64,000 bases of DNA from an uncultured Chloroflexia bacterium. Lineage in GTDB: Bacteria; Chloroflexota; Chloroflexia; QHBQ01; JADMIH01. Location of the stretch: the NCBI GenBank assembly GCA_963797095.1, contig CAWCNY010000004.1, forward strand, positions 192,001-256,000. The letters run 5' to 3'. A program made the position numbers and the translations under genes. Shown here one piece after another: positions 1 to 64,000 of this stretch (its first letter is position 1; every line of letters begins with the position of its first letter). The notes beneath the pieces are model-generated. The model searched no databases. It was given only the letters and a program-made list of their open reading frames with translations, and had not been told where the DNA came from.

Positions 1-1
1 G

Positions 2-1082
2 AATGAGGAGTTTCCAGAGGACGTATACGCCCTCGGCGCGGTGACGCCCATCCCCGCCAATGGCTCGGTGGCGCGCATCTCCTTGTCGCCCGACCTGGGA
101 CGGAGTATCCGAGCCATCTTGCGGGCTGAACGTTTCGATGTTATTCATCTGCACGAGCCACTGATGCCCGCCGTGCCGTGGCTGGTGCTTCGATATTCCG
201 CGTCGCCGAATATCGGCACGTTCCATGCCTTCGGCGAGTCGTCGCCGATCTACGCTATGGGCAGGCCCATCCTTCGCCGCTTCTTCAACAGGCTCCAGGG
301 CCGAATCGCCGTGTCGCAGGCTGCCCTGGAGTACATTTCGCAATATTTCGATGGGGATTACGAGATAATTCCCAACGGGGTTGACATCACACGATTCGCA
401 ACGCCTCGCGAGCCGATTGCGTGGATGCGCGACGGCAGGCCCACTATTTTGTTTGTTGGCCGCTTCGAAGAGTCGCGCAAGGGACTCCGATGGTTACTCA
501 AGGCTTTGCCCGTAGTCGAAACGTATTTCCCGGATTTGAGGTTGGTCGTGGCCGGGGGCGGCGACCCTGAGAGCATGGCCGAATGGCTGCCCCTGCGCGA
601 TTATACACGTCCGGGAAGGACCATCTATCGTTCCTCAGGATCGGCGTTGGAGGTGGAGTTCACAGGCTTCGTGCCTGCTGAGGACCTACCTCGATACTAC
701 CAGTCGTGCGATGTCTATTGCGCGCCTTCGACACGGGGCGAGAGCTTCGGGATCGTGTTGTTGGAGGCGATGGCTGCGGGCACACCTGTGCTTGCAAGCC
801 GCATCCCAGGCTACGCTTCAGTGCTAACGCATGGGCGCGAGGGGTTCCTCGCGAATCCCGAAGAATCCTGCCTCGCTTGCCGCAGGTCTAATCCGCCTGC
901 TGAGCGACGCCGGCTTGCGAGAGCAAATGGGGCAAGCAGGTAAGCGCACGGCCCGGCAGTATGATTGGCCGATTGTCGCAGCGCGGGTGCTGGCCTACTA
1001 TGAGCGGGTGATGCACCTCAACCCGCCCGTCACATCATCGCGATTGTGGTCGGCCCGCCCAAGAGTTACCAACGGCCTCTGA
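2..1082 (+). CDS. pimA: GT4 glycosyltransferase, PimA-like (phosphatidylinositol mannosyltransferase); 5'-truncated by the window and frameshifted at ~857-859
   Basis: PANGSVAR, HLHEP and GESFGIVLLEAMAAG motifs. The frame is open back to the window start. The natural C-terminus (PASLAAGLIRLL...ARQYDWPIVAARVLAYY) is in ORF 831..1082. Adjacent to a CDP-alcohol phosphatidyltransferase. Confidence 0.75.
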
Positions 1083-1152
1083 TTGTGATATAATTGTGGG
1101 CTGTGAAAGGTACAGCCCAACTTTCAACCCTATATAGAGGGATGCTTTTGCC

Positions 1153-1800
1153 ATGCTGACCAGACCCGTACAGGACAGAGCGCGCGCCACCGCGCGCTGG
1201 GTGGTTCGCCTCTTTGTAAAGACAGGCATTACGCCAAATATGCTGACGATCTTCGGGTTTGTGCTGAACGCGGGGGTGGCGTACCTGCTTGCGATAGGCC
1301 AGCCAATCTGGGGTGGGGCTTTGATGCTCTTCGCCGGGCTGTTCGACATGCTGGACGGCGCGCTGGCGAAGGTGACTAACCGGGTCACCAGGTTTGGGGG
1401 CTTTTTGGACTCGGTGGTGGACCGCTACTCGGAGGCCGTGGTACTGTTCGGTTTGCTTCTCTATTATTACAACCAGCCGGACAGGGCCGGGCTATTGGAG
1501 ATCATTCTGATCTATGTAACCCTGGTGGGGTCTATGATGATCAGCTACGCTCGCGCACGCGCGGGCGCACTCAATATTACTAACGAGGTGGGGATACTGG
1601 CGCGCCCGGAACGGATCATCTTGCTGGCTGTTGGACTGTTGTTCGGACCGTTCTTGCTCGATGTAATTCTATGGGTGCTGGCGATTGGAACTCAGTTCAC
1701 CGCGCTCCAACGCATCTGGTATGTATGGCAAGTAACTGCCAGCGAGCGGAATGGGCAGGCTGCTGGCGACGAAGACACCGGCGGCAAGCAGAATCCTTAG
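1153..1800 (+). CDS. pgsA: CDP-alcohol phosphatidyltransferase (phosphatidylinositol-phosphate synthase-like)
   Basis: TPNMLT and DMLDGALAK...G.FLDSVVDR signature; SYARARA and RPER motifs. Confidence 0.9.
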   Translation: MLTRPVQDRARATARWVVRLFVKTGITPNMLTIFGFVLNAGVAYLLAIGQPIWGGALMLFAGLFDMLDGALAKVTNRVTRFGGFLDSVVDRYSEAVVLFGLLLYYYNQPDRAGLLEIILIYVTLVGSMMISYARARAGALNITNEVGILARPERIILLAVGLLFGPFLLDVILWVLAIGTQFTALQRIWYVWQVTASERNGQAAGDEDTGGKQNP

Positions 1801-2531
1801 GAGCGTGCCGCAAAGAGGCGGCGAAGACGCGCCCAAAAGCCGCGATTTGGCGTTTCAGGCTCAGGGGATATGTTGTTCTCACCTTCAATTTCCTGGGCCA
1901 TTTGAGCAGCGGTTGGTGCGTTTTGCTCGGAATGGTGGGACTCTGTTGAGGCAATCAGGCGTGGAGGAAGGGGCGGGCCACCGGAGCTATCCCAGTCAAG
2001 CTTGAATTCGGCCAGCAGCGAGCGCAACCTCTTGATTTCGATTTGCAGTTCTTCTTTGTCACGGCGCATCCGAGCCGCCCATTCCTGCCATAGCTCTTCC
2101 TGGGCACGCAAACCGGAGTTATTGAACTCCAGGACCTGGTTGAGCTTGTAGAGCTTGAACGACTTGAACTTGAGGACCGAATACATTGAGTGGTAACTGG
2201 CTAGCTCATTCACCATAGTATCGACGCGATTGGTGAGAGAGGGGTCATCTCTGCCGGCGAGGGCACGAATGGCGTCAAGGTGCCATTCGCCCATCTGAAA
2301 TCCAAGCCCGGCGAGAAATACAGTAGTTAGCCCCTCCTCGGTATCCCATTCGTTTGTACGCATCAAAGCTTGTAGCTCACGATAATTTTCTTCAAGGATC
2401 TCAATTTCCAGTCTAACCGTGCGAGCCTCTTCAAACATCGGGATCGGCTCAAGACTGGATCGCCATCCGGTGGCAGGGCGTTGGGAATTGCTGTTTTCGA
2501 CCGGTTTAGGCAGGTCGGTATTTTCGGGCAT
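1797..2531 (-). CDS. hypothetical protein with coiled-coil segment
   Basis: 244-aa ORF with GGAG upstream; protein-like composition; convergent with pgsA. Confidence 0.65.
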   Translation of the reverse strand: MPENTDLPKPVENSNSQRPATGWRSSLEPIPMFEEARTVRLEIEILEENYRELQALMRTNEWDTEEGLTTVFLAGLGFQMGEWHLDAIRALAGRDDPSLTNRVDTMVNELASYHSMYSVLKFKSFKLYKLNQVLEFNNSGLRAQEELWQEWAARMRRDKEELQIEIKRLRSLLAEFKLDWDSSGGPPLPPRLIASTESHHSEQNAPTAAQMAQEIEGENNISPEPETPNRGFWARLRRLFAARS

Positions 2532-2680
2532 GGTGTGGCGCTCCTATTCTTGCGATCAGCGCGAAGGCCTACAAGTTATATACTGGGGATCCCCATCATA
2601 CAGTTCCACTTATTTCAATGAATCCGGTAAACATTGCCTAACTTACAGTCTTGGGGAGGACGTGGCCGGGGTCTGCGAGC

Positions 2681-3997
2681 CTAACAAGGTTCGTGGGCGG
2701 CGAGATCGGCCTGCGTATGAGCTTGCACTAATTCAGGATTGAGGCTCCTTCTGCGAGAGCCAGGCTCTTCTTCGACTTTCAACTGGCCGCAGGCGGCAGC
2801 TATGTCCACGCCGCGCTCGATCCTGACCGTCGTGTGGATACCTCCTTCTTCGAGAATCTTCTGGAAGGCGAATACCTGTTCTCGAGGAGTGGCCCTCATG
2901 CCCGTGCCGGGCACAGGGTTCAGCGGGATCAAGTTCACGTGACAAAGTAGGCCACGAAGCCGGTCGCGCAACTCGCCAGCAAGCGAGAGGCTGTCGTTCA
3001 CCCCGTTGATAAGCACATATTCAAAGGTGGTGCGCCTGTGGGTCACATTCACGTAGTCGCGGCAAGCATCCAGTAGGTCAGCGACCGAATAACGGAGGTT
3101 GATCGGCATGAACGAGCTGCGTAGCTCGTCGTTGGGTGCGTGGAGCGACACCGCCAGGTTGACGGCTAGCTCTTCCTGAGCGAAGCGGCGAATGCCCGGC
3201 ACTATCCCTACTGTGGAAACCGTCATGCGACGCGCACCAAGGCCAAGCCCCGCAGGCGAGTTGAGTGTTCTGATCGCGCCCCAAAGATTGTTGTAATTCA
3301 CAAGCGGCTCGCCCATACCCATGAATACGACGTTTGTAACGGCGGTTATCGGGGCGGTGCGATGAGCGCTGAGGTCATCTTGAGTGAACCATGTATCGCG
3401 ATCAGCAGCTATGTGTTCAGGGAGGTTGTTAGCAGGCGCAGATGGCTTCTGCCCAAGGTAGCGGCTAGCCTGCCGGGGAGCGGGAATATGCGGGTGATCT
3501 CGCAGCCATCGGTTGAACCAGATCACTTGCTCGACAATCTCGCCGGACGAGAGGTTGCGAGTGAAACCCATCTGGCCGGTCGCACAGAAGGTGCACCCCA
3601 TTGCACATCCGACCTGTGACGAGATGCACACAGTGGCCCGGTCGTAGTAGAGCATAAGCACGGCTTCGATCGTGTTACCGTCACGCAGACGGAGGAGCAC
3701 TTTGCGGGTCCACCCGTCGGTCGAGATCTTCTGGGCCACTAACTCAGCCGACCCGATCTTGAGCCTCTCAGCCAGCTTTTCGCGAAGCGCCAGGGGCAGG
3801 TTGGTCATTTGGGAGAAGTCGGTGGCAAGCTCTTTGTAGAGCCAGTGTGAAATCTGGCTGGCGCGATAAGGCGGCTCGCCCATCTCTTGAACTATGGCAC
3901 GCAGACGCTCGGCGCTGAGATCATAAACCTTCAGGCGATTGTCAGGCGTGGTGAGATCGAGGTTTGCGTGCTGAGTGGGAACCGGAGATAGGGACAT
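2681..3997 (-). CDS. rlmN: 23S rRNA/tRNA m2A methyltransferase RlmN (radical SAM)
   Basis: CISSQVGCAMGCTFCATG, NVVFMGMGEP, SLHAP and AACGQL motifs. Confidence 0.95.
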   Translation of the reverse strand: MSLSPVPTQHANLDLTTPDNRLKVYDLSAERLRAIVQEMGEPPYRASQISHWLYKELATDFSQMTNLPLALREKLAERLKIGSAELVAQKISTDGWTRKVLLRLRDGNTIEAVLMLYYDRATVCISSQVGCAMGCTFCATGQMGFTRNLSSGEIVEQVIWFNRWLRDHPHIPAPRQASRYLGQKPSAPANNLPEHIAADRDTWFTQDDLSAHRTAPITAVTNVVFMGMGEPLVNYNNLWGAIRTLNSPAGLGLGARRMTVSTVGIVPGIRRFAQEELAVNLAVSLHAPNDELRSSFMPINLRYSVADLLDACRDYVNVTHRRTTFEYVLINGVNDSLSLAGELRDRLRGLLCHVNLIPLNPVPGTGMRATPREQVFAFQKILEEGGIHTTVRIERGVDIAAACGQLKVEEEPGSRRRSLNPELVQAHTQADLAAHEPC

Positions 3998-4201
3998 AGT
4001 TGATTATACTCCCAACGCACTCGATCTTGACAAGGTTCGCGTCCAAGAATAACTGTACCAAAGTACACCCCAAAACCTGTCCCACTTTGTCCCACCAATG
4101 TCATTTAGTTAGCGAGGGCAAGAGTAATCACATTCCTGGTGACCACTCAACATGACGATCGCCGGCTGTACTAAAGTACGCAACTCGCGCCCGCAACCTG
4201 A

Positions 4202-7200
4202 TCAGGCCGTGGCGCGCTCTTCGACTCTAAGCGATAGGAGCTGGGACGTGCCGTCGCCTGCCATCGAGACGCCGTAAAGAGTATCTGCGGCCTCGATCGT
4301 GCCCCGATTGTGAGTGATGATCACGAACTGAGTATTGGAGCCAAGCTCCTGCAGAGCGGCTCTGAAGCGCGATACGTTGCTCTCGTCAAGGGCCGCATCA
4401 ACCTCGTCCAGAACGCAGAAGGGGACGGGACGCACCTTGAGCAGGGCAAACAGGAGGGCAGCCGACGTGAGGGCGCGCTCGCCCCCCGACAGAGCGGCCA
4501 ATGGCTGCAAACGCTTTCCAGGGGGCTGCGCCATGATGTCGACACCTGAGGAGGTGATGTCATCTGGATTAGTCAGGTCGAGGCGGGCGGTGCCCCCACC
4601 AAAGAGAGTGTTGAAGAATGTGCTAAAGGCGTCGTTCACCTGAGCGAAGGTGGCGGCAAACTGGTCGCGCATCGTGCGGTCCAACTCGCCAATGACGTGA
4701 CGCAGGCTGTCGGCAGCAGCCATCAGGTCGATCAACTGGGTCTGCAAGAAACTGTGGCGCTCAGCTAGGGCTGCGTGCTCCTCCATTGCCAGGGGGTTTA
4801 CTGGACCGAGACGAGAGAGGCGCGACCGAACAGCGTAGACCCTTCGCTCGCGCTCATTAGCTTCTTCTGGAGCCGGGATACTGGCTTCGCTTTCGAGTTC
4901 AACTGGGGACTTTATGTCCAACTCCGTATCATGAGGTTGTAGCGATTGAGCAGATTGATTGCCGTCACCGATTCGTATAGGGGATTCGGTTGCAACATTT
5001 GACGATGTGGGATTAGTGTCAAGCTCAGGTTCACTTGGAGCGCCTAATTCTTCGGCTATCTCGATCCTCAAGCTGGAAAGGACACCGAGGCATCGTTGAG
5101 TTTCTACCGCCGTGCGGCTGTGCACTGTTTCACTTTCCAGGAGGGCTGTTTGCAAGCTTGAAAGCTCGTTCTCTAAAGCGTTGGCCTGCGCCTCGGCATT
5201 GCGCACTTCCTGTTCCGAGGGGCCTATGCGTAGCTCAATATCGCTGACAAGTGATGCGAGCTTTGTTGCCTCTGCTTCATGCGCGATAAGCGCGTCGCGC
5301 AGACGCTTCTCATCAACCTCGCCGGCTTCCGCCAGTGAACGCAACTCTGAGCGCTGCTTTTCGACCCTGACAAGCTCTCGATCGGTTTCTTCCTGCCGTG
5401 CTCGCAGGTTACGAAGGGTTTCGGCGAGGACGGCCAGTCGAGTGCGGCGCTCGGCTGTGGCCTGCGATGCCCGGCCGCGTTGTGACCGCAGTTCGGACAG
5501 TTGAGCCGAAGATTCGGCTAATAGCTCGCGCTGAGGCCCGATCTCTCCGCCCAGGGAGGCCAATGAATCCTTCATATCGGATGCAGAGTGCCGTAGCCGT
5601 TCGATCTCGCGTCGCGTTTCGGCAAGTAGCCCCGTGCGCCAGGAAAGCTCCTGCTGGAGCCTGCTAACGACACTGCCCTGTTCCATATACAGCAACTGAG
5701 CCGCAGATTGGCGTTTGCGGGCGTCTTCCAGGGCAGACGATGAGGATGCCAGACGAGTTTCGTGAGAACGTAGCGAGGTCAGGGCGTGCTCCTGAGCCTG
5801 CTCGGCCCTAGTGAGGGCGATGCGCGCCTCTTCGTAGGCATGTTGAAGCTCGCGTCTGCGCCTCTCCCTGGCGAGGATGGTCTTGCCTCTGGCGCTACGG
5901 TCATCACCCCGCGTGTTGGAGCCTCCGGTTACTGAGCCGCCGGGGCGCACCACGTCACCGCCGAGAGTCGCGAGAGTCCAGGGGGCACTAACAGGCATTC
6001 CCGCAAGTGCGCGGCGGGCTGAAGGGAGGTCTTCGACTATAAGGATGCGGCCGAGTAAAGATTCAGCCAGCGTCGCGAGGCGTGGTTCGTACCGGACGAG
6101 CTCACGTGCCAGACCGATAATTCCGGCGCCTGTTGGAGGTGTAGATGTGCGTGAAGAACGCAACGTGTCAAGGGGTAGGAATGTGGCGCGACCCGCACCC
6201 GACGATTTGAGAAAGGCAATGGCTGCCTCCGCGTCGGACCAGCTTTCTACTACAACATCTTGCAAGCGGCCACCGAGCGCGGCTTCAATCGCGGGTTCGT
6301 ATTCGGAGGGTACGTGCAGCAGCTCGGCTACTGTGCCGACAAACCCATTCAGGCGGCCCTGGCCTGCGGCTGTGACTACGGCCCGGACTCCGCCGAAGAG
6401 TCCGGCGCTTTGCTCTCCCAGCAGGGCGACGATTTGCCCGGAGAGGAGTTCGATGTGCCGAAGGGCATCTCGCCGCGCGGTCTCGACGCGGCTGAGTTCG
6501 TGTCGAGCGGACGACACGGTCTCGGTTAAGGAAGCGTGGTCACGTTCAGCCTGCGCAACGGCGAGTTGTTCCGCTCCCAGCGCCGTATGTTTGGCATCGA
6601 GCATGGCCTCGGCTTCGGCCAATCTTGTGTGCAAAGTTGCAATGGCGTTTTCAGCCTCTGTAGCTCCCCGGTCCTGTTCGGATGCAGTGCGTTCGGCATT
6701 AGCGATGCTGTTTTGCAGACTTGTTTCACGCAGTAGGAGGTTTTCGAGGTGTGCTGCTTTGTGGTCATGGCCCGATTCGGCTCGTGCTATCTGTGAGTCC
6801 AGATCGGCCAGTTCAGCGTCAACATCGCGGCCCTCAGCTTGAATTTCATGCACCTCCTGAGCATGGCGATCTATCTCCTGGAGAAGGTCAGCTTGTCGCT
6901 GGGAGAGTGCTTGTGAGGCGTCCAACAGGCCCTCGCCGTCCTTCACGAGCGCAGTGCGGGTCTGGCCCGCTGAAACTAGGCGCTCGGTTGTAACCGCCTG
7001 GGCCTGCACCTGGGCCGCATGGCGCGACTGGGCCTGCGCACGTTCTTCATGCAATTGCGAAACGCGACCCACAAGCTCCCACACGCGGGCGCGAATTTCG
7101 GCAAGACGGGTACTTAAGGCGGAAACTGCTTGCTTGCGCTGAGAGACCTCCACAAGCGCAGCCTCCTCGGCGACGCGGGCTGCTTGAAGCGCGCTCGCTG

Positions 7201-7900
7201 CCTGTGCCCAGCGGCCGCCGTACCACAGTCGCAAAAGCGCCTTCAGTTCGTCTGAGAGTTTGAGATAGTCCTGGGCTTGGCGGGCCTGGCGCTCAAGGCG
7301 GCGTACCTGAGGCTCCAGTTCGGCAACCAGGTCGTTGACCCGCGCTATATTCTCCTCTGTCTTCTGAAGCCGCTTGAGGGCGTCCTCGCGCTGGACAAAG
7401 TAGCCGCGAATGGCGGCAGCCTCCTCGAACAACTCGCGCCTCTCTTCGGGGCGCAGTGAGAGGGCGGCGTCAACGAGACCCTGACCAACAACAGTGTACG
7501 CCTGTCCTAATGTGGAGGCGACATCGAGAATGTCACGCAGGCGCACCCGGCTCTTGTTGACAAAATACTCGTTCTCGCCTGAGCGGTAGGCACGACGCGT
7601 GAGAGTTACTTCGGCGAAATCGAGTGGGAGGAGATGGTCGGTGTTTTCAATGGTGATGGAGACCTCAGCCATACCAACTGGGGCGCGATTGGACGATCCC
7701 GCAAAGATAAGGTCTTCGGTGCGCTTGGCGCGCAGATTCGAGAGTGATTGTTCACCCAACACCCAACGCACGGCATCGGCAACATTACTCTTGCCGGAGC
7801 CGTTGGGTCCGACAATGGCGGTCAGACCTTCACCAAATTGGAGGTCTGTCCTGGGCGCGAAGGTCTTGAAACCGTGCAGACTGAGATGTTTGAGACGCAT
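4202..7900 (-). CDS. smc: chromosome segregation protein SMC
   Basis: GPNGSGKSN Walker A, long coiled coils, hinge GRATFLPL, LSGGE signature, LDEVDAALD Walker B. Confidence 0.97.
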   Translation of the reverse strand: MRLKHLSLHGFKTFAPRTDLQFGEGLTAIVGPNGSGKSNVADAVRWVLGEQSLSNLRAKRTEDLIFAGSSNRAPVGMAEVSITIENTDHLLPLDFAEVTLTRRAYRSGENEYFVNKSRVRLRDILDVASTLGQAYTVVGQGLVDAALSLRPEERRELFEEAAAIRGYFVQREDALKRLQKTEENIARVNDLVAELEPQVRRLERQARQAQDYLKLSDELKALLRLWYGGRWAQAASALQAARVAEEAALVEVSQRKQAVSALSTRLAEIRARVWELVGRVSQLHEERAQAQSRHAAQVQAQAVTTERLVSAGQTRTALVKDGEGLLDASQALSQRQADLLQEIDRHAQEVHEIQAEGRDVDAELADLDSQIARAESGHDHKAAHLENLLLRETSLQNSIANAERTASEQDRGATEAENAIATLHTRLAEAEAMLDAKHTALGAEQLAVAQAERDHASLTETVSSARHELSRVETARRDALRHIELLSGQIVALLGEQSAGLFGGVRAVVTAAGQGRLNGFVGTVAELLHVPSEYEPAIEAALGGRLQDVVVESWSDAEAAIAFLKSSGAGRATFLPLDTLRSSRTSTPPTGAGIIGLARELVRYEPRLATLAESLLGRILIVEDLPSARRALAGMPVSAPWTLATLGGDVVRPGGSVTGGSNTRGDDRSARGKTILARERRRRELQHAYEEARIALTRAEQAQEHALTSLRSHETRLASSSSALEDARKRQSAAQLLYMEQGSVVSRLQQELSWRTGLLAETRREIERLRHSASDMKDSLASLGGEIGPQRELLAESSAQLSELRSQRGRASQATAERRTRLAVLAETLRNLRARQEETDRELVRVEKQRSELRSLAEAGEVDEKRLRDALIAHEAEATKLASLVSDIELRIGPSEQEVRNAEAQANALENELSSLQTALLESETVHSRTAVETQRCLGVLSSLRIEIAEELGAPSEPELDTNPTSSNVATESPIRIGDGNQSAQSLQPHDTELDIKSPVELESEASIPAPEEANERERRVYAVRSRLSRLGPVNPLAMEEHAALAERHSFLQTQLIDLMAAADSLRHVIGELDRTMRDQFAATFAQVNDAFSTFFNTLFGGGTARLDLTNPDDITSSGVDIMAQPPGKRLQPLAALSGGERALTSAALLFALLKVRPVPFCVLDEVDAALDESNVSRFRAALQELGSNTQFVIITHNRGTIEAADTLYGVSMAGDGTSQLLSLRVEERATA

Positions 7901-8048
7901 GATTGCGAAGCGCAGTTACGATAGATGGTTTGGTATGGAATTTGGGGTGCTTGCCAAAAGCAGTTTCGTAGGCAGCGACACTAATTGTACCATAGAGTTA
8001 CCCGGCTATGGTAATATCGCAAAGTGCTGTGATTGAGTTGCGAAGGAG

Positions 8049-9266
8049 ATGACCCTTATGCCAATAGTGCGAACGACCCGTGAGCTTCCAGCCAGCGCCG
8101 ACCTCGTCATAATTGGAGGAGGTATAGTGGGCGCGGCTACAGCATTTTTCGCCTCCAAAGCAGGATTGCGGCCCGTCGTACTTGAGCGAAGACCTGCTCT
8201 TGGGACGCTCACGACACCTGCCTCAACCGGGGCATTTCGCCTGCAATTTGACAACCAGGAAGAGTTGGCGCTGGTCAAGGAGACCGTTGGGATATTCGAG
8301 AATTTCGAGGAGATGACGAGCCTTACAGGATATGATCTGGATATTCACAGGCAAGGCTACCTTTTCTGCACTAGAATCCCGGCAACCATTGAGCGTCAAA
8401 AGGCATTGCTTGGGAGGCAGCAAGAATGGGGTCTGACGGATGTCGAATGGCTGTCAGGTGGCGAAGCTCGCGCGCGCTTCCCATATCTTTCGGAAGAGGT
8501 GGTGGGGGCGCGGTGGCGTGCCGGCGATGGATGGCTTGACGTGCGGAAGCTCGCTACCGGCTACGCTCTGGCTGCCCAATCGGCGGCGGACGCGGAGTTC
8601 GTGGTTGGCACGGAGGTAACGGGGTTCGACATCAAGGGCGGGCGAATCCGAGGAGTACACACGGCTAGCGGCTCGATCAGCACACCTGTTGCAGTGATTG
8701 CCGTAGGGCCTTTTTCCGGTGTAGTAGGCGCGATGGCGGGCATAGAGATTTGGTTGAGCCTCGTGCGAAGGCAGAAATTGGTAATGCCGGAGGTCCCGCA
8801 GGTTCCGCAGGGTGCCCCCATGACAATAGATGAGGAGACGGGATCGCACTGGCGGCCAGCGTTGCGCGGCGCGTTTTGTTTGAGGACGACTCCCGGTGTG
8901 CCTCCGGGGCCGCCGCTTGACGACGTGCCCATAAGTGCCGATTTCGCGTTCGGACTGCTCGACCCGTCAAGCCCTTATGCGCTGGCACATATCAGCCCGT
9001 TCTGGCGGGAGGTCTGGCATGGAGGCACCACGCACTGGTTCCAGCAAGCAGGACAATATGCCTATTCCGTGGACCATCGTCCTTACCTGGGTGGCACTGC
9101 GGTGCAAGGATTGTTCGTGAATTGCGGGTACAGCGGTCATGGAATCATGACCAGCGGAGGCGGAAGCCGGATCGTCATTGACTGTATTACAGGAAAGCTT
9201 AGCGCGCAGAACAACCCATTTCGGATTGACCGCCCGGTTGTCGAGCGCGAGCATGACGTGCTGTGA
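8049..9266 (+). CDS. FAD-dependent oxidoreductase (DAO/sarcosine oxidase beta-like)
   Basis: IIGGGIVG FAD-binding motif; DHRPYLG and GYSGHGIM. Confidence 0.88.
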   Translation: MTLMPIVRTTRELPASADLVIIGGGIVGAATAFFASKAGLRPVVLERRPALGTLTTPASTGAFRLQFDNQEELALVKETVGIFENFEEMTSLTGYDLDIHRQGYLFCTRIPATIERQKALLGRQQEWGLTDVEWLSGGEARARFPYLSEEVVGARWRAGDGWLDVRKLATGYALAAQSAADAEFVVGTEVTGFDIKGGRIRGVHTASGSISTPVAVIAVGPFSGVVGAMAGIEIWLSLVRRQKLVMPEVPQVPQGAPMTIDEETGSHWRPALRGAFCLRTTPGVPPGPPLDDVPISADFAFGLLDPSSPYALAHISPFWREVWHGGTTHWFQQAGQYAYSVDHRPYLGGTAVQGLFVNCGYSGHGIMTSGGGSRIVIDCITGKLSAQNNPFRIDRPVVEREHDVL

Positions 9267-9269
9267 CGA

Positions 9270-10034
9270 TCAGGCGCGGAGGCCGGCGAAGAATTGATCT
9301 GCTCCATGTTTCAGGAGCGCGTTCGGCGAGGTCAAAATGAGGCCAACACCACGGTCTACAAGGGCACGAGCGTCCTGGCCGCTGAAGGCGACTGTGCCGG
9401 TGATCAGACCTATGTCGCGGACGCGACCGAAGACTTCAGCCATTACCGTCTGAACCTCCGGGTGGCCGGGGCCATCATAGAAGCCCATAGACATTGAGAG
9501 GTCGCGCGGCCCAACGAAATAGCCGTCGACGCCGGAAACTCTGAGCAGGGCGGTGAGATTCTCCACTGCTTCAATCAATTCGATTTGAGGCAATATCAGG
9601 ATCTGGTCGTTGGCGAATTGAACATATTCGTCGGGGCGCATTGTTCCAAGCATGTAGTCGTTGGCGCGCACAGGGGCAATCCCCCGCTTGCCCTGAGGTG
9701 GATAGCGCACAGCCTCGACAAGGCGTTCGACATCGAGCGCATCGCGAACGCCTGGCAGCATAATGCCCATGATGCCCGCATCGAGGAATTGTAATACCAG
9801 CTTGGGATCGGCACTACGCACCCTTACCAGTGGTGTGATTCCGGCTGCCTCGCAGGTGCGAACGAATCCCTCGGCCTGGGAAGGGCCTAGCGGTCCGTGC
9901 TCACAATCAAGCATGTAGCACTCGAAACCGATCAGGGCCATCAATTCAATAATCATGGGATCGGCCACGGGAGTCAGGAGGCCAAACACAGATTGTCCCT
10001 GTGTCAGCTTTGCTTTTACCCTGTTTGTTTGCAC
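9270..10034 (-). CDS. HpcH/HpaI aldolase family protein
   Basis: LDCEHGP, VRYPPQGKRG, PQIE and VGPRDLS motifs; GTG start at 10034 preceded by GGAGG. Confidence 0.9.
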   Translation of the reverse strand: MQTNRVKAKLTQGQSVFGLLTPVADPMIIELMALIGFECYMLDCEHGPLGPSQAEGFVRTCEAAGITPLVRVRSADPKLVLQFLDAGIMGIMLPGVRDALDVERLVEAVRYPPQGKRGIAPVRANDYMLGTMRPDEYVQFANDQILILPQIELIEAVENLTALLRVSGVDGYFVGPRDLSMSMGFYDGPGHPEVQTVMAEVFGRVRDIGLITGTVAFSGQDARALVDRGVGLILTSPNALLKHGADQFFAGLRA

Positions 10035-10238
10035 GGTAGTCCCTCCTCTTATCAAGTAGCGACATGATAACACGCGTGAGCAAGCGTGCGCCAGCCTGCC
10101 ATTCGCAGCTCTGGTTTTGGCTTGAAAGTGGGGTGGTCGTGTGCTACACTGGAGGCGGTGCCCTGATAATGAAGTCGGGTTTCAGAAATAGTATATAGGC
10201 TCTCTCGACGAAGAGAGACGAAAGGAGATAGGCTCTCA

Positions 10239-11756
10239 ATGGAAACTAAAGAAGCGCCTACTTATGCGCATGATCTGGTTCGTAATTACATAGGCGGCAA
10301 ATGGGTTGAAGGCTCATCGGGAAAGACTTTCGAGAGCAGGAACCCGGCCACCGGGGAGTTGTTGGGCGTACTGACCATTTCTGATGCTTCAGACGTAAAC
10401 AAGGCGGTGGAAGCGGCGGCCAGAGCATTCAAGAGCTGGCGGCTAATGCCCGCGCCCAGGCGAGGTGAAATCCTATTCAAAGCGGGCCAACTGTTGATCG
10501 ACCGGAAAGAGGATCTGGCACGTCTGATGACCCAGGAGATGGGCAAGGTACTGGCCGAGGCACGCGGTGATGTGCAAGAAGCGATAGATATGACCTTCTA
10601 TATGGCGGGAGAAGGGCGCAGGATGATGGGCGAAACCGTCCCATCGGAATTGCCGAATAAATTCGCCATGTCGGTGCGCGATCCTATTGGGGTGGTGGGC
10701 GCAATTACGCCCTGGAACTTCCCCATTGCTATTCCGTCCTGGAAATTGATGCCTGCATTGATCGCAGGTAATACGGTTGTGTTTAAGCCCGCATCAGACA
10801 CGCCTCTACTCGCCCTGGAACTGGTGAAGATCCTGGAAGAGGCAGGTTTGCCGGAGGGCGTGGTAAACGTGGTGCTTGGGCCAGGCGGAACCGTTGGTGA
10901 GGCGATAATCGAGAATCCGACCGTGAAGTTGATCTCGTTCACAGGTTCCACAGCGGCTGGGCAACAGGTTGCCATGCAGGGCGCGAAGACGCTAAAACAG
11001 ATATCGCTGGAAATGGGAGGAAAGAATGCGATAATTGTGCTTGATGACGCCAACCTGGACCTTGCGGTGGAAGGGATATTGTGGAGCGCATTCGGCACCA
11101 CGGGGCAGCGCTGCACAGCGGCATCGCGTGTAATAGTGCAACGTGGCATCCAGCAAGCGCTTCAGGACAGATTGGTGAGCAGGATTTAGAAGTTCCGGCT
11201 CGGCAACGGACTTGAGGCCACTACCGACATCGGGCCCGTGGTGAACCGCTCGCAGCTAAAGCGTATTGACGAGATGGTGCAGGAAGGGATTCGAGGTGGA
11301 AGCGAGCTTGTAATCGGTGGGGAGATAGCCGACGACGGAGCACTGTCGAAGGGCGCGTTCTACAAACCTACGCTGTTCACGAACATGAAGAGCGGCGACT
11401 ATCTTGCCCAGGAGGAGATATTCGGGCCGGTAACAACATTGATCCCCGTGGACACGCCAGACGAAGCCATCCAGGTGAATAACGAGACCAAGTATGGCCT
11501 TTCGTCATCGATCTTCACTGATAATGTGAACAACGCTTTCAAGGCCATGCGCGACATCACCACCGGCATCGTGTACGTAAACGCCGGGACAATTGGCGCT
11601 GAGATTCAACTGCCGTTCGGCGGCACACGGGGCACCGGCAACGGCCACCGCGAGGCTGGTCAGGCCGGACTTGACGTCTTCACTGAATGGAAGACGTTGT
11701 ATATTGATTTCAGTGGTAGATTGCAGCGGGCGCAGATGGATACAGAAGAGATCTAG
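10239..11756 (+). pseudogene. aldehyde dehydrogenase with one in-frame TAG at 11187-11189
   Basis: ITPWNFP, FTGST, LEMGGKN and GQRCTA before the stop; EEIFGPV and PFGG after it in the same frame (11238-10239 = 999). Confidence 0.85.
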
Positions 11757-11783
11757 TCCTCAGAGGCAAACTGGCAGGGCAAT

Positions 11784-11813
11784 GGGACGAAAGCGGTTTC
11801 GCTTTCGTCCTTT
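11784..11813 (+). terminator. probable intrinsic terminator after ALDH
   Basis: GGACGAAAGCG-gttt-CGCTTTCGTCC hairpin followed by TTTG. Confidence 0.6.
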
Positions 11814-11966
11814 GCTTATTGCGCTGGCGCAATTCTCATGATGGGATATTGTGCTATACTAGGGGGTAGCGGTGTTTTCGTACGCGCCCAGGAAAGAAAC
11901 GGTGAGGACACAGTCAAGAGTTAATCGCCGCCTATTGTAGTACAGAGGAGTACAGAGGAGGGAGCA

Positions 11967-12290
11967 GTGACACGGAACGCCGGTGAGCAAGATACAGCAA
12001 CGCCCGGATCTCCTGAAGAGCAGGAAGATTATGTCCGTGAGGAGTTAGATCAGGAGTATATCACCCACCAGGGCGACTATCGCGGGCCAAAACCCTCGCA
12101 GACATCGGCCGAGCAGCGATCCAGGCATCTTGGAGCAACAGACGACGAGGTCGTGCCGATAATCCCGCCGATGTCTGGCCCCGCAGACCTGGTTGGAGAG
12201 CACGATATTGATGCTCAGGGCAACGAGACAGGTGACACCGAGGTGGGTGAAGAGATGATCGACCCACGGGACGAGTTGACACCGGGGTAA
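11967..12290 (+). CDS. small acidic hypothetical protein
   Basis: GTG start after GAGGAGGGAG; 107 aa, D/E-rich. Confidence 0.6.
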   Translation: MTRNAGEQDTATPGSPEEQEDYVREELDQEYITHQGDYRGPKPSQTSAEQRSRHLGATDDEVVPIIPPMSGPADLVGEHDIDAQGNETGDTEVGEEMIDPRDELTPG

Positions 12291-12367
12291 TTTGGAGCGT
12301 ATTTCAGAGTAGAGAAGAGGCCGGGCAGCAGATCAAGTCAACGTAAGACAAAGAGGAGTACGAAACT

Positions 12368-14203
12368 ATGAGCACGATGGACGTGCTGGAACGACCGTCG
12401 GACCAGGGAATGCCTGACCGGCCAGAGGTCGTGAACGATTTTTCGATTGTGGTAGCGACGGTAAACGGATCGGGAAGCCAGACTGCGAACGGCTTGCTGG
12501 CACGGGCGGCCTTCAAGATGGGGGTGCCGGTGAGTGCCAAGAACCTATTCCCCTCGAACATCTCCGGCCTGCCGACGTGGTATACCATCCGGCTCAGTAA
12601 GGATGGGTATGTAGCGCGACGGGAGGAGGCCGAGATCCTCGTAGCTTTCAATCCGGCTACAGCAGAGGAGGACCTCGCCAATCTGCCACCGGGGGGTGTG
12701 TGCGTCTATCCCGACGATTACAAGTGGCAGACAACCAGAGATGACGTGATCATGTATGGCATGCCCGCCAAAGAGATCATGAAGCAAACCGAGATAGATC
12801 CGAAGCTGAGAGATCATGTTCGCAATATGGTTTATGTTGGTGCGCTGGCTTATTTGCTTGGAATCGATGTTGAAGAGTTGCGGGAAGGTTTGCTGCATCA
12901 CTTCAAAGGGAAGCAGAAGCCGGTAGACATGAACATGAATGTTGTGCGCATGACCCTGGATTGGGCCAAGGAAAACATTGTCAAATCGGACCCGTACAGG
13001 ATCGAGCATATGGACAAGACTTCGGGCCTGGTCATGATCGACGGCAACACGGCAGGGGCGCTAGGCGCGATTTTCGGCGGAGTAACTTTTGCATCGTGGT
13101 ATCCAATCACCCCTTCAACAAGCCTGATCGATGCGTTGAACGAGTATTTGCCCAGCCTGCGCCCGTCAAAGGAGGGCAAAGTTGATTATGCTGTGGTGCA
13201 GGCAGAGGATGAGCTGGCGGCCATAGGGATGGTCATGGGAGCGGGATGGGCCGGCGCACGCGCAATGACAGCTACTTCAGGGCCGGGTATCTCGTTGATG
13301 ACGGAGTTCGCGGGAATGGGTTATTTTGCGGAGATTCCCGGCGTGATCTGGGATATTCAGCGTGTTGGGCCATCGACAGGCTTGCCAACCCGCACCTCGC
13401 AAGCGGACATCTTATCGGTCTATTTCCTGGGGCACGGTGATACACGGCAGGTGGTGTTGCTTCCGGGCAACATGAAGGAGTGCTTCGAGTTTGGATGGCG
13501 AGCGTTTGACCTGGCGGAGCGCTTGCAGACGCCTGTGTTCGTGCTGAGTGACCTGGACCTGGGGATGAACAACTGGATGACGGAGCCGTTCGAGTATCCA
13601 GACGAGCCGATGGACAGGGGGAAGATCCTGACCAAGCAAGACCTAGACCAACTGGGTGAGTTCGCACGATACAAGGACATCGATGGTGATGGGATTACTT
13701 ACCGGACGCTACCGGGGAACGAGAATCCAATGTCGGCGTATTTTACGCGAGGCACGGGGCACAACGAGCAGGCGGTGTACAGCGAGCGTCCGGACGACTG
13801 GGAGAATAATCTGAAGCGGCTGGAGATGAAGCATGAGACGGCGCGCACGCTGGTGCCAAAGCCTGTGGTGGATGTTAGAGAGGGTGCGGAGATTGGGATT
13901 ATCGCTTATGGCTCGACGGCTGACGCTATTGAGGAGGCTCGCGACGAGTTGAGAGCGCAGGGGATCGAGACGAGCTCTATTCGTGTTCGTGCGCTGCCGC
14001 TGGAGGAGGAACTGAGGGAGTTTATTATGAAGCATGCACGGCTCTACGTGGTTGAGTTGAGCCAGGAGGCGCAGTTGAGGTCGCTTATTCGGCTGCACGT
14101 GCCTGAAAGGGCAGGAGAATTGCGGTCGGTGGCGCACCTGGATGGGCTGCCTATGACGGCGAGCTTTGTGCGCAATGGTTTGCTGGAAGAGGAGAAGCGA
14201 TAA
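12368..14203 (+). CDS. korA: 2-oxoacid:ferredoxin oxidoreductase alpha subunit
   Basis: NGSGSQ, WYPITPST, QAEDELAA, TATSGPG and QRVGPSTGLPT motifs. Confidence 0.93.
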   Translation: MSTMDVLERPSDQGMPDRPEVVNDFSIVVATVNGSGSQTANGLLARAAFKMGVPVSAKNLFPSNISGLPTWYTIRLSKDGYVARREEAEILVAFNPATAEEDLANLPPGGVCVYPDDYKWQTTRDDVIMYGMPAKEIMKQTEIDPKLRDHVRNMVYVGALAYLLGIDVEELREGLLHHFKGKQKPVDMNMNVVRMTLDWAKENIVKSDPYRIEHMDKTSGLVMIDGNTAGALGAIFGGVTFASWYPITPSTSLIDALNEYLPSLRPSKEGKVDYAVVQAEDELAAIGMVMGAGWAGARAMTATSGPGISLMTEFAGMGYFAEIPGVIWDIQRVGPSTGLPTRTSQADILSVYFLGHGDTRQVVLLPGNMKECFEFGWRAFDLAERLQTPVFVLSDLDLGMNNWMTEPFEYPDEPMDRGKILTKQDLDQLGEFARYKDIDGDGITYRTLPGNENPMSAYFTRGTGHNEQAVYSERPDDWENNLKRLEMKHETARTLVPKPVVDVREGAEIGIIAYGSTADAIEEARDELRAQGIETSSIRVRALPLEEELREFIMKHARLYVVELSQEAQLRSLIRLHVPERAGELRSVAHLDGLPMTASFVRNGLLEEEKR

Positions 14204-15249
14204 TGGTTGCAACTGGAACGGAACCGCGACGGGATAGGCTTAACCTGGTGGGGCTTGAGAAGGGGGACTACAGGGGGCGGCCCTCGACGCTGTGCTCGGG
14301 GTGCGGGCACGATTCGATCTCTAGCCAGATTATTAGTGTGGCATGGGAGTTGTCGCTGCCGCCCTATAAGGTGATTAAGATGAGCGGGATCGGGTGTTCA
14401 TCGAAGTCGCCGGCGTATTTTTTGAATAGATCGCATGGGTTTAATGCGCTGCACGGGCGTATGCCTTCGGTGGTGACGGGGGCGAGTATTGTGAACAGGG
14501 GGCTGCGGGCTATTGCGGTTTCGGGGGATGGGGATACGGGATCGATCGGGATCGGGCAGTTTAAGCATTTGTTACGGCGGAACGTGCCGATGGTGTACAT
14601 TATTGAGAATAATGGGGTGTACGGGCTGACGAAGGGGCAGTTTTCGGCGACGGCTGATGTGGGGCAGAAGCTGAAGTATGCGGGGACGAATGAACTGCCG
14701 CCGATTGATCTGTGTGTTGAGGCGATGGCGGCGGGTTGTGGGTTTGTGGCGCGGTCGTTTTCGGGGGATGCGAAGCAGGTGCGGGAGCTGCTGAAGGCGG
14801 CGATGAGTTTTGAGGGGACGGCTGTGATTGATATTATTAGCCCGTGCGTTACGTTTAACAACCACGAGGAGTCAACGAAGAGTTATCCATATGGGAAGGC
14901 GAACGAGGAGCCGTTGCACGATATCAGTTTTGTGCCGAAGTACGAGGAGATTGAGGTGGATTATGGGGAGGGGGAGGAGATAAGTGTTAGGATGCACGAT
15001 GGGCCTGTGATCAGGCTGAGGAAGCTTGAGCGTGAGTACGACCCGAGGGAGAGGTTTGGGGCGATGAGGATGCTGATGGAGGCGGAGGCGAAGGGGGAGT
15101 TTATTACAGGGTTGATTTATTTCAACGAGGGGAGAGGGACGATGCAGGATGTGTTGGAGCTGGACGAGAGGCCGTTGGTGGAGATGCCGGAAAGCAGGGT
15201 ACGACCGCCGAAGGAAGCGCTTGACAGGGTGATGGCCGGTTTGGCGTAA
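14203..15249 (+). CDS. korB: 2-oxoacid:ferredoxin oxidoreductase beta subunit
   Basis: CSGCGH, SGIGCSSK, HGR, TPP motif GDGD...NNGVYGLTKGQ, SPCVTFN; TAATG coupling with the alpha gene. Confidence 0.93.
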   Translation: MVATGTEPRRDRLNLVGLEKGDYRGRPSTLCSGCGHDSISSQIISVAWELSLPPYKVIKMSGIGCSSKSPAYFLNRSHGFNALHGRMPSVVTGASIVNRGLRAIAVSGDGDTGSIGIGQFKHLLRRNVPMVYIIENNGVYGLTKGQFSATADVGQKLKYAGTNELPPIDLCVEAMAAGCGFVARSFSGDAKQVRELLKAAMSFEGTAVIDIISPCVTFNNHEESTKSYPYGKANEEPLHDISFVPKYEEIEVDYGEGEEISVRMHDGPVIRLRKLEREYDPRERFGAMRMLMEAEAKGEFITGLIYFNEGRGTMQDVLELDERPLVEMPESRVRPPKEALDRVMAGLA

Positions 15250-15268
15250 GAGACAAGGATGTTGGGCG

Positions 15269-15305
15269 AAAGACGAAGGGCTAGGTTCCTTCGTCTTTTG
15301 CTTTT
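15269..15305 (+). terminator. intrinsic terminator after korB
   Basis: AAAGACGAAGG / CCTTCGTCTTT stem followed by TGCTTTT. Confidence 0.65.
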
Positions 15306-15321
15306 CATGTATATTGAGATA

Positions 15322-15762
15322 ATGGAAAAGGCTAAGTACCGAGCATACCTGTGTTGCGGGCCGAACTGCGGACCGAAAGGAGCATCGGCGCTAATTGACT
15401 TCCTGGAGGCGGAGCTTGCCCTGCGTGGATTGGAAGAGGTAGTAAGCGTGGCGGCGACAGGGTGCCAGGCACATTGCGAGAGCGGACCAACTATGGTGGT
15501 GTACCCTGGGCCGGTGTATTACCAGGAGATCGACCGGGTACGGCTGGTTCGCATTATTGAAGAGCACCTTGTGTTGGGCGGGCCGGTCAAGGAGTATTTC
15601 TGGAGTGGGGTGCGTAAGAGGATTTTGCCCGACGGAAGGGTTATTATCCCCAAGCGTGTAATCATGCCCGAGGATGGTGATGCGTTGCCCAGCGCTGAGC
15701 AGGTCATACGGAAGCGCAAGGCAAAGAAGCCGCCACCGGAAGTTGACGATTTCAAGTGGTAG
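15322..15762 (+). CDS. thioredoxin-like [2Fe-2S] ferredoxin
   Basis: CCGPNC ... TGCQAHCESGPTMVVYP ... IIEEHL pattern. Confidence 0.85.
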   Translation: MEKAKYRAYLCCGPNCGPKGASALIDFLEAELALRGLEEVVSVAATGCQAHCESGPTMVVYPGPVYYQEIDRVRLVRIIEEHLVLGGPVKEYFWSGVRKRILPDGRVIIPKRVIMPEDGDALPSAEQVIRKRKAKKPPPEVDDFKW

Positions 15763-16792
15763 CAGGCTCGACTAGCTCGACCTTACGCCTTGGATGGTGC
15801 GCAACGGATAGAGGGCGAGCAATTCTGGTGAAAAGGAGCATTGCGAGCAGTGCTAGCAGGTGCTGGTAGGTCAATTGAAGGTAGTAACCGGCGAAGGGCA
15901 AGAGTAGCATACCCAGCCCGACGTTGGCATCGCCGAAGGGGAAGTGGCCGTTTGCAGATCTTGCAAAACAGGTCAGGAGAGTGTAAAGGTAGAGGGCGAG
16001 GGAGATTGCATAGAGGGGCCAGGGAAGGTAGAGGGTAAAGCCGACAGACCAGATTGAGAAGACTCCGGTAAAGCCCTGATTTGCGATAATGTCGGCGATA
16101 TTGCCCGCCGAGAATAAGAGGGCGACAGTCAGGGGGGCGATCCAGCGCCTGGTGCTGCGCCAGCCTGTGCCAGGCAGGGCAATTGCTAAAAAGAGCGCAA
16201 TCGGGACCAGGACGGCGGCAAGCTCACCGAATTGGAGGGCGTCGACGGGATTGTCGAGGAGGGTACCGGTGCCTGGTACACCACGGATCGAGAGTAAGAT
16301 CGCCCAGTACCAACCTGTGTAGGCCAGCGCAAGAAGTAGAACCGAGGCACGAGCCGCCCAGGAGACGGGCCTGACTATGAAGCGAATCGCCAGCCACCAG
16401 ATAGCGATGGCCGAGAATAGGTTAAAGGTTACGTTCAGCCAGTCTTGATCGCCGGAGAGGACAAGAAGGGTAAGGAGAGTGTAGGCGAGGGCAAAGATGG
16501 CAAAGACAGAGAGGTAGATAGCCAGCGCCAGATCCGAGACGCGCCGCCAGTGATAAGCTCGCTCGCCAAATTGAAGGGCTGAGATGACGAGGAGGGCTAC
16601 GGCGAGCAGGAAGGCGGTCGAGAGGAGGAAGAAGCCTATACGCCCAAGAGTTTCGATTATGGTGCGGGCGATGCCTTCAATAGGGGGAGCCGCCGCAAGA
16701 CGCGAAACTACTCTACCAAGCAGCCATTCCAGCCCGCCGACCAGCATAACTCCGATTGCCAGGAAGCGAGCAAGCCACGCACGCTCATCCAT
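15752..16792 (-). CDS. multi-pass membrane protein
   Basis: 346 aa with ~9-10 hydrophobic segments; overlaps the upstream ORF. Confidence 0.75.
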   Translation of the reverse strand: MDERAWLARFLAIGVMLVGGLEWLLGRVVSRLAAAPPIEGIARTIIETLGRIGFFLLSTAFLLAVALLVISALQFGERAYHWRRVSDLALAIYLSVFAIFALAYTLLTLLVLSGDQDWLNVTFNLFSAIAIWWLAIRFIVRPVSWAARASVLLLALAYTGWYWAILLSIRGVPGTGTLLDNPVDALQFGELAAVLVPIALFLAIALPGTGWRSTRRWIAPLTVALLFSAGNIADIIANQGFTGVFSIWSVGFTLYLPWPLYAISLALYLYTLLTCFARSANGHFPFGDANVGLGMLLLPFAGYYLQLTYQHLLALLAMLLFTRIARPLSVAHHPRRKVELVEPATT

Positions 16793-17162
16793 TGAGCGCA
16801 GTGTCCACCGCCCGCTCTGAGAGGCCCCAGATGAAGATCATTCCCAGGCCGTAAAGCATTGACTCGCGCACCGTGTTGCTGCCCCTGGTGATGGCAAAGA
16901 TCCCAGGGATGGTGAGGACGATTGAGATGCCGTAGAGGAGGTGCAACCAGCCGCGAGCAGGCTGAAGGCCGGCCAGGACGAGCACCATGCCCACTATCCC
17001 TTGCAAAATGAAGAGGCCCACACCGATAGCCAGAGCGCCATTGTAGTTACCATCCGGAGGTTGACGCCGCAGAAAATTGAACAGCCCCCAGGCACCTACC
17101 AAAAGGGCATAGATAGCGATCATGTTCGAGAATGTCCGGTGAATATCAATGAGCCACTGCAT
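16785..17162 (-). CDS. small 4-TM membrane protein
   Basis: four hydrophobic segments; WLHLLYG motif. Confidence 0.75.
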   Translation of the reverse strand: MQWLIDIHRTFSNMIAIYALLVGAWGLFNFLRRQPPDGNYNGALAIGVGLFILQGIVGMVLVLAGLQPARGWLHLLYGISIVLTIPGIFAITRGSNTVRESMLYGLGMIFIWGLSERAVDTALNG

Positions 17163-17270
17163 CTACCACAATCTACCACAGGGCCCTGGGGCTGTCAATG
17201 AGATTGTGATTAAATTTGCACAGTCTTCCACTTGCAGTATAATGTGATATGGGGAGTTGAGGAGTGTGCG

Positions 17271-19193
17271 ATGAAAATTGACCGCGCTGCTTTGACGACA
17301 GACCTTCCCGGGGCACAACTTCACCGTTTGGTGCCGAAACGCCTGGCACGTTTGCTCATGCGCGACGGCGCGCCCTCGATTGATGGCCTCGATGTGGCGA
17401 TCAGGGGCTTCGGGGTGGCGATTGTGGTCCTGTGGTCCCTGCTTGGATATGCACGGGCCTCAGAAGCAGCTGCCTGGGAGATGGCCGATCCGTTGTGGGT
17501 AGCACTTGGCCTGATTGTCTACAACCTGGCGGTAATTCTCGCTATCGGGGTGCCGTGGCGCACATCGCCGGGTTTCGGGCTTTTCGCGCTCGACTGGGTA
17601 GTGGCATCGCTGGCGATCCTATTCGCCGGAGGGTTTGTAAGCCCATATATTCTTCTCTACTATGCGTTGATCATTGGTGCATCGCTGAGGGTGGGGCTTT
17701 CTCGTTCTTTGTTGCTTGCCACTGGGTGCTCCCTGGTGTTCCTGGTGATGAGTTTGCTCCACCCGGAGCCTGTGGAAGAGATCCGGATCCCGATCCTGAT
17801 CGTGCAGGTGGCATCGCTGCTGATGGCTATGTTCATGGCGACAGGAATGCGCAGGGCTGTCGAAGTAGAAGTGCATAAAGTTGAATTGGAAGAGCGCGCC
17901 GCGCGGCAACTCCGGCTGTTGAATAACCTGACCAACCGGGTGCTGGCCGGGCCGCCTGATCTGCGAGACATCCTGCGAACAGTGGCAGCGGCTTCGCGTG
18001 AAGCATTGAAGGCAGACAGCGGGCTGGCTGTGCTTCTTAATGCGGCTTCGTTGGCCGATGATACGATGGGCGATGAGCGTGATGAGAACCTTGATATTGT
18101 GGCCGACCAGGACCCCGATCCGCCCGTGCTTTCGGGGCAAGAATGGAGCATTATCAAGAGAGTCACAAAGACGCGAGCGCCTGTAGTGTTGAATGTAGAG
18201 GATGGCCAGGCGACTCCATACGCCGGGCTGGAACGAGGAGGGGCACGCGCCCAGGCAGTAGCATGCGTTCCGTTTGTATTGGACGAACGTGTAATCGGAG
18301 CTTTGTTCGTGGCGCGATTTGAGCCACAGGCATTTACGCAGGCTGATGTTGGATTGCTGCTGGCGATCAGCCAACAAATAGCGGTGGCGACGCGCATGGC
18401 TCGCCTGTATGAAATGGAACGCGAGAAAGCCGCCAGATCTGAAGAGCGAGAACGTCTTGAGCGTGATTTGCTATCTATGGTTTCGCATGAGTTGCGAACT
18501 CCGTTGACCTCAATAAAGACAAGTGTGGGGGCGTTGGCTAGCGTACAACCCCATACAGGAACAGGGCGAGAAAAGGCCGAAGCTGAAACGCGGCTGCTGA
18601 GCAATATCGGGCGGAGCACTGATCGCCTCATCAACCTCGTGAATGAGTTATTGGACATGGCGCGACTGCGAGCGGGCAGGGTCAGCCTTAACCTTCAGGA
18701 ATTGAACATGGGAGATCTGCTGCTTGAGGCCGTATCGAGTCTGCGACCGTTGTTCGAGGAGCGGGGCCAAACTACTCAGATCGATCTGCCGGTGCAAGGC
18801 TCGACGCGCTGGGAGTCGCTGATGGTGCAGGCCGATCGCCGCCGAATCGAGCAGGTTCTCGTCAATTTGCTGTCTAACGCGAATAAATACGGACCGGGAT
18901 CGAGTACGGTGGTGATTGGAGCCACGCAGCGCGGAGGGCAGGTCAGAGTGTTCGTGCGAGATGCAGGCCCGGGTATCGCACCACAAGAGCAAGAGAGGGT
19001 GTTTGACAAGTTCTACAGGGCTGGGGAGGGCATGCATGAGGGCGCAGGATTAGGGCTTGCGATAGCGCGCTCGATTGTAGAATTGCATGGAGGGGAGATA
19101 GGAGTAAACAGCAGACCGGGCACTGGGAGCACGTTCTATTTCACGCTTCCGCATGCTAGCATGGAGAGCATTGATGAAGATACTTGTAATTGA
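17271..19193 (+). CDS. membrane sensor histidine kinase (TM region + GAF + HisKA + HATPase)
   Basis: SHELRTPLTS H-box, NLLSNANKY N-box, DAGPGI G1, GAGLGLAI G2; GAF-like CVPFVLDERVIGAL; GAGGAG RBS. Confidence 0.93.
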   Translation: MKIDRAALTTDLPGAQLHRLVPKRLARLLMRDGAPSIDGLDVAIRGFGVAIVVLWSLLGYARASEAAAWEMADPLWVALGLIVYNLAVILAIGVPWRTSPGFGLFALDWVVASLAILFAGGFVSPYILLYYALIIGASLRVGLSRSLLLATGCSLVFLVMSLLHPEPVEEIRIPILIVQVASLLMAMFMATGMRRAVEVEVHKVELEERAARQLRLLNNLTNRVLAGPPDLRDILRTVAAASREALKADSGLAVLLNAASLADDTMGDERDENLDIVADQDPDPPVLSGQEWSIIKRVTKTRAPVVLNVEDGQATPYAGLERGGARAQAVACVPFVLDERVIGALFVARFEPQAFTQADVGLLLAISQQIAVATRMARLYEMEREKAARSEERERLERDLLSMVSHELRTPLTSIKTSVGALASVQPHTGTGREKAEAETRLLSNIGRSTDRLINLVNELLDMARLRAGRVSLNLQELNMGDLLLEAVSSLRPLFEERGQTTQIDLPVQGSTRWESLMVQADRRRIEQVLVNLLSNANKYGPGSSTVVIGATQRGGQVRVFVRDAGPGIAPQEQERVFDKFYRAGEGMHEGAGLGLAIARSIVELHGGEIGVNSRPGTGSTFYFTLPHASMESIDEDTCN

Positions 19194-19881
19194 CGATGAC
19201 CATGACGTGGTCGAGGCGATCAGCCTGGCGTTCGGCCTGCAGTGGGAAGAGGTAAAAGTAGTGCCTGCCTACTCAGGCGTGGAGGCGCAAATGGCCTTCA
19301 ACAGAGAGAATCCAGACGCGATACTTCTGGATATCGCGCTTCCGGATACTGACGGATTCGAGATACTGAGGTGGATACGCGAGCGCTCGGACGTGCCTGT
19401 GCTGATGATTTCGGCCAGGGGCGAAGAGCTGGACAAGGTGCGTGGCCTGGAGTTGGGAGCGGATGACTATGTGACCAAACCATTCGGGTACCTGGAGCTA
19501 TCGGCGCGGATAAAGGCAGTCATGAGGCGTGCGCAGGCGCTGCCGCCAATGTCTGGCGGGGGTAAGTTTGAGTCGGGCGACCTGGTAATCAATTATTCGA
19601 CACACCAGGTTTTCTTGAAGGGGAACCATGTCAAGTTGACGCCGATTGAGTACAAACTGTTGTACCAATTAACGCGTAACGCAGGGCATGTGCTGATGCA
19701 TGACCACCTGCTGACGAAGATATGGGGGCCGGAATACCTGGGTGAATTGGATTATCTGCGCATTTATGTGCGTCGCCTTCGTGAGAAACTAGAGGCAAAC
19801 CCACAGCAGCCGATACAGATATTAACCGAGCGCGGGTTGGGCTACCGCTTTAATCCCCATCCCGGTGACAATGCAGCCTGA
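19174..19881 (+). CDS. OmpR/PhoB-family response regulator
   Basis: ILVIDDD, LLDIALP, GADDYVTKPF; winged helix LRIYVRRLREKLE...TERGLGYRF. Confidence 0.95.
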   Translation: MKILVIDDDHDVVEAISLAFGLQWEEVKVVPAYSGVEAQMAFNRENPDAILLDIALPDTDGFEILRWIRERSDVPVLMISARGEELDKVRGLELGADDYVTKPFGYLELSARIKAVMRRAQALPPMSGGGKFESGDLVINYSTHQVFLKGNHVKLTPIEYKLLYQLTRNAGHVLMHDHLLTKIWGPEYLGELDYLRIYVRRLREKLEANPQQPIQILTERGLGYRFNPHPGDNAA

Positions 19882-20998
19882 ACCGGTATGGAGGCCCAAT
19901 TGGCGCATCAGGGTAGCTTTGGATACCACGTTTGCGGGTGTGAACCCTACAGGTGTGGGATTCTATTCGAGGCGGCTGGCTACAGAGCTTGAGGCTCACT
20001 CTGCGGAGCTGGGGATTGAGGTACGGTGCTACGGACCTGCCTGCGGAGCGGACGAGGCAAGAGAACGACTTCTGGCGATCAGCCAGGAGTGGCCGGTCAA
20101 TACACACGCGGCTTTACCTCTGCGTTTATTGGGCTACAAACCAAACATCACCCATGCCACTTCGCATATTGGCCCGCTGTGGGGGCCTGGGAAGTTGCTG
20201 GTAACGGTCCACGATCTCATATTCAGGCGATACGCTGAGGATTACAACCCGTTCTGGCTTTTGACCACGCGTGCTACTTTGCCTGGAGTTCTGCGTCGTG
20301 CCCGATTGGTTATTGCCGACTCTCACGCCACCAAGGATGATCTCCAGAGATTTTACGGTGTGCGCCCTGGGAAGGTTGTTGTGGTCTATCCCGGTGTTGA
20401 CAAGATGTCTTGCTTGGAAGTGGGCGCAATAGGCGCGGAGATCAGTGGACCATATATACTCTGCCTGGGTCCCTGGGTACGGCGCAAGAACCTGGAAGTT
20501 GTCGTGAGAGCGTTCGAGCGATTGGCAAGGCGCATACTGGACGTGCAATTGGTGATTACCGGGAGTCAGGCGACCGGCATGAAAGGCTATACGGAGGAGG
20601 AACTGCTCAGACCGCTGCCGGAGGAGTTGCGGTCGCGGGTTCACCTCATGGGATATGTGCCGCGACGTCTATTGAGCTGCTTGCTGACAAGAGCTAGTGT
20701 GTTGGCATACCCTTCACGTTGGGAGGGGTTCGGGTTACCGCCCCTGGAGGCGATGGCAGCGGGGATTCCTGTAGTTGCCAGCAAGACCCCGGCGGTCGAA
20801 GAAGTGACCGCTGGAGCGGCGCGATTCTGTGGGGCAGACGATGTGGGGGAGTGGGCTGCCGCTCTGGAGCAGGTTCTGTCCGACGGGGATTACTCGGCAG
20901 GGCTGGTCGAAAGAGGCTTGCGCCGAAGCGCTGCGTTCACATGGGAGGGGTGTGCACGGAGCATGGCAATGATCTATCACCGGGTGGCAGGTGCGTAA
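19871..20998 (+). CDS. GT4 glycosyltransferase
   Basis: TVHDL, RKNL and YPSRWEGFGLPPLEAMAAG motifs. Confidence 0.9.
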   Translation: MQPEPVWRPNWRIRVALDTTFAGVNPTGVGFYSRRLATELEAHSAELGIEVRCYGPACGADEARERLLAISQEWPVNTHAALPLRLLGYKPNITHATSHIGPLWGPGKLLVTVHDLIFRRYAEDYNPFWLLTTRATLPGVLRRARLVIADSHATKDDLQRFYGVRPGKVVVVYPGVDKMSCLEVGAIGAEISGPYILCLGPWVRRKNLEVVVRAFERLARRILDVQLVITGSQATGMKGYTEEELLRPLPEELRSRVHLMGYVPRRLLSCLLTRASVLAYPSRWEGFGLPPLEAMAAGIPVVASKTPAVEEVTAGAARFCGADDVGEWAAALEQVLSDGDYSAGLVERGLRRSAAFTWEGCARSMAMIYHRVAGA

Positions 20999-21012
20999 AG
21001 TTCAGGCTTCTA

Positions 21013-21087
21013 TATGAAAAATTAACGGAAAATAGGTGAACGTTTGGTGAAAAACACCTAGCCATAGGCAACGTTGTGGGCTATAAT
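21013..21087 (+). promoter_or_regulatory. probable promoter of the respiratory cluster with 11-bp-phased direct repeats
   Basis: TATAAT at 21082-21087 with a weak -35; GGTGAA at 21035 and 21046. Confidence 0.45.
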
Positions 21088-21175
21088 ACCTTGACTGCGA
21101 CGCCTGGCGCACGTGTGTGCCTGCGCAGGCACATTGGCGCAGCCCCAAGGGTCTAGACGTATCGAGGAGGATGGA

Positions 21176-21307
21176 ATGAACCTTACCGAGAACCAGGAAC
21201 CCTTCATAATCTTCCCCGCACTGATCATCGCGATTCTGCTCCTGGTGCTGATCGACCGTATCGGCACGATCCGACCTCCAAAGGACGAAGACGAGGAGGA
21301 GATCTAG
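21176..21307 (+). CDS. 43-aa single-TM peptide abutting cytochrome b
   Basis: GAGGAGG RBS, hydrophobic helix and acidic tail; its stop directly precedes the ATG at 21308. Confidence 0.6.
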   Translation: MNLTENQEPFIIFPALIIAILLLVLIDRIGTIRPPKDEDEEEI

Positions 21308-22195
21308 ATGGCTACACGCTCGCTGCGCGACAGAGGGCGAATACCAAGCCCGGCTGATCTCTATGGGAGGTTACCCGGCTGGATTCGCACACCTTTAGGC
21401 AAACTGGGTGCAGTACTCAAGCGCACCTGGGAAGATGTGTCCGGTTCGATTATCCGGAACGGATGGCCTAACTCGGTGCGTGGCCGTTCCCTGGCGGTCA
21501 TGAACAGCGTATTCTTGCATTTGCACCCGATACGCACCCGCGCCGATGCAATCAAGATGACGTATACGTTCGGCCTGGGAGGGATATCGTTCTTCCTCTT
21601 CCTGTTGCTTACTCTCACCGGCGTGCTGCTGATGTTCTACTATATCCCGTCGGTAGACCAGGCGTGGCAGACCATGAACCAGATCAAGGACGATCAACCG
21701 TTCGGCTGGTTCCTGAGGAACATGCACAGGTGGGGCGCACATGCCATGGTGATTACGGTGTTCTTCCACATGTGCAGGGTGTTTTATACAGGTGCATTCC
21801 GCGCTCCGCGACAATTCAACTGGGTTGTAGGCGTGATATTGCTGGTGCTTACTTTTCTGTTGAGCTACACAGGCTACCTTCTGCCTTGGGACCAGCTTTC
21901 GTTGTGGGCGGTGCAGGTGGGTGTGAACATGGTTGGCTCAACGCCGCCACCGGCTGTTGGTGACTTTGTGAAGTTCATGCTGATTGGAGATTACTCGGTT
22001 GGGCAAAATGCGCTGATCCGGTTCTATACGTTACATGTGATAGCGCTACCGCTGCTGCTATCGATATTCCTGGCCGTTCACTTCTGGCGAATTCGGAAAG
22101 ACGGCTTCTCCCGAGGGCTCACATTTACGTCCAGGATCATGGAGCACGCTGATACACGCACAGCGGGCGAGCGTGCGGCAGGTAGAGGGAAATAG
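21308..22195 (+). CDS. qcrB: cytochrome b6-like subunit (N-terminal, split cytochrome b)
   Basis: GLGG, RNMHRWGAH...HMCRVF, TGYLLPWDQ and RFYTLH...VHF haem-ligand motifs. Confidence 0.93.
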   Translation: MATRSLRDRGRIPSPADLYGRLPGWIRTPLGKLGAVLKRTWEDVSGSIIRNGWPNSVRGRSLAVMNSVFLHLHPIRTRADAIKMTYTFGLGGISFFLFLLLTLTGVLLMFYYIPSVDQAWQTMNQIKDDQPFGWFLRNMHRWGAHAMVITVFFHMCRVFYTGAFRAPRQFNWVVGVILLVLTFLLSYTGYLLPWDQLSLWAVQVGVNMVGSTPPPAVGDFVKFMLIGDYSVGQNALIRFYTLHVIALPLLLSIFLAVHFWRIRKDGFSRGLTFTSRIMEHADTRTAGERAAGRGK

Positions 22196-22206
22196 GAGGC
22201 GCACAC

Positions 22207-23100
22207 ATGGCATCCATTGGCGACCGACTCCCTCAAACGAGGGAACCTAACGTAACAAGCACTCCCGGCGCAAGGGTGTTGACCCCGCCGGCAAGGACAC
22301 GCCCCACAACGCCGGCTGAACAGGAAGCGGGAACTGTACAGGTTTGGCCGCACCTGGTCGTAATCGAATTTCTGGGAGCATTGATCATTACGCTCAATAT
22401 GATCTTGCTGTCGACGCTGTTTAACGGGCCGTTCCTTGATATGGCGAACCCGGACAAGACGCCGAACCCATCGAAAGCCCCGTGGTACTTCCTCAATCTC
22501 CAGGAACTGCTTCTGCACATGAACCCTGCGCTAGCGGGCGTTATTGTACCTACAATAGCCCTGATCCTGATCGCGGCGATCCCCTATGTGGACCGTGGCG
22601 CGAAGGGTTTGGGAGTCTGGTGGTATAGCGAGAGAGGCCCTAAGATCGCGCTGTTCACGGTTGTCTACACTACAGTTGTCACCGGATCACTTATTGCGCT
22701 TGACAAGTTCTTCCCTCTGAAGGCGAACTTCAGCATCTGGCTTCGAACCGCAGATACTCAGGTAGCCGGAGCGAGTGCCGATGATGGACCGCTCTCACCG
22801 ATTACCTACTTCATAGCGAATACCCTTTTCAACGGAGACCATGCGGTGGCACTGGGTGTGCTGCAAGAGGCCATTGTAGGCTGGATCATTCCGACGATCT
22901 GCTTCGCATTCTTTCCAACTCTGCTTGTGATCCTTCTCAAGCGAGTGTTCAAAGGGGCCGACCTCACCGAGATCATAATTGGGCTCTTTACGGGGTTTGT
23001 TACGCTTTATCTGGTGCTCACGTTCGTCGGAACGGCAATGCGCGGCACCAGTATGGACCTTTACCCTCCTTGGGCTTTGCCTCCCAACCAGGAAGGATGA
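22207..23100 (+). CDS. cytochrome b6f subunit IV-like protein (C-terminal part of cytochrome b)
   Basis: WPHLV..E, ANPDKTPNPSKAPWYF (PEWY equivalent), IPYVDR. Confidence 0.88.
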   Translation: MASIGDRLPQTREPNVTSTPGARVLTPPARTRPTTPAEQEAGTVQVWPHLVVIEFLGALIITLNMILLSTLFNGPFLDMANPDKTPNPSKAPWYFLNLQELLLHMNPALAGVIVPTIALILIAAIPYVDRGAKGLGVWWYSERGPKIALFTVVYTTVVTGSLIALDKFFPLKANFSIWLRTADTQVAGASADDGPLSPITYFIANTLFNGDHAVALGVLQEAIVGWIIPTICFAFFPTLLVILLKRVFKGADLTEIIIGLFTGFVTLYLVLTFVGTAMRGTSMDLYPPWALPPNQEG

Positions 23101-23187
23101 CCTGGGACAAAATCAATAGACGGAAAGAGGAATGCGGAGTAAGAGAACGGTCATCCATGACGGGTCGTCGGAAAAGAGGAGATAAGT

Positions 23188-23772
23188 ATGCAAAGAATGG
23201 CAGATACAAGACGAGAAACATTGACGCCCAGAACGGGAGTTGATGCGCCAAACCGGCCTGAAGATACGGCGGGTGGGCGCACAGCCCCCAAAACGCGACG
23301 TGACGTGCTGAAGTGGGGCCTATTCGGCTCGCTTCTGCTGATGGTCGGAGGCTTCGGCTATTCCTTCCTTCAGTTCTTTACTCCCAAGAAGGTGGGCACC
23401 TTCGGTGGCAAAGTAACAGTACCGATTACATTGGCCGATCTTCCGGTCAATAGCGATCCATTCAGGGTCCGCGAGGGGAAGTTCTATCTCGTGCATATCC
23501 CTGAAGGATTGCTCGCTCTCTACTGGAAGTGCAAACACCTGGGATGCACGGTGCCCTGGAAGCCGGACGAGGAATTTCAGGGACAGATCGGCATTTTCCA
23601 CTGCCCGTGCCACGGCTCGATCTACCTCAGGAACGGGCAAAATGTGGCTGGACCGGCCCCCGCGCCGCTTGACCTGATGGCGATTGACCTTTCAGGCGGA
23701 AAGATCGTGGTAGATACAGGTAAGATCACCACTAGAACCAGGTTTGAGCCTTCACAGGCCGTCAAAGTCTAG
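23188..23772 (+). CDS. qcrA: Rieske [2Fe-2S] protein
   Basis: Tat-like TRRDVL plus TM helix; CKHLGC and CPCHGS boxes; GPAPAPL. Confidence 0.95.
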   Translation: MQRMADTRRETLTPRTGVDAPNRPEDTAGGRTAPKTRRDVLKWGLFGSLLLMVGGFGYSFLQFFTPKKVGTFGGKVTVPITLADLPVNSDPFRVREGKFYLVHIPEGLLALYWKCKHLGCTVPWKPDEEFQGQIGIFHCPCHGSIYLRNGQNVAGPAPAPLDLMAIDLSGGKIVVDTGKITTRTRFEPSQAVKV

Positions 23773-23881
23773 AACTGAACACAAAAGCCGGGCAAAGGGT
23801 TGAAGTCCGGCAGCATATACCTGGCGGTCGTTTTTCGGTCGCCCGTCGCGGATTGTGTGAGAAGCAGGAGAGGGAGAGGCT

Positions 23882-24754
23882 ATGCGTGACAAAGTAGTGC
23901 TGGGTGTAACCCTTGCCATCGTGCTGCTCTTGACGTTGGTGATCTACGGAATCGTAGATACCCAGCGCACTCCGAGCCTCCAGGCCTCCGACCTGGAGCG
24001 TATGGTCGATAAGGGGCAGACGATTTACGCGCAATACTGCATTCAATGCCACGGGCCGAGAGGCGAGGGGTGCATTGGTCCTGCGCTGAATCGAGAAGTC
24101 TGGCATCCGGAACTTGCAAATGGAGATAAGAACACCAATTTTGATGACGCCAGCCACGATTTCATCAAGAAGGTCGTAGAGCGTGGCCGCCCTTCGAACC
24201 AGCCTGGTATGCAAATGCCCTCATGGTCGATAAATGAAGGCGGCGCACTGAACGATGAGGATATAGAAGATGTCATCGCGTTCATACAATACGGCAACTT
24301 CGACACCACGTTGGAAGATGCCGCATCCGCAACGGGATTGAACGAGGCATTCCCCACATTTCCGGGATTCCAGGACACAGCACAGATCGCTCGCGTGAAG
24401 GAAGTAATGCTGGCAAAGGGATGCCTAAACTGCCACACTCTGGGCAAGGGTGGCGGTAAGATAGGCGCTGACCTGACCGACGTGGGCAGCAGGCGCACAG
24501 CCGATTGGATCCGTAAGTGGATCGACAATCCGCCCGCCGTGCCGGCTTCGCAGCGTGGGCCTAATCTGTGGCTTGTGGGTGTGACGGCGACAGTGCCGGT
24601 GCCTGGATTGACGCCCCAGGCCAACACCTCTCCTACGGCGACGCCGCAGCAGTTCCCGATGAATACTACTTATATGCCCAAGATCGCTATGACCCAGGAC
24701 GAGTTGAACTTGCTCGTGGACTATCTCTCGCACGCGCGTACGACCACCAAGTAG
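23882..24754 (+). CDS. membrane-anchored dihaem c-type cytochrome
   Basis: N-terminal TM; CIQCH...MPSW and CLNCH...MPK. Confidence 0.92.
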   Translation: MRDKVVLGVTLAIVLLLTLVIYGIVDTQRTPSLQASDLERMVDKGQTIYAQYCIQCHGPRGEGCIGPALNREVWHPELANGDKNTNFDDASHDFIKKVVERGRPSNQPGMQMPSWSINEGGALNDEDIEDVIAFIQYGNFDTTLEDAASATGLNEAFPTFPGFQDTAQIARVKEVMLAKGCLNCHTLGKGGGKIGADLTDVGSRRTADWIRKWIDNPPAVPASQRGPNLWLVGVTATVPVPGLTPQANTSPTATPQQFPMNTTYMPKIAMTQDELNLLVDYLSHARTTTK

Positions 24755-24781
24755 CAACCAGGGATCAGGAGGAAGAGCTAT

Positions 24782-25669
24782 ATGGCCGCTCTGGGTGCGG
24801 TAGTCAAGAAGACCGAGGAAGGGCTGCGTTTGACAGCTAAAGGGCGTGCGCTGGCTATTTTCAGCGTGGTGCTGATACTTGGATTCGCGCTGGCGACGCT
24901 CAATGTACCGCTAGCATCGTCGGCGGCCAATGCTGTGGAAGTGCAGCATATAACTCAGGCCGTGCCTACCGACCCCCAATCGCCGCTGTGGGACCAGGCT
25001 ACGGAAGCGCAGATACCGCTGAGCGCACAGCAGATGCAACAGCCCGGTGGTGGAACCACCCGGGCCGTGTATGTGCGGGCACTTGAAGATGGCATGACTT
25101 TCGCGATCAGGGTTTCATGGGACGATGACACTAAGAACGAGACTGTCGGAAGCCTACCGAGTGATGCGGCGGCTATTCAATTGCCAATCGACCCACAGCA
25201 TCTCCCCTATCAGTGCATGGGGCAGAGCACCAGCCGGGTAAATATCTGGCAGTGGAAGGCAGCACTGGAGAAGGAAGCCGGTGAGACGCTGCCGACCACG
25301 GGAATGGAAGGGGGAGCGAGAGACCTGACGAGCAACGGGATCTGCAAGGCTGTCGAAACGAATGGCATAGGACCATCAGCCAGGTCGTATCACGACGGCA
25401 AGCAATGGCATGTTGTGTACTGGCGGCAACTTTACAAGGGAGACCTGGTCACAGCGCCAATAATAAGGGAGGCCAACACTTCTATTGCCTTCGCGGTGTG
25501 GAACGGAGCCAACGGCGAGACGCGCGGGATGAAAGCAGTCTCAACCTGGAACACATTAACGTTCCAAACGCCACCTGTGAACAGCGCCGCCGGACTGGTA
25601 ACAGTGGCAGCCGTTGTGCTCGTTTCAGCTGGAATCGTAGGCTGGGCCATGCGACGCTATGGCAGGTAG
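24782..25669 (+). CDS. EbdC/DOMON-type haem b-binding protein (ethylbenzene dehydrogenase gamma-like) with N- and C-terminal TM segments
   Basis: SWDD, DAAAIQLP, CMGQ, VNIWQWKA and FAVWNG...KAVSTW motifs of this family. Confidence 0.8.
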   Translation: MAALGAVVKKTEEGLRLTAKGRALAIFSVVLILGFALATLNVPLASSAANAVEVQHITQAVPTDPQSPLWDQATEAQIPLSAQQMQQPGGGTTRAVYVRALEDGMTFAIRVSWDDDTKNETVGSLPSDAAAIQLPIDPQHLPYQCMGQSTSRVNIWQWKAALEKEAGETLPTTGMEGGARDLTSNGICKAVETNGIGPSARSYHDGKQWHVVYWRQLYKGDLVTAPIIREANTSIAFAVWNGANGETRGMKAVSTWNTLTFQTPPVNSAAGLVTVAAVVLVSAGIVGWAMRRYGR

Positions 25670-25762
25670 ACAGCAAGCAAGGAGCAATTAACAAGATACA
25701 GACGACCGTAGGCTCAAGACCGGCATCCGTCACCACTCACATTTGACTCATCGGAGGGAGGA

Positions 25763-27247
25763 ATGAGCGTAGTAGCGAGAGAGTTCGAGACCACACGACC
25801 GGGGTTCCTGACTGCCGAAGGCAGCGCATCGCGCAACTTTCTATATTCGGCGATATTTTGGCTTACTTTAGCTGACTTTGTAGGGCTGATCGCGGCGATG
25901 GAGATGATCAGCCCGGATTTCCTGGCAGGCATTCCATATCTGACATTTGGGCGTCTCAGGCCGATGCACACCAACGGTGTGCTGTTCATGTGGCTCTCGA
26001 TGGCCCAGATCGGGGCGTTCCTTTACATTGTTCCGAAGTTATGCGGTGTCAAGCTGTTTAGTGAAGTATTGGGCAATGTGGTCATGATCCTGTGGAACAT
26101 GGTCGGGATCGCCGGATACATTACCCTTTCGCTTGGCCTAACCCAGGCAAGAGAGTATGCTGAGCTAATCTGGCCGATTGATGTCATGGTCCTGGTCGGG
26201 CTACTGCTTACAGGCTACAATATTTACAAGACGATATTCAGCCGCAAGGAAAAGAAACTATACGTTTCTTTGTGGTACATCATGGGCACGCTTGTATGGA
26301 TGCCGATGCTTTACTTCGTGGGAAACGTCATGTGGCAGCCACTATTGCCCAACAGCGATCCCGGCATCCCCAGTCTGCAATCGAATATTGCGGGCTTCCC
26401 GTCAGGGAGCTTGAACGGTATCGACGATGTGACCTGGCAGTGGTTCTATGGGCATAACGTGCTTGGCTACTGGTTCACTACATCGGGGGTGGCTATAGTC
26501 TATTACCTTGTGCCGGTCTTGACGCGCTCCCCGCTTTACAGTCACCTGCTATCATTGATTGGGTTCTGGTCCATTGCCTTCTTCTACGGGTTGGTAGGCC
26601 AACACCATATCCTGCAAACGCCAACGCCAGGCTGGCTTAAGACGCTGGCTGTAGTTGGCTCGATCGGCCTTTTTATTCCAGTCTTTACGTTCCTGACGAA
26701 TATCTGGCTCACGATGAGGGGCAACTGGGGGAAGATATACGAAAGTCTGCCACTCAAATTTGTGATGGTGGGCAGTATCTTCTATTTCGTGACGTGTGTG
26801 CAAGGCCCTATGCAGGCGATTCAGGGATTCAACCGCCTGATCCACTTCACCAACTGGATCGTTGGACATGCTCATCTGGCGCTGCTCGGCACGTTCTCGT
26901 TCTGGGCCATGGCGGCTATCTACTATATCATTCCGGTTACCCTCAAGCGCAGGATATATAGTCCGGGGCTTGGTGAGGCCCAGTTCTGGATGATAACAAT
27001 CGGCTTCCTCTTGATGATGATCTCACTGCAAATAGGTGGCCTTGTACAGGGTGCAATGTGGCTCAACGGCGACACGGTGTACAAGGTGCTGCCCGAACTT
27101 AAGCCTTATCTGGTTATCAGAGCCGTGTCGGGCGCAATGATAGTGATTGCAGGGATTATGCAGGCCTGGCAGATATACAAGACTGTGACAGTGGGTGAGC
27201 CGATCACCGTGAAAAGCCCGGCAACCGCAGCAGAATCGATTAGCTAA
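25763..27247 (+). CDS. ccoN: cbb3-type cytochrome c oxidase subunit I
   Basis: FGRLRPMHTNG, REYAELIWPID, WFYGHN, FY..VGQHH (CuB) and WIVGHAH. Confidence 0.95.
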   Translation: MSVVAREFETTRPGFLTAEGSASRNFLYSAIFWLTLADFVGLIAAMEMISPDFLAGIPYLTFGRLRPMHTNGVLFMWLSMAQIGAFLYIVPKLCGVKLFSEVLGNVVMILWNMVGIAGYITLSLGLTQAREYAELIWPIDVMVLVGLLLTGYNIYKTIFSRKEKKLYVSLWYIMGTLVWMPMLYFVGNVMWQPLLPNSDPGIPSLQSNIAGFPSGSLNGIDDVTWQWFYGHNVLGYWFTTSGVAIVYYLVPVLTRSPLYSHLLSLIGFWSIAFFYGLVGQHHILQTPTPGWLKTLAVVGSIGLFIPVFTFLTNIWLTMRGNWGKIYESLPLKFVMVGSIFYFVTCVQGPMQAIQGFNRLIHFTNWIVGHAHLALLGTFSFWAMAAIYYIIPVTLKRRIYSPGLGEAQFWMITIGFLLMMISLQIGGLVQGAMWLNGDTVYKVLPELKPYLVIRAVSGAMIVIAGIMQAWQIYKTVTVGEPITVKSPATAAESIS

Positions 27248-27302
27248 GCAGATTGAGGTTTCAGCAACCGGATAGCAAGTACGCATCACGAAGGGAAACG
27301 CC

Positions 27303-28355
27303 ATGCACCAACAGGGTGGAGCTGTATTCAGGATGGACCCACGCACCGTGTTTATCGGAGCGCTGATAGTCTTCGCATCAATTATCTTCGTCGTCACCAC
27401 GCTTCCATACCTGACTTTCAACCCGCCACGCTCGGCGGACGCCCGTCCACTGACGGAGCAAGAGGAGCGAGGACGGCGGTTGTACGCGTCTAATGGATGC
27501 TTCTACTGCCACAGCCAGTACCTGCGTCCGCAGGACTGGACGGGGGTTGGTTCCTACCGCACCACAGGGCGAACCGCGCAGGCTGGTGACTACTTCTTCC
27601 AGGAAACCCCTATGCTTGGGACTGAGCGCACAGGCCCTGATCTTTCACAGGAAGGTGGGGTGCATACGGACGAGTGGCATCTAGCGCACTTCTATAACCC
27701 GCGCTGGACTTCGGTGAAATCGATCATGCCTGAGTTCAGTTTCTACTATGATCAAAACCTGGCAGGTGGAATCACTCCCAGCCAGGACGTATACGATCTT
27801 GTCGCATATGTCCAGAGCCTGGGAGGACAATCGGGCGTGGATCGCGCCAATCTCCAGCGCGAGCGGAAACAGACTTTGCTCGATGAGCGGGCTAAAGGCA
27901 ACGATGCGATCATTCACGACTACTTCCCCGCAACATGGCGCACTGTCCGTAACCCCATTGAGCCTACTATTCGTTCGTTGGTGCATGGGAAGCAGGTGTT
28001 CACCACCAACTGCACTGGATGTCATGGGCTTAATGGGGATGGCAAGGGTCCGGCGACGTATTTCATCAATAACCCCGCGCCGAGGAACTTCACCGATGCG
28101 AGCGCACAACTGTTCTTCAGCGATGGCGAACTATATGACGCGATCTTGAGGGGAGTTGACGGCACTGCAATGCCCGCATGGGGCGATATGCTTACCGTGA
28201 ACGACATCTGGGATGTGACCAACTTCATAAGAACAATCCCGAATGGTGGGCTACAGACCAATGACCTTGATGCCTCAATGATGATCAGCCCACCCGATAT
28301 CGTACCAATAGAGGCAACACCGGCTGCAACGCCAAGCGTGAATCCAACTCCATAG
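27303..28355 (+). CDS. ccoO: cbb3 oxidase subunit II (CcoO) fused to a second cytochrome c domain
   Basis: GCFYCHSQYLR, GTERTGPDLS, WHLAHFYNPR...SIMP, YVQSLG; then CTGCHG...AMPAW. Confidence 0.92.
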   Translation: MHQQGGAVFRMDPRTVFIGALIVFASIIFVVTTLPYLTFNPPRSADARPLTEQEERGRRLYASNGCFYCHSQYLRPQDWTGVGSYRTTGRTAQAGDYFFQETPMLGTERTGPDLSQEGGVHTDEWHLAHFYNPRWTSVKSIMPEFSFYYDQNLAGGITPSQDVYDLVAYVQSLGGQSGVDRANLQRERKQTLLDERAKGNDAIIHDYFPATWRTVRNPIEPTIRSLVHGKQVFTTNCTGCHGLNGDGKGPATYFINNPAPRNFTDASAQLFFSDGELYDAILRGVDGTAMPAWGDMLTVNDIWDVTNFIRTIPNGGLQTNDLDASMMISPPDIVPIEATPAATPSVNPTP

Positions 28356-28381
28356 GCGAAACGCAGAAAGAAGTAGGTAAT

Positions 28382-28816
28382 ATGAACAGGATCAAACAGC
28401 AATTAGAGCAAATGAGCGGTGCACGGATTGTGCTGATAGTGGGGGTACTTGCTCTCGCACTGGTGCCTGCGCCGGCTTTCGCCCATGATAACCTGGGCGG
28501 CGACGAGCTGGCGGTCGCCAACTGGATGTTCGTGGCTGCGGTGGTGACAATCGCCCTTGGTGCTTTGTGGGCTTTGTGGGCGATCAGATCGGGGCAGTTC
28601 AACAACATAGAGCAATCCAAGTACACGATGCTGGAAAATTCTGAGGATTACGATGCAATTATGGCCGAATATGACGCAAGGGAAATAGCGGCAAAAGAAG
28701 CAAGCAGCCCGAGTAAGACGAACGCGAAAGTGGCACCCGGCGCACCCGTGCAGCCTGACGCAGCCCCCACGCGAAATACGACTGGCACCACTAGCGGTAA
28801 AACCGCCAACGCGTGA
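28382..28816 (+). CDS. CcoS/FixS-like cbb3 maturation protein with an N-terminal signal-like extension
   Basis: TM ending LWAIRSGQFNNIE resembles the CcoS WA..SGQF.D.E motif; AFA-H cleavage-like site. Confidence 0.7.
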   Translation: MNRIKQQLEQMSGARIVLIVGVLALALVPAPAFAHDNLGGDELAVANWMFVAAVVTIALGALWALWAIRSGQFNNIEQSKYTMLENSEDYDAIMAEYDAREIAAKEASSPSKTNAKVAPGAPVQPDAAPTRNTTGTTSGKTANA

Positions 28817-28837
28817 CGAGAAAGAGGAGAATAGAGA

Positions 28838-29134
28838 ATGTCATTCCCAAATCCCGGCGACCTCATAAAACCCTGGTCATGGAACATCGTTCTAGAAGGG
28901 GTCGTGTGGTTCATTGTCCTTCTATTAACTGTCGGTGTGATAACCTGGACCCGCGCAGGTCGCGATAGGCGGAACCTGCCTGATCAATTGGGACGTAATG
29001 TAGAAGATTTCGCCGGAATTACCCAGGAAAGTAATGGGCGGCTTCCGGGTTTTCTGCTGCTGTTCTATCTGGTGGTGGGGCTGTTCATGCTCGGCTACCC
29101 GATTGTTACTCTCATCTTCAATTACAACTACTGA
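28838..29134 (+). CDS. 2-TM protein resembling the haem-less N-terminal anchor of CcoP (FixP_N)
   Basis: EDFAGITQESNGRLPGFLLLFY resembles H.YDGI.E.DNPLP.WW..LF; AGAGGAG RBS. Confidence 0.6.
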   Translation: MSFPNPGDLIKPWSWNIVLEGVVWFIVLLLTVGVITWTRAGRDRRNLPDQLGRNVEDFAGITQESNGRLPGFLLLFYLVVGLFMLGYPIVTLIFNYNY

Positions 29135-29195
29135 CAATAGGTATCATACGTGGGATAACGCATCTTATGCGATAGATCGCGACGGAGCAATGACG

Positions 29196-29513
29196 ATGGA
29201 ACAGGAAACTCGGCAGCTACAAAATGAAATTCAGGTTGCACACAGGTTTCGGGCAGTAACCGAGCACGAACCACTTTATGGACTTGCACCGGAGCCAGGG
29301 GCGGGCGGACCTGAGAGCACAGGCGACCCGGATCAGCCACTGCGCGAAGTGCCGGTGGAGGAGCCGGAAGCGCCCGGGGAGGAGAGCACGAACCTGACAT
29401 GGGGGATTGTGTTCGGCGGGGTGCTGCTCCTTTTTCTGCTGGTAGCGGTGCTCTATTTTGGGATCGGGAATACTTATTCAACCCAACCCTTCACTTCATA
29501 CCCTCTGAAGTAA
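29196..29513 (+). CDS. small single-TM protein
   Basis: GGAG RBS; acidic, Pro-rich N-terminus followed by a TM helix. Confidence 0.55.
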   Translation: MEQETRQLQNEIQVAHRFRAVTEHEPLYGLAPEPGAGGPESTGDPDQPLREVPVEEPEAPGEESTNLTWGIVFGGVLLLFLLVAVLYFGIGNTYSTQPFTSYPLK

Positions 29514-29537
29514 ACCGAAAAGCACTCAGGAGCTAAC

Positions 29538-29852
29538 ATGTCAGTAGTTAGAACAATGTCGTTTACCGTCCCGTCAGAGCGCAAGCACGAGCTCAATCCC
29601 GGCCATAATCTCTATCTTGCGGCGGTGCATGGGACACAGTCTGCCGCCCAGAGCGTAGACGGGTACCAGAAGGGCGGGGTGTGGATGCAACGCCAGGCAG
29701 ATGGCTCGGTGAGGGTGTCGATGTTCTCGCAATTCGACGAGTTGGACAATATGGAAAGGTATGCGAATGTACCAATGATCCGTGATTTTGAGAAAGATGT
29801 GACGACATACCTCAGCCCTGTCGATGTTAACGTTTATGAGGTGCTCGGGTAG
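29538..29852 (+). CDS. small dimeric alpha/beta-barrel (ABM-like) protein
   Basis: AGGAG RBS; 104 aa with ferredoxin-like pattern (V..M.F...DGY......V..FSQF......VYEVL). Confidence 0.6.
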   Translation: MSVVRTMSFTVPSERKHELNPGHNLYLAAVHGTQSAAQSVDGYQKGGVWMQRQADGSVRVSMFSQFDELDNMERYANVPMIRDFEKDVTTYLSPVDVNVYEVLG

Positions 29853-29914
29853 TTTATATGTACACAGAAGCCGGTTTGTAGCTGTCTGTGTCCTAAGAAA
29901 GCAAGGTCATACTA

Positions 29915-30109
29915 GTGTTTGGATTCGCCCAATGGGATAGCCCCTTTTCTCTTGTAATCGAAGCAGGTATTTCTGCCCTACTGATCGCAGGATTGCTTGT
30001 CGTGGTGCGGCGCGTGAATGCGCAGGCAGAAGCCGAACGACGCGACAAAAACGATGCAATACAGCATGATGCACTAGAAAGCAGCACAAACAAGCAGAAT
30101 GATCAATAG
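29915..30109 (+). CDS. small single-TM protein
   Basis: 64 aa, one hydrophobic helix, overlaps the next ORF. Confidence 0.45.
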   Translation: MFGFAQWDSPFSLVIEAGISALLIAGLLVVVRRVNAQAEAERRDKNDAIQHDALESSTNKQNDQ

Positions 30110-30647
30110 TATAACGGGCAACCCACGCATAAGGCTGGGTGTATATATCCTGCTTGGTTTTCTCACGTTGGTGATGGTCGCATTGTCAGTGGTCCAACTT
30201 TGGGTCCTGTATAGCACAGAGAATGTGCCAGCCTACGGGAGCATCCAGGCCGACAGCAGGGGTTGGCCGCCCGATAGCGAGCGAGGTGCATTCCTCATAC
30301 TGAACGATCAGCACAGTTCAGAGTACGCGGGAAACCTCGTAGAATTGCTGGCAGTGACCGATCCCGGCGTGATTGATGAGGAGAGCGGCGCGCACTTGCT
30401 GCCGTCGGAACTCAAGTCCATCTTGATCCAATCGGTGGCATTGAATGAACCATCGGACTACCGGGTCGAGAGGCTAGGCGACCCGGAACCTGACGAGATG
30501 GAGTTCGATCCGCAGCCCGGCGGCACGGTAATGTTGATCGCTCCAAAGACGGGGGTTTGGAAGCCGGGAGCTTATATTGTTGACATTCCGGTTGAAGGGA
30601 TGGATGCAGGCAGAACTTATTTTCAGTTCTATGTAGACGAACAGTAA
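30099..30647 (+). CDS. membrane-anchored protein with an acidic, beta-rich extracytoplasmic domain
   Basis: N-terminal TM; C-terminal WKPGAYIVDIP...YFQFYV is Ig-like. Confidence 0.65.
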   Translation: MINSITGNPRIRLGVYILLGFLTLVMVALSVVQLWVLYSTENVPAYGSIQADSRGWPPDSERGAFLILNDQHSSEYAGNLVELLAVTDPGVIDEESGAHLLPSELKSILIQSVALNEPSDYRVERLGDPEPDEMEFDPQPGGTVMLIAPKTGVWKPGAYIVDIPVEGMDAGRTYFQFYVDEQ

Positions 30648-30657
30648 GGGGTCTTTC

Positions 30658-32634
30658 ATGGCGACAATTACGGTTGGAAGCGCCGTCGGTGAAGGCAAGG
30701 CGGTCACAGCGACGGGGCAGCCGCCCGGCCAGGTTAATGAGGAGACAATTGACAACCACGGCCTGCCCAGATTTTTCTTCGCAGCGGCCGCAGCCCTCAT
30801 TCTCAGCGCGACACAAGGAGTGGTGCAAAGGTTACCGGGTATCTCCGATTGGCTGAATGACGCTGATTACGGCGGCCACATGGTGACGAACCTGGCGCAT
30901 ACTCACATCACGATTGTGGGAGCGGGCACTATCAGTTTGACGGGGTTGATCTATTACGTGTTGCCGCGTGTCACAAAGAGGCCACTGTTCAGTCCTGCCC
31001 TGACTAACATATCGTTCTGGGCCACCGTCATTGGAGTGTTCGGGTTCTATATTGCCATGCTTTCGATTGGTATATACGAGGGAATGATGGTCCACGCGGG
31101 TTGGGCGTACGACGCGGCGCGAGATTGGATGGGCGCATGGCACAAAGCACCGATGGCACTGACGGCAGCTGTTATGGGCATAGGGTACTGGACATTTGTA
31201 ACGAATGTATACGTGACCGTTGGGCAGGCATCTGGAGAGCGCAAGATATGGCCTGACAAAGGGCCCAGCAATGGAGAGATGTTGCTGGCCAGGTTCTTCG
31301 TAGTGGGGGCGACGGGGCTGCTGTTCGGCACGGTGCAGGGAGTTTACCAGGTGATGCCCTGGTCGCTTGATTGGCTTCAGAAGACAGGCGACGCGGGCCA
31401 CATGATCGATCCGATGGCACACGCGCACATCAACCTGGTGGGTGGCGTGAGCGTAGCGTTGATGGGGTTGCTCTATTTCTTCATTCCGAAGATAATCGGC
31501 AAACCCATTTACAGCATGAAGCTGGGGGTTTTCAGTTTCTGGTGCATATTGATTGGGGTATTCAGCTTCTATTTCACCGCCATAGGGCTTGGCTGGAGCG
31601 AAGGGCAGATGGTGCTGGATCAAGGAATAACGCCTGTTGAAGCGCAAGCGGCAATGGGCATCTGGCACCCGCTACTGCTTAGTGTCGCCGCAAGCATAAT
31701 GGGGATTGGGTTCTGGTCGTTTATCACGAACATCCTGCTGACGCTAAGGCAGAAAGCCGCGCCCGATGCACCTCCTGATCATAAGCTTTCCGGATTCCTG
31801 GCGTTCAGCGCATTCGCGATTCTCGCGGGAACGATCCAGGGCGTGCTCCAGACCCTGCCGGCCATTGATGAGTGGCTGGAAGAGGCCAACCCGGCGGGGT
31901 ACTTCGTCACACCGCTGTCTCACGCACAACTGAACATGGTGGCTTTCGCCATAATCAGCCTTAGCACACTTATGATCTTCTTACTGCCACGGATACTTGG
32001 CAAACCGGTGGCTGACCCGGTGAGGGGCAGGCGCGCTCTAACGGTGATGGCAGTAGGGATCGTCGCGTCCTATCTAGTCTATTTCGGCCTGGGATTGCTG
32101 GAAAGCATCCAGATACACAACGGACTTACGCCTGCCGAGGCGCGCGAGGCCGTGGCAGGCACAGTGCTGCGTTATGTGCTCTTGATAGGGGCGCAGGGGT
32201 TGCTCGGCGTGGGGTATGTGCTCCTATTCAGGCATGTTTCCTCGGAAATTGGTGCGGAGACAATCCGGGCGTATTTCAGCAAGCTGGGCGGGAGAATGGC
32301 AAGCGCGCTACGGACGAGCGTACGCGTGCACCCTCGTGCGCGGACCGATTCTCCAGTTGTTGCGCTTCGCAGGGGCATCGCCTCGGCATTGCTGGAGTGT
32401 GTGTTCCTCGGCCTGGGGTGGTTTTACAGCGGCAGGCCGTTCATCGGGATAATGATGTTCAGTATTGGCACTATCTACCTGACGATTGTGTATGTAGTAA
32501 TCGCAATCGCAGGCAATGGAGGGCCATTCCTTTCGCTCGGTCTGATATATCTCTCAATGGTGCTGGCGAGCGCTATCACGTGCTACCGGACGTATCTTTT
32601 CTCGGTGCGCGAGGAAAGACCAGAGCCTGCATAG
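30658..32634 (+). CDS. haem-copper oxidase subunit I homologue built from three tandem CcoN C-terminal 4-TM units plus a C-terminal TM2-like domain
   Basis: Three QG..Q..P...W...HxH/HxQ...P....KP units (HTH at 30898, HAH at 31420, HAQ at 31921) align by eye to CcoN QGPMQ...GHAH...IPVTLKRRIYS; no HH CuB motif. Confidence 0.8.
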   Translation: MATITVGSAVGEGKAVTATGQPPGQVNEETIDNHGLPRFFFAAAAALILSATQGVVQRLPGISDWLNDADYGGHMVTNLAHTHITIVGAGTISLTGLIYYVLPRVTKRPLFSPALTNISFWATVIGVFGFYIAMLSIGIYEGMMVHAGWAYDAARDWMGAWHKAPMALTAAVMGIGYWTFVTNVYVTVGQASGERKIWPDKGPSNGEMLLARFFVVGATGLLFGTVQGVYQVMPWSLDWLQKTGDAGHMIDPMAHAHINLVGGVSVALMGLLYFFIPKIIGKPIYSMKLGVFSFWCILIGVFSFYFTAIGLGWSEGQMVLDQGITPVEAQAAMGIWHPLLLSVAASIMGIGFWSFITNILLTLRQKAAPDAPPDHKLSGFLAFSAFAILAGTIQGVLQTLPAIDEWLEEANPAGYFVTPLSHAQLNMVAFAIISLSTLMIFLLPRILGKPVADPVRGRRALTVMAVGIVASYLVYFGLGLLESIQIHNGLTPAEAREAVAGTVLRYVLLIGAQGLLGVGYVLLFRHVSSEIGAETIRAYFSKLGGRMASALRTSVRVHPRARTDSPVVALRRGIASALLECVFLGLGWFYSGRPFIGIMMFSIGTIYLTIVYVVIAIAGNGGPFLSLGLIYLSMVLASAITCYRTYLFSVREERPEPA

Positions 32635-32719
32635 TGACTTTTACTCCGGTTGGGGGAATACACGGGGTGGAAGGAGGTGGGACGCTCAGTAAATTCCTGA
32701 CGATTCTGTTCAGATATTA

Positions 32720-32748
32720 TTGACTTCGTGCCTAGGCACGTGTATAAT
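32720..32748 (+). promoter_or_regulatory. sigma70-type promoter with a palindrome in the spacer
   Basis: TTGACT-17 bp-TATAAT; the spacer contains the perfect palindrome CGTGCCTAGGCACG (32727-32740). Confidence 0.7.
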
Positions 32749-32835
32749 CACGCAAATGCCAGGAACGCGCCCATGCTCGAGGCTGTTGGGCAGCGGCTCC
32801 GCAATTACCAACTCTTACGCGTGGAGGTGCTAAAA

Positions 32836-32982
32836 ATGGTCCAAGCTTACTGCGTCAAGGATCGAAAGATGGTTGAGATGAAGAATCCGAGGGAGATCAC
32901 CCTCAAGAATGGGCGCCCGGCCATGCAAGGCGAGTGCCCGCATTGCGGGACCAAAGTCACCCGCATCGGTAGCAGCAAATAG
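32836..32982 (+). CDS. DUF5679-like small basic zinc-ribbon protein
   Basis: AYCVKD..VEMKNP..ITLKNGRPA.QG.CP.CGTK..RIG; GGAGGT RBS; followed by a GAGCGCCCC/GGGGCGCTT hairpin. Confidence 0.8.
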   Translation: MVQAYCVKDRKMVEMKNPREITLKNGRPAMQGECPHCGTKVTRIGSSK

Positions 32983-33140
32983 GTTGTAGAGCGAGCGCCC
33001 CGATATGGGGCGCTTATCCATCACACTTTTACAACCAAATATGCCCCGATCGGGGCCAGCACTTAACGTGGCTTCCCAGCGTCTACCCCTACGTGGAGTG
33101 GATTTTCGGACGCACATGCAATCACACCTGGAGGGTAGCC

Positions 33141-33524
33141 ATGATACCGGCCAGGCAGTATGCAAGGATCGTTGGATCTCTCATTGTGCTACTTGGAATT
33201 GTTGGTCTGTTTGCGGGCGAAGGCCAACTGTTTGGCCTGATCAACATCGATATTGCTGAAGATATCATCCATCTCGGAACCGGTGGATTGATGGTGTATG
33301 TGGGGTTCGGGCAAAGTGATGTGTCACTGGCTCGTACCGTGGTTGGTGGGCTGGGAGTGATCTACCTGCTGGTGGGAATCGTGGGTTTCATCGACAACAA
33401 TGTATTCGGGCTGTTCCCAAGCGGTTATTCGTTGGCCGATAACATCGTACACCTGTTGCTGGGGCTACTTGGCATCGGGGTTGGGTGGTTGTTGACGAGC
33501 AACACTTCGCAGATGAGTGTATAA
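33141..33524 (+). CDS. DUF4383-like 4-TM membrane protein
   Basis: GGAGG RBS; repeated DIIHL/NIVHL motifs in TM helices. Confidence 0.75.
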   Translation: MIPARQYARIVGSLIVLLGIVGLFAGEGQLFGLINIDIAEDIIHLGTGGLMVYVGFGQSDVSLARTVVGGLGVIYLLVGIVGFIDNNVFGLFPSGYSLADNIVHLLLGLLGIGVGWLLTSNTSQMSV

Positions 33525-33579
33525 TTGGTAGCAAGACTTGTAACCACCAATCACTAAAGGACTACGACCGGGCAATCCG

Positions 33580-34017
33580 ATGGACGACGAAGCTTTCATG
33601 AACCAGATGTTCGCCGCAATCACCGAGGCGGACGTTATCTCGATATTCTTCCCGTTGCTGAGAAGGGCACTGGTGGTCGATATCAGGCATACTGATGAGT
33701 CGCCGCCGGTGGTGTTGGTGATGTCACAAGCATCATCAATGGAAGATAGGATAGCGAGCATCGAGCGTGAGCGGCCCGACCTGGGCAAGATCAGGAGCAT
33801 CCTGGGAGTGCCGTGGTTGAAGTCCGTCCGCACATTGGAAGATGGCGGGGTGGTGGATAGACTGGTGAAGCGGTTGTCGGAGGCGGGGATGCCGCCGGAG
33901 GTGAGCGAGCCGCTTCTGCGAAAAGCTATCAAGTCGCTGTGGGGCATTGAGCGCCTGGCGTTCGTGAGCCTCATACAAGGAGAAGGTTATAAGACGCTCT
34001 GGAACTCCGGGCAATAG
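33580..34017 (+). CDS. hypothetical protein
   Basis: 145-aa ORF with globular composition. Confidence 0.65.
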   Translation: MDDEAFMNQMFAAITEADVISIFFPLLRRALVVDIRHTDESPPVVLVMSQASSMEDRIASIERERPDLGKIRSILGVPWLKSVRTLEDGGVVDRLVKRLSEAGMPPEVSEPLLRKAIKSLWGIERLAFVSLIQGEGYKTLWNSGQ

Positions 34018-34035
34018 TAGCGTAAGTTGACACAG

Positions 34036-34068
34036 GGCAAAAACGGCGGCTGAACCGCCGTTTTTGCC
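34036..34068. terminator. bidirectional hairpin between convergent genes; member of a palindrome family
   Basis: GGCAAAAACGGCGG-ctgaa-CCGCCGTTTTTGCC. Confidence 0.7.
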
Positions 34069-34078
34069 TTTTCTGTTC

Positions 34079-35572
34079 CTAGAAGATGTCATTGTAGACT
34101 TCATATTTGAAGGGCTGATTGCCTGGGACCGGGGTGGGACCGGGGTAGAGGGTATCGTTGACGGTGCCATAGAGGACCCATATTTTGTTGATGGCGCTGC
34201 TCCAGTACATTTCGCCACGCTGGAAGCGCTGGTAGGCTCCATCGCCGCCCTGCTCAGGGGCTGTAGCCCAGCCAAGGCGCTCGCGCACTTTAGCGCCGGT
34301 GCCCTCGCGCCACACCTTGCCAAAGCCTCTGATTGGCTCGTAGAGACCCTGTGGAGGGGTCAGGCCGCCGCTCACGGGCTGGCCGTCGCGCCAGGTGTCG
34401 TCGAATTGCTGGAGCGTGCCATCGTTGAAGAAGACATAGATGAGGCGCTCCTGAACGTAGGTGGTGCGGCTGATCCAGAGCATCGCGCCGTTCTGGAAGG
34501 GCTGGTAGGCTGTCTGAACGGCGAGTTCATGGTCGAACGGAGGGTACATCTGGGGACAGCCGAGGCCGTTCTGGACGTTGCGGTGATTGGCCCATACCTC
34601 GCCGAAGCCGCGCACAGGAACGCGCTGGCAGGTGAGAGTGGGGAACTCGTAGCGCCATGAGTGGTACTGGGCACCGACGTTGCCCATCTCGACCTTCCAG
34701 CCGTCGGCGTTGGTCGGTGAGTAGGTGAGGATGCGGCGCTGGAATGCCTGGACGAGGATGAGGCGATCCTGGCCGGAAACGCGAATGGTGGTCCAATAGG
34801 GTTCGGATATTGGGAAGCCGAAGGCGGAGACCCAGTTGACTATCTGGTCGTTGACTATGTAGCCGTTCTCATAGACGGGGCCAACTGAGTTGAAGTAGTC
34901 CATGAAGACGGTGGGGATGTTGTGTCCCGTGTCTCCGACATAGTCCGCGCTCTTGATGGCTTCGGGGGCGCGGATGCCTGACATGGGTGTGGCCGCGCCA
35001 CCCTTGTCGATGTAGAGGACGGGCATGATAGTGCCTGCCGAGATGGGGCCGGCGCGGTTCTCTTTGCCGGGAAGGCCGACGGAGGCGACGTTCTGGAGGG
35101 CGGCATAGGTGGGAGCGTCGGAGCCGTCGTCGCCTGCAATACGGGTATCGTTGGGAACGCTGAGGTCGAAGCTATTGACGCCTGTCTGGATCTTGCCGCT
35201 GATCATTTCGACTACGAGGAGGCCGTTGGTGACGTAGAAGGGGTCGTTTGGATTGGCATTGGGGTTGTTGATCTCCATGCGGGCTTTGTCGAAGTACTGG
35301 ACCAGGTGCCGGCCTCCCTGACCTTCCTTGAAGGGTTCCTGAAGGGATTTGCCGGGGGTCGGGCCCCAAACCCAGGTGCGGGCTACTTTGCCTTCGGCCA
35401 CGGGGGCATCAGTGCGCTGCCAGATGGTGCGGAAGGCGGGATTGGCGAAGGCGTCGGTCTGGGCTGAGGCGCTGCCTATGGGGGCTATCAGTCCGGAGGC
35501 GACTATTGCGAAGGATGCGGCCCATGCGAGGGATGCTCGCGGGAGGCTTATGCGGTGATGGGTTGATTTCAT
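34079..35572 (-). CDS. secreted protein with a Chloroflexota-type N-terminal surface domain
   Basis: signal peptide (ASA-Q); WQRTDAPV, RTWVWGP, QYFDKARMEI, GFPISEPYW, EMGNVG; C-terminal P.RGFG.VW repeats. Confidence 0.8.
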   Translation of the reverse strand: MKSTHHRISLPRASLAWAASFAIVASGLIAPIGSASAQTDAFANPAFRTIWQRTDAPVAEGKVARTWVWGPTPGKSLQEPFKEGQGGRHLVQYFDKARMEINNPNANPNDPFYVTNGLLVVEMISGKIQTGVNSFDLSVPNDTRIAGDDGSDAPTYAALQNVASVGLPGKENRAGPISAGTIMPVLYIDKGGAATPMSGIRAPEAIKSADYVGDTGHNIPTVFMDYFNSVGPVYENGYIVNDQIVNWVSAFGFPISEPYWTTIRVSGQDRLILVQAFQRRILTYSPTNADGWKVEMGNVGAQYHSWRYEFPTLTCQRVPVRGFGEVWANHRNVQNGLGCPQMYPPFDHELAVQTAYQPFQNGAMLWISRTTYVQERLIYVFFNDGTLQQFDDTWRDGQPVSGGLTPPQGLYEPIRGFGKVWREGTGAKVRERLGWATAPEQGGDGAYQRFQRGEMYWSSAINKIWVLYGTVNDTLYPGPTPVPGNQPFKYEVYNDIF

Positions 35573-35710
35573 GTCTATTTCCTACCTCTCATAGCTCGTT
35601 CGATTGTATACGCAGTCCGCCCTTACCTGGTGGTTGTGCACAACTTGCTTCTATCAACTTGCTTCTATTATTGAAACGAGTTTGGTTGTGGAGGGTTGCG
35701 GATGGGAAGG

Positions 35711-35860
35711 GTGACGAGTGACGAGTGACGAGTGGGTAGTTGGGTTTTCTTGTACACGAAGGGGCGAAGAGTTGGCGAAGGGCACGAAGGTTTTTGTAGT
35801 GGGGAGTGCGGAGTGCGGAGTGCGGAGTGTGGAGTGTGGAATGCGGTATGCGGAGTGCGG
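35711..35860 (+). repeat. heptamer tandem repeats
   Basis: (GTGACGA)x3 at 35711; about 8 GGAGTGC-like units at 35803-35858. Confidence 0.8.
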
Positions 35861-35906
35861 AGGTTCGAGGTGGGGGGTGGGGAGGTCGAGGTGTGGGATG
35901 GTGGGG

Positions 35907-36737
35907 CTAGATTACGATTGCAAGGAGGCCATCCAGGTCGAAGGTGCGCATGTGGATGAGTTCTTGGGGGGTTGGTTGGGGAGTGGTGGGAATATCGCTT
36001 TCGGGGAGGATCAGGTCGAAGGCTGTGTTGTCCTGTAACTCTTGCAGGGACGTGCCTGGGTGGAGGCTTTGGAGGCGCATCTGACCTGCCGGAGTGAAGT
36101 CAAGGAGGGCTAAGGGGGTTATTACCAGCTCCGGGCCTTTGCCGCTGGGATCGGGGTTGGTGGGCCAACCAGCGAGACTGGTGAAATCTACCGTGGGTAC
36201 GAATACTCGTCTTGTGTGGGTGGTGGTGTAGAGGATTGTGCGGCGGGCACGGCTTGCCCAGGGGGTGCCTGCGGAGCCGGGGCCTCGGAGTTTGGGGGCG
36301 TGGTGATCGCCGACGGTGACCAGATTGCAGTTGCCGCGCTGATCGATCTGGATGCCGCCCGCGAAGAAGACGTCGGCGCGACCGCCCAGTACCATCAAGA
36401 GCACGTCATCGAAGGGGAGAACGGCCTCGGCTACAAGGTTGGCGTAGTCGCCTGAGGATGGGGCGAGCGGGTCGAGGAGGGGATTGACGCCGCCGCTGGC
36501 CCCGGCGACTATGGAGAGGTTGGGGGCGTGGGTGAGCTGGGCTAGGCGGGCGCCCGCAATGGGGATCAGGGGGTTGGCACCTATGAAGAGGGTTTCGCTA
36601 TCGTGGAGGGCGTGTGAGATGGCGGCGGCCATGATGTGGCCGCGTGAGATGCCCTGGTTATCGTCATCGCCGGGGCGTTTGAAGAAGACGAGAGGATCGG
36701 AGCCGGGGCGCAGGTTGGCCTTGTAGTCATCGCTCAT
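35907..36737 (-). CDS. family I CoA-transferase-like beta subunit (GctB-like, non-canonical)
   Basis: HAPNL, FFAGGIQIDQRGNCN, LRGPGSAG, LQSLHPG; ATGA overlap with the alpha gene. Confidence 0.85.
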   Translation of the reverse strand: MSDDYKANLRPGSDPLVFFKRPGDDDNQGISRGHIMAAAISHALHDSETLFIGANPLIPIAGARLAQLTHAPNLSIVAGASGGVNPLLDPLAPSSGDYANLVAEAVLPFDDVLLMVLGGRADVFFAGGIQIDQRGNCNLVTVGDHHAPKLRGPGSAGTPWASRARRTILYTTTHTRRVFVPTVDFTSLAGWPTNPDPSGKGPELVITPLALLDFTPAGQMRLQSLHPGTSLQELQDNTAFDLILPESDIPTTPQPTPQELIHMRTFDLDGLLAIVI

Positions 36738-37639
36738 CCGAAAAGCCCCCAATCCTGGTTCTGTACTTTACGCATGTAGTCCTCCTGGTCGAGGGGGTCC
36801 ATTACGAAACGCTGGAGGTAATCGGCGAAGCCTTCCTCGGTGGAGGCGGAGTCGATGTAGAGGCGAAGGTGAACATCGTCGTAGTTGTAATAGCGGTGGG
36901 AGGAGCAGGGGTGACAGCCGAAGGTGACGGGTATGACGGCGGTGACACACAGGGCGGGGATACCCGTTTGGAGGGGGTAGCGGAGCACCTGGTCGTTGCT
37001 GATTACGCTTTCGACCTGTAGGAGGACGGTATCGGAGGCGAGGGCGACCAGATGGTCGGAGAATTGGCTGCCTTTGTAGATGCCGTTGCCGAATTCGTCG
37101 GCTTGCTGGCAGTGGAGGAGGGCGACGGAGGGTTTGATTGCCTGGATTGCGGGGAAGGTGTCGCCTGTGAAGGGGTCGGCGACCTGACGGTAGTAATCGG
37201 GGGAGGTGGAGAGCAGGTGGGTGGATTCGAGGCCATGAGGGAGAGGGGCGAAGGGCTGGCCCGCCATACCTGCCCGGAGGGCTAGCAGGAGGCTGCCAGG
37301 CTCGGCCTCAATGAATTGGATTGTGCTGCCTTTTTCGGCCAGCCGGCGGAAGACCGGGGCTAGTCCTAGCTGCTCGAAGCCTATGTAGCCTATTATTACG
37401 CGGTCGATGAGGCTCGCGCCCATGAGGAGGTCGGCGGCGAGGGAGGATGAGGGGGCGGCATAGAAGGTTTCGAAGTGTTTGTGTTGGCGGATGCACTCGC
37501 GGACCAGGGCCATCGGGACGTTGTGCATGTGCATGCCGCCTACCCAGAGGGATTCGGATTTGTCCGGGATGTGGGTGGCTACTGCCTGTTCTATGTCGGT
37601 TACTTTGGAGGTTCGCTTGGGCGTGGGGGTTTCTTGCAT
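36734..37639 (-). CDS. family I CoA-transferase-like alpha subunit (GctA-like)
   Basis: PMALVRE, LRAGMAGQPF, DPFTG, HCQQADEFGN, FGCHP motifs. Confidence 0.85.
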   Translation of the reverse strand: MQETPTPKRTSKVTDIEQAVATHIPDKSESLWVGGMHMHNVPMALVRECIRQHKHFETFYAAPSSSLAADLLMGASLIDRVIIGYIGFEQLGLAPVFRRLAEKGSTIQFIEAEPGSLLLALRAGMAGQPFAPLPHGLESTHLLSTSPDYYRQVADPFTGDTFPAIQAIKPSVALLHCQQADEFGNGIYKGSQFSDHLVALASDTVLLQVESVISNDQVLRYPLQTGIPALCVTAVIPVTFGCHPCSSHRYYNYDDVHLRLYIDSASTEEGFADYLQRFVMDPLDQEDYMRKVQNQDWGLFG

Positions 37640-37687
37640 GGTAGGTCTATTATACACAGCTATATACAGCAGTTGGGCTGGCGAACG

Positions 37688-37817
37688 CCCCACCCCAACC
37701 CCTCCCCAAGATTTGGGGGGCTTTCAAAAATAGGCAAAAATGGCGGCGAAGCCGCCATTTTTGCCTATTTTTGAAGTAGATTGCACGCATGCGAAGCTAC
37801 ATCTAGAATTTGGGATG
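37688..37817 (+). repeat. composite REP-like repeat, copy 1 (carries a 25-bp-arm palindrome at 37723-37775)
   Basis: CCCCACCCCAACCCCTCCCCAA..TTGGGG..GGCTTTC ... TTGCACGCaTGCGAAGCT ... GGGATG; homologous to 40617-40704. Confidence 0.75.
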
Positions 37818-37862
37818 TTTTAGGTTTTTTAGTGATCCGGCTTGGATTGTGGGACAGCTTTG

Positions 37863-40472
37863 TTAGCTGACGCTTGCGGGTTCGGTTTGGTGGGTGCGGA
37901 CGGGTTCTATGATGATGTGACCGCCTTTGGCGTCGAGTTGAACCGTGTCGCCGTCGTGGATGGTGCCGTCAATCAGCTTGATCGCCAGAGGGTCTAGGAG
38001 GCGGCGCTGGATCACTCTCTTGAGGGGGCGTGCACCGTAGACGGGATCGAAGCCTTCGTTGCCGAGGAAGTCCATCGCATCTGAACTGATTTCGAGTGTG
38101 ATGTGTCGCTCTTCTAGGCGGCGGCGCACGGTGGCGAGTTGAAGCTCAACGATCTGGCGTAGCTCTGCGCGCGTTAGCTGCTTGAAGATTACGGTTTCGT
38201 CTATGCGGTTGAGGAACTCAGGACGGAAGGCTTCATGCAGGGCTTCGTTGACGCGGCGGCGCATCTCGGCGTCCTGGGTTGGATCAAGCTCGGAGATGTG
38301 CTGCGAGCCGATATTGGAGGTCATAATGATGATGGTGTTTTTGAAGTCGACGGTGCGGCCCTGGGAGTCGGTCAGGCGGCCATCATCGAGGATCTGTAGG
38401 AGGACGTTGAAGACATCGGGGTGGGCTTTCTCGATTTCATCGAAGAGGACAACTGAGTAGGGTCTGCGGCGCACAGGTTCGCTTAGCTGGCCGCCTTCTT
38501 CGTAGCCTACGTAGCCGGGAGGGGCCCCTATGAGGCGGGAGACGGCGAACTTCTCCATGTACTCGGACATGTCGATGCGGATCATGGCATTTTCGTCGTC
38601 AAAGAGATATTCGGCGAGGGCACGCGCTAGCTCGGTCTTGCCGACGCCGGTGGGACCGAGGAAGAGGAAGGAGCCGAGGGGGCGGTTGGGGTCCTGGAGA
38701 CCGGCGCGGGCGCGGCGGACAGCGTTGGCGACGGCCGTGATGGCTTCGTCCTGCCCGATGACGCGGAGATGAAGGCGCTCTTCCATCTTGAGGAGCTTGG
38801 CTAGCTCGCCTTCGAGCATGCGCTCGACGGGCACGCCGGTCCAACGGCTGACCACGGCGGCTATGTCGTCGCTGTCTACTTCTTCTTTAAGGAGGCGCTG
38901 GCCGCTGGTGGTTCTGCCTTCCAGTTCCTGGAGGCGGGTTTCAAGCTCGCGAAGCTCGCCATACTGGATCTGAGAGGCGCGGGCGAAATCGGCGTTTCGC
39001 TGGGCGCGCTCTAGTTCGGCATTGGCCTGCTCGATCTTCTCCTTGATGTCGCGCACGCTTTTGAGGGCATCGCGCTCGGACTGCCAGCGGGAGCGTAACT
39101 CGCGGGCTTGCTCTTCTAGGTTGGCGATCTCCTTGTTGATCTTTTCGAGGCGCTCTTTGCTGGCCTGATCTTTTTCCTTGCGGAGAGCTTCGCGCTCGAT
39201 TTGCAACTGCATGGTGCGGCGCTCGACCTCGTCGAGGGCGACCGGCATGCTTTCGGCCTCCATCCGTAGGCGGGCGGCGGCCTCGTCTACGAGGTCGATG
39301 GCTTTGTCGGGGAGGAAGCGGTCGGTGATATAGCGGTTGGAGAGGACGGCTGCGGCGACGAGAGCGCCATCGGTGATGCGCACGCCGTGGTGGACTTCGT
39401 AGCGCTCGCGGAGGCCGCGCAGGATGGAGATCGTTTCGTCTACGGTGGGTTCGTCTACCAGGACGGGCTGGAAGCGGCGCTCCAGGGCGGGGTCTTTCTC
39501 GATGTGTTTGCGGTACTCGTCGAGGGTGGTGGCGCCGATGGCGTGTAGCTCGCCACGGGCAAGCATGGGCTTGAGCATATTGGAGGCGTCCATCGCGCCT
39601 TCTGCGGCTCCCGCGCCAATAACGGTATGTAGCTCGTCTATGAAGACGATGATCTCGCCTTCGGATTCGGCGATCTCTTTGAGGACTGCTTTGAGGCGTT
39701 CCTCGAATTCGCCACGGTACTTGGCACCTGCCACCATGCTGCCGAGGTCAAGGGCGACCAGACGGCGGTTCTTGAGACCTTCGGGCACGTCGCCTCGCAC
39801 TATGCGGACGGCCAGGCCCTCGGCAATGGCTGTCTTGCCTACGCCAGGCTCACCGATGAGGACGGGGTTGTTCTTGGTGCGGCGGAGGAGAACCTGGATT
39901 ACGCGGCGGATCTCATCGTCGCGGCCAATTACGGGGTCGAGCTTGTTCTTGCGGGCAAGCTCCGTGAGGTCGCGACCGTAGCGTTCGAGGGCGGCGTATT
40001 TGCCTTCGGGGTTGGGGTCGGTGACGCGCTGTTTGCCCCTGATCTGGGTGAGGGCGTTGAGGATTTTGTCGCGGGTGACGCCCAGGTCGCGTAGGATCTT
40101 GGAGGCGGTTGATTTGTCGGAGTCGTCGGCGAGGGCAAGAAGGAGGTGCTCGGTGCTGACGTAGTCGTCCTTCATGGAGGTTGAGGTGCTTTCGGCGCGT
40201 TTGCCCACGTCATTGAGGGCACCTGAGAGGTAGGATTGGGACGAGCCGTAGACTTTGGGGACGGCGTCCAGGGCGGAGCGGACGCGCTCCATGAGTGCGC
40301 CGAGGTCTATGCCCATGCGGGTCAGGAGTTGGGGGACGACGCCTTCAGGCTGCTCGGCGAGGGCGGCGAGAAGGTGGATCGGCTCGATCTGATTGTGGTT
40401 GGAGTCTTCGGCTATCTGGCGGGCTGTAAGGACAGCCTCCTGTGCTTTTTCTGTATATTTTTGTAGGTTCAT
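37863..40472 (-). CDS. clpB: ATP-dependent chaperone ClpB
   Basis: Two AAA modules ([16 protein letters not shown]), middle coiled coil, [14 protein letters not shown]; start [10 protein letters not shown] with GGAGG RBS. Confidence 0.97.
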
Positions 40473-40515
40473 AGGGGATTGGACCTCCGAAAGGTGAGGT
40501 AGTTTGATATGATCT

Positions 40516-40547
40516 ATTGTACCATAGTTGAGTATGGTGTTGTCAAG
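40516..40547 (-). promoter_or_regulatory. clpB promoter overlapped by a HAIR-like (HspR) operator
   Basis: Minus strand CTTGACA-N7-ACTCAAC (consensus CTTGAGT-N7-ACTCAAG), then extended -10 TGGTACAAT. Confidence 0.6.
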
Positions 40548-40616
40548 GTTTGGGTTGGCTTTGACAAAACCTATCTTCAAGTTCCTTGGGAATAGAAAGG
40601 TGAAAGTTCTCAAAGA

Positions 40617-40704
40617 CCCCACCCCAACCCCTCCCCAAATCTTGGGGAGGGGCTTTCTAGAAAGAGCTTGCACGCCTGCGAAGCTGCAACTGATATTCGG
40701 GATG
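40617..40704 (+). repeat. composite REP-like repeat, copy 2
   Basis: CCCCACCCCAACCCCTCCCCAAATCTTGGGGAGGGGCTTTC ... TTGCACGCcTGCGAAGCT ... GGGATG. Confidence 0.75.
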
Positions 40705-40814
40705 GCTCATGTCTTAAAGCCGGAGCTTACGCGTGCGAATCTGAAGCGTGCAGTCGTGGCAATCGATACTCAGGCGGAGTTTTGCCGATCAATCTTGGGC
40801 CAGGAAATCTTGGG

Positions 40815-41549
40815 CTACACTTTCAGGGCTTCTTTTTGGAGTTGTAGGAGTTGGCCTATGCCTTTGTTGGCCAGGGAGAGTAGGTCTTCCAGTTCTTCGC
40901 GGGAGAAGGGTTTGCGCTCGGCTGTGGCCTGGACTTCTACCAGGTAGCCTGCTTCGGTCATTACTACGTTGCAGTCGGCCTGAGCGCGGCTGTCTTCGCT
41001 GTAGTTGAGGTCTAGCATGGGGACGCCGTCGATGATGCCTACGCTGATGGCGGCCAAAAGCTGGCGGAGAATGGGAGGGCCGTTGCGTGGGAGGACGTTG
41101 TTGGCTTTGAGCTTGTTGATGGCGAGGCCGAGGGTCACGATTGCGCCGGTGATTGAGGCGGTGCGCGTGCCGCCGTCGGCCTCGATTACATCGCAATCGA
41201 CGGTGACGGTGCGCTCGCCGAGGGCGGAGAGGTCTACGACGGCGCGAAGGGAGCGACCTATGAGGCGCTGGATCTCCTGGGTGCGGCCCTGGGGACGGCT
41301 GCCGGCAGTTTCGCGCTGGCTGCGGGTGGGGGTAGAGGAGGGGAGCATGGAGTATTCGGCGGTGACCCAGCCCTTGCGGGTTCCGACCATCCAGCCTGGG
41401 ACTTTTTCATCGACGCTGGCGGCGCAGATTACTCGGGTGCGGCCACATTCGATGAGAACGGAGCCTGCGGGGAATTGCTGGAAGTTGGGGGTGATCTTGA
41501 CGGGCCTCAATTCGTCAGTACGTCTGCCGTCGATGCGTTCGATGTTCAA
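40815..41549 (-). CDS. rph: ribonuclease PH
   Basis: RIDGR...LRP, GWVTAEYSMLP, GRTQEIQRLIGRSLR, ADGGTRTASITG, LDLNYSEDS. Confidence 0.96.
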   Translation of the reverse strand: MNIERIDGRRTDELRPVKITPNFQQFPAGSVLIECGRTRVICAASVDEKVPGWMVGTRKGWVTAEYSMLPSSTPTRSQRETAGSRPQGRTQEIQRLIGRSLRAVVDLSALGERTVTVDCDVIEADGGTRTASITGAIVTLGLAINKLKANNVLPRNGPPILRQLLAAISVGIIDGVPMLDLNYSEDSRAQADCNVVMTEAGYLVEVQATAERKPFSREELEDLLSLANKGIGQLLQLQKEALKV

Positions 41550-41631
41550 TTTGGACTCCTTATTGTGTAGAAGTTTGGATGGTCACTGTGTAGAAGTTTG
41601 GATGGTCTGCCGGCGGGCAGGGTTGGCGAAC

Positions 41632-43170
41632 CTAGTATTCAGGTCTGATACTGCTCATGCGGCGAGAAGCGATAAGTGCGAGGGCGCTCACGGCGACTGC
41701 AATCACGAAAACTATTTCAAAGCCGAGCAAATCTATGAGAACGCCGCCGAGCACGGGGACAAAGATGACGATGCCGAGGATTGTATTGAGAAAGCCGACA
41801 TAGGTGGCGCGTTCGGCGGGAGGTGCGATTGTGAGCAGCATGTTGTTATTGACGATACGCGAGGCACCGAGGGCCAGGCCTGAGAAGATGAAGAGGATCG
41901 TAAAGGCCGAGAAGAGAAAGGTATTGTCTAGTACGCCTACAAAAAGAGAGAGGACGGTGGCGCTGAGAGGCACCAGAGCCACTGAAATGACCGTGAGGGT
42001 CATGAGCGTGCGGTTGCTGGCGCGGTCGGCGAGCGGGCTCCAGAAGAAGTTGGAGAGGAGCGACGAGATCGAGAGCGCGCCCAGATAGAGACCGACGGTG
42101 GCGGGAGGCGCGAATAATCGCTGCTCGGCGTAGACGACGTAAAAAGGGTCGGCGATGGCAGCTAAAGAGACGAGAACACGAGCGATCATAAACGAGCGAT
42201 AATCGACATTGGCGCGGTAGGCACGGATGCCGCGCCCGAAAAGCGTTTTGATGCTGACGGCGGGGATTGTCTGGATGGCGGCAGGCTCGCGCATGGAAGA
42301 CCAGAAGTAGACGCCCAGGCCGGCGACGAGGGCTGTAATACCAAACAGGAGGGCAAAGTTGTGGGGGAAGGAAAGGCCGAGGAACTGCTCGGATAGGATA
42401 AGTCCGATGGGACCGGAGGCGAAGAGGGCAAGAACGCCGCCCCAGAAGCTACGCTGGCCGAAGAACGCGCCGCGCCTGCGGGGGGAGATGGTCTTGCCGA
42501 CTATCTCCAACCAGGGGATGCCGGTGATGCCACCCGCGAAGGCGTAGATTGAAAAGGCGATGAAGAAGACGAGGAGTAATAGCACGGGCATGTTGGAGAG
42601 GAAGACAGTAGCGACCGCGAGCGCAATGAATGCGAGCACGCGGATAACGCCAGCGCGCCTGTACCAATGCATAACGCGAGGCATCCCCTGGACGATTCCG
42701 GCGGTCAGAATCTGTGGGAGAAACCACCCGCCAGCTAGGAGGGCAGGAAGGAGACCTACCAGCATATTGGGCGCACCCAACCGGCTGATGAAGAGAGCTA
42801 ACACAAGTGTAGGCGAGATGAGGGCATCAACCAGGGTGAACATGATGCCGTTGAGGACTCCGCGCCTGAAATTATAGGTGGCGTTGAAGGCAGCCTCAGG
42901 TGTAAGACCTTCGCGATAGCGAGTGGCGGCTTGGGGGTTGCGTATCGCCTTTCGGATGGTTGAGGGGAGGCCGGAGAGGTCGGGGAGTTGCGGGAGATGC
43001 TGGCGCATATCTCGACCGACGCGTTGTGCCCGCACGATGCCACGGCGAACCGGGATCGGGAGCGTGCGGGAGCGAGCGGAGGCGGTAGAGCGTTCGCGAC
43101 GCCCGGACGGTGCAGATTTGGCCGCAGCCCGGCGCACAGGGCGTGACTGATTGTTGTCGTCCAACGCCAT
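41632..43170 (-). CDS. MFS transporter
   Basis: about 12 TM segments; LADRAS and RRRGAFFG loop motifs. Confidence 0.85.
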   Translation of the reverse strand: MALDDNNQSRPVRRAAAKSAPSGRRERSTASARSRTLPIPVRRGIVRAQRVGRDMRQHLPQLPDLSGLPSTIRKAIRNPQAATRYREGLTPEAAFNATYNFRRGVLNGIMFTLVDALISPTLVLALFISRLGAPNMLVGLLPALLAGGWFLPQILTAGIVQGMPRVMHWYRRAGVIRVLAFIALAVATVFLSNMPVLLLLVFFIAFSIYAFAGGITGIPWLEIVGKTISPRRRGAFFGQRSFWGGVLALFASGPIGLILSEQFLGLSFPHNFALLFGITALVAGLGVYFWSSMREPAAIQTIPAVSIKTLFGRGIRAYRANVDYRSFMIARVLVSLAAIADPFYVVYAEQRLFAPPATVGLYLGALSISSLLSNFFWSPLADRASNRTLMTLTVISVALVPLSATVLSLFVGVLDNTFLFSAFTILFIFSGLALGASRIVNNNMLLTIAPPAERATYVGFLNTILGIVIFVPVLGGVLIDLLGFEIVFVIAVAVSALALIASRRMSSIRPEY

Positions 43171-43245
43171 CGTTCCTCTGAGCCTCGCGTGATTAGTGAC
43201 GCCGCCAAGGGACGGCGCAATTACCAGTCGTGTAATAGCGCGATT

Positions 43246-46200
43246 TTAGCCGTTTAGCGGCTGCATTTCGCCCCAGTTTTTGCCGTACTTCATTTCGATC
43301 TTTATAGGCACGGTCAATTCCATCGCACCTTCCATCGTGTCGCACACGAGGTCGCCCATGACCCGTAGCTCGGAAGAGGGAACCTCGAAGAGTAGCTCGT
43401 CGTGCACCTGCAAGAGCATTTTCGATGCGAGATTGCGCTGATGCATCCTGGCATCAAGCCTGTTCATGGCGATCTTGATGATATCGGCTGCGGTGCCCTG
43501 GACCGGGGCGTTGATCGCCATGCGTTCGGCCTGCTGGCGGATGCCGCCGTTGCGGGAGCGTAGTTCGGGCATATAGCGACGCCTGCCCAGGAGGGTGCTG
43601 ACATAGCCTCGCTCGCGACCTTCTTCGAGGGTGCGGTCCATGAAGGCACGGACGGCGGGGTAGCGCGACCAGTAAAGCTCGATGAACTTGGAGGCCTCGG
43701 CGGGGGAGAGACCGCTATCGCGGGCGAGACCGTAGCTGCCCATACCGTAGAGGACACCGAAGTTGATGGTCTTGGCGAGGCGGCGGGAGTCGGGGTCTAC
43801 CTGCTCAATAGGCACGCCCATCACCTCGGCGGCGGTGGCGGCATGGATATCGAGGCCCTGCTCGAAAGCCTCGATCAGGCGCTGCTCCTGGGCCATGTGA
43901 GCGAGCAGGCGCAACTCGATTTGCGAGTAGTCGGCGGCGAGGAGATAGCTTTCCTCGGTGAAAAGCTTATGAGGGCTGTTGTTGTCGGAGATAAATGCTT
44001 TGCGCACGTCGCGCCCGATCTCGGTTCTGATCGGGATGTTTTGGAGGTTGGGGTTGCTAGAGGAGAGGCGTCCGGTGGCGGCGACGGCCTGGTTGAAGTT
44101 GGTGTGAACACGGCCGGTGTCGCTCCTGACAAGGAGAGGAAGGGCGTCGATGTAGGTATTCTTGAGCTTGATAAGCTGGCGGTACTCTATGATGAGGTCA
44201 ACGACTGGGTGGAGGCCGCGTAGCTGGTCGAGCACCTCGCGGTCGGTTGAGTAGCCCTTCTGGGTGCGCTTGCGACCGGGAAGTTGAAGCTCTTCAAAGA
44301 GGACGCGGCCCAGTTGTTGAGTTGAGCCGATGTTGAAGGGATGCTTGGCTTCATTAAAAATATCCTGCTCCAACTCCTGGATTTTGCCGTGCATATCGGT
44401 CGACAGGCTCTGGAGCCAGGGCACGTCGATAGCGACGCCGACCAGCTCCATTGAGGTGAGAACGGGCACCAGGGGCATTTCGAGGTCAAGGAGAAGGGAT
44501 TCGAGGCCCTCACGCTGGAGCCAGGGGGCGTAGTAGTGGCGCAGACGCTCGGTGACGGCTACATCAGCTGCGGCGTAGTCGGCGGCAAGCTCGACGGGAA
44601 CGACAGCCATAGTGGTCTGGTTGCGGCCTTTGCCTATGAGGTCGGTGATAGGGGTCATCTGAACGCCGAGCTTGGTGAAACCGAGGTCTTTGAGGCCGAT
44701 GCTGGTTTCGCCCGCGAGATAAGCGGCAAGCATGGTGTCGTAGCCGAGGCCGGAGACGGGCATACCTGCACGGCGAAGGACCTTGATGTCGTACTTGGCG
44801 TTGTGAGCGTCCTTGATCACGCGCTTATCGGCCAGGAGAGGGCCCAGGATGGGGCGGACCTGATCGAGGGTCAACTGGTTGGTGGCGGGCTGCTCAAGGC
44901 CCGTTTCCTGGTCGGCAACCTGAGTATGCCCGACCGCTATGTAATAGGCTTCTTCAGGGATGCCATCGGGCACTGACGGCGCGATTGAGATGCCCACCAG
45001 ATCGGCGTCCATTTCGTCAGTGGAGGTGCTTTCGACGTCAATTACGAACCTGCCGTTGGCCTTGAGGAGGGCCACCAGCTTGTTCAATTGATTCTGGGTG
45101 CGCACAACGGTCACGCTGGCAGGCACGCCTGCGCGCACCCTGGCTTCACCTACGGGCGGCAGGGCAGGGCGGACCATGTCGGAACGCAAGCCGTCATCGG
45201 CGCGGAGAGAAGGCGGGGGAGTTGCCGGGGTGGGGGTTTCGTCGCCGAACATGCTCAGTTGGCGGGGCCTGCTACCGTCCGCCGGAGCAGGTGAAGGCGC
45301 GGCGGCTGCCGCACTGTCCGAGGTGGGTACTTCTGCTTGCTGCTCGCCTGATTGGGCCGCGATCACGGCCTCAAGCTGATCTACTTTGGGGAGGAGACTC
45401 CTGAATTCGAGGTCCTGGAGGAGGCGGAGAAGGAGCTGGCGGTTGAAGGGGCGGAGCTTGCTTGCTTCGAGGTCGAGATGGACATCGGCATCGCGCACAA
45501 TGGTTGTGAGGGTTTTGCTGCGGCGAGCCTGATCGGCGTGTTCCCGGAGGGTTTCGGCTTGCTTGGGCTTTAGCTCGTCAAGATGGTCGAGGATGGCTTC
45601 CAGGCTACCGTATTTCTGAAGGAGGGCGGAGGCGGTCTTTTCACCTATGCCTGGGACGTTGGGGATGTTGTCGGTCTTGTCACCGACCAGGGCTTTGTAG
45701 TCGGGGACGAGGTCGGGGCCGAAGCCGTAGCGCTCTTCTACGGCGGGTACATCGTAGATGCGGGCCTCGGAGAAGCGCTGAGCGTACCCGCCTGGCGCGA
45801 TCATGCGCACATGGTCGGAGATAAGCTGGTGCTGGTCGGTGTCGGCGGTGAGGATGTAGGTGTCGAGTCCCTCTTGCTCGGCCTGTTTGGAGAGAGTGCC
45901 GATAACATCGTCGGCTTCGTAGTTATCAAGCTCGGCAATTGGAATGCCCAGGACCTCAACAAGCTGGCGGACTCGACCGATCTGCTGGCGAAGGTCATCG
46001 GGCATAGCTGCCCGGTTGGCCTTGTAGTCGGTGGAGGCTTCGTGGCGGAACGTACGGCCCTTGTCGAAGGTGATGACCACATATTGAGGAGCCTGGTTGC
46101 GGATGGTGTCGAGCAGCATCTGGGCGAACCCGAAAACGGCATTGGTCGGCTCGCCGCGAGCGGTGCGAAGGTCGGGGGGGAGGGCATGATAAGCCCTGTA

Positions 46201-46308
46201 GACGAGTGCATGGCCGTCAACGAGCACAAGTTTAGGTGGGGTTGAGGTTGCGGTAGAAGCTGATGATCGGGTGTTTTCGGCGGCTCCGCCGGGTGCGGCA
46301 CTTGTCAC
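43246..46308 (-). CDS. polA: DNA polymerase I
   Basis: 5'-3' exonuclease (LVDGHALVYRAYHA, EADDVIGTL), TGRLSSSNPNLQNIP, ADYSQIELR, AKTINFGVLYG, QVHDEL. Confidence 0.97.
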   Translation of the reverse strand: MTSAAPGGAAENTRSSASTATSTPPKLVLVDGHALVYRAYHALPPDLRTARGEPTNAVFGFAQMLLDTIRNQAPQYVVITFDKGRTFRHEASTDYKANRAAMPDDLRQQIGRVRQLVEVLGIPIAELDNYEADDVIGTLSKQAEQEGLDTYILTADTDQHQLISDHVRMIAPGGYAQRFSEARIYDVPAVEERYGFGPDLVPDYKALVGDKTDNIPNVPGIGEKTASALLQKYGSLEAILDHLDELKPKQAETLREHADQARRSKTLTTIVRDADVHLDLEASKLRPFNRQLLLRLLQDLEFRSLLPKVDQLEAVIAAQSGEQQAEVPTSDSAAAAAPSPAPADGSRPRQLSMFGDETPTPATPPPSLRADDGLRSDMVRPALPPVGEARVRAGVPASVTVVRTQNQLNKLVALLKANGRFVIDVESTSTDEMDADLVGISIAPSVPDGIPEEAYYIAVGHTQVADQETGLEQPATNQLTLDQVRPILGPLLADKRVIKDAHNAKYDIKVLRRAGMPVSGLGYDTMLAAYLAGETSIGLKDLGFTKLGVQMTPITDLIGKGRNQTTMAVVPVELAADYAAADVAVTERLRHYYAPWLQREGLESLLLDLEMPLVPVLTSMELVGVAIDVPWLQSLSTDMHGKIQELEQDIFNEAKHPFNIGSTQQLGRVLFEELQLPGRKRTQKGYSTDREVLDQLRGLHPVVDLIIEYRQLIKLKNTYIDALPLLVRSDTGRVHTNFNQAVAATGRLSSSNPNLQNIPIRTEIGRDVRKAFISDNNSPHKLFTEESYLLAADYSQIELRLLAHMAQEQRLIEAFEQGLDIHAATAAEVMGVPIEQVDPDSRRLAKTINFGVLYGMGSYGLARDSGLSPAEASKFIELYWSRYPAVRAFMDRTLEEGRERGYVSTLLGRRRYMPELRSRNGGIRQQAERMAINAPVQGTAADIIKIAMNRLDARMHQRNLASKMLLQVHDELLFEVPSSELRVMGDLVCDTMEGAMELTVPIKIEMKYGKNWGEMQPLNG

Positions 46309-46423
46309 TGGTAGCTCCTCTCAAGGCCGGTTGGATATCTCTTATCTGTTAATTATACTTTAGCGCGTCGCTTGATTCCACTTGGGCAACGCCGACGGAA
46401 TAATGCAAAGTCCAGTCGAATAT

Positions 46424-46475
46424 GCCCGGCGAATAAGTTCGCGGGCTACACAAGCAAAGTCCGCCTGCGCGGACT
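46424..46475. repeat. REP-like double-hairpin element
   Basis: GCCCGGCGAA-taag-TTCGCGGGC plus TACAC linker plus AGTCCGC-ctgc-GCGGACT. Confidence 0.65.
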
Positions 46476-46679
46476 CACTACCGCGTAGTTGGGAGCATGT
46501 GGCCAGATCAGCTTCAATGAGTGGTCCAGTATGATCCGGGGGTGATTGCGAATCGTTGCACTCGTAGGTTGGTTGGTGATACAATACTGTGACTGTAAGG
46601 TTCCTGGCCGCGCCCTGCCGTGCCCTGACTTGCCTCACCGGCATGCTGTTCATCTCCAACAAGGAATTCGGAGGTTGCC

Positions 46680-48626
46680 TTGCTTCGACAACTTACCGGC
46701 AGTACGCGACGAGTATTTTCCCGCTCTGCTCTGTGCTCGATATTGCCTTTTGCCGCCATATTGATAGTGGCTTTGTTTCTTGCCGCGTGCGACGCGGACG
46801 GCACGCCCACCCCGATGGGGCCGACGGCCACGCCTGTGCCGCCTACCGCAACGCCCATACCACCATCGTCCACGCCGACACCGCGCGCTATCGAGGGGAG
46901 CGTCACCGATAGCTACTCAGGGAAACCGATCGCCAACGCTGAGATCGTGGCGGGTGGGGTGCTTACTGAAACAGGCACCGATGGCATGTTCTACTACACG
47001 GACGTGCCCTTGAACGCGAAGATCGAGGCGAAGGCGGGTGGGTATGCGCCGGTTGAGCTAGAGACCGGGATAATGAACAGGCTGGACATCAAGCTTCGAC
47101 CAAGCACTATCAGCGGGCGGGTGGTTGATGCAACCACCGGGCAGCCTCTTGCCAACGTACTGGTGAAGCTGGTGCTGCCTACGCCCGCTGCGGCTGTGAC
47201 CGCCACGCAGCCTCTTACTCCAAGCGAGACACTGACGCCGACTGAGGAGCTAACACCAATGTCGCCTACTACGGATACGCAGGCGCCGGGCAGGGTGCTT
47301 GCCGCGCCCCCGGCGGCTGCGACGACAGAGACGGTGGGTGCCACATCTACATCGGTGAAGGTGATCCCGAGTCCAACAGGGCCGACCAACACGCCAACGG
47401 AGACAAAGACGCCGCTGCCGCCTACCGCCACACCTACACCGAAGCCTATCCCTCCCGCGGGAGATGGGTTCGTCGCGGTGTACACTGACGAGGGAGGCAA
47501 CTACTTCTTCCAGGATGTGCCTGAGGGGGCATCGTTGACCTTCAAGATGCCGGGGTACAAGCTTACCAAAGTCGATCAGATCAACTCGGCGACGAAGGAT
47601 ATGGCGCTTGAGGAGTTCAAAGTCAACGCGATCTATATGACGGCCAACTGGGTGGCATCGCCCGACCTGTTCGAGGACACGCTGGATTGGGTGAAGGACA
47701 GCAGGATCAACGCCGTTGTGATCAACGTTCAGAATGACGCATCCGAGTGGGTGTTTGACACCCAGAACGAGGATGTGCTGGCGGCCGGGAACACCGACGA
47801 GTTTCTGACCAATATGGCCGATGTGGTGAAAGACCTCAAGAGCAGGGGGTTGTACGTCATTGCTCGAATAGTTACGTTCCAGCAGAAGACTATGGCCGAG
47901 AACAAGCCGGAGTGGGCCGTGTTGAGCAGCGTGACGGGACAGCCGTGGAAGGGCGGCTACGCGGCACAGCAGAAATGGCTGGATGCTAGCAACCCGGAAG
48001 TTCAGGACCACCTGGTGGCGATGACGAAGGAGATATTGCAGCTTGGGTTTGACGAGATACAGTACGATTACGTGCGGTTCCCTTCGGACCCAGCGCCTAG
48101 CGAACCGGGCGATATGGTGTTCGCGGCGGGACCAATAACCGATACCGGGAAGACGGCGGCCCTCAAGACGTTCCTAAGCAAGGCGTACGCGGTCATTCAG
48201 CCGAGCGATGCTTTCATGGATATAGACGTGTTCGGGTACAGCCTGTGGCCCGACCGCGACGGCGCACCGATCCTGGGAGTAATAGGGCAGGTGATCCCGG
48301 AGCTTATCGATGATACCGACTACATCTCTCCCATGATTTACCCATCCCACTTCAGTGCCGGAGAGCAGGGGTGTGACCAACCGGCACAGTGCGCGTACCA
48401 GCTTGTGCATAAGTCGGGCGAGTATGCGCAGAGGTTGTTCGCGGGGAAACGCACGAAGTACCGGCCCTGGCTGGAGGATTTCGACTGGCCTGGGGCGGAC
48501 TATACGAGTCCTGGGACAACCAAGGTGACGGACCAGATCAAGGCTGCCGCCGAAACGGGAGCCTGGGGCTGGATGATGTGGGACGCGTCGATTACTTACG
48601 AGCCTAGAAGCGCGTTTAACAAGTAG
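46680..48626 (+). CDS. lipoprotein: carboxypeptidase-regulatory-like beta domains, P/T-rich linkers and a putative glycoside hydrolase (DUF4015-like) domain
   Basis: lipobox LAAC; IARIVTF, GFDEIQYDYVRFP, DYISPMIYPSH, RPWLEDF, GWMMWD. Confidence 0.85.
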   Translation: MLRQLTGSTRRVFSRSALCSILPFAAILIVALFLAACDADGTPTPMGPTATPVPPTATPIPPSSTPTPRAIEGSVTDSYSGKPIANAEIVAGGVLTETGTDGMFYYTDVPLNAKIEAKAGGYAPVELETGIMNRLDIKLRPSTISGRVVDATTGQPLANVLVKLVLPTPAAAVTATQPLTPSETLTPTEELTPMSPTTDTQAPGRVLAAPPAAATTETVGATSTSVKVIPSPTGPTNTPTETKTPLPPTATPTPKPIPPAGDGFVAVYTDEGGNYFFQDVPEGASLTFKMPGYKLTKVDQINSATKDMALEEFKVNAIYMTANWVASPDLFEDTLDWVKDSRINAVVINVQNDASEWVFDTQNEDVLAAGNTDEFLTNMADVVKDLKSRGLYVIARIVTFQQKTMAENKPEWAVLSSVTGQPWKGGYAAQQKWLDASNPEVQDHLVAMTKEILQLGFDEIQYDYVRFPSDPAPSEPGDMVFAAGPITDTGKTAALKTFLSKAYAVIQPSDAFMDIDVFGYSLWPDRDGAPILGVIGQVIPELIDDTDYISPMIYPSHFSAGEQGCDQPAQCAYQLVHKSGEYAQRLFAGKRTKYRPWLEDFDWPGADYTSPGTTKVTDQIKAAAETGAWGWMMWDASITYEPRSAFNK

Positions 48627-48631
48627 CGATG

Positions 48632-48676
48632 AGAAACACGCCACGAGATGATGTGCCCTCGTGGCGTGTTTCTTTA
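48632..48676 (+). terminator. intrinsic terminator
   Basis: AGAAACACGCCACGAG ... CTCGTGGCGTGTTTCT followed by TT. Confidence 0.7.
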
Positions 48677-48702
48677 ATTAGCGATCTGTCATAAGTCCAA
48701 TA

Positions 48703-50307
48703 ATGAGTCGACGCAGGCGCTCCAGCTACAGCGGCTATTATTCGAGCTTTTCGAACCGCGACAAGGGGCGAAAGGTTCCATCGCCCCTGCCTTATTTGAT
48801 TATCGCGCTGCTGGCAGGCGCTGGGCTAGTGTATTTCCATGTGTTCGCGTTCAAGAGCCTTTCGGGGACGGTCAGCAACGCCTACAACGATTCGCCTCTC
48901 GCGAATATACCTGTAGTGGTGGAGGGTGGTGCGACCGCGGAAGGTACCCCCGGAGGAACCCCTGCTGTAACGATCACGGCGACCACCGGATCTGCCGGCG
49001 AATTCACTTTTGAGAAGCTGCCCGATCTGCCGGTGGTATCGGTGGAGGCTGACGGTTTTACGCCCCAGACAATCGACGCATCGAACAAGAGCACGCTTGA
49101 CATTAAGCTGGTGCCGAATGTGTTGCGCGGGATCGTGGAGACGCCCGACGGCACGCCTGTGCCGGGAGCGAGCGTGATTTCAGGCCAGACACGCGTGCTG
49201 ACGGGAGCGGATGGTGGGTATGAGTTGCGCGGGCTTTCGGAGGACAGGAAGCTGGTGGTCAAAGCGCCAGGTTACCTGGCATCGTCGGTGGAGGTCGGGC
49301 AGGTTGTAACTCAAAATGTCAGTTTGCAACCGTTCATGGCGAAAGCGATCTATGTGAGTGCCGACTCGATTGCGACGCCGGGGAAGTTGCAAGCCCTGCT
49401 GGACCTTGTTGACCGGACAGAGTTGAACGCGCTGGTGATAGATGTGAAGGCCGACAACAGCGGCAATGTACTGTATGCGAGCAATATTGAACTGGTTCAG
49501 CAGCTAGGGACTTCGGATGTAATTATATCGGACCTGGATGCGCTGCTTGCGCAGTTGAAGAGCAGGGGGATTTATACGATTGCCAGGCTGTCGGTGTTCT
49601 GGGACCAGGCGTTGACGGCAGCGAAGCCTGAATGGGCACTGCAGAGCAAGAAAGCACCGGGACAGCCGTGGCTGGCGGGGAACGGAACGCGATGGGCGAA
49701 CCCGTATGACACAGAGGTGTGGGATTACAATATCGCTATCGCGAAAGAGGTCGCGCAGAAAGGGTTCGATGAAATTCAGTTCGACTTCGCTTATTTTCCC
49801 TCGGTGGGAGACCTTGATGACATCGATTACGGGCCGCAGGCAGTGGGGAAGAAGCGGGTTGATGCGATCAACGGGTTCCTGGAGAGGGCGTACAGCGAGC
49901 TGTCGCCGATGGGAACATATGTGGCGACCAATGTGCTGGCCTTTACTCCGTTCGTCAGCGATGATATGGGGATAGGGACGAACCTGGAGATGATGGCGGC
50001 GAATAATGATTACATATGCCCTTACCTGTACCCATCGGACTATCCTGACGGCTTTTCGGATTACACGCACCCGGCGGAGCACCCCAGCGAGATTGTGGCG
50101 GGCACCATGCGGCCGGCGGTTAGCAGGCTCAAGACGGCTGCGGCGAAGGTACGCCCGTGGTTGCAGGACTTTTCTTCGAACGATGTGGCATATGACGCGC
50201 CCAAGGTACGAGCCGAAATAGACGCTGCCGAGCAGAATGGGGCGGCGGGGTGGATGTTGTGGAACTTTGGCAACACATACACAGAGGGGGCGCTCAAGGG
50301 GCAGTGA
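48703..50307 (+). CDS. TM-anchored paralogous putative glycoside hydrolase (DUF4015-like)
   Basis: NALVIDVK, GFDEIQFD, DYICPYLYPS, VRPWLQDF, GWMLWN. Confidence 0.85.
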   Translation: MSRRRRSSYSGYYSSFSNRDKGRKVPSPLPYLIIALLAGAGLVYFHVFAFKSLSGTVSNAYNDSPLANIPVVVEGGATAEGTPGGTPAVTITATTGSAGEFTFEKLPDLPVVSVEADGFTPQTIDASNKSTLDIKLVPNVLRGIVETPDGTPVPGASVISGQTRVLTGADGGYELRGLSEDRKLVVKAPGYLASSVEVGQVVTQNVSLQPFMAKAIYVSADSIATPGKLQALLDLVDRTELNALVIDVKADNSGNVLYASNIELVQQLGTSDVIISDLDALLAQLKSRGIYTIARLSVFWDQALTAAKPEWALQSKKAPGQPWLAGNGTRWANPYDTEVWDYNIAIAKEVAQKGFDEIQFDFAYFPSVGDLDDIDYGPQAVGKKRVDAINGFLERAYSELSPMGTYVATNVLAFTPFVSDDMGIGTNLEMMAANNDYICPYLYPSDYPDGFSDYTHPAEHPSEIVAGTMRPAVSRLKTAAAKVRPWLQDFSSNDVAYDAPKVRAEIDAAEQNGAAGWMLWNFGNTYTEGALKGQ

Positions 50308-50310
50308 TGC

Positions 50311-50339
50311 TTGACAGAGTCACGTGCCAATCCTATACT
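50311..50339 (+). promoter_or_regulatory. sigma70 promoter of lepA
   Basis: TTGACA-17 bp-TATACT. Confidence 0.75.
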
Positions 50340-50414
50340 GAGTGGTAGTATCCCGAACAGTGATGCGCTCCGGAGAGCGCATTCTTTATGAGAAAGTCAC
50401 GAATTCGCACCTAA

Positions 50415-52226
50415 ATGCAACAAGAGTTCATCCGCAATTTCTGTATTATCGCCCATATTGACCACGGCAAGTCAACGCTGGCCGACCGGCTGCTGGAAGT
50501 GACGGGGACGGTCGCCAAGCGGAACATGATGGAGCAGTTGCTCGATTCGATGCCGCTTGAGCGTGAGAAAGGGATCACGATCAAGGCGCGGGCTGTGCGT
50601 ATGAGCTACGAGGCGAAGGACGGTAAGACCTACGAGCTTAACCTGATCGATACGCCAGGGCACGTCGACTTCACTTATGAAGTCAGCCGGTCGCTGGCGG
50701 CCTGTGAAGGGGCGCTGCTTGTGGTGGACGCCACACAGGGTATCGAGGCGCAGACGCTGGCGAATACCTACCTGGCGCTGGATGGCGACCTTGAGATCGT
50801 ACCCGTGGTGAACAAGATCGATTTGCAGGCTGCGCAGCCGGAGATGGTGGCCGAGGAGATCGAGAACGTGATTGGCCTTCCGGCGGATGCGGTGATTTTT
50901 GCATCGGCTAAGGAAGGCACAGGCGTTTCGGAAATATTGGAGTCGGTAGTCAAGCACGTCCCCGCGCCCAGCGGCCAGCCGGACCAGCCTTTGCGGGCGC
51001 TGGTGTTCGACAGTCACTACGATTCGTATAAGGGTGTGGTGGCGTATGTGAGGATAGTGGATGGGGAGGTGAAGACAGGGGAACCGCTGCTGGTGATGTC
51101 GACCAATGCCTCGACGGAAGCGCAGGAGATCGGGATCTTTTCGCCTGATTTGACGCCGATCAAGGAATTGAAGACGGGCGAAGTGGGGTACATCGCCACG
51201 GGACTCAAGATCGTGCGGGATTGCCAGGTGGGGGATACTATAACGCTTCTGAGGCGACCTGCGGCGGAGGCGCTACCAGGGTACAGGCCGGTGAAGCCGA
51301 TGGTGTTCGCGGGGGTGTTCCCGGTCGATAGCGACAACTACGAGGATTTGCGGCAGGCTTTGGAGCGACTGCACCTGAACGATGCATCGCTGGTGTACGA
51401 GCCTGAGACCAGTGTAGCGTTGGGGTTCGGGTTCAGGTGCGGATTCCTGGGGCTGCTTCACATGGAGATCATTCGAGAGCGGCTGGAGAGGGAGTACGGG
51501 TTGACATTGCTTATGACCGCGCCGAATGTGGAGTACAATATCATCAAGACCGACGGCACGCCCCTTATTGTGGATAACCCCGCGGATATGCCCCCACCCG
51601 GAAATATCCGGTCAATTGAAGAGCCATGGATGCGGATCAGCGTGGTAAGCCCTACACGCTATATCGGCCCGATCATGGAGCTTGTCACGAGCAGGCGCGG
51701 GGCGTACAAGAAGATGGACTACCTTGACGAAGAGCGGGTGGTGCTGGAATACGAGATACCGCTGGGAGAATTGATCGTGGACTTCTACGACCAATTGAAG
51801 TCTCGCACTCAGGGGTACGCTTCGCTTGATTACCAGTTGGCCGAGTATCGTGAGGCGGACCTGGTCAAGCTCGATATTCTGGTGAACGGGCAACCTGTGG
51901 ATGCGCTAAGTATCATTACGCACCGTGACAAGGCCCAATACCAGGGGAGACAGCTTGTAGACCGGCTCCGGCGGTTGATTCCCAGGCAGATGTTCGAGGT
52001 ACCGATCCAGGCGGCGGTAGGCAGCAAGGTAATAGCGCGCGAAACGATCGCGGCGATGAGGAAGAATGTGCTCGCCAAGTGCTACGGCGGCGACATCACG
52101 CGCAAGCGGAAACTGCTGGAAAAGCAGAAGGAAGGCAAGGCGCGGATGAAGATGGTGGGCAGCGTGGAGATACCGCAGGAGGCGTTTATGGCGGTGCTGT
52201 CGCTGGAGGAGCAGGGGAGTAAGTAG
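50415..52226 (+). CDS. lepA: elongation factor 4
   Basis: [52 protein letters not shown]. Confidence 0.98.
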
Positions 52227-52356
52227 TAGTCGGTAGTCGGAGGTTTCTAGCTCCAAGTTGCTAGTTCCTGGTTGTTGGTTGTTGGAGGTTGGTTGTTGTG
52301 GTAGTGCGTAGTTTTCGCGGGAATCACAGAGTTGTGACTATGATGGGCGATCGCAG

Positions 52357-53541
52357 ATGAATCCGTATGAAGTGTTGGGAGTAGCACGCGATGCGTCGTT
52401 GACCGAGATCGAGGACGCGTACGACGCGCTGTTTGATGAATATGAGCCGCTTGCGCAGGATGGAGACGCAGCGGCTATTGGCATGCTCAATGACCTCAAC
52501 GCGGCCCGTGACATGCTGGTTGACCCCAGGCGGCGTGCCCAGGTGGATGCCGGGTTGGCACGGCCTGCGCCAAAGCCTCAAAAGCAGGTCACGCCGGCCC
52601 CGACAGCGAGGCCCAAGCCACCGGCACCTAAGCCCCAGGTGAAAAGTAGTGCACAGGAACAGCGCGCACAGGGAGGGCAACGCAGCGACGCTCAAGGAAG
52701 GGCAGGCGCGGGCACGCCGATCAAGACGCGCAGGCGCGCCTCTTATGTTGTCCCTATGGAAGCGCCTCGGCGAAACTGGCTGACATACCTCCCATATTTC
52801 GCTGTTATCGTTGTACTGGGATTTGCAATAGCGGTGGGCGCATCGTTTCTCGCTAACAAAGGCAGTTGCGTCCCTGATGATCTGCCAACGGGCCCGACAG
52901 TGGCAACGGTCAATGGAGCGCCGATCTATCAACGCGACCTCGATGAGCGGGAGGCGATAGATAAGAGCGGCGCTTTGAGTGACCCGCTATTCTCGTCGTT
53001 CTTCGACCCCAATACGATCACGGGAACACGCGCGCTCGATTCGCTCAAGTTCAACTCGCTGGACAAGCTGATCAATATGGAGATTATCAAGCAGCAAGCC
53101 CAGAAGGAGGGAATCTGGCCGACGGGTGACCAGGAGACGACATTAGTGCAACAGGCAGCAGCGGCAGATGAGCAAGCGGGCGAGACTTACGAGCAAATGC
53201 TTTGCCGGATCCAGGTGAGTGATGCCAAGTACCGGCGCACAGTGATCGAGAATGTGATCTACACGGTGATGGCGAGCGAGCACATGCCCACAGATGGCAC
53301 TGATGATGAGCGCACCGACGGTTTTATCAAGTGGATTTGCGATACGCGGCAAGACTACAACGTAAATATCATGATGACGTTTATCGTTACCAACAATCCA
53401 TCGTGCACCAGCGGCTTGCCGTCGGACCTGCCGCTGCCGGGCCTGGGCCAGACGCCTGTGCCTGAACCTGAGGCAACCGGCGAGGTGCCCGCCCAGCCAG
53501 CGGCGACGCCACCCGCACCCGAGGAAACTGTTGAACCCTGA
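52357..53541 (+). CDS. J-domain-like / TM / SurA N-terminal-like fusion protein
   Basis: MNPYEVLGV..AS..EI..AY...LN.A...L.DP.RR; TM helix; VATVNG.PI...LDKLI..EII.Q.A...GI. Confidence 0.75.
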   Translation: MNPYEVLGVARDASLTEIEDAYDALFDEYEPLAQDGDAAAIGMLNDLNAARDMLVDPRRRAQVDAGLARPAPKPQKQVTPAPTARPKPPAPKPQVKSSAQEQRAQGGQRSDAQGRAGAGTPIKTRRRASYVVPMEAPRRNWLTYLPYFAVIVVLGFAIAVGASFLANKGSCVPDDLPTGPTVATVNGAPIYQRDLDEREAIDKSGALSDPLFSSFFDPNTITGTRALDSLKFNSLDKLINMEIIKQQAQKEGIWPTGDQETTLVQQAAAADEQAGETYEQMLCRIQVSDAKYRRTVIENVIYTVMASEHMPTDGTDDERTDGFIKWICDTRQDYNVNIMMTFIVTNNPSCTSGLPSDLPLPGLGQTPVPEPEATGEVPAQPAATPPAPEETVEP

Positions 53542-54340
53542 TGAGTTGATTGATCTGCAAACTGCTGCCGAGCAGGCGGCGAAAGTTGCGGGTGCAATCG
53601 CGCTTGAGGGGTACCGGGGCGTACTTGAGGTGACTTCCAAGGGCGGGACCGATATTGTAACGCAGTATGACCATGCAGCCGAGGAGGGTGCCCTTGGGGT
53701 GCTTCGCCAGCGATACCCGGACCATTCCTTCCTGGCTGAGGAGAGCGGGGCTTCGGGCGCGGAGGATGGCGAGCGTCAACTTTTCTGGATGGTGGACCCC
53801 ATCGACGGAACACATAACTATGCGAACCAGATTCCTTTCTGGTGTGTATCGGTGGCGGTAGCTGACAAGAAGACGGGGATCGTACTTGCCGGGGCTACCT
53901 TTGACCCGCTGCATGATGAGATGTTTTCGGCGCGGCGTGGAGCGGGAGCCACTCTCAACGGGGGACCGATCAGGACGGCGACCAAGAGCGACATCAGGCA
54001 GGCTATCGTTGGATATGACATCGGACACCACCCGGATATTTCTGCCCGAATGGTGAAGCTGGTGGCCTGGGTGCAGCCACGGGTCGCGAAGGTTCGACAT
54101 TTAGGGTCCGCCGCGCTTTCGCTGACCTATGTGGCGGCGGGCAGGCTGGATGCTTATTACCATCTCAGCCTTCAGCCGTGGGACATCGCGGCGGCCCTGC
54201 TCTTGATCGACGAAGCAGGAGGGATCGTTACCGATTGGAATGGGGAGCGAAGACTGGCGGGGTCGGGGGGCGCGATTGCGGCAGGAGTGCGGCTCCATCC
54301 TGGGCTGCTGGCGCTGCTGAGAGGCGCGGGCAGAGATTAG
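53531..54340 (+). CDS. suhB: inositol monophosphatase family (SuhB-like)
   Basis: DIVTQYD, AEES, WMVDPIDGTHNY, GSAAL, PWDIAA. Confidence 0.9.
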   Translation: MNPDELIDLQTAAEQAAKVAGAIALEGYRGVLEVTSKGGTDIVTQYDHAAEEGALGVLRQRYPDHSFLAEESGASGAEDGERQLFWMVDPIDGTHNYANQIPFWCVSVAVADKKTGIVLAGATFDPLHDEMFSARRGAGATLNGGPIRTATKSDIRQAIVGYDIGHHPDISARMVKLVAWVQPRVAKVRHLGSAALSLTYVAAGRLDAYYHLSLQPWDIAAALLLIDEAGGIVTDWNGERRLAGSGGAIAAGVRLHPGLLALLRGAGRD

Positions 54341-54474
54341 GAATTGGCCCAGACGCGCAGAAGATGAGCGCGGGCCGCGCGGAAGGCGGGGCTTTTCCTG
54401 TATAATTGGAATGCCGCACGCAACGCTCCCGTGCGGCTCGATCTGTAATTCGGATTTTCCCAAAGGAGGATAGG

Positions 54475-55974
54475 ATGAAACGATTAAGAGTATTCTCGGT
54501 ATTGGCGGCCATGCTTTTGTTGGTGTCGCTGGTGCTGTCGGCATGCGGCGACGAAGCTGCAACTGCCACGCCAGTACCACCGACTGACACGCCCAAGCCT
54601 GCCGCTACGGCGACAACTGAGGCTTTACCAACAGCAACAACCGTGACAGCAGCCGCGACTGCTACGCGTGCGGCAGCTGCTCCTACGTCTACCACCGGGG
54701 CAAGTGGTGGAACTGAGGCCAGCGGCGCTGAAGCTGACACCATCAAGGAGGTGCTGAGCGGGGCAGCGGACTATTCGAGCTATCACTTTGAAATCGAGGT
54801 AAAGCCCTCAGTCTACGTGACACAACCCGTACAAGCCGAAGGCGACTACGAAGCTCCAAACCTGGTGTATATCAAGGGCACAATTGGCGGCCAGGCCTTT
54901 GAGAACATCGCCATAGGTGATACGGTGTTTGAGAAGAATGCAAGCGGCGAGTGGGTCAAGAAGGAGGAAACGACTAACGCCAGCGACCCCACGGCGATGT
55001 TCGATCCTGAGAGTATAGTTTCAAGCGGCAACCCGCTGGCAAACCTGGGAGACCTGACCACCGCGATTTCGGCCTACAAAGATGCAGGCAACGTCCAGAT
55101 GGGAGGCACTACGGTCAAGCACTACACGTTCGACTTCGACCTTGGGGCTATGGCCTCCAGTGAGGGCATGCAGGGCATGGACGTGAGCGGTCTGGACCTC
55201 GGAGATGGCGGCTTCTACATCGATACAAATAACAAGCTCCTTTATGGCATCGACTACAATCTGAACCTGTCGGCCATCTTTGAGCTTATGGCACGGGCGT
55301 TTTCAGCCCTGGGAGGCACACCTACTCCGGGTGGAGTGGCACCAACTCCAATACCGAGGCTGGATGTGGACCTTGAAATGAGGGTCACCAAGCAGAACGA
55401 CCCATCGATCAAGGTGCCTGTAACAGACGAGATGCGCCAGATGGCATCGGAGGAACCTACATCGGAGCCGTTTGTCGAGGACACACCGGAGGCGATGGAC
55501 ACACCCGAGGAAGGAGAAACCCCGGAGGCGGTGCCCACGTTTGAAGGGCTGCCGCACGGCGACGGACAAGTGCACGAGGGTAAGCTAGGCGAGCCGGTGG
55601 ATGTCGGGTGGTCGAGGTTTACGCTGGACAGCGTGCAGCGCGGGGCCGAAGGGGTGATCGCGCCGGACGCCGGCAAGGAATACATCATCATCAATGTCAC
55701 TATCGAAAACGTGTCTGCGGACGACCCTCAGACGGTGTCAAGTGCGTTGATGTTGAAGCTGAAGGACTCGACGGGGCAGGAAATCGACCAGACGTTCATG
55801 GCTAACTATACAAACCAGCTAGATAGCCAGGACACCGAACTTGCCAAGGGCGAGAAGGTCAGCGGCGAGGTTGCGTATGAAGTGGACGACGGCCAGACTG
55901 GGCTCACGCTTGAGTTCTACCCGTACCCCTTCTTTGATGAGACTACGCTGGCGAAGGTAAGTCTGGACCAGTAG
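54475..55974 (+). CDS. lipoprotein with a LolA/LppX-like domain and a C-terminal DUF4352-like domain
   Basis: AAGGAGG RBS; lipobox LSAC; P/T/A linker; GKEYIIINVTIEN...GEKVSGEVAYEV. Confidence 0.75.
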   Translation: MKRLRVFSVLAAMLLLVSLVLSACGDEAATATPVPPTDTPKPAATATTEALPTATTVTAAATATRAAAAPTSTTGASGGTEASGAEADTIKEVLSGAADYSSYHFEIEVKPSVYVTQPVQAEGDYEAPNLVYIKGTIGGQAFENIAIGDTVFEKNASGEWVKKEETTNASDPTAMFDPESIVSSGNPLANLGDLTTAISAYKDAGNVQMGGTTVKHYTFDFDLGAMASSEGMQGMDVSGLDLGDGGFYIDTNNKLLYGIDYNLNLSAIFELMARAFSALGGTPTPGGVAPTPIPRLDVDLEMRVTKQNDPSIKVPVTDEMRQMASEEPTSEPFVEDTPEAMDTPEEGETPEAVPTFEGLPHGDGQVHEGKLGEPVDVGWSRFTLDSVQRGAEGVIAPDAGKEYIIINVTIENVSADDPQTVSSALMLKLKDSTGQEIDQTFMANYTNQLDSQDTELAKGEKVSGEVAYEVDDGQTGLTLEFYPYPFFDETTLAKVSLDQ

Positions 55975-55986
55975 TAGATAGTACGA

Positions 55987-56035
55987 ATCAGACAGAGAGA
56001 ATCTGCGGCCAGGCCGCAGATTCTCTCTGTCTGAT
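55987..56035. terminator. 24-bp-arm palindrome between convergent genes
   Basis: ATCAGACAGAGAGAATCTGCGGCC-a-GGCCGCAGATTCTCTCTGTCTGAT. Confidence 0.7.
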
Positions 56036-56044
56036 ATCCGGTGG

Positions 56045-56884
56045 CTACGCAAGGCGCAGAAGACGCGCGGCGTTGCCACCTAGAACGGCCTCAAGCTCTT
56101 CTGGAAGGAGGCCGGATAGTCGAATCCGATCCAGCATTTTGGCCTGGGAGAGGAGCGGGTAGTCGGTGCCCCAGAGGATGCGGTCGGCACCCACGATGCG
56201 GGCCGCGACCGGGAAAACGTCGAAGCGATACAGGTAGGTGGACGCTGCGGAGTCGTAGTAGACGTTTAGGAGGATTTCGTGCAGCTCCGGCATCAGGTCG
56301 TAAAAGGGAAGGCCGCCACCCCAATGTGCCATGACTATTTTGAGGTCGGGGAAGTTGCGGGCCAGGCTTATGAGTTTCTTGGGGAAGGTCTGGCCTTTGC
56401 CGGGGTAGGAGTGGCCGACCGGTTCGCTGGCGTGGGTAAGGAGGGGCCTGTCGTAGTGTTGGAGCACCTCGGCTGAGGCCTGAAGGATGCGCTTGTCCTC
56501 GATGTCGAAACGCTGGCCGTCGGGGCCCAGCTCACCCAGGCCCATGAGGCCGGCGTCGAGGCAGCGGGCAAGCTCCTGGGCGTCTCGGGCATCGAGGGGC
56601 TGGACGCAGGCGAAGCCTAGCAGCTTATCGGGATAGCGGCGAATCGCATCGATCAAGTAGTCGTTGTTCCAGGCGCATAATTTTCCGTCGCGCCAGGGGA
56701 AACCGAAAACCACGGTGCGGTCAACCCCGGCTGCTTGCATCGAGCGGATCACATCCTCGGCAGAGGCGAGTTTGTGCCTGGGGTTTTCGTAGAGCGTGCC
56801 GAACCAGGCGTCGCGCTCAAGATATTCGGCACGCGAGTCACGGACTTCGTCCGGGAAAATATGGGTGTGGAAGTCGATGATCAT
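56045..56884 (-). CDS. amidohydrolase_2 family protein
   Basis: IIDFHTH, AHWGGG, ILWGTDYP, GGNAARLL. Confidence 0.9.
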   Translation of the reverse strand: MIIDFHTHIFPDEVRDSRAEYLERDAWFGTLYENPRHKLASAEDVIRSMQAAGVDRTVVFGFPWRDGKLCAWNNDYLIDAIRRYPDKLLGFACVQPLDARDAQELARCLDAGLMGLGELGPDGQRFDIEDKRILQASAEVLQHYDRPLLTHASEPVGHSYPGKGQTFPKKLISLARNFPDLKIVMAHWGGGLPFYDLMPELHEILLNVYYDSAASTYLYRFDVFPVAARIVGADRILWGTDYPLLSQAKMLDRIRLSGLLPEELEAVLGGNAARLLRLA

Positions 56885-57001
56885 GGGGCGGAGGAGTGTG
56901 TCCGGTAGTTGACAGGGGCTTTGGGTCGTGGGCGATGTGTGCATTTTACGTTGTTGTGGGTGCGATGTCCAATGCAGTGATTACTCCCCACGGCTAAAGC
57001 C

Positions 57002-57792
57002 CTGTTCGTTACACACATTTATCAAGGGGGAGAGTGAAGGTGAGAGTTTAAATGAACACCTTGCATGATAGTTTGGACATAAATCCAACCTCGCCATAAG
57101 GTCTTCCAGCCGGGTGGGCCATCTCTACGCCTGCCTTGATGTCCACCTGGTTTGGCTACCTCTTTCCAGAACCTGCCAACTGTCAACCTCTCGATCTCTT
57201 CAGGCTCCATTTCCGCCAGTGCTCCTACCACTTGTACCAGTTCCACTGGTTGTACCAGTTCCCCTGGCAGTTCTTCTGATGCTAACCGCTCCGGCTCTAA
57301 CCGTGCTATCTCCCGCAACTGCAACAGCCTCATCGCTATCGGAGCACACAATCCCAGCAGCCGCTTCAGTGCTTGCCCACTGTGCAACTGCCTCTGCAGT
57401 AGAGTTTGCACCAGCATGCCCCGACCATGGCCCTCACCAATGGGTCCGAGGCCCGAAACAAATGGATCTGAGTGGTAATGAGCATAACGCGAATAGTCAA
57501 GTTCAGTTGTATCCTGTACCAGCAGTACCAATGGTTGGCGCAAAGCAGCAGAAAGGGTTAGACGGCAATGTATGTCGATCAAGGCGGCATGGGGCACATC
57601 TGGTTCGGACAACAGTCGATATGCAGCCACCAGATGTTTACGTCGACGCATCTGTTCGGGTAGTGAAGCGCTGGGCTTGCTAATCATACGGGCAGCAACA
57701 GACACTGCTCTCCACGTGCGCCGCTTATCACCCAATATCGCTTAGCCAAAGGTTCGCTCGGCCCAATCTTGCGGGTTGAGAAACTTGATCAT
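57002..57792 (-). pseudogene. IS4-family (IS50/Tn5-like) transposase remnant with one terminal IR
   Basis: DWAERTFG*AILGDKRR (in-frame TAA), QDTTELDY, GRRRDGPPGWKTLWRGW; catalytic core deleted; IR CTGTTCGTTACACACATTT at 57002-57020 resembles the Tn5 end. Confidence 0.85.
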
Positions 57793-57803
57793 GTTAGCTT
57801 GAA

Positions 57804-58048
57804 TTACATCTTGGAAAGCGCCAATCTGTCGTTGTGCAGGGAACACCACAACTGGGGATAGGTGAAGCTATCATACCTGTCATAAGCTCGGAACCGAGGG
57901 AAGCCCGCTTTGTTGCCACGCTTCACACGTACGTAGAACGCCTTGAAAGCCTTGTCTACTCGGCGCAGTACATCCTGCAACGTCTGGCTGTACATGTCCG
58001 CAAGGTCCGGTCGGACTTGTTTACATCCTACAAGGGCATTGGCCTGGT
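57804..58048 (-). pseudogene. tnpB: TnpB N-terminal fragment
   Basis: QANAL..CKQVRPDLADMYSQTLQDVLRRVDKAFKAF...GFPRFR...SFTYPQ. Confidence 0.85.
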
Positions 58049-58300
58049 GAGTGTGGTCTAAGGTGAGTGTGGTCTAAAGAGAAAGCCCTCTCAGTGGTGG
58101 CGTACTTTGCTTAGGAGCACGGCTTTCCCACTTCGAGGGCATGAAAAACCGCCAACCGTATCACTCCTAAGCAAGCTAATCATAGCACAAAAGCAGGCTT
58201 TTAGCAACCTAGGCGCTAACCTACTGCGTAAAGGCGGCCGTATCCCTATGCCTGAAGGCAGGGGTCTTAGCCGCCATGAGAAGCCGATAAGAAGGGGCAA

Positions 58301-58332
58301 TAAGAAGGGCACCTCAGGTGGGTGCCCTTTTT
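58301..58332. terminator. terminator hairpin
   Basis: AAGGGCACC ... GGTGCCCTT stem with T-rich tails on both strands. Confidence 0.6.
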
Positions 58333-58351
58333 GACAATTGGCGAGCAGCGA

Positions 58352-59086
58352 TCAAGCCCTGTTGACCGCCGTTTCGCTCACCTGCACTTGCGCTTTGGGA
58401 AGTGACACGCGAATACTTTGCAGGTAGCCTATGAACATTATTACCACACCGACGAAGATGCCTATGTTGTGATATTCGGGGTTGGTGAGGCCTGTTACAC
58501 CGAGGATGGTGCCGCCTGTAGCCGCTATTATCGTACCCAACGCAATGAGCACTACCCCGATCATTCGCTCCTTCATGATTCGCTTGCGCCAGAACACATA
58601 GGCCGACCACAACGCCCCACCCGCGACAATGACTGTGCCAAGACCGTTGCTGAGACCGGCCATAAGACGAGGTCCCGCATTATTTACCACCACCGCTCGC
58701 CAGCCGTTCACCTCTGACAGGGTGGGGGTGTCTAAGGGGACTGTGAAAACCAATATGGCTGCGACGACCGCAAATAGGCCCATGATCGCGAGGGCGATGT
58801 TGGCAACGCGGCGTGAAAATAGGAGGTAGATTGTGCCAATGCCAAGCAGCCCAACTACGAGAATGCCGCCCATCAGGTAGTAGAGCCTGGAAGCCAAATC
58901 GGTCCAGGTGCCTGCCAGTTCGGACCATACCTCACAAGCGGCGGCAATTGCGAATAGGGAGAACGATATGCCCCAGACGAGTTCATGGGGCCTGCGCTTG
59001 CCGCCAAAGTAGCGGTTCAATAGCACACTGGCGAAAACCGCGCCAATCAAGGTGACCGACAAGGGCAACAGTGTCAATGCTGGCAT
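58352..59086 (-). CDS. 7-TM membrane protein
   Basis: seven hydrophobic segments; HELVW and LGIGTIYLL. Confidence 0.75.
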   Translation of the reverse strand: MPALTLLPLSVTLIGAVFASVLLNRYFGGKRRPHELVWGISFSLFAIAAACEVWSELAGTWTDLASRLYYLMGGILVVGLLGIGTIYLLFSRRVANIALAIMGLFAVVAAILVFTVPLDTPTLSEVNGWRAVVVNNAGPRLMAGLSNGLGTVIVAGGALWSAYVFWRKRIMKERMIGVVLIALGTIIAATGGTILGVTGLTNPEYHNIGIFVGVVIMFIGYLQSIRVSLPKAQVQVSETAVNRA

Positions 59087-59471
59087 ACTCTATCCCCTAA
59101 TGTAGCTTGGATTTCAGAATTCGGATCCTGGATTCAGGGCTGAATTTTGAAGGCAGGAGCGATCAGATCGCTGAGACAGTTTACTACCTGATGGGAGGTG
59201 GAGGCAAGCGGCGCGGCGTTAAGAATGCATTAATTAAGCGAGGCATGGTCACAATTCATTTTTCGTGCGTGGAGAAGCAGCAACTTCACGTGGAAACAGC
59301 CCATTTCGGCTGCATTGGGCGGGCATGTGGCATATCTCCAGGCGTGCGACAAAAGCCCGATTCTGAATTATGACCACGCCTCAATTAAGCCCCGCTTATT
59401 TGACATGAGAGCGCCTTTCCGTTATAGTTTTATATTGTCCTGAATCTTATTGGACGCAGGAGAACCGATTC

Positions 59472-61823
59472 TTGAAGAACCTTTTGGGTCGATTAATGAG
59501 CAGGCCGTTCGAAGAGTTGCGGTCGATAGCAGCCACGTGGGGCACCCTTACACGTGACGCCAATCCATCGCAGAACGACCTGGCAATCGCGGCATACCAC
59601 ACAATGGTTGACCCTTCTGCAATGCGGGCGATCTGGGAAAGCCTCGATTTGGAAGACCGCGCATTTCTTTCGTGGCTTATCAACCAGCGCAATATGCTGT
59701 CGATTGTAGATGATTTGCCTGGATTGATCGACAGGCCACCCGACGAAACAGCCGCGCTTCTTGAGCGCCTGCGCAGGATAGGGTTGGTAGACGTAGATGA
59801 GGTGATGGTAAGGGGAAGTAGGGTGGTTTCGTCCGGCGATAATCTTTACGCATGGGCGGCACGGAACAACAGCGAAGCGGTGCCTCGGAGGGTGGTGTCG
59901 ATTGCTACCGAGGCAGCGAAAGTTCTGCGCGAGGTTCTTGAGGAAAGCAAACGTAGCGCGCCATTTGATGAGCCATTCCACGCCCTTCTTGAGAACCACG
60001 AACAGATTGAGATCCAGCGAATCGCCTCGACGTGGAAATTGCCGGAAGCTACGCGATACTACAAGTCGGAATTGATCGGCATCATGAGCGAGTTCCTCGC
60101 AACAGGGCAAGGGAAAACGATCCTCCTGAATTCGCTGTCGCCTGCCGCGCAGAGTTTATTTGCGTATCTTGAGGCGGAAGGTGGCAAGGCTTCGGCAGGG
60201 GCAATAAAGACGCACTTCGGGTGGGGCGAGCGCGAATTGAGAGCAGCATCGCTTGGATTGATCCAGCGGGCGTTGGTGTGGGACGTGCTGGACAGTGATA
60301 AGCGATTTCTATTCATCCCGCGTGATATGCTAAAGGGCGGCCTGTCGGGAGGAGCAAGGATCCCGGCTTACGCACAGCCCAAGCTCGATGCGCCCGCGCC
60401 GTACGCGATCCTCAGCCGTTATCCTTATGAGATGGCCTGGGACCTGCTGACCCTACTGGCGGAAGCCTCGCACACCGACCTGCAACTGACATTACAGGAT
60501 ACACGCCTAACCAAGCGGGTGGCGAAGAAGATCAATGAGAGCTTCTTGCAACCTGAGGATATGAAGACCGGCAGTACCAGCGAATATGTTGATGTGGTGG
60601 TGCATATGGCGCAGGTGCTCGGTCTGCTGATTGAGCGTGAGTCGGACCAACCGGCGCTGGCGCTGTCTTCCAGATCGGAAGAATGGGCCAATTACACATT
60701 GGACGCACAGAGGCGGAGGTTGTTTGCGCTGTGGCTGGAGGATCGCAAATGGAGCGAACCGGCGACATACGGAACAATCTACTGGTGGAACAGCGACCTT
60801 ACAGGGGCACGCAAGCGACTTGTAAAGCACCTGCTTGAACTGCCCGCTATGAAGTGGATATCGCTTGAAGGCTTCCTGAAGTCGATCCACCTGACAGAGC
60901 CCTTCATTATCTGGGGACAGGAAGAGCTGGTGCGGCGTTACGGACTGCGCGCATTACAGGGTTTCAGAAACCAATGGTACGATATCGAAGGCAGGATCGT
61001 GGCCGATATGATCCGCACTATGCTGCACTGGCTCGGGGTAGTGGACCTGGGGCGGGACAAGCAGAAGCGCTTCCTTTCTTTCAGGCTAACGGAGTCGGCG
61101 CGGTCGCTGCTTGACCCTGAACACGAACGAAGTGATGGGAACGGCGTGCGCGAAGTTGCCTCTTCGATCCTGGTACAGCCCAACTTCGAGGTGCTGGTGC
61201 TACACCCTGACAGCAGGGTATTGTGGACGCTGGTGCGGATGGCCGACCTGGTCAGGCACGACCGGGTTAGCGTTTACAATATCAACAAGGAAAGCGTGCT
61301 ACGCGCAGTGGAAGGGGGACTGGAAGCGTCGAAGATTGTGGACTTCCTGGTGGCTAACACCGACAAGCAGCTACCTCAGAATGTTGCGCAGTCAATAAGC
61401 GATTGGGCGCGGCTGATCAAACATGCACACGTGCGTAAGGTCACTCTCATTGAGGTTGATGAGCCATCGGTGATGGACGAGATGCTGGCCGGGCGCAAAA
61501 CCCGCAAGTTTATCCTGCGGAGACTTTCGCCGACGGTGGCGCTGGCTGCGCTGCCCGACCTGGGCGACACGGCGAGGGACGATCCGTGGCAGAGGCTGGT
61601 CAAGGACCTGCGGGCGGCAGGCTACGTTCCTCATTTCACCAGCGAGCTGGTGCCGGAAGAGCTACCACATCACAGGGAGAACGCCAACGGCAGCAGGCCG
61701 GATGCGAGCCCTACGTCTCCTAATGTCTTCGGAACAGCGGGAACGCATAGTAGCGAGACCGATGACGGGCGGACCGGCAGCACAACGAGGCGGCGGAGAA
61801 GCTCGTCGCGCAATTCGGCGTAG
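59472..61823 (+). CDS. helicase-associated (XPB C-terminal/Helicase_C_3-like) domain protein
   Basis: ILVQPNFEVLV...YNINKESVLRAVEGG...LPQNVAQSISDW; AGGAG RBS. Confidence 0.8.
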   Translation: MKNLLGRLMSRPFEELRSIAATWGTLTRDANPSQNDLAIAAYHTMVDPSAMRAIWESLDLEDRAFLSWLINQRNMLSIVDDLPGLIDRPPDETAALLERLRRIGLVDVDEVMVRGSRVVSSGDNLYAWAARNNSEAVPRRVVSIATEAAKVLREVLEESKRSAPFDEPFHALLENHEQIEIQRIASTWKLPEATRYYKSELIGIMSEFLATGQGKTILLNSLSPAAQSLFAYLEAEGGKASAGAIKTHFGWGERELRAASLGLIQRALVWDVLDSDKRFLFIPRDMLKGGLSGGARIPAYAQPKLDAPAPYAILSRYPYEMAWDLLTLLAEASHTDLQLTLQDTRLTKRVAKKINESFLQPEDMKTGSTSEYVDVVVHMAQVLGLLIERESDQPALALSSRSEEWANYTLDAQRRRLFALWLEDRKWSEPATYGTIYWWNSDLTGARKRLVKHLLELPAMKWISLEGFLKSIHLTEPFIIWGQEELVRRYGLRALQGFRNQWYDIEGRIVADMIRTMLHWLGVVDLGRDKQKRFLSFRLTESARSLLDPEHERSDGNGVREVASSILVQPNFEVLVLHPDSRVLWTLVRMADLVRHDRVSVYNINKESVLRAVEGGLEASKIVDFLVANTDKQLPQNVAQSISDWARLIKHAHVRKVTLIEVDEPSVMDEMLAGRKTRKFILRRLSPTVALAALPDLGDTARDDPWQRLVKDLRAAGYVPHFTSELVPEELPHHRENANGSRPDASPTSPNVFGTAGTHSSETDDGRTGSTTRRRRSSSRNSA

Positions 61824-61834
61824 AGAGGGCAGGG

Positions 61835-62413
61835 ATGATCGCAGGTCTGGAAGGGGTTGTCTCCTCTATTGGAGCCGACCATGTCGTGCTGAACGTGTCG
61901 GGCGTGTATTACCGCGTGTTTATGCCGGGCACCGCTGTTGCCGAGGTTGGCAGGGTGGGTGAGACGGCACGAGTGCACACGTTCCTTTATGTGCGAGAGG
62001 ACCAGTTGGCCCTCTATGGAACACCTGACGAGCGTGGGATCAAGATGTTCGAGACGCTGCTGGGAGTGAGCGGGATCGGTCCGAAGGTGGCGCTATCGAT
62101 TCTGGGCACAATGCCTGTTGAGGCGCTGGAAAACGCCATCAGCGCGGGAAATGTAGATTTGCTTACGCGGATCCCAGGAATAGGGCGCAAGACCGCTTCG
62201 CGACTCGTACTGGAATTGAAAGGAAAACTGGACATCATGGCCGCGATCGGGATTACGGCCACACCCAGCGCGGCCAGCGAAGTGGTGGAAGCCCTGACCG
62301 GCTTGGGCTATAGCCCCGCAGAGATTCAGGCCTCGCTTTCGGACCTGTCAAAGGGCGTCGAGTATACGACCGAAGAGATGGTCCTGCACGCGCTGAAGCG
62401 GCTAGGCAGGTGA
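61835..62413 (+). CDS. ruvA: Holliday junction DNA helicase subunit RuvA
   Basis: MIAGLEG, VREDQLALYG, VSGIGPKVAL, IPGIGRKTA, EALTGLGY. Confidence 0.95.
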   Translation: MIAGLEGVVSSIGADHVVLNVSGVYYRVFMPGTAVAEVGRVGETARVHTFLYVREDQLALYGTPDERGIKMFETLLGVSGIGPKVALSILGTMPVEALENAISAGNVDLLTRIPGIGRKTASRLVLELKGKLDIMAAIGITATPSAASEVVEALTGLGYSPAEIQASLSDLSKGVEYTTEEMVLHALKRLGR

Positions 62414-63120
62414 CGGCCCCGGCCAACGCAAAGATATTGGTGCTGGCTTCGGGTTCACCGCGCAGGCTCGAATTGATCGGGCGTGTGGTGCCTGCATTTG
62501 TTTCCCTCGTATCGACTGTTGAAGAAGCAGGCTCGGACCGCCTGCCGGATTTCGACTTCCCACCTTTGAACCTGGCACCGCCTTTTCCCGTGCCTGACGA
62601 GCAGGACCCCCGGTTGTGGGCATGGCGCAAGGCGGTTGACGTGATCGAGACATATCGAGAGCGTATCGCGCCTGGCACGCTAGTGCTTGGAGCGGATACG
62701 GTTGTGGTAGGCCCTGGGCGTCTGCTGGGAAAGCCGAAGGACCAAGCAGATGCAATCGACATGCTGAGATTGCTTGCAGGCACTTATCATTACGTGGTGA
62801 CGGGCTTTGTGATGGTGCGGGTAGGGGGCGAGGAAAGCGAGACGATCCACCATGAGGCAGTGATATCCACCGTCTTTATGCGCGATTATGGGCTTGCAGA
62901 ATTAGAGGGATATGTCGCAACGCCCGAACCTTACGATAAGGCGGGCGCATACGCGCTGCAAGGAGAAGGTGGCAAATTGGTGAGCGGGGTGGAGGGGTGC
63001 ATCAACAACGTGGTTGGGTTGCCCCTGTGCGGAGTGAGGAGAGCGCTTGCGGCCAGTGAAGGAGAGGTTCTGCCCTATCCATACGGCGGGTACTGCGAAC
63101 ACTGCCAGCTAGTCGGGTAG
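62410..63120 (+). CDS. maf: Maf family nucleoside triphosphate pyrophosphatase
   Basis: LASGSPRR, GADTVV, LGKP, DKAGAYALQG, NVVGLP. Confidence 0.92.
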   Translation: MTAPANAKILVLASGSPRRLELIGRVVPAFVSLVSTVEEAGSDRLPDFDFPPLNLAPPFPVPDEQDPRLWAWRKAVDVIETYRERIAPGTLVLGADTVVVGPGRLLGKPKDQADAIDMLRLLAGTYHYVVTGFVMVRVGGEESETIHHEAVISTVFMRDYGLAELEGYVATPEPYDKAGAYALQGEGGKLVSGVEGCINNVVGLPLCGVRRALAASEGEVLPYPYGGYCEHCQLVG

Positions 63121-63135
63121 AGTCCAGGTGCCCGA

Positions 63136-63999
63136 TCAGATGAAGCGGGTGAATACTTCGTTGCCGAGCAAACGCCCACGGGACGTGAGGCGCACATTGT
63201 CGCCGGAGGTTTCCAGCAAGGCGAGGGCGTGCAATTGCTCTAATTGTTGGGGGAAGACGGTCTCAAGATCGTCGTTGAAGCGGCGCTTGAATTCAAGCCT
63301 GTTGATGCCGTCGTTGAGCCTGAGGCCAAGCATCATGAACTCACCTATCTCTTCTTCGCGGCTGACCGTGTAGTGTTCGGCAAGCACGGACCGGTCTTGA
63401 CCGATCCGGGTGATGTATTCACCGGGAGATAGGAGAGTTGAATAACGCGTGTTGCCCCAGTAGCCCGATGCACCAGGCCCGAAGGCGAGGTAACGCTGAT
63501 CGTGCCAGTAGATGAGGTTATGAGCGCACGGCTCGCTACGAGTCCAGTTTGATATTTCATACTGCCTGTAGCCGGCAGCAGCCAGACGAGCACAGATCAA
63601 TTCGTACATGTCGGCGGTCTCATCTTCGTCGGGCACTTTTATCAGACCGCGCTGCACGCCTACATAGAGGGGAGTGTGTTCCTCGACGATCAGCGAGTAG
63701 CATGAAAGATGCTCCGGCAAGGGAGATACGGTGAGCAGGCGATCAAGCATCGTTTCAAGGTGAGCGAGGTCCTGGCCGGGCAAACCGAAGATGAAATCGA
63801 GGTTGATGCGTGTGAAGCCGGCTTCCATGGCGAGTCGATATGATTCGAGAGCGCCTTCCGCACTGTGGATCCGGCCCAGTTTCTTCAGCATGGGATCGTC
63901 GAGGACCTGCACGCCCATGCTCAGCCGGTTTATGCCTGCCTGGATATAGCCCTCGAATTTCTCACGGCTGATCGTGCCGGGATTGGCCTCCATTGTCAC
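63136..63999 (-). CDS. hemW: radical SAM haem chaperone HemW (HemN-like), 5'-truncated by the window end
   Basis: TMEANPG, NRLSMGVQ, NLDFIFGLPGQ, HLSCYSL, YEISNW, HNLIYW. Confidence 0.9.
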   Translation of the reverse strand: MTMEANPGTISREKFEGYIQAGINRLSMGVQVLDDPMLKKLGRIHSAEGALESYRLAMEAGFTRINLDFIFGLPGQDLAHLETMLDRLLTVSPLPEHLSCYSLIVEEHTPLYVGVQRGLIKVPDEDETADMYELICARLAAAGYRQYEISNWTRSEPCAHNLIYWHDQRYLAFGPGASGYWGNTRYSTLLSPGEYITRIGQDRSVLAEHYTVSREEEIGEFMMLGLRLNDGINRLEFKRRFNDDLETVFPQQLEQLHALALLETSGDNVRLTSRGRLLGNEVFTRFI

Positions 64000-64000
64000 C

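Follow-up and report, generated by a model that had tools for sequence, protein, structure and literature searches.

We examined positions 21176 to 32634 of a 64,000-nucleotide stretch of DNA (the window) in order to ask whether its quinol-oxidising and O2-reducing genes form one unit, and whether that unit would carry electrons from menaquinol to O2. The host is a soil Chloroflexia-type bacterium, with an envelope that we take to be bounded by a single membrane. An ORF check of the window recovers all fifteen open reading frames of the original prediction where it had placed them, all on the + strand; their spacing is as tight as it had claimed, with intergenic distances, calculated from the coordinates, running from an 11-nt overlap to 109 nt at most. 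Pfam and NCBIfam matches bear out its gene identities overall, with two corrections, to the start at 29034 and to a ccoP-anchor label. The genes of a predicted quinol-oxidising Rieske/cytochrome b complex and a putative cbb3-type O2 reductase form a single conserved cluster, which synteny divides into module A (21176-25669) and module B (25763-32634). Module A comprises:

21176..21307, + strand: 43-aa peptide with a single TM segment; the ORF is open from a GTG at 21113
21308..22195, + strand: cytochrome b, b6-type N-terminal half, 295 aa (PF00033, E 1.2e-44)
22207..23100, + strand: subunit IV-like protein, 297 aa, at least 5 TM segments (PF00032, 26.6 bits; cut-off 20.7)
23188..23772, + strand: Rieske [2Fe-2S] protein (PF00355, 28.9 bits)
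23882..24754, + strand: membrane-anchored dihaem cytochrome c (N-terminal TM; CxxCH at 53 and 181)
24782..25669, + strand: EB_dh (EbdC/NxrC-like) haem-b protein with N- and C-terminal TM segments (PF09459, 75.4 bits; cut-off 33.3)

The cytochrome b is split, with PF00033 and PF00032 on separate genes as in the b6 type. Its N-domain (21308..22195) contains two His pairs, 140/154 and 243/258, and scores 278.6 bits against the ExtP model (cut-off 290) and 197.6 bits against the cytochrome b6 model. The Qo motif of the subunit IV-like protein is APWY, which is kept in 19 of 19 homologues; the canonical PEWY is absent from the window protein and from all 19. Both cluster-binding boxes of the Rieske protein are present, CKHLGC (CxHxGC) and CPCHGS (CxCH), and the sequence TRRDVLKW precedes its hydrophobic segment. 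In Pfam and NCBIfam searches, the dihaem cytochrome c (23882..24754) matches PF00034 in two stretches and PF13442, with weak QcrC and CcoP matches. The 43-aa peptide has no family match in Pfam or NCBIfam, and tblastn finds its homologues immediately upstream of cytochrome b in 12 loci. Among solved structures, the EB_dh protein matches NxrC (7b04_C, E 1.9e-15) and EbdC (2ivf_C, E 2.5e-9), and its NCBIfam TIGR03477 score of 122.8 is below the cut-off of 169.85. M146 and K251 are invariant among 15 sequences and correspond to MG and RK in the alignment with EbdC 2ivf_C, positions which we take to be the haem-ligand Met and Lys.

Module B begins 93 nt downstream of module A, and holds the oxidase and its accessory genes:

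25763..27247, + strand: CcoN, catalytic subunit of a C-family haem-copper O2 reductase (PF00115, 303 bits, E 4.2e-90)
27303..28355, + strand: CcoO fused to a C-terminal monohaem cytochrome c domain, CcoO-c (FixO E 1.4e-27; Cytochrom_C E 1.1e-18)
28382..28816, + strand: p144, CcoS/FixS-like 2-TM protein of 144 aa (PF03597, 23.1 bits, equal to the cut-off)
28838..29134, + strand: p98, 98-aa 2-TM protein, possibly FixP_N-like (homologues in 39 loci)
29190..29513, + strand: 107-aa protein with a C-terminal TM segment (start revised from 29034)
29538..29852, + strand: p104, 104-aa soluble protein, dimeric alpha/beta-barrel (ABM/Dabb)-like, no TM segment
29915..30109, + strand: 64-aa single-TM peptide (homologues in only 10 close loci)
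30099..30647, + strand: p182, 182 aa, TM anchor and predicted Ig-like beta-sandwich ectodomain (AF2 pLDDT 83)
30658..32634, + strand: tri658, 658-aa triple-repeat non-catalytic haem-copper oxidase subunit I homologue (COX1, 91 bits in 3 stretches)

The best solved-structure matches of CcoN are 9g6b_A (E 5.1e-72) and 3mk7_A (E 1.7e-68). Its six His ligands (two to haem b, one to haem b3 and three to CuB) and the helix-VII Tyr align with those of solved CcoN proteins, and the motifs HTN, GHN, Y..HH and GHAH align with 9g6b_A. Across 16 clade members H69, H231, Y275, H281 and H282 never vary, and at least 90% of the members retain H369 and H371; from this ligand conservation the oxidase appears competent. 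The score of 317.6 bits against the NCBIfam ccoN equivalog TIGR00780, under its cut-off of 583.15, indicates a divergent clade. CcoO-c has CxxCH motifs at 66 and 237 and a single TM segment; a dihaem CcoP subunit was not found in the cluster, where one c domain is fused to CcoO instead. Compared with the CcoNOQP and CcoGHIS systems of Pseudomonas stutzeri (3mk7) and Rhodobacter capsulatus (6xkw), the window thus shares the CcoN metal ligands and Tyr, the haem-c subunit CcoO and a CcoS-like protein, but lacks CcoP, with CcoQ, CcoG, CcoH and CcoI also missing nearby, and adds the conserved p98, p104, p182 and tri658. The absence of ccoG- and ccoI-like genes from the window had been noted in the original prediction and is borne out: the genome has no Fer4_18/CcoG match, and none of its eight P-type ATPase matches falls within the window. 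FixH (CcoH) has no convincing match in this genome either.

Several of the proteins originally called accessory subunits look more like assembly factors: the CcoS-like p144 and, through the SCO1 and CcoG links of its family, the triple-repeat protein. CcoS itself is about 50 aa long, whereas p144 has 144 aa and an extra TM segment; its TIGR00847 score is 16.4 (cut-off 28.35), 5 of 13 scanned homologues are at or above the Pfam FixS cut-off, and homologues occur in 56 loci. FixP_N matches for p98 stay below the cut-off, are confined to 2 of 13 homologues and are absent for the window protein, which leaves the ccoP-anchor-like identity proposed for 28838-29134 weakly supported. The 107-aa protein has no family match; as first listed (29034-29513), its ORF overlaps the preceding gene, and since most of the 28 loci with matches encode homologues of 102-107 aa, 29190 is the likely start. 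p104 matches ABM clusters in the Atlas (0.93-0.96), its homologues occur in 45 loci, and among 23 of them weak Dabb matches were found in 10 and weak ABM matches in 9. The top Foldseek matches of p182 are CopC/PcoC (E 7e-3), but its VIA Z of 7.7 is tied with unrelated Ig-like domains, making the fold match generic. None of 14 p182 homologues has a Pfam match, conserved His or Cys residues are absent, and the ectodomain lacks the CopC metal ligands.

Two features lie upstream of the cluster:

17232..19881, + strand: GAF histidine kinase and OmpR-type response regulator (Pfam)
21059..21087, + strand: sigma-70-like promoter match 5' of the first gene (TAGCCA-17-TATAAT, 10/12, consensus match only)

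The promoter match is weak, because four sigma-70-like sites were observed in this region against 8.4 expected from shuffles. The kinase and response regulator are possible regulators, and their membership of the cluster is uncertain; in one related locus (L079) a response regulator and kinase pair is likewise found, roughly 1.4 kb upstream of the ccoN match. The gene order recurs elsewhere. CcoN and CcoO-c are found upstream of tri658 in all 50 related loci with at least 6 kb of upstream DNA, and 17 of the 46 loci with at least 9.4 kb upstream have the full 15-gene order, with the bc/dihaem c/EB_dh half included. Of 25 genomes from the same genus, 21 have EB_dh, as do all 14 genomes from two sister families. 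With this recurrence the arrangement goes beyond chance, and within its own lineage the cluster is kept together as a unit. The single module of the original prediction is not indivisible, however: 28 of the 46 loci, in other Chloroflexota classes and Actinomycetota, have the oxidase half and accessory genes without the bc/EB_dh half (a 29th, L021, ends at a contig edge). The coupling of the modules is therefore lineage-specific and could be merely regulatory.

The most unusual part of the cluster is tri658, for which there is no description in the literature searched or in Pfam/NCBIfam. It consists of three 4-helix units (residues 30-200, 201-372 and 373-560), mutually 28-39% identical (E 1e-25 to 1e-43), followed by a 2-TM C-terminal module. 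An AF2 model (pLDDT 85, pTM 0.80) aligns with 8smr_E at Z 33.3 and rmsd 3.0 Å over 428 residues (model 25-532 to chain 8-461), and with CcoN/NorB subunit I in general at Z 30-33 and rmsd 3.0-3.5 Å over 420-438 residues. tri658 is thus predicted to keep the whole, co-linear 12-helix subunit-I fold, with an HxH motif on the second helix of a unit, as in subunit I. Four His residues, H83, H255, H257 and H422, are invariant and coincide with the HxH positions through which CcoN binds haem b3, haem b and CuB. Unlike subunit I, its units are still similar to one another, it has two additional C-terminal helices, and single-unit relatives exist. It also lacks the helix-VII CuB His pair and the active-site Tyr, with no His in the third helix of any unit, either in the sequence itself or among the invariant columns of that helix. 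The low-spin haem pair of the usual pore (helix II His and second helix X His) is absent too: H81 aligns with the helix II His but is variable (H/Q/Y/L/F), and the helix-10 ligand position is an invariant Gln, Q424.

We propose that modules A and B probably constitute one menaquinol-to-O2 branch with membrane-bound carriers, with tri658 as an oxidase-dedicated helper that holds a cofactor. Module A would provide a b6-type Rieske/cytochrome b quinol oxidase, with its small TM peptide, and two outward-facing acceptors, the membrane-anchored dihaem c and the EbdC-type haem-b protein. Module B would provide a C-family (cbb3-type) O2 reductase in which the extra cytochrome c domain of CcoO replaces CcoP, together with its own biogenesis and accessory set (the CcoS-like protein, small TM proteins, ABM-like protein, Ig-like ectodomain protein and tri658). 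Electrons would pass from the Rieske protein to the dihaem c and/or the EB_dh haem b, then to the CcoO c domain and CcoO haem c, and onward to haem b and haem b3/CuB, with no soluble carrier. A menaquinol-to-O2 path, as originally suggested, is plausible, and a path through membrane-anchored carriers is the most likely one, because dihaem c, EB_dh and CcoO-c all bear TM anchors and a futalosine-pathway marker scores over its cut-off in the genome. The module was also called self-contained. It does have its own accessory genes, but the genome also encodes an A-family oxidase and two further cytochromes b, indicating that the cluster is one respiratory branch rather than the whole chain and that partners could be shared.

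The original prediction did not recognise this architecture as described, and no description of it was found in the literature searched. In actinobacterial bcc-aa3 (QcrCAB and CtaCDEF; 7qho, 6adq), QcrC is a dihaem cytochrome c relay; the window resembles it in its dihaem c, a putative relay, and in encoding no soluble carrier in the cluster. It differs in its split, b6-type cytochrome b, in having a C-family rather than an A-family oxidase, in adding the EB_dh haem-b protein and in keeping all genes in one cluster. Proteobacterial bc1-cbb3 supercomplexes (8smr, 6xkw) likewise pair Complex III with a cbb3 oxidase, but with an unsplit cytochrome b, cytochrome c1, and CcoP or membrane cytochrome cy as links; their bc1 and cbb3 genes are in separate operons. 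The fifteen products might by analogy with bcc-aa3 form one stable, obligate bc-cbb3 supercomplex in which the small proteins and tri658 are structural. The single tight, co-oriented cluster would fit such a complex, as would the anchored dihaem c with its weak QcrC match, the lack of a soluble carrier gene in the cluster, and the presence of 6xkw and 8smr among the structure matches. However, the oxidase half stands alone in 28 of 46 loci, p144 resembles CcoS, an assembly-factor family, and the SCO1 and CcoG links of the tri658 family suggest biogenesis, so that we regard an obligate supercomplex as possible but unlikely.

These links come from the relatives of tri658. A family member is fused to a SCO1/SenC domain (E 1.5e-36) in 1 of 79 loci, and in 8 loci p182 forms the C-terminal part of a fusion with the triple-repeat protein. 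Free-standing single-unit relatives adjoin ccoN, CcoG-like or FGE-like genes; of 80 metagenome loci, 23 have them next to CcoG-like genes and 20 next to FGE-like genes. Together with a CcoS-like protein in the same operon and a genome with no CcoG match and no convincing FixH match, these associations link tri658 to biogenesis, and we read it as a putative cofactor-insertion or accessory protein dedicated to the oxidase. It would be no oxidase itself; it may hold haem b or copper on the pairs H83+H255 and H257+H422, a pairing based on symmetry reasoning rather than coordinates, and help to load or stabilise CcoN. Metallochaperones that resemble or accompany their target include CCS for SOD1, Bacillus CtaG, CopC-CopD/YcnJ and SCO1/SenC. 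Like these, tri658 is a membrane protein with conserved His that has an Ig-like (CopC-like) ectodomain or SCO1 as its partner or fusion domain, but its sequence showed no relationship to CtaG or CopD. tri658 could instead be a redox-active dihaem-b subunit of the oxidase, providing an extra electron entry or storage site, possibly quinol-facing, and no biogenesis factor at all. Its invariant His on haem-ligand positions and its predicted fold speak for such a role. In 12 metagenome loci a single-unit gene lies immediately upstream of ccoN, within the structural genes, which fits a subunit as well as a chaperone, and in L130 two single units accompany a CcoO-like cytochrome with no full CcoN. 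By homology, however, both sites would lie at equal membrane depth, so that no transmembrane electron transfer would be expected; we know of no quinol-site motif for tri658, and the family's fusions and neighbours are copper or assembly proteins. We consider a redox-active subunit doubtful.

A Rieske/cytochrome b module with an EbdC-like protein may serve other acceptors. In Sulfolobus SoxL2N-CbsAB and the haloarchaeal nar cluster, an EbdC/DOMON-type haem-b protein takes the place of cytochrome c1. The nar genes NarC and Orf7, a bc-type cytochrome b beside an EbdC-like haem-b protein that is a proposed electron relay, are discussed for the Haloferax nitrate reductase (PMC8301774). These systems are archaeal and feed nitrate reductase or an archaeal oxidase, whereas the window is bacterial, also has the dihaem c and adjoins a cbb3 oxidase. 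With such precedents, and with modules that separate in evolution, A and B might be mere neighbours, the first feeding another acceptor and the oxidase drawing on other donors. This is improbable: neither molybdopterin alpha and Fe-S beta subunit genes nor another acceptor gene was found in the cluster or the scanned flanks (8049-43170), no second EB_dh match occurs in the genome, 17 loci preserve the order, with tri658 identity as low as 37%, and no strong terminator-like site separates the modules. A nitric oxide reductase or other non-O2 identity for the haem-copper enzyme is very improbable, since its nearest non-oxidase relative, cNOR (4xyd_A, E 1.1e-9), is matched 60 orders of magnitude below CcoN, and the enzyme retains three CuB His as well as the C-family Tyr.

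Returning to the branch proposed above, if tri658 does help the oxidase, it would mimic the very protein that it serves, in lineages without CcoG and CcoH.

The cluster occupies window positions 21176-32634 on the plus strand and consists of 15 ORFs, all running in one direction and spaced from an 11-nt overlap to 109 nt, as the original prediction of co-oriented, tightly spaced ORFs had stated. The host genome, G000, is a 6.02-Mb Chloroflexia assembly in 8 contigs with 93% completeness (window, G000:C4:192001-256000), and the nearest public relatives are soil MAGs labelled Chloroflexia or Chloroflexota. Using profile searches and motif inspection, we assigned nine of the proteins as listed below.

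Assigned features of the cluster (window coordinates, strand, description)
21308-22195, +, cytochrome b N-domain (PF00033, E 1.2e-44; His pairs 140/154 and 243/258)
22207-23100, +, subunit IV-like protein encoded by a separate gene (PF00032, 26.6 bits)
23188-23772, +, Rieske protein (boxes CKHLGC and CPCHGS)
23882-24754, +, TM-anchored dihaem cytochrome c (CxxCH at 53 and 181)
24782-25669, +, EB_dh protein with TM segments at both termini (PF09459, 75.4 bits)
25763-27247, +, CcoN (PF00115, E 4.2e-90)
27303-28355, +, CcoO fused to a cytochrome c domain, CcoO-c (FixO, E 1.4e-27; CxxCH at 66 and 237)
28382-28816, +, FixS-like protein of 144 aa (score exactly at the Pfam cut-off)
30658-32634, +, tri658, a subunit I homologue of 658 aa (three partial COX1 matches)

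Among NCBIfam models, ExtP scores highest on the cytochrome b N-domain, reaching 278.6 bits where the cut-off is 290. In the subunit IV-like protein, the Qo motif reads APWY where the canonical form is PEWY, and APWY is present in all 19 homologues examined, from 19 related loci. Five small cluster proteins have no family match in Pfam or NCBIfam. As listed, with a start at 29034, one ORF overlaps the gene before it; since its homologues are 105-107 aa long, its start is likely at 29190. Promoter-like sites lie at 21059-21087 and 32720-32748; both are consensus matches alone, of a kind that shows no enrichment here. The second (TTGACT-17-TATAAT, 11/12; within 32720-32982, +) scores highest of all such sites in the region. 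It directly precedes an 84-aa DUF5679 gene and marks the predicted downstream end of the cluster.

The cluster is flanked upstream by genes for a GAF histidine kinase, an OmpR-type regulator and a glycosyltransferase, and downstream by DUF5679 and DUF4383 genes. The kinase and regulator (17232-19881, +) lie ~1.2 kb upstream of the cluster, and a regulator-kinase pair is also found ~1.4 kb upstream of the ccoN match in a Caldilineaceae locus (L079:1964-4160); these pairs may be a conserved regulator of the tri658-associated oxidase clade. On the opposite strand, ~4 kb upstream of the cluster (15752-17162, -), a 125-aa ORF with a weak COX15/CtaA (haem A synthase) match (27 bits, below cut-off) adjoins a 346-aa ORF without a family. 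Elsewhere in the window, an aldehyde dehydrogenase is spread over two ORFs (10239-11189 and 11238-11756, +; Aldedh profile positions 1-292 and 311-460), reflecting a frameshift, a pseudogene or an assembly error.

CcoN matches solved cbb3 CcoN chains with E values of 5e-72 to 1e-59, versus 1e-9 for NorB. Its HTN, GHN, Y..HH and GHAH motifs all align with solved CcoN; all 16 clade members compared share H69, H231, Y275, H281 and H282, and at least 90% of them conserve H369 and H371. On these active-site residues, we reject the reading as a nitric oxide reductase. The protein is divergent (TIGR00780, 317.6 bits against a cut-off of 583.15), and, judged from its sequence, the oxidase appears functional. 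There is no CcoP in the cluster, and we read the extra c domain of CcoO as taking its place.

One ccoN homologue from a MAG assembly (L071:5709-7082) has an internal stop at codon 310, owing to an assembly error or a pseudogene, and another (L069:4460-5959) has a stop at codon 16, where the start was probably placed too far upstream. In a second Chloroflexia clade (L041:1912-6990), ccoN sits between two CcoO-cytochrome c fusion genes (371 and 383 aa), with a 359-aa protein without a family between the first fusion and ccoN. At the same locus, a YtkA-like ORF (L041:9230-9922, E 1.2e-4) precedes the triple-repeat gene and adjoins a homologue of p182, the 182-aa cluster protein, as a separate ORF.

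The EB_dh protein matches Kuenenia NxrC (7b04_C, E 1.9e-15) and EbdC (2ivf_C, E 2.5e-9). M146 and K251 are invariant in 15 homologues and align with positions of EbdC that we take to be its Met and Lys haem ligands. The protein is the sole EB_dh match in G000, and there is no molybdoenzyme gene in the cluster or the scanned flanks. Among the matches listed, all close homologues come from the same Chloroflexia/Chloroflexota MAG lineage or from unlabelled metagenome sources. EB_dh was found in 50 of 201 sampled genomes of the class, including 21/25 in its own genus, 5/5 and 9/9 in two families of its own order and, as more distant matches, 14/16 in one further family, with none in the remaining families of this sample; the tallies include four unpublished genomes (G013, G031, G133 and G097), without which they become 46/197 for the class, 18/22 for the genus and 8/8 for the 9/9 family. 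In bc1/b6f-type complexes, a cytochrome c1 or f is expected at the place where this cluster has its EbdC-type haem-b protein. A haloarchaeal nitrate-reductase cluster offers a precedent for an EbdC-like haem-b protein next to a bc-type cytochrome b: there, the EbdC-like Orf7 lies beside the bc-type NarC, and both are discussed as electron donors (PMC8301774).

We fetched 79 loci from species-representative genomes with an alignment of the 658-aa family and mapped the 15 proteins of the window onto them by tblastn. Overall, 119 stretches, each from a species genome, encode a relative of tri658, the companion gene of this oxidase clade. The genes for CcoN and CcoO-c lie upstream of tri658 on the same strand in 50/50 loci with at least 6 kb of upstream sequence. 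The Rieske/cytochrome b half (cytochrome b, subunit IV, Rieske protein, dihaem c and EB_dh) is also present in 17 of the 46 loci with at least 9.4 kb upstream, and L021 is an eighteenth such locus, interrupted by a contig end. The remaining 28/46 carry different genes upstream of ccoN and are labelled Chloroflexia, Ktedonobacteria, Anaerolineales, Caldilineaceae, Thermomicrobiales and Actinomycetota, with a few Proteobacteria. By synteny, the cluster falls into two modules. The universal core across loci is CcoN, CcoO-c, the CcoS-like protein and the 658-aa protein; the small proteins p98, p104 and p182 (named by aa length) reach a middle clade, while p159 (the ORF listed from 29034), p64 and the first TM peptide occur in close relatives only. 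In a phylum-wide sample, a strong tri658 match (E 1e-97 or better) was present in 4/401 Chloroflexota genomes, G000 among them, and the other 74 matches were weak and to ordinary subunit I genes.

The best-supported reading is that the cluster represents a lineage-specific joining of a b6-type Rieske/cytochrome b module and an autonomous cbb3-type oxidase clade into one respiratory branch, to which the oxidase clade would bring its own accessory genes. From the predicted topology, electrons would pass via the anchored dihaem c, the EB_dh haem b and the CcoO c domain. Menaquinol is a plausible donor because a futalosine-pathway marker exceeds its cut-off in G000; MenD reaches 81.6 bits against a cut-off of 244.2, which leaves the classical menaquinone pathway without support in this genome. 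G000 also encodes an A-family oxidase and two further cytochrome b genes.

The tri658 protein is built from three units (residues 30-200, 201-372 and 373-560) with pairwise identities of 39%, 28% and 32% (E 1e-43 to 1e-25). Units 1 and 2 best match CcoN helices IX-XII (E ~1e-9), with weaker matches to its second and first thirds; for unit 3, no match to CcoN reaches significance. An AlphaFold2 model (pLDDT 85, pTM 0.80) is co-linear with CcoN (8smr_E: Z 33.3, rmsd 3.0 Å over 428 residues, model 25-532 versus chain 8-461), compared with Z scores of 30-32 for cNOR and 25-28 for A-family subunits. Across 16 sequences, down to 31% identity, the TM histidines H83, H255, H257 and H422 are invariant. 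HMMER places H255 and H257 at the helix-X ligands of haem b3 and haem b, and aligns H257 with the helix-VI CuB histidine as well; H81, at the helix II ligand position, is variable, and Q424 occupies the second helix-X histidine position. No unit has a histidine in its third helix, so the CuB site is absent and tri658 is not an oxidase. Public annotation (PGAP, IMG) names proteins of this family "cbb3-type cytochrome c oxidase subunit I". Since the geometry of subunit I is pseudo-threefold, we infer that two of the three pores each hold a histidine pair, H83+H255 in one and H257+H422 in the other. A decaying ccoN duplicate is ruled out by the intact frame, ~118 homologues, presence in 119 species genomes and 69 invariant columns across the same 16 sequences.

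Searching tri658 unit 2 against 1.84 billion representative proteins gave 260 matches (E up to 0.001), many of them proteins of 160-231 aa that span exactly one unit, most with an HAH motif. Pfam and NCBIfam assign these only to the last third of COX1 or ccoN, and neither database has a family for them. These single-unit relatives are real genes and not contig-end fragments: the 16 members of one 90%-identity cluster all measure 184-189 aa and come from contigs of up to 3.29 Mb, and other ORFs flank the single units in the loci. A maximum-likelihood tree of units was built with 6 of the 16 tri658-alignment rows omitted to limit its size; its root, and hence any direction relative to true oxidases, is not settled. 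Units 1, 2 and 3 of the family (R1-R3) each form a clade of their own (support 100/99, 88/88 and 95/99). These three clades group with one single-unit subgroup (94/88), and this group is nested among other single-unit proteins. CcoN's third unit has a long branch next to divergent single units. The tree is consistent with a single-unit gene that was triplicated before the triple-repeat family began to diversify.

We examined the context of single-unit genes in 80 metagenome loci, of which 41 span 6 kb or more. In 12/80, the gene lies directly upstream of ccoN (36% identical to that of the window) and ccoO; a CcoG-like polyferredoxin is present in 23/80 and an FGE-sulfatase-like gene in 20/80. 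In the 16 kb examined, one locus (L130:5241-12004) has no full-length ccoN; it encodes a FixO-like monohaem cytochrome, a CcoG that includes a FixG_C domain, and two different single units, one on either side of an FGE-sulfatase-like gene. Similar clusters occur at L125, L126, L129, L132 and L133, and clusters of this type may represent either a haem-copper-type system that is split or novel, or an island of biogenesis genes.

P0125 (L082:10001-12541), from a MAG labelled Alphaproteobacteria, is a triple-repeat protein with a C-terminal SCO1/SenC domain and an intact CxxxC (E 1.5e-36), a fusion seen in 1/79 loci. At 8 loci, the triple-repeat protein carries p182 as a C-terminal fusion. The p182 model has a TM helix and an Ig-like sandwich, a generic fold whose best matches, CopC and PcoC, are weak; p182 has no conserved His or Cys, the 14 homologues examined have no Pfam match at E up to 1, and Atlas scores reach only ~0.80. 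The 104-aa protein p104 has a weak ABM/Dabb likeness. In the 93%-complete G000, CcoG (Fer4_18) has no match, and FixH has only an unconvincing 22-bit match inside a 763-aa frame; outside the cluster, the genome encodes an SCO1 gene and eight P-type ATPase matches.

Since the family's fusion partners and gene neighbours are biogenesis proteins, and since the canonical CcoG and CcoH are lacking, we favour a dedicated cofactor-loading or stabilizing role of tri658 for CcoN, a tentative assignment with slightly less than an even chance of being right. The alternative that tri658 is a redox-active dihaem subunit is kept alive by the gene order in single-unit loci, but the same biogenesis-related fusions and neighbours speak against it and we consider it unlikely. 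In a bolder reading, tri658 and its free-standing 160-230-aa relatives might form an undescribed, non-catalytic branch of the haem-copper oxidase superfamily, in which the 4-helix unit of subunit I survives as its own gene, probably as a homotrimer, and a second, independent triplication rebuilt the 12-helix fold. With their HxH histidines still in place, such proteins would hold haem or copper there and, by mimicking their target, serve C-family oxidases as scaffolds for cofactor insertion wherever a lineage has no CcoG, CcoH and CcoI. Taken as a whole, this scenario is speculative and rather doubtful; if true, it would provide a living model for the rise of the pseudo-threefold catalytic subunit.

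Passages of a recent superfamily survey (PMC11214002) mention neither the cluster nor a non-catalytic subunit I homologue with repeats, nor single-unit homologues. A full-text search of mainly open-access literature likewise returned none of the three, in keeping with the earlier remark that this architecture was not recognized as described. Model Chloroflexia species oxidize quinol by the alternative complex III route. The cluster would give soil Chloroflexota a different way to couple the oxidation of quinol to an oxidase of the high-affinity type. It also defines a widespread cbb3-type oxidase clade, spanning Chloroflexota classes and Actinomycetota, with a different subunit and biogenesis set, which bears on CuB and haem insertion where CcoGHI are missing. 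Annotation of the tri658 family as cbb3-type subunit I inflates oxidase counts in metagenome surveys. To our knowledge, tri658 is the first case in which the structural thirds of subunit I are still visible as sequence repeats and are accompanied by single-unit genes, and these repeats and genes open the long-assumed triplication origin of subunit I to biochemistry and phylogeny.

Follow-up and report, generated by a model that had tools for sequence, protein, structure and literature searches.

What function is served by a protein that has the shape of a haem-copper oxidase subunit I, carries no copper site and is nonetheless encoded in one cluster with a C-family oxidase? The window, by which we mean the whole 64,000-nucleotide stretch of DNA from an uncultured Chloroflexia bacterium analysed here, encodes such a protein, which we call the pseudo-oxidase. 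Its present annotation reads 'cbb3-type cytochrome c oxidase subunit I', and so too many oxidases are counted when the metabolism of Chloroflexota and Actinomycetota is inferred from metagenomes. The insertion of haem b, haem b3 and CuB into cbb3 subunit I is poorly understood, and outside the Proteobacteria almost nothing is known about it; a conserved, copper-free protein with the shape of an oxidase, tied to a single oxidase clade across two phyla, is a candidate for the missing machinery or for an unrecognised subunit. The original prediction for this locus stated that homologues of this kind had been described computationally, a statement for which we found no source: no published description of the family emerged from the accessible part of the literature searched, which includes the superfamily survey PMC11214002.

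Internal repeats and fold of the 658-aa protein

The open reading frame at 30658-32634 is present, as are all the motifs originally quoted from it. The gene and its parts are arranged as follows.

30658..32634, + strand: pseudo-oxidase gene, 658 aa; three helix IX-XII units in a predicted 12-helix fold of the oxidase subunit I type, followed by a 2-helix tail
30763..31257, + strand: unit 1 (U1), aa 36-200; position 81 variable, H83 invariant (codon 30904-30906)
31273..31782, + strand: unit 2 (U2), aa 206-375; H255 (codon 31420-31422) and H257 (codon 31426-31428) invariant
31783..32292, + strand: unit 3 (U3), aa 376-545; H422 invariant, position 424 mostly Gln; the fastest-evolving of the three units
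32293..32634, + strand: C-terminal tail, aa 546-658; helices 566-582, 594-621 and 624-652

That the protein consists of three internally aligned units was borne out by an internal-repeat check, which delimited three repeats of ~165 aa each with BLASTP E values between 5e-24 and 9e-43 (U1 against U2, 39% identity over 158 aa, E 9e-43; U1 against U3, 30% identity, E 5e-24; U2 against U3, 32% identity, E 3e-26). The accompanying claim that each unit matches the last third of CcoN held for U1 and U2 and failed for U3 taken by itself: U1 alone falls on positions 310-420 of the Pfam COX1 profile (E 1.9e-12) and U2 alone on positions 310-426 (E 3.5e-10), whereas U3 alone gives no better than E 5e-5 against COX1, with the match in the N-terminal third of the profile, and does not match the neighbouring CcoN (BLASTP E 0.3-0.7). 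On the intact 658-aa protein the same profile covers three stretches, the best being aa 39-147 on positions 310-410 of 436. These comparisons indicate that all three repeats share ancestry with helices IX-XII of subunit I of the haem-copper oxidases, the homology of U3 resting, by way of the repeats, on that of U1 and U2.

The 12-helix pseudo-threefold fold characteristic of haem-copper oxidoreductase subunit I, which had been foreseen, was recovered by AF2 (pLDDT 88.6, pTM 0.85) together with Foldseek and VIA-align. Residues 27-534 of the model superpose on residues 8-463 of the cbb3 CcoN 8smr_E with a Z score of 33.0 and an rmsd of 3.1 Å over 429 aligned residues, and Foldseek TM-scores against NorB and CcoN are 0.73-0.74 when normalised to the target. 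The fold is shared, collinearly over aa 27-534, with C-family CcoN and cNOR NorB (PF00115), to which the model gives Z scores of 30-33, above those obtained with the A and B families (25-28). Unlike CcoN and NorB, the pseudo-oxidase has all three of its thirds of the helix IX-XII type and bears an extra two-helix tail, and its score against the NCBIfam ccoN equivalog TIGR00780 is 44.2 bits, against a cutoff of 583.15. The tail has a motif of its own, E580, G585, G587 and W588, kept in 123-124 of 125 homologues; its proposed TM2 identity was not upheld, since PF05154, the sole family listed, scores 9.4-12.2 bits (E 0.22-1.7) against a gathering cutoff of 27.9, and the tail may still be a distant relative of that domain.

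Ligand positions and predicted haem sites

Conservation was counted in 125 full-length homologues of the pseudo-oxidase. Four histidines, H83, H255, H257 and H422, are each found in all 125; position 424 is Gln in 122, and position 81 is variable (His 48, Gln 30, Asn 20, Leu 19, Tyr 5, Phe 2, Trp 1), an outcome that removes H81 from the five histidines and one glutamine first proposed as ligands and leaves the other five residues in place. Positions were mapped by the haem-ligand numbering of 3mk7: position 81 aligns with H60 of 3mk7_A, the helix II His of CcoN, and H255/H257 align with H345/H347, the helix X HxH motif, a motif of which the pseudo-oxidase and CcoN both possess a version. H257 aligns as well with the helix VI CuB His of 8smr_E.

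The ligands of CuB in CcoN are His207, 257 and 258 (PMC3578206). When the pseudo-oxidase is aligned to the neighbouring CcoN, the helix VII His-His falls on Q317/M318 in U2, on M/M in U1 and on I/Q in U3, so that of the CuB/FeB ligand set (helix VI His plus helix VII His-His) only the helix VI equivalent, H257, is present. The cross-linked active-site Tyr, which in the C family stands six residues before His-His, is replaced by L311 (at least 90% conserved), in a register that a nearby gap makes approximate. Both absences had been anticipated, and they set the protein apart from CcoN and NorB; as judged from the alignment, the pseudo-oxidase has no catalytic copper site. The haem ligands are affected unequally: the proximal His of the high-spin haem (helix X first His) is kept as H422, whereas the low-spin pair (helix II His plus helix X second His) corresponds to the variable position 81 and to Q424.

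By analogy with the pseudo-symmetry of the oxidases, this pattern predicts two haem sites and one site devoid of both ligands. Predicted haem b site 1 would lie at the U1/U2 interface between H83 and H255, and predicted haem b site 2 at the U2/U3 interface between H257 and H422, while the U3/U1 site would have lost both of its residues. The two lost positions, 81 and 424, are precisely the pair predicted to share one pore, and their joint loss is most simply read as the loss of a shared ligand partner; for the third pore, emptiness is likelier than the open haem site that had been suggested. In these terms the canonical low-spin haem site of CcoN and NorB would be the one that the pseudo-oxidase has lost, and one of its predicted sites would occupy what we take to be the pore that holds no haem in real oxidases. 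H257 is homologous to a CuB ligand, not to an iron ligand, so that predicted site 2 could be five-coordinate or could bind something else. Loop residues W161/H162 of U1 (conserved in 102 and 103 of the 125 homologues) and W336/H337 of U2 (90 and 116) are located over the two predicted sites; their U3 equivalent is not conserved.

The haem sites being predicted, the protein might instead be a cofactor-less scaffold, or a channel or transporter with an oxidase fold, whose invariant histidines bind a metal ion or line the pore; polar residues conserved within the helices, namely E315 (118/125) and a QG..Q motif in helix 1 of every unit, would suit such a role. We regard it as highly improbable, as the invariant histidines stand exactly where the homologous helices of real oxidases ligate haem iron, and the paired loss at one site is again best accommodated by a shared ligand. 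A sensor of O2, NO or CO that regulates the oxidase, as first envisaged, deserves still less credence and is in our judgement extremely improbable. Homology to the CuB His would allow H257 to be distal and not axial, in which case site 2 would be a five-coordinate, gas-binding haem; however, the protein has no signalling output domain, its tail belongs to no significant family, and the histidine kinase and response regulator found nearby are separate genes whose linkage to the pseudo-oxidase is inconsistent. Nothing in the context supports the proposal. The notion of a trans-membrane electron wire fares no better: the two haems held by the equivalent positions in real oxidases lie at the same membrane depth, an arrangement that permits lateral but not trans-membrane transfer.

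Linkage to a C-family oxidase and proposed role

The genes preceding the pseudo-oxidase gene in the window are the following.

21308..23772, + strand: genes for cytochrome b, a subunit IV-like protein and a Rieske protein, immediately upstream and shared with the closest Chloroflexia loci only
23882..24754, + strand: cytochrome c with two c-type matches
24782..25669, + strand: haem b protein resembling EB_dh / DMSO-reductase type II gamma, with a C-terminal anchor
25763..27247, + strand: divergent C-family CcoN that retains the His of helix VI, the His-His of helix VII with the Tyr six residues ahead of it, and the HxH of helix X
27303..28355, + strand: CcoO (FixO) fused to a cytochrome c domain
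28382..28816, + strand: FixS/CcoS-like maturation protein, at the Pfam cutoff (23.1 bits)
28838..29134, + strand: conserved 98-aa membrane protein of the cluster, no family
29190..29513, + strand: conserved 107-aa protein of the cluster, no family
29538..29852, + strand: conserved 104-aa protein with a weak Dabb-like match (E 0.013), in 42 of 79 related loci
30099..30647, + strand: 182-aa partner with an N-terminal membrane helix and a CopC/PcoC/YtkA-like beta-sandwich; ends 10 nt upstream of the pseudo-oxidase

A neighbourhood check fully supported the expectation that homologues would be linked to ccoNO. Both ccoN and ccoO lie upstream on the same strand in 42/42 loci with at least 6.5 kb of flanking sequence, and ccoO lies upstream in 57/57 loci with at least 3 kb, the loci belonging to Chloroflexota and Actinomycetota. 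Among 201 genomes of the phylum, the four carriers of the pseudo-oxidase are exactly the four whose CcoN is 61-100% identical, and the protein was not detected in four genomes with a more distant CcoN (33-49% identity), from which it follows that C-family oxidases in general do not need it. The pseudo-oxidase gene keeps strictly to one subclade of C-family (cbb3-type) oxidases, a co-occurrence to be expected of an assembly factor and equally of a permanent subunit.

Our preferred explanation, which we hold with moderate confidence, is that the pseudo-oxidase is a predicted haem-binding accessory that serves the C-family oxidase encoded next to it, most likely in its maturation. It would be a non-catalytic, copper-free paralogue of subunit I that retains the pseudo-threefold ring, carries two haem b groups on its four invariant histidines and holds or hands over haem and/or copper while CcoN is assembled, acting together with the membrane-anchored CopC/YtkA-like protein encoded upstream. 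Among the functions originally listed, a haem carrier or assembly role is the one that best suits a copper-free oxidase fold tied to this oxidase. A maturation flavour is lent to the locus and its relatives by the FixS-like gene; by long forms of the pseudo-oxidase in which the 182-aa partner is part of one and the same protein (E 1.5e-14 to 2e-9); by YtkA-like/CtaK (PF13115) matches in 8/20 partner family members (best E 6.5e-6); by the fold of the partner, to which PcoC/CopC come nearest (E about 0.01), no match being as good as E 0.001; by a SCO1/SenC fusion in one of the four long forms scanned (P0134, E 1.5e-36); by CcmE/CcmF directly downstream in Gaiellaceae-type loci, which may just serve the c-haems of CcoO; and by FixG/CcoG-like genes near the stand-alone units discussed below. 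CtaK/YtkA and Sco have roles in oxidase assembly, according to the accessible part of PMC9145763.

A copper-chaperone role for the 182-aa partner is unsupported: the family has no conserved His, Met or Cys (the invariant residues in A2 being L83 and W154), and the copy in the window has no Pfam match. The family profile gave no match to PDB sequences at E values up to 1. A complex prediction combining the pseudo-oxidase, the partner and two haems scored 0.00 and counts for neither side.

Two other roles have to be weighed against maturation. The pseudo-oxidase might belong permanently, as an additional subunit, to the oxidase or to a supercomplex of the oxidase with the Rieske/cytochrome b complex, in which it would sit beside CcoN as a dihaem cytochrome b and provide a lateral electron relay or a structural bridge. 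Synteny with ccoN-ccoO is complete, the four invariant histidines would suit redox haems, and the oxidase genes of the closest clade follow, in one same-strand run, genes for cytochrome b, subunit IV, Rieske and cytochrome c. Nevertheless, the Rieske and cytochrome b genes are missing from the more distant Chloroflexota loci and from all Actinomycetota loci, which retain the pseudo-oxidase; the gene stands at the distal end of the cluster, after the FixS-like and small genes; its fusions are to chaperone-like periplasmic domains and not to cytochrome domains; and CcoN with the CcoO-cytochrome c fusion already looks complete. We therefore judge a permanent subunit rather unlikely. An extracytoplasmic cupric reductase would be a haem-based counterpart of CcoG, its outer-face haems passing electrons from quinol or cytochrome c to Cu(II) and thereby supplying Cu(I) to the CopC/YtkA-like or SCO1 domain that feeds CuB insertion. 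The fused or adjacent CopC/YtkA-like and SCO1 domains, the FixG/CcoG-like genes beside stand-alone units and the lack of a CcoG-like gene among those ORFs of the cluster that were scanned in the window speak for this role, which is improbable all the same, given that the partner family lacks conserved copper ligands and no quinol site was found. With genes for a Rieske/cytochrome b complex immediately upstream, a quinol-oxidising role is unlikely in the window.

Returning to maturation, the closest parallels are the proteobacterial cbb3 maturation proteins CcoG (an Fe-S cupric reductase), CcoH and CcoI, with CcoS, whose genes lie at the distal end of their clusters, downstream of the structural genes. 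The pseudo-oxidase likewise lies 3' of the structural genes in a cluster with a FixS-like gene, and its 182-aa partner resembles CcoH/FixH in combining a single helix with a periplasmic beta-sandwich (one family member matches FixH, E 0.025), but the pseudo-oxidase has no sequence relationship to CcoG, CcoH or CcoI. A possible functional analogue is Surf1/Shy1, the haem a chaperone of A-type oxidases, which the accessible part of PMC9145763 presents as a membrane protein that binds oxidase haem through His and is genetically linked to oxidase genes. Surf1/Shy1 differs from the pseudo-oxidase in being specific to haem a and in having an unrelated fold, which combines an extracytoplasmic domain with two helices.

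Stand-alone four-helix units and the origin of the fold

The units of the pseudo-oxidase belong to a widespread family of stand-alone four-helix proteins of 170-210 aa, annotated, if at all, as partial CcoN or COX1. They are real genes, closed ORFs inside long metagenome contigs, and they cover Pfam COX1 positions about 305-431, the same module as the pseudo-oxidase units. HxH is kept in 16/16 stand-alone or paired units examined; the stand-alone unit P0181 lacks the first His. In a quick tree the pseudo-oxidase units group with the stand-alone units and apart from the thirds of real CcoN with a branch support of 98, a split on which we reject a recent duplication of the C-terminus of the neighbouring CcoN.

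The pseudo-oxidase would seem to descend from a free-standing four-helix module, homologous to helices IX-XII, that was triplicated and fused. We tentatively put forward, as possible but not probable, that the four-helix unit is an autonomous haem-binding protomer, whose homotrimers, or mixed trimers of two paired types, close into a copper-free ring of oxidase shape whose three interfaces hold one bis-His haem each, the 658-aa protein being a second, independent triplication. In such stand-alone trimers the ancestor of subunit I, as it was before triplication, would have a living model, and the fused protein would have been free to lose one haem site, replaying the route of the catalytic subunit. 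The stand-alone units differ from the pseudo-oxidase in being single, in keeping both His and in that they would need to oligomerise. Together, the two make the long-assumed triplication origin of subunit I experimentally approachable.

Look-alike clusters in the ESM Atlas led us to DUF2871 (PF11070), against which only the second paired-unit type scores (E 0.06, 14 bits, cutoff 27.4); DUF2871 was not found in the genome of the window, and the accessible part of the literature searched yielded no functional paper on it. The stand-alone units often adjoin ccoN-ccoO or FixG/CcoG-like genes, some of their genes (L129, L137 and L161) having no oxidase gene within 4.5 kb, and their gene contexts are heterogeneous, with an FGE-sulfatase-like partner in some cases and a Bact_hydrolase partner in others.

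Repeat architecture and oxidase fold of the pseudo-oxidase

The pseudo-oxidase, or triple-repeat protein, consists of three units, each homologous to helices IX-XII of oxidase subunit I, followed by a tail, and is encoded in a cluster laid out as follows:

25763-27247, +: neighbouring CcoN
30658-32634, +: pseudo-oxidase ORF, 658 aa
U1: aa 36-200; U2: aa 206-375; U3: aa 376-545
Cluster 5' part, all +: cytochrome b, subunit IV, Rieske, cytochrome c, EB_dh-like haem b protein
Cluster 3' part, all +: CcoN, CcoO-cytochrome c, FixS-like, three small conserved ORFs, 182-aa protein, pseudo-oxidase

All motifs quoted in the original prediction are found in ORF 30658-32634, and the three internally aligned units that it described are significantly similar in every pairwise BLASTP comparison (U1-U2, 39% identity over 158 aa, E 9e-43; U1-U3, 30%, E 5e-24; U2-U3, 32%, E 3e-26). 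Its claim that each unit matches the last third of the neighbouring CcoN stands for U1 (best match at residues 340-432, E 9e-10) and U2 (residues 327-414, E 1e-8) but not for U3, which alone gave no significant BLASTP match to this CcoN; since U1 and U2 also match its middle and first thirds, more weakly, the oxidase's own pseudo-threefold repeat is visible. Pfam COX1 matches the pseudo-oxidase in three stretches (E 1e-25); searched singly, U1 and U2 fall on profile positions 310-426, and U3 reaches no better than E 5e-5, within the N-terminal third of the profile. The NCBIfam ccoN model gives the protein 44 bits against a cutoff of 583.

The AF2 model, built with a 38-sequence alignment (mean pLDDT 88.6, pTM 0.85), comprises twelve long helices plus three more in the tail, and its top Foldseek matches are oxidase or NOR subunit I chains only (NorB 3o0r_B, CcoN 3mk7_A/9g6b_A; TM-score 0.73-0.74 normalised to target). 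VIA-align superposes model residues 27-534 on 8smr_E 8-463 (Z 33.0, rmsd 3.1 A, 429 aligned residues), and the two are therefore collinear, U1 corresponding to helices I-IV, U2 to V-VIII and U3 to IX-XII; Z is higher for C-family and NOR chains (30-33) than for chains of the A and B families (25-28).

Ligand positions and predicted haem sites

Residues were mapped by aligning the three units with the neighbouring CcoN, cut into thirds, and with eight stand-alone units (separate four-helix proteins), and by HMMER alignments to solved CcoN chains; both routes agree that helix 2 of every unit bears a pair of ligand positions, at residues n and n+2. The first of the pair is equivalent to the His of helix II and to the leading His of the helix X motif; the second is equivalent to the CuB His of helix VI and to the trailing His of the helix X motif. 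The haem ligands in solved CcoN are H60, H345 and H347. The helix VII His-His of CcoN aligns with Q317/M318 in U2, M/M in U1 and I/Q in U3, and the C-family Tyr with L311, so that the pseudo-oxidase has neither a CuB site nor the Tyr cofactor, in agreement with the predicted loss of the CuB motif and cross-link Tyr. The CuB ligands are His207, 257 and 258 (PMC3578206).

Retrieval gave 135 proteins with a length of 600 aa or more, and the strict part of the pattern emerges from the 125 that cover at least 85% of aa 36-545: H83, H255, H257 and H422 are each His in 125/125 and Q424 is Gln in 122/125, position 81 being H in 48, Q in 30, N in 20, L in 19, Y in five, F in two and W in one. Next to this pattern a cofactor-less scaffold seems improbable. 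In real oxidases the first position faces the four-helix arc to which its helix belongs, whereas the second faces the next arc; applying this geometry, H83 and H255 would form one site and H257 and H422 another, whereas the third (position 81 and 424) would have lost both partners. Two haem b sites are thus predicted, over which loop residues W161/H162 and W336/H337 are conserved, the U3 counterpart being variable. The 'open third site' once proposed is not supported, position 81 being variable, 424 being Gln and both partners being lost by the predicted pairing, and neither is the 'trans-membrane wire'; a gas sensor is very improbable.

Genetic linkage to one C-family oxidase clade and candidate role

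A word-indexed search returned 119 pseudo-oxidase clusters at 90% identity, mostly Chloroflexia proteins of 625-730 aa, with Gaiellales forms of ~1,070-1,140 aa, and an HMMER search of 1.84 billion representatives yielded 286 at E <=0.001 (56 at <=1e-30). The protein is already in databases, named as cbb3 subunit I: where a name is given, the commonest is 'cbb3-type cytochrome c oxidase subunit I' or a variant. A literature search outside subscription journals and theses found no publication on the triple-repeat protein or the stand-alone units, and neither is described in the retrieved passages of the superfamily survey PMC11214002.

At least 573 stretches of a species-level genome collection encode relatives, from which 79 loci were kept, nearly all from MAGs and labelled mostly Chloroflexota (Chloroflexia, Ktedonobacteria, Anaerolineales) and Actinomycetota (Gaiellaceae, Solirubrobacteraceae, Thermoleophilaceae), two being labelled proteobacterial. 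With the window neighbours as tblastn queries, ccoN and ccoO were found upstream on the same strand in 42/42 loci whose upstream flank spans at least 6.5 kb, and ccoO in 57/57 where it spans at least 3 kb, the end of ccoN lying 2,724-5,334 nt from the pseudo-oxidase start; the anticipated linkage of homologues to ccoNO is thereby borne out. Among 201 genomes drawn evenly from the phylum, eight have a CcoN-like gene and four a pseudo-oxidase, the carriers being genome G000 itself and three whose CcoN is 61-63% identical; the four genomes with CcoN 33-49% identical gave no pseudo-oxidase at E <=1e-20. The pseudo-oxidase is genetically locked to one C-family oxidase clade, and we infer an accessory role for the neighbouring oxidase. 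Besides one A-family oxidase, the 6.0-Mb genome to which the window belongs contains the neighbouring CcoN and a single pseudo-oxidase.

The ORF of the 182-aa protein stops 10 nt before the pseudo-oxidase, and its product is homologous to the C-terminally fused segment of the long forms (P0111 residues 707-856, E 1.5e-14; P0150, 9e-11; P0125, 4e-10; P0112, 5e-10; P0128, 2e-9), more weakly or non-significantly in six others. Its family model (pLDDT 90.8) shows one membrane helix and a beta-sandwich, the closest solved folds being PcoC/CopC (E ~0.01, TM-score 0.5-0.6 normalised to target) and none reaching E <=0.001. Pfam YtkA-like is matched by 8/20 family members (best E 6.5e-6) and FixH by one of the 20 (E 0.025); the window's copy has no Pfam match, and the family has no conserved His, Met or Cys. 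Of four long forms scanned, P0134 alone has a SCO1/SenC domain (E 1.5e-36), and three Gaiellaceae-type loci (L049, L058, L077) have CcmE and/or CcmF directly downstream. Assembly of the oxidase copper centre involves CtaK/YtkA and Sco (PMC9145763).

Taken as a whole, with its predicted haem b sites, the statement that the pseudo-oxidase is a copper-free haem-binding accessory of the neighbouring oxidase, most likely in maturation, has about an even chance of being right; maturation is favoured because the gene lies distally, behind the FixS-like one, chaperone-like extracytoplasmic domains occur in its fusions, and haem- and copper-handling genes adjoin it. Its main rival, a permanent oxidase subunit or lateral electron relay, would fit the constant linkage to ccoNO and is a distinctly weaker possibility given the features that favour maturation; a haem-based cupric reductase, which would combine the predicted haems with the copper-handling neighbours, is unlikely. 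The 'copper-free haem carrier or insertase for the neighbouring oxidase' of the original prediction remains the best reading.

Several features accompany these loci. P0134 (878 aa) is a natural fusion of pseudo-oxidase to the SCO1/SenC thioredoxin-fold copper chaperone domain (residues 705-836), and Actinomycetota forms of 1,060-1,140 aa have, past the beta-sandwich, an extra C-terminal multi-helix membrane region (for example P0110 residues ~830-1075; L058 9884-13069) that matches no Pfam family at E <=0.01. Behind the pseudo-oxidase lie DUF5679 and DUF4383 genes (window 32728-33524), which recur downstream in 20/79 and 8/79 loci, respectively. A Peptidase_M29 aminopeptidase gene lies between ccoO and the pseudo-oxidase module in L050 (7228-8457) and L065 (7381-8613), labelled Chloroflexota and Anaerolineales.

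Stand-alone units, origin of the repeats and other genes of the window

The search of representatives also gave complete proteins of 163-231 aa spanning exactly one unit, and a metagenome scan gave at least 456 stretches with stand-alone units, of which 80 loci were kept; most unit ORFs there are closed, 170-210 aa long and within contigs of up to 309 kb, and four of the loci (L115-L118) are ordinary triple-repeat family members. An ORF of 455-512 aa follows within ~300 nt in 15/80 loci, and in L087, the only one of these annotated, it encodes a complete COX1, with FixO and a FixP_N-like gene coming after it; some stand-alone-unit loci have no oxidase gene within 4.5 kb. Both His are retained in 7/8 units from the representative search (P0181 is without the first) and in 16/16 stand-alone or paired units examined, the metagenome set being a biased count because the scan pattern itself held the His motif.

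A quick, unrooted IQ-TREE of 89 unit sequences (from 16 full-length pseudo-oxidases among the 125, 23 stand-alone units and six CcoN cut into thirds) places U1, U2 and U3 each in one group across both phyla (SH-aLRT 100, 98 and 97), and pseudo-oxidase units with most stand-alone proteins split from all CcoN thirds (branch support 98), a second paired-unit type falling on the CcoN side. This topology points to a single ancient triplication of a stand-alone-type unit as the probable source of the pseudo-oxidase. A recent copy of the neighbour's C-terminus was rejected, the units standing apart from all CcoN thirds at that same branch.

Two different units occur in 5/80 loci: in the annotated two, L124 (6947-9275) and L127 (6953-9013), an HAH-type and an HTH/HGH-type unit flank an FGE-sulfatase-like (formylglycine-generating-enzyme fold) gene, and L123, L125 and L128 have similar unit spacing around an unannotated middle gene. 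Other units are paired with a Bact_hydrolase (PF20603) gene, stop and start overlapping or adjoining (L129 6989-8046, L130 5655-6711, L143 6785-8012, L161 7007-8040); in all four except L161, genes for FixG/CcoG-like ferredoxin membrane proteins and for spermine-synthase-like proteins of ~870 aa lie close by on the opposite strand.

Cytochrome b through the CcoO-cytochrome c fusion forms one same-strand run (window 21308-28355), as if a Rieske/cytochrome b complex were encoded together with a C-family oxidase in a single unit; only ~19 close Chloroflexia loci keep the Rieske/cytochrome b part, and the ethylbenzene-dehydrogenase-gamma-like haem b protein is unusual within an oxidase cluster. 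A 124-aa ORF matching part of COX15/CtaA (haem A synthase; E 1.9e-6, below cutoff) adjoins a 345-aa ORF without family, and the pair (window 15752-17162, -) may represent a haem A synthase that is split or divergent. An aldehyde dehydrogenase is encoded as two adjoining ORFs (window 10239-11756), of 316 aa (Pfam positions 1-292) and 172 aa (311-460), which could stem from a frameshift, from decay to a pseudogene or from an error in the sequence.
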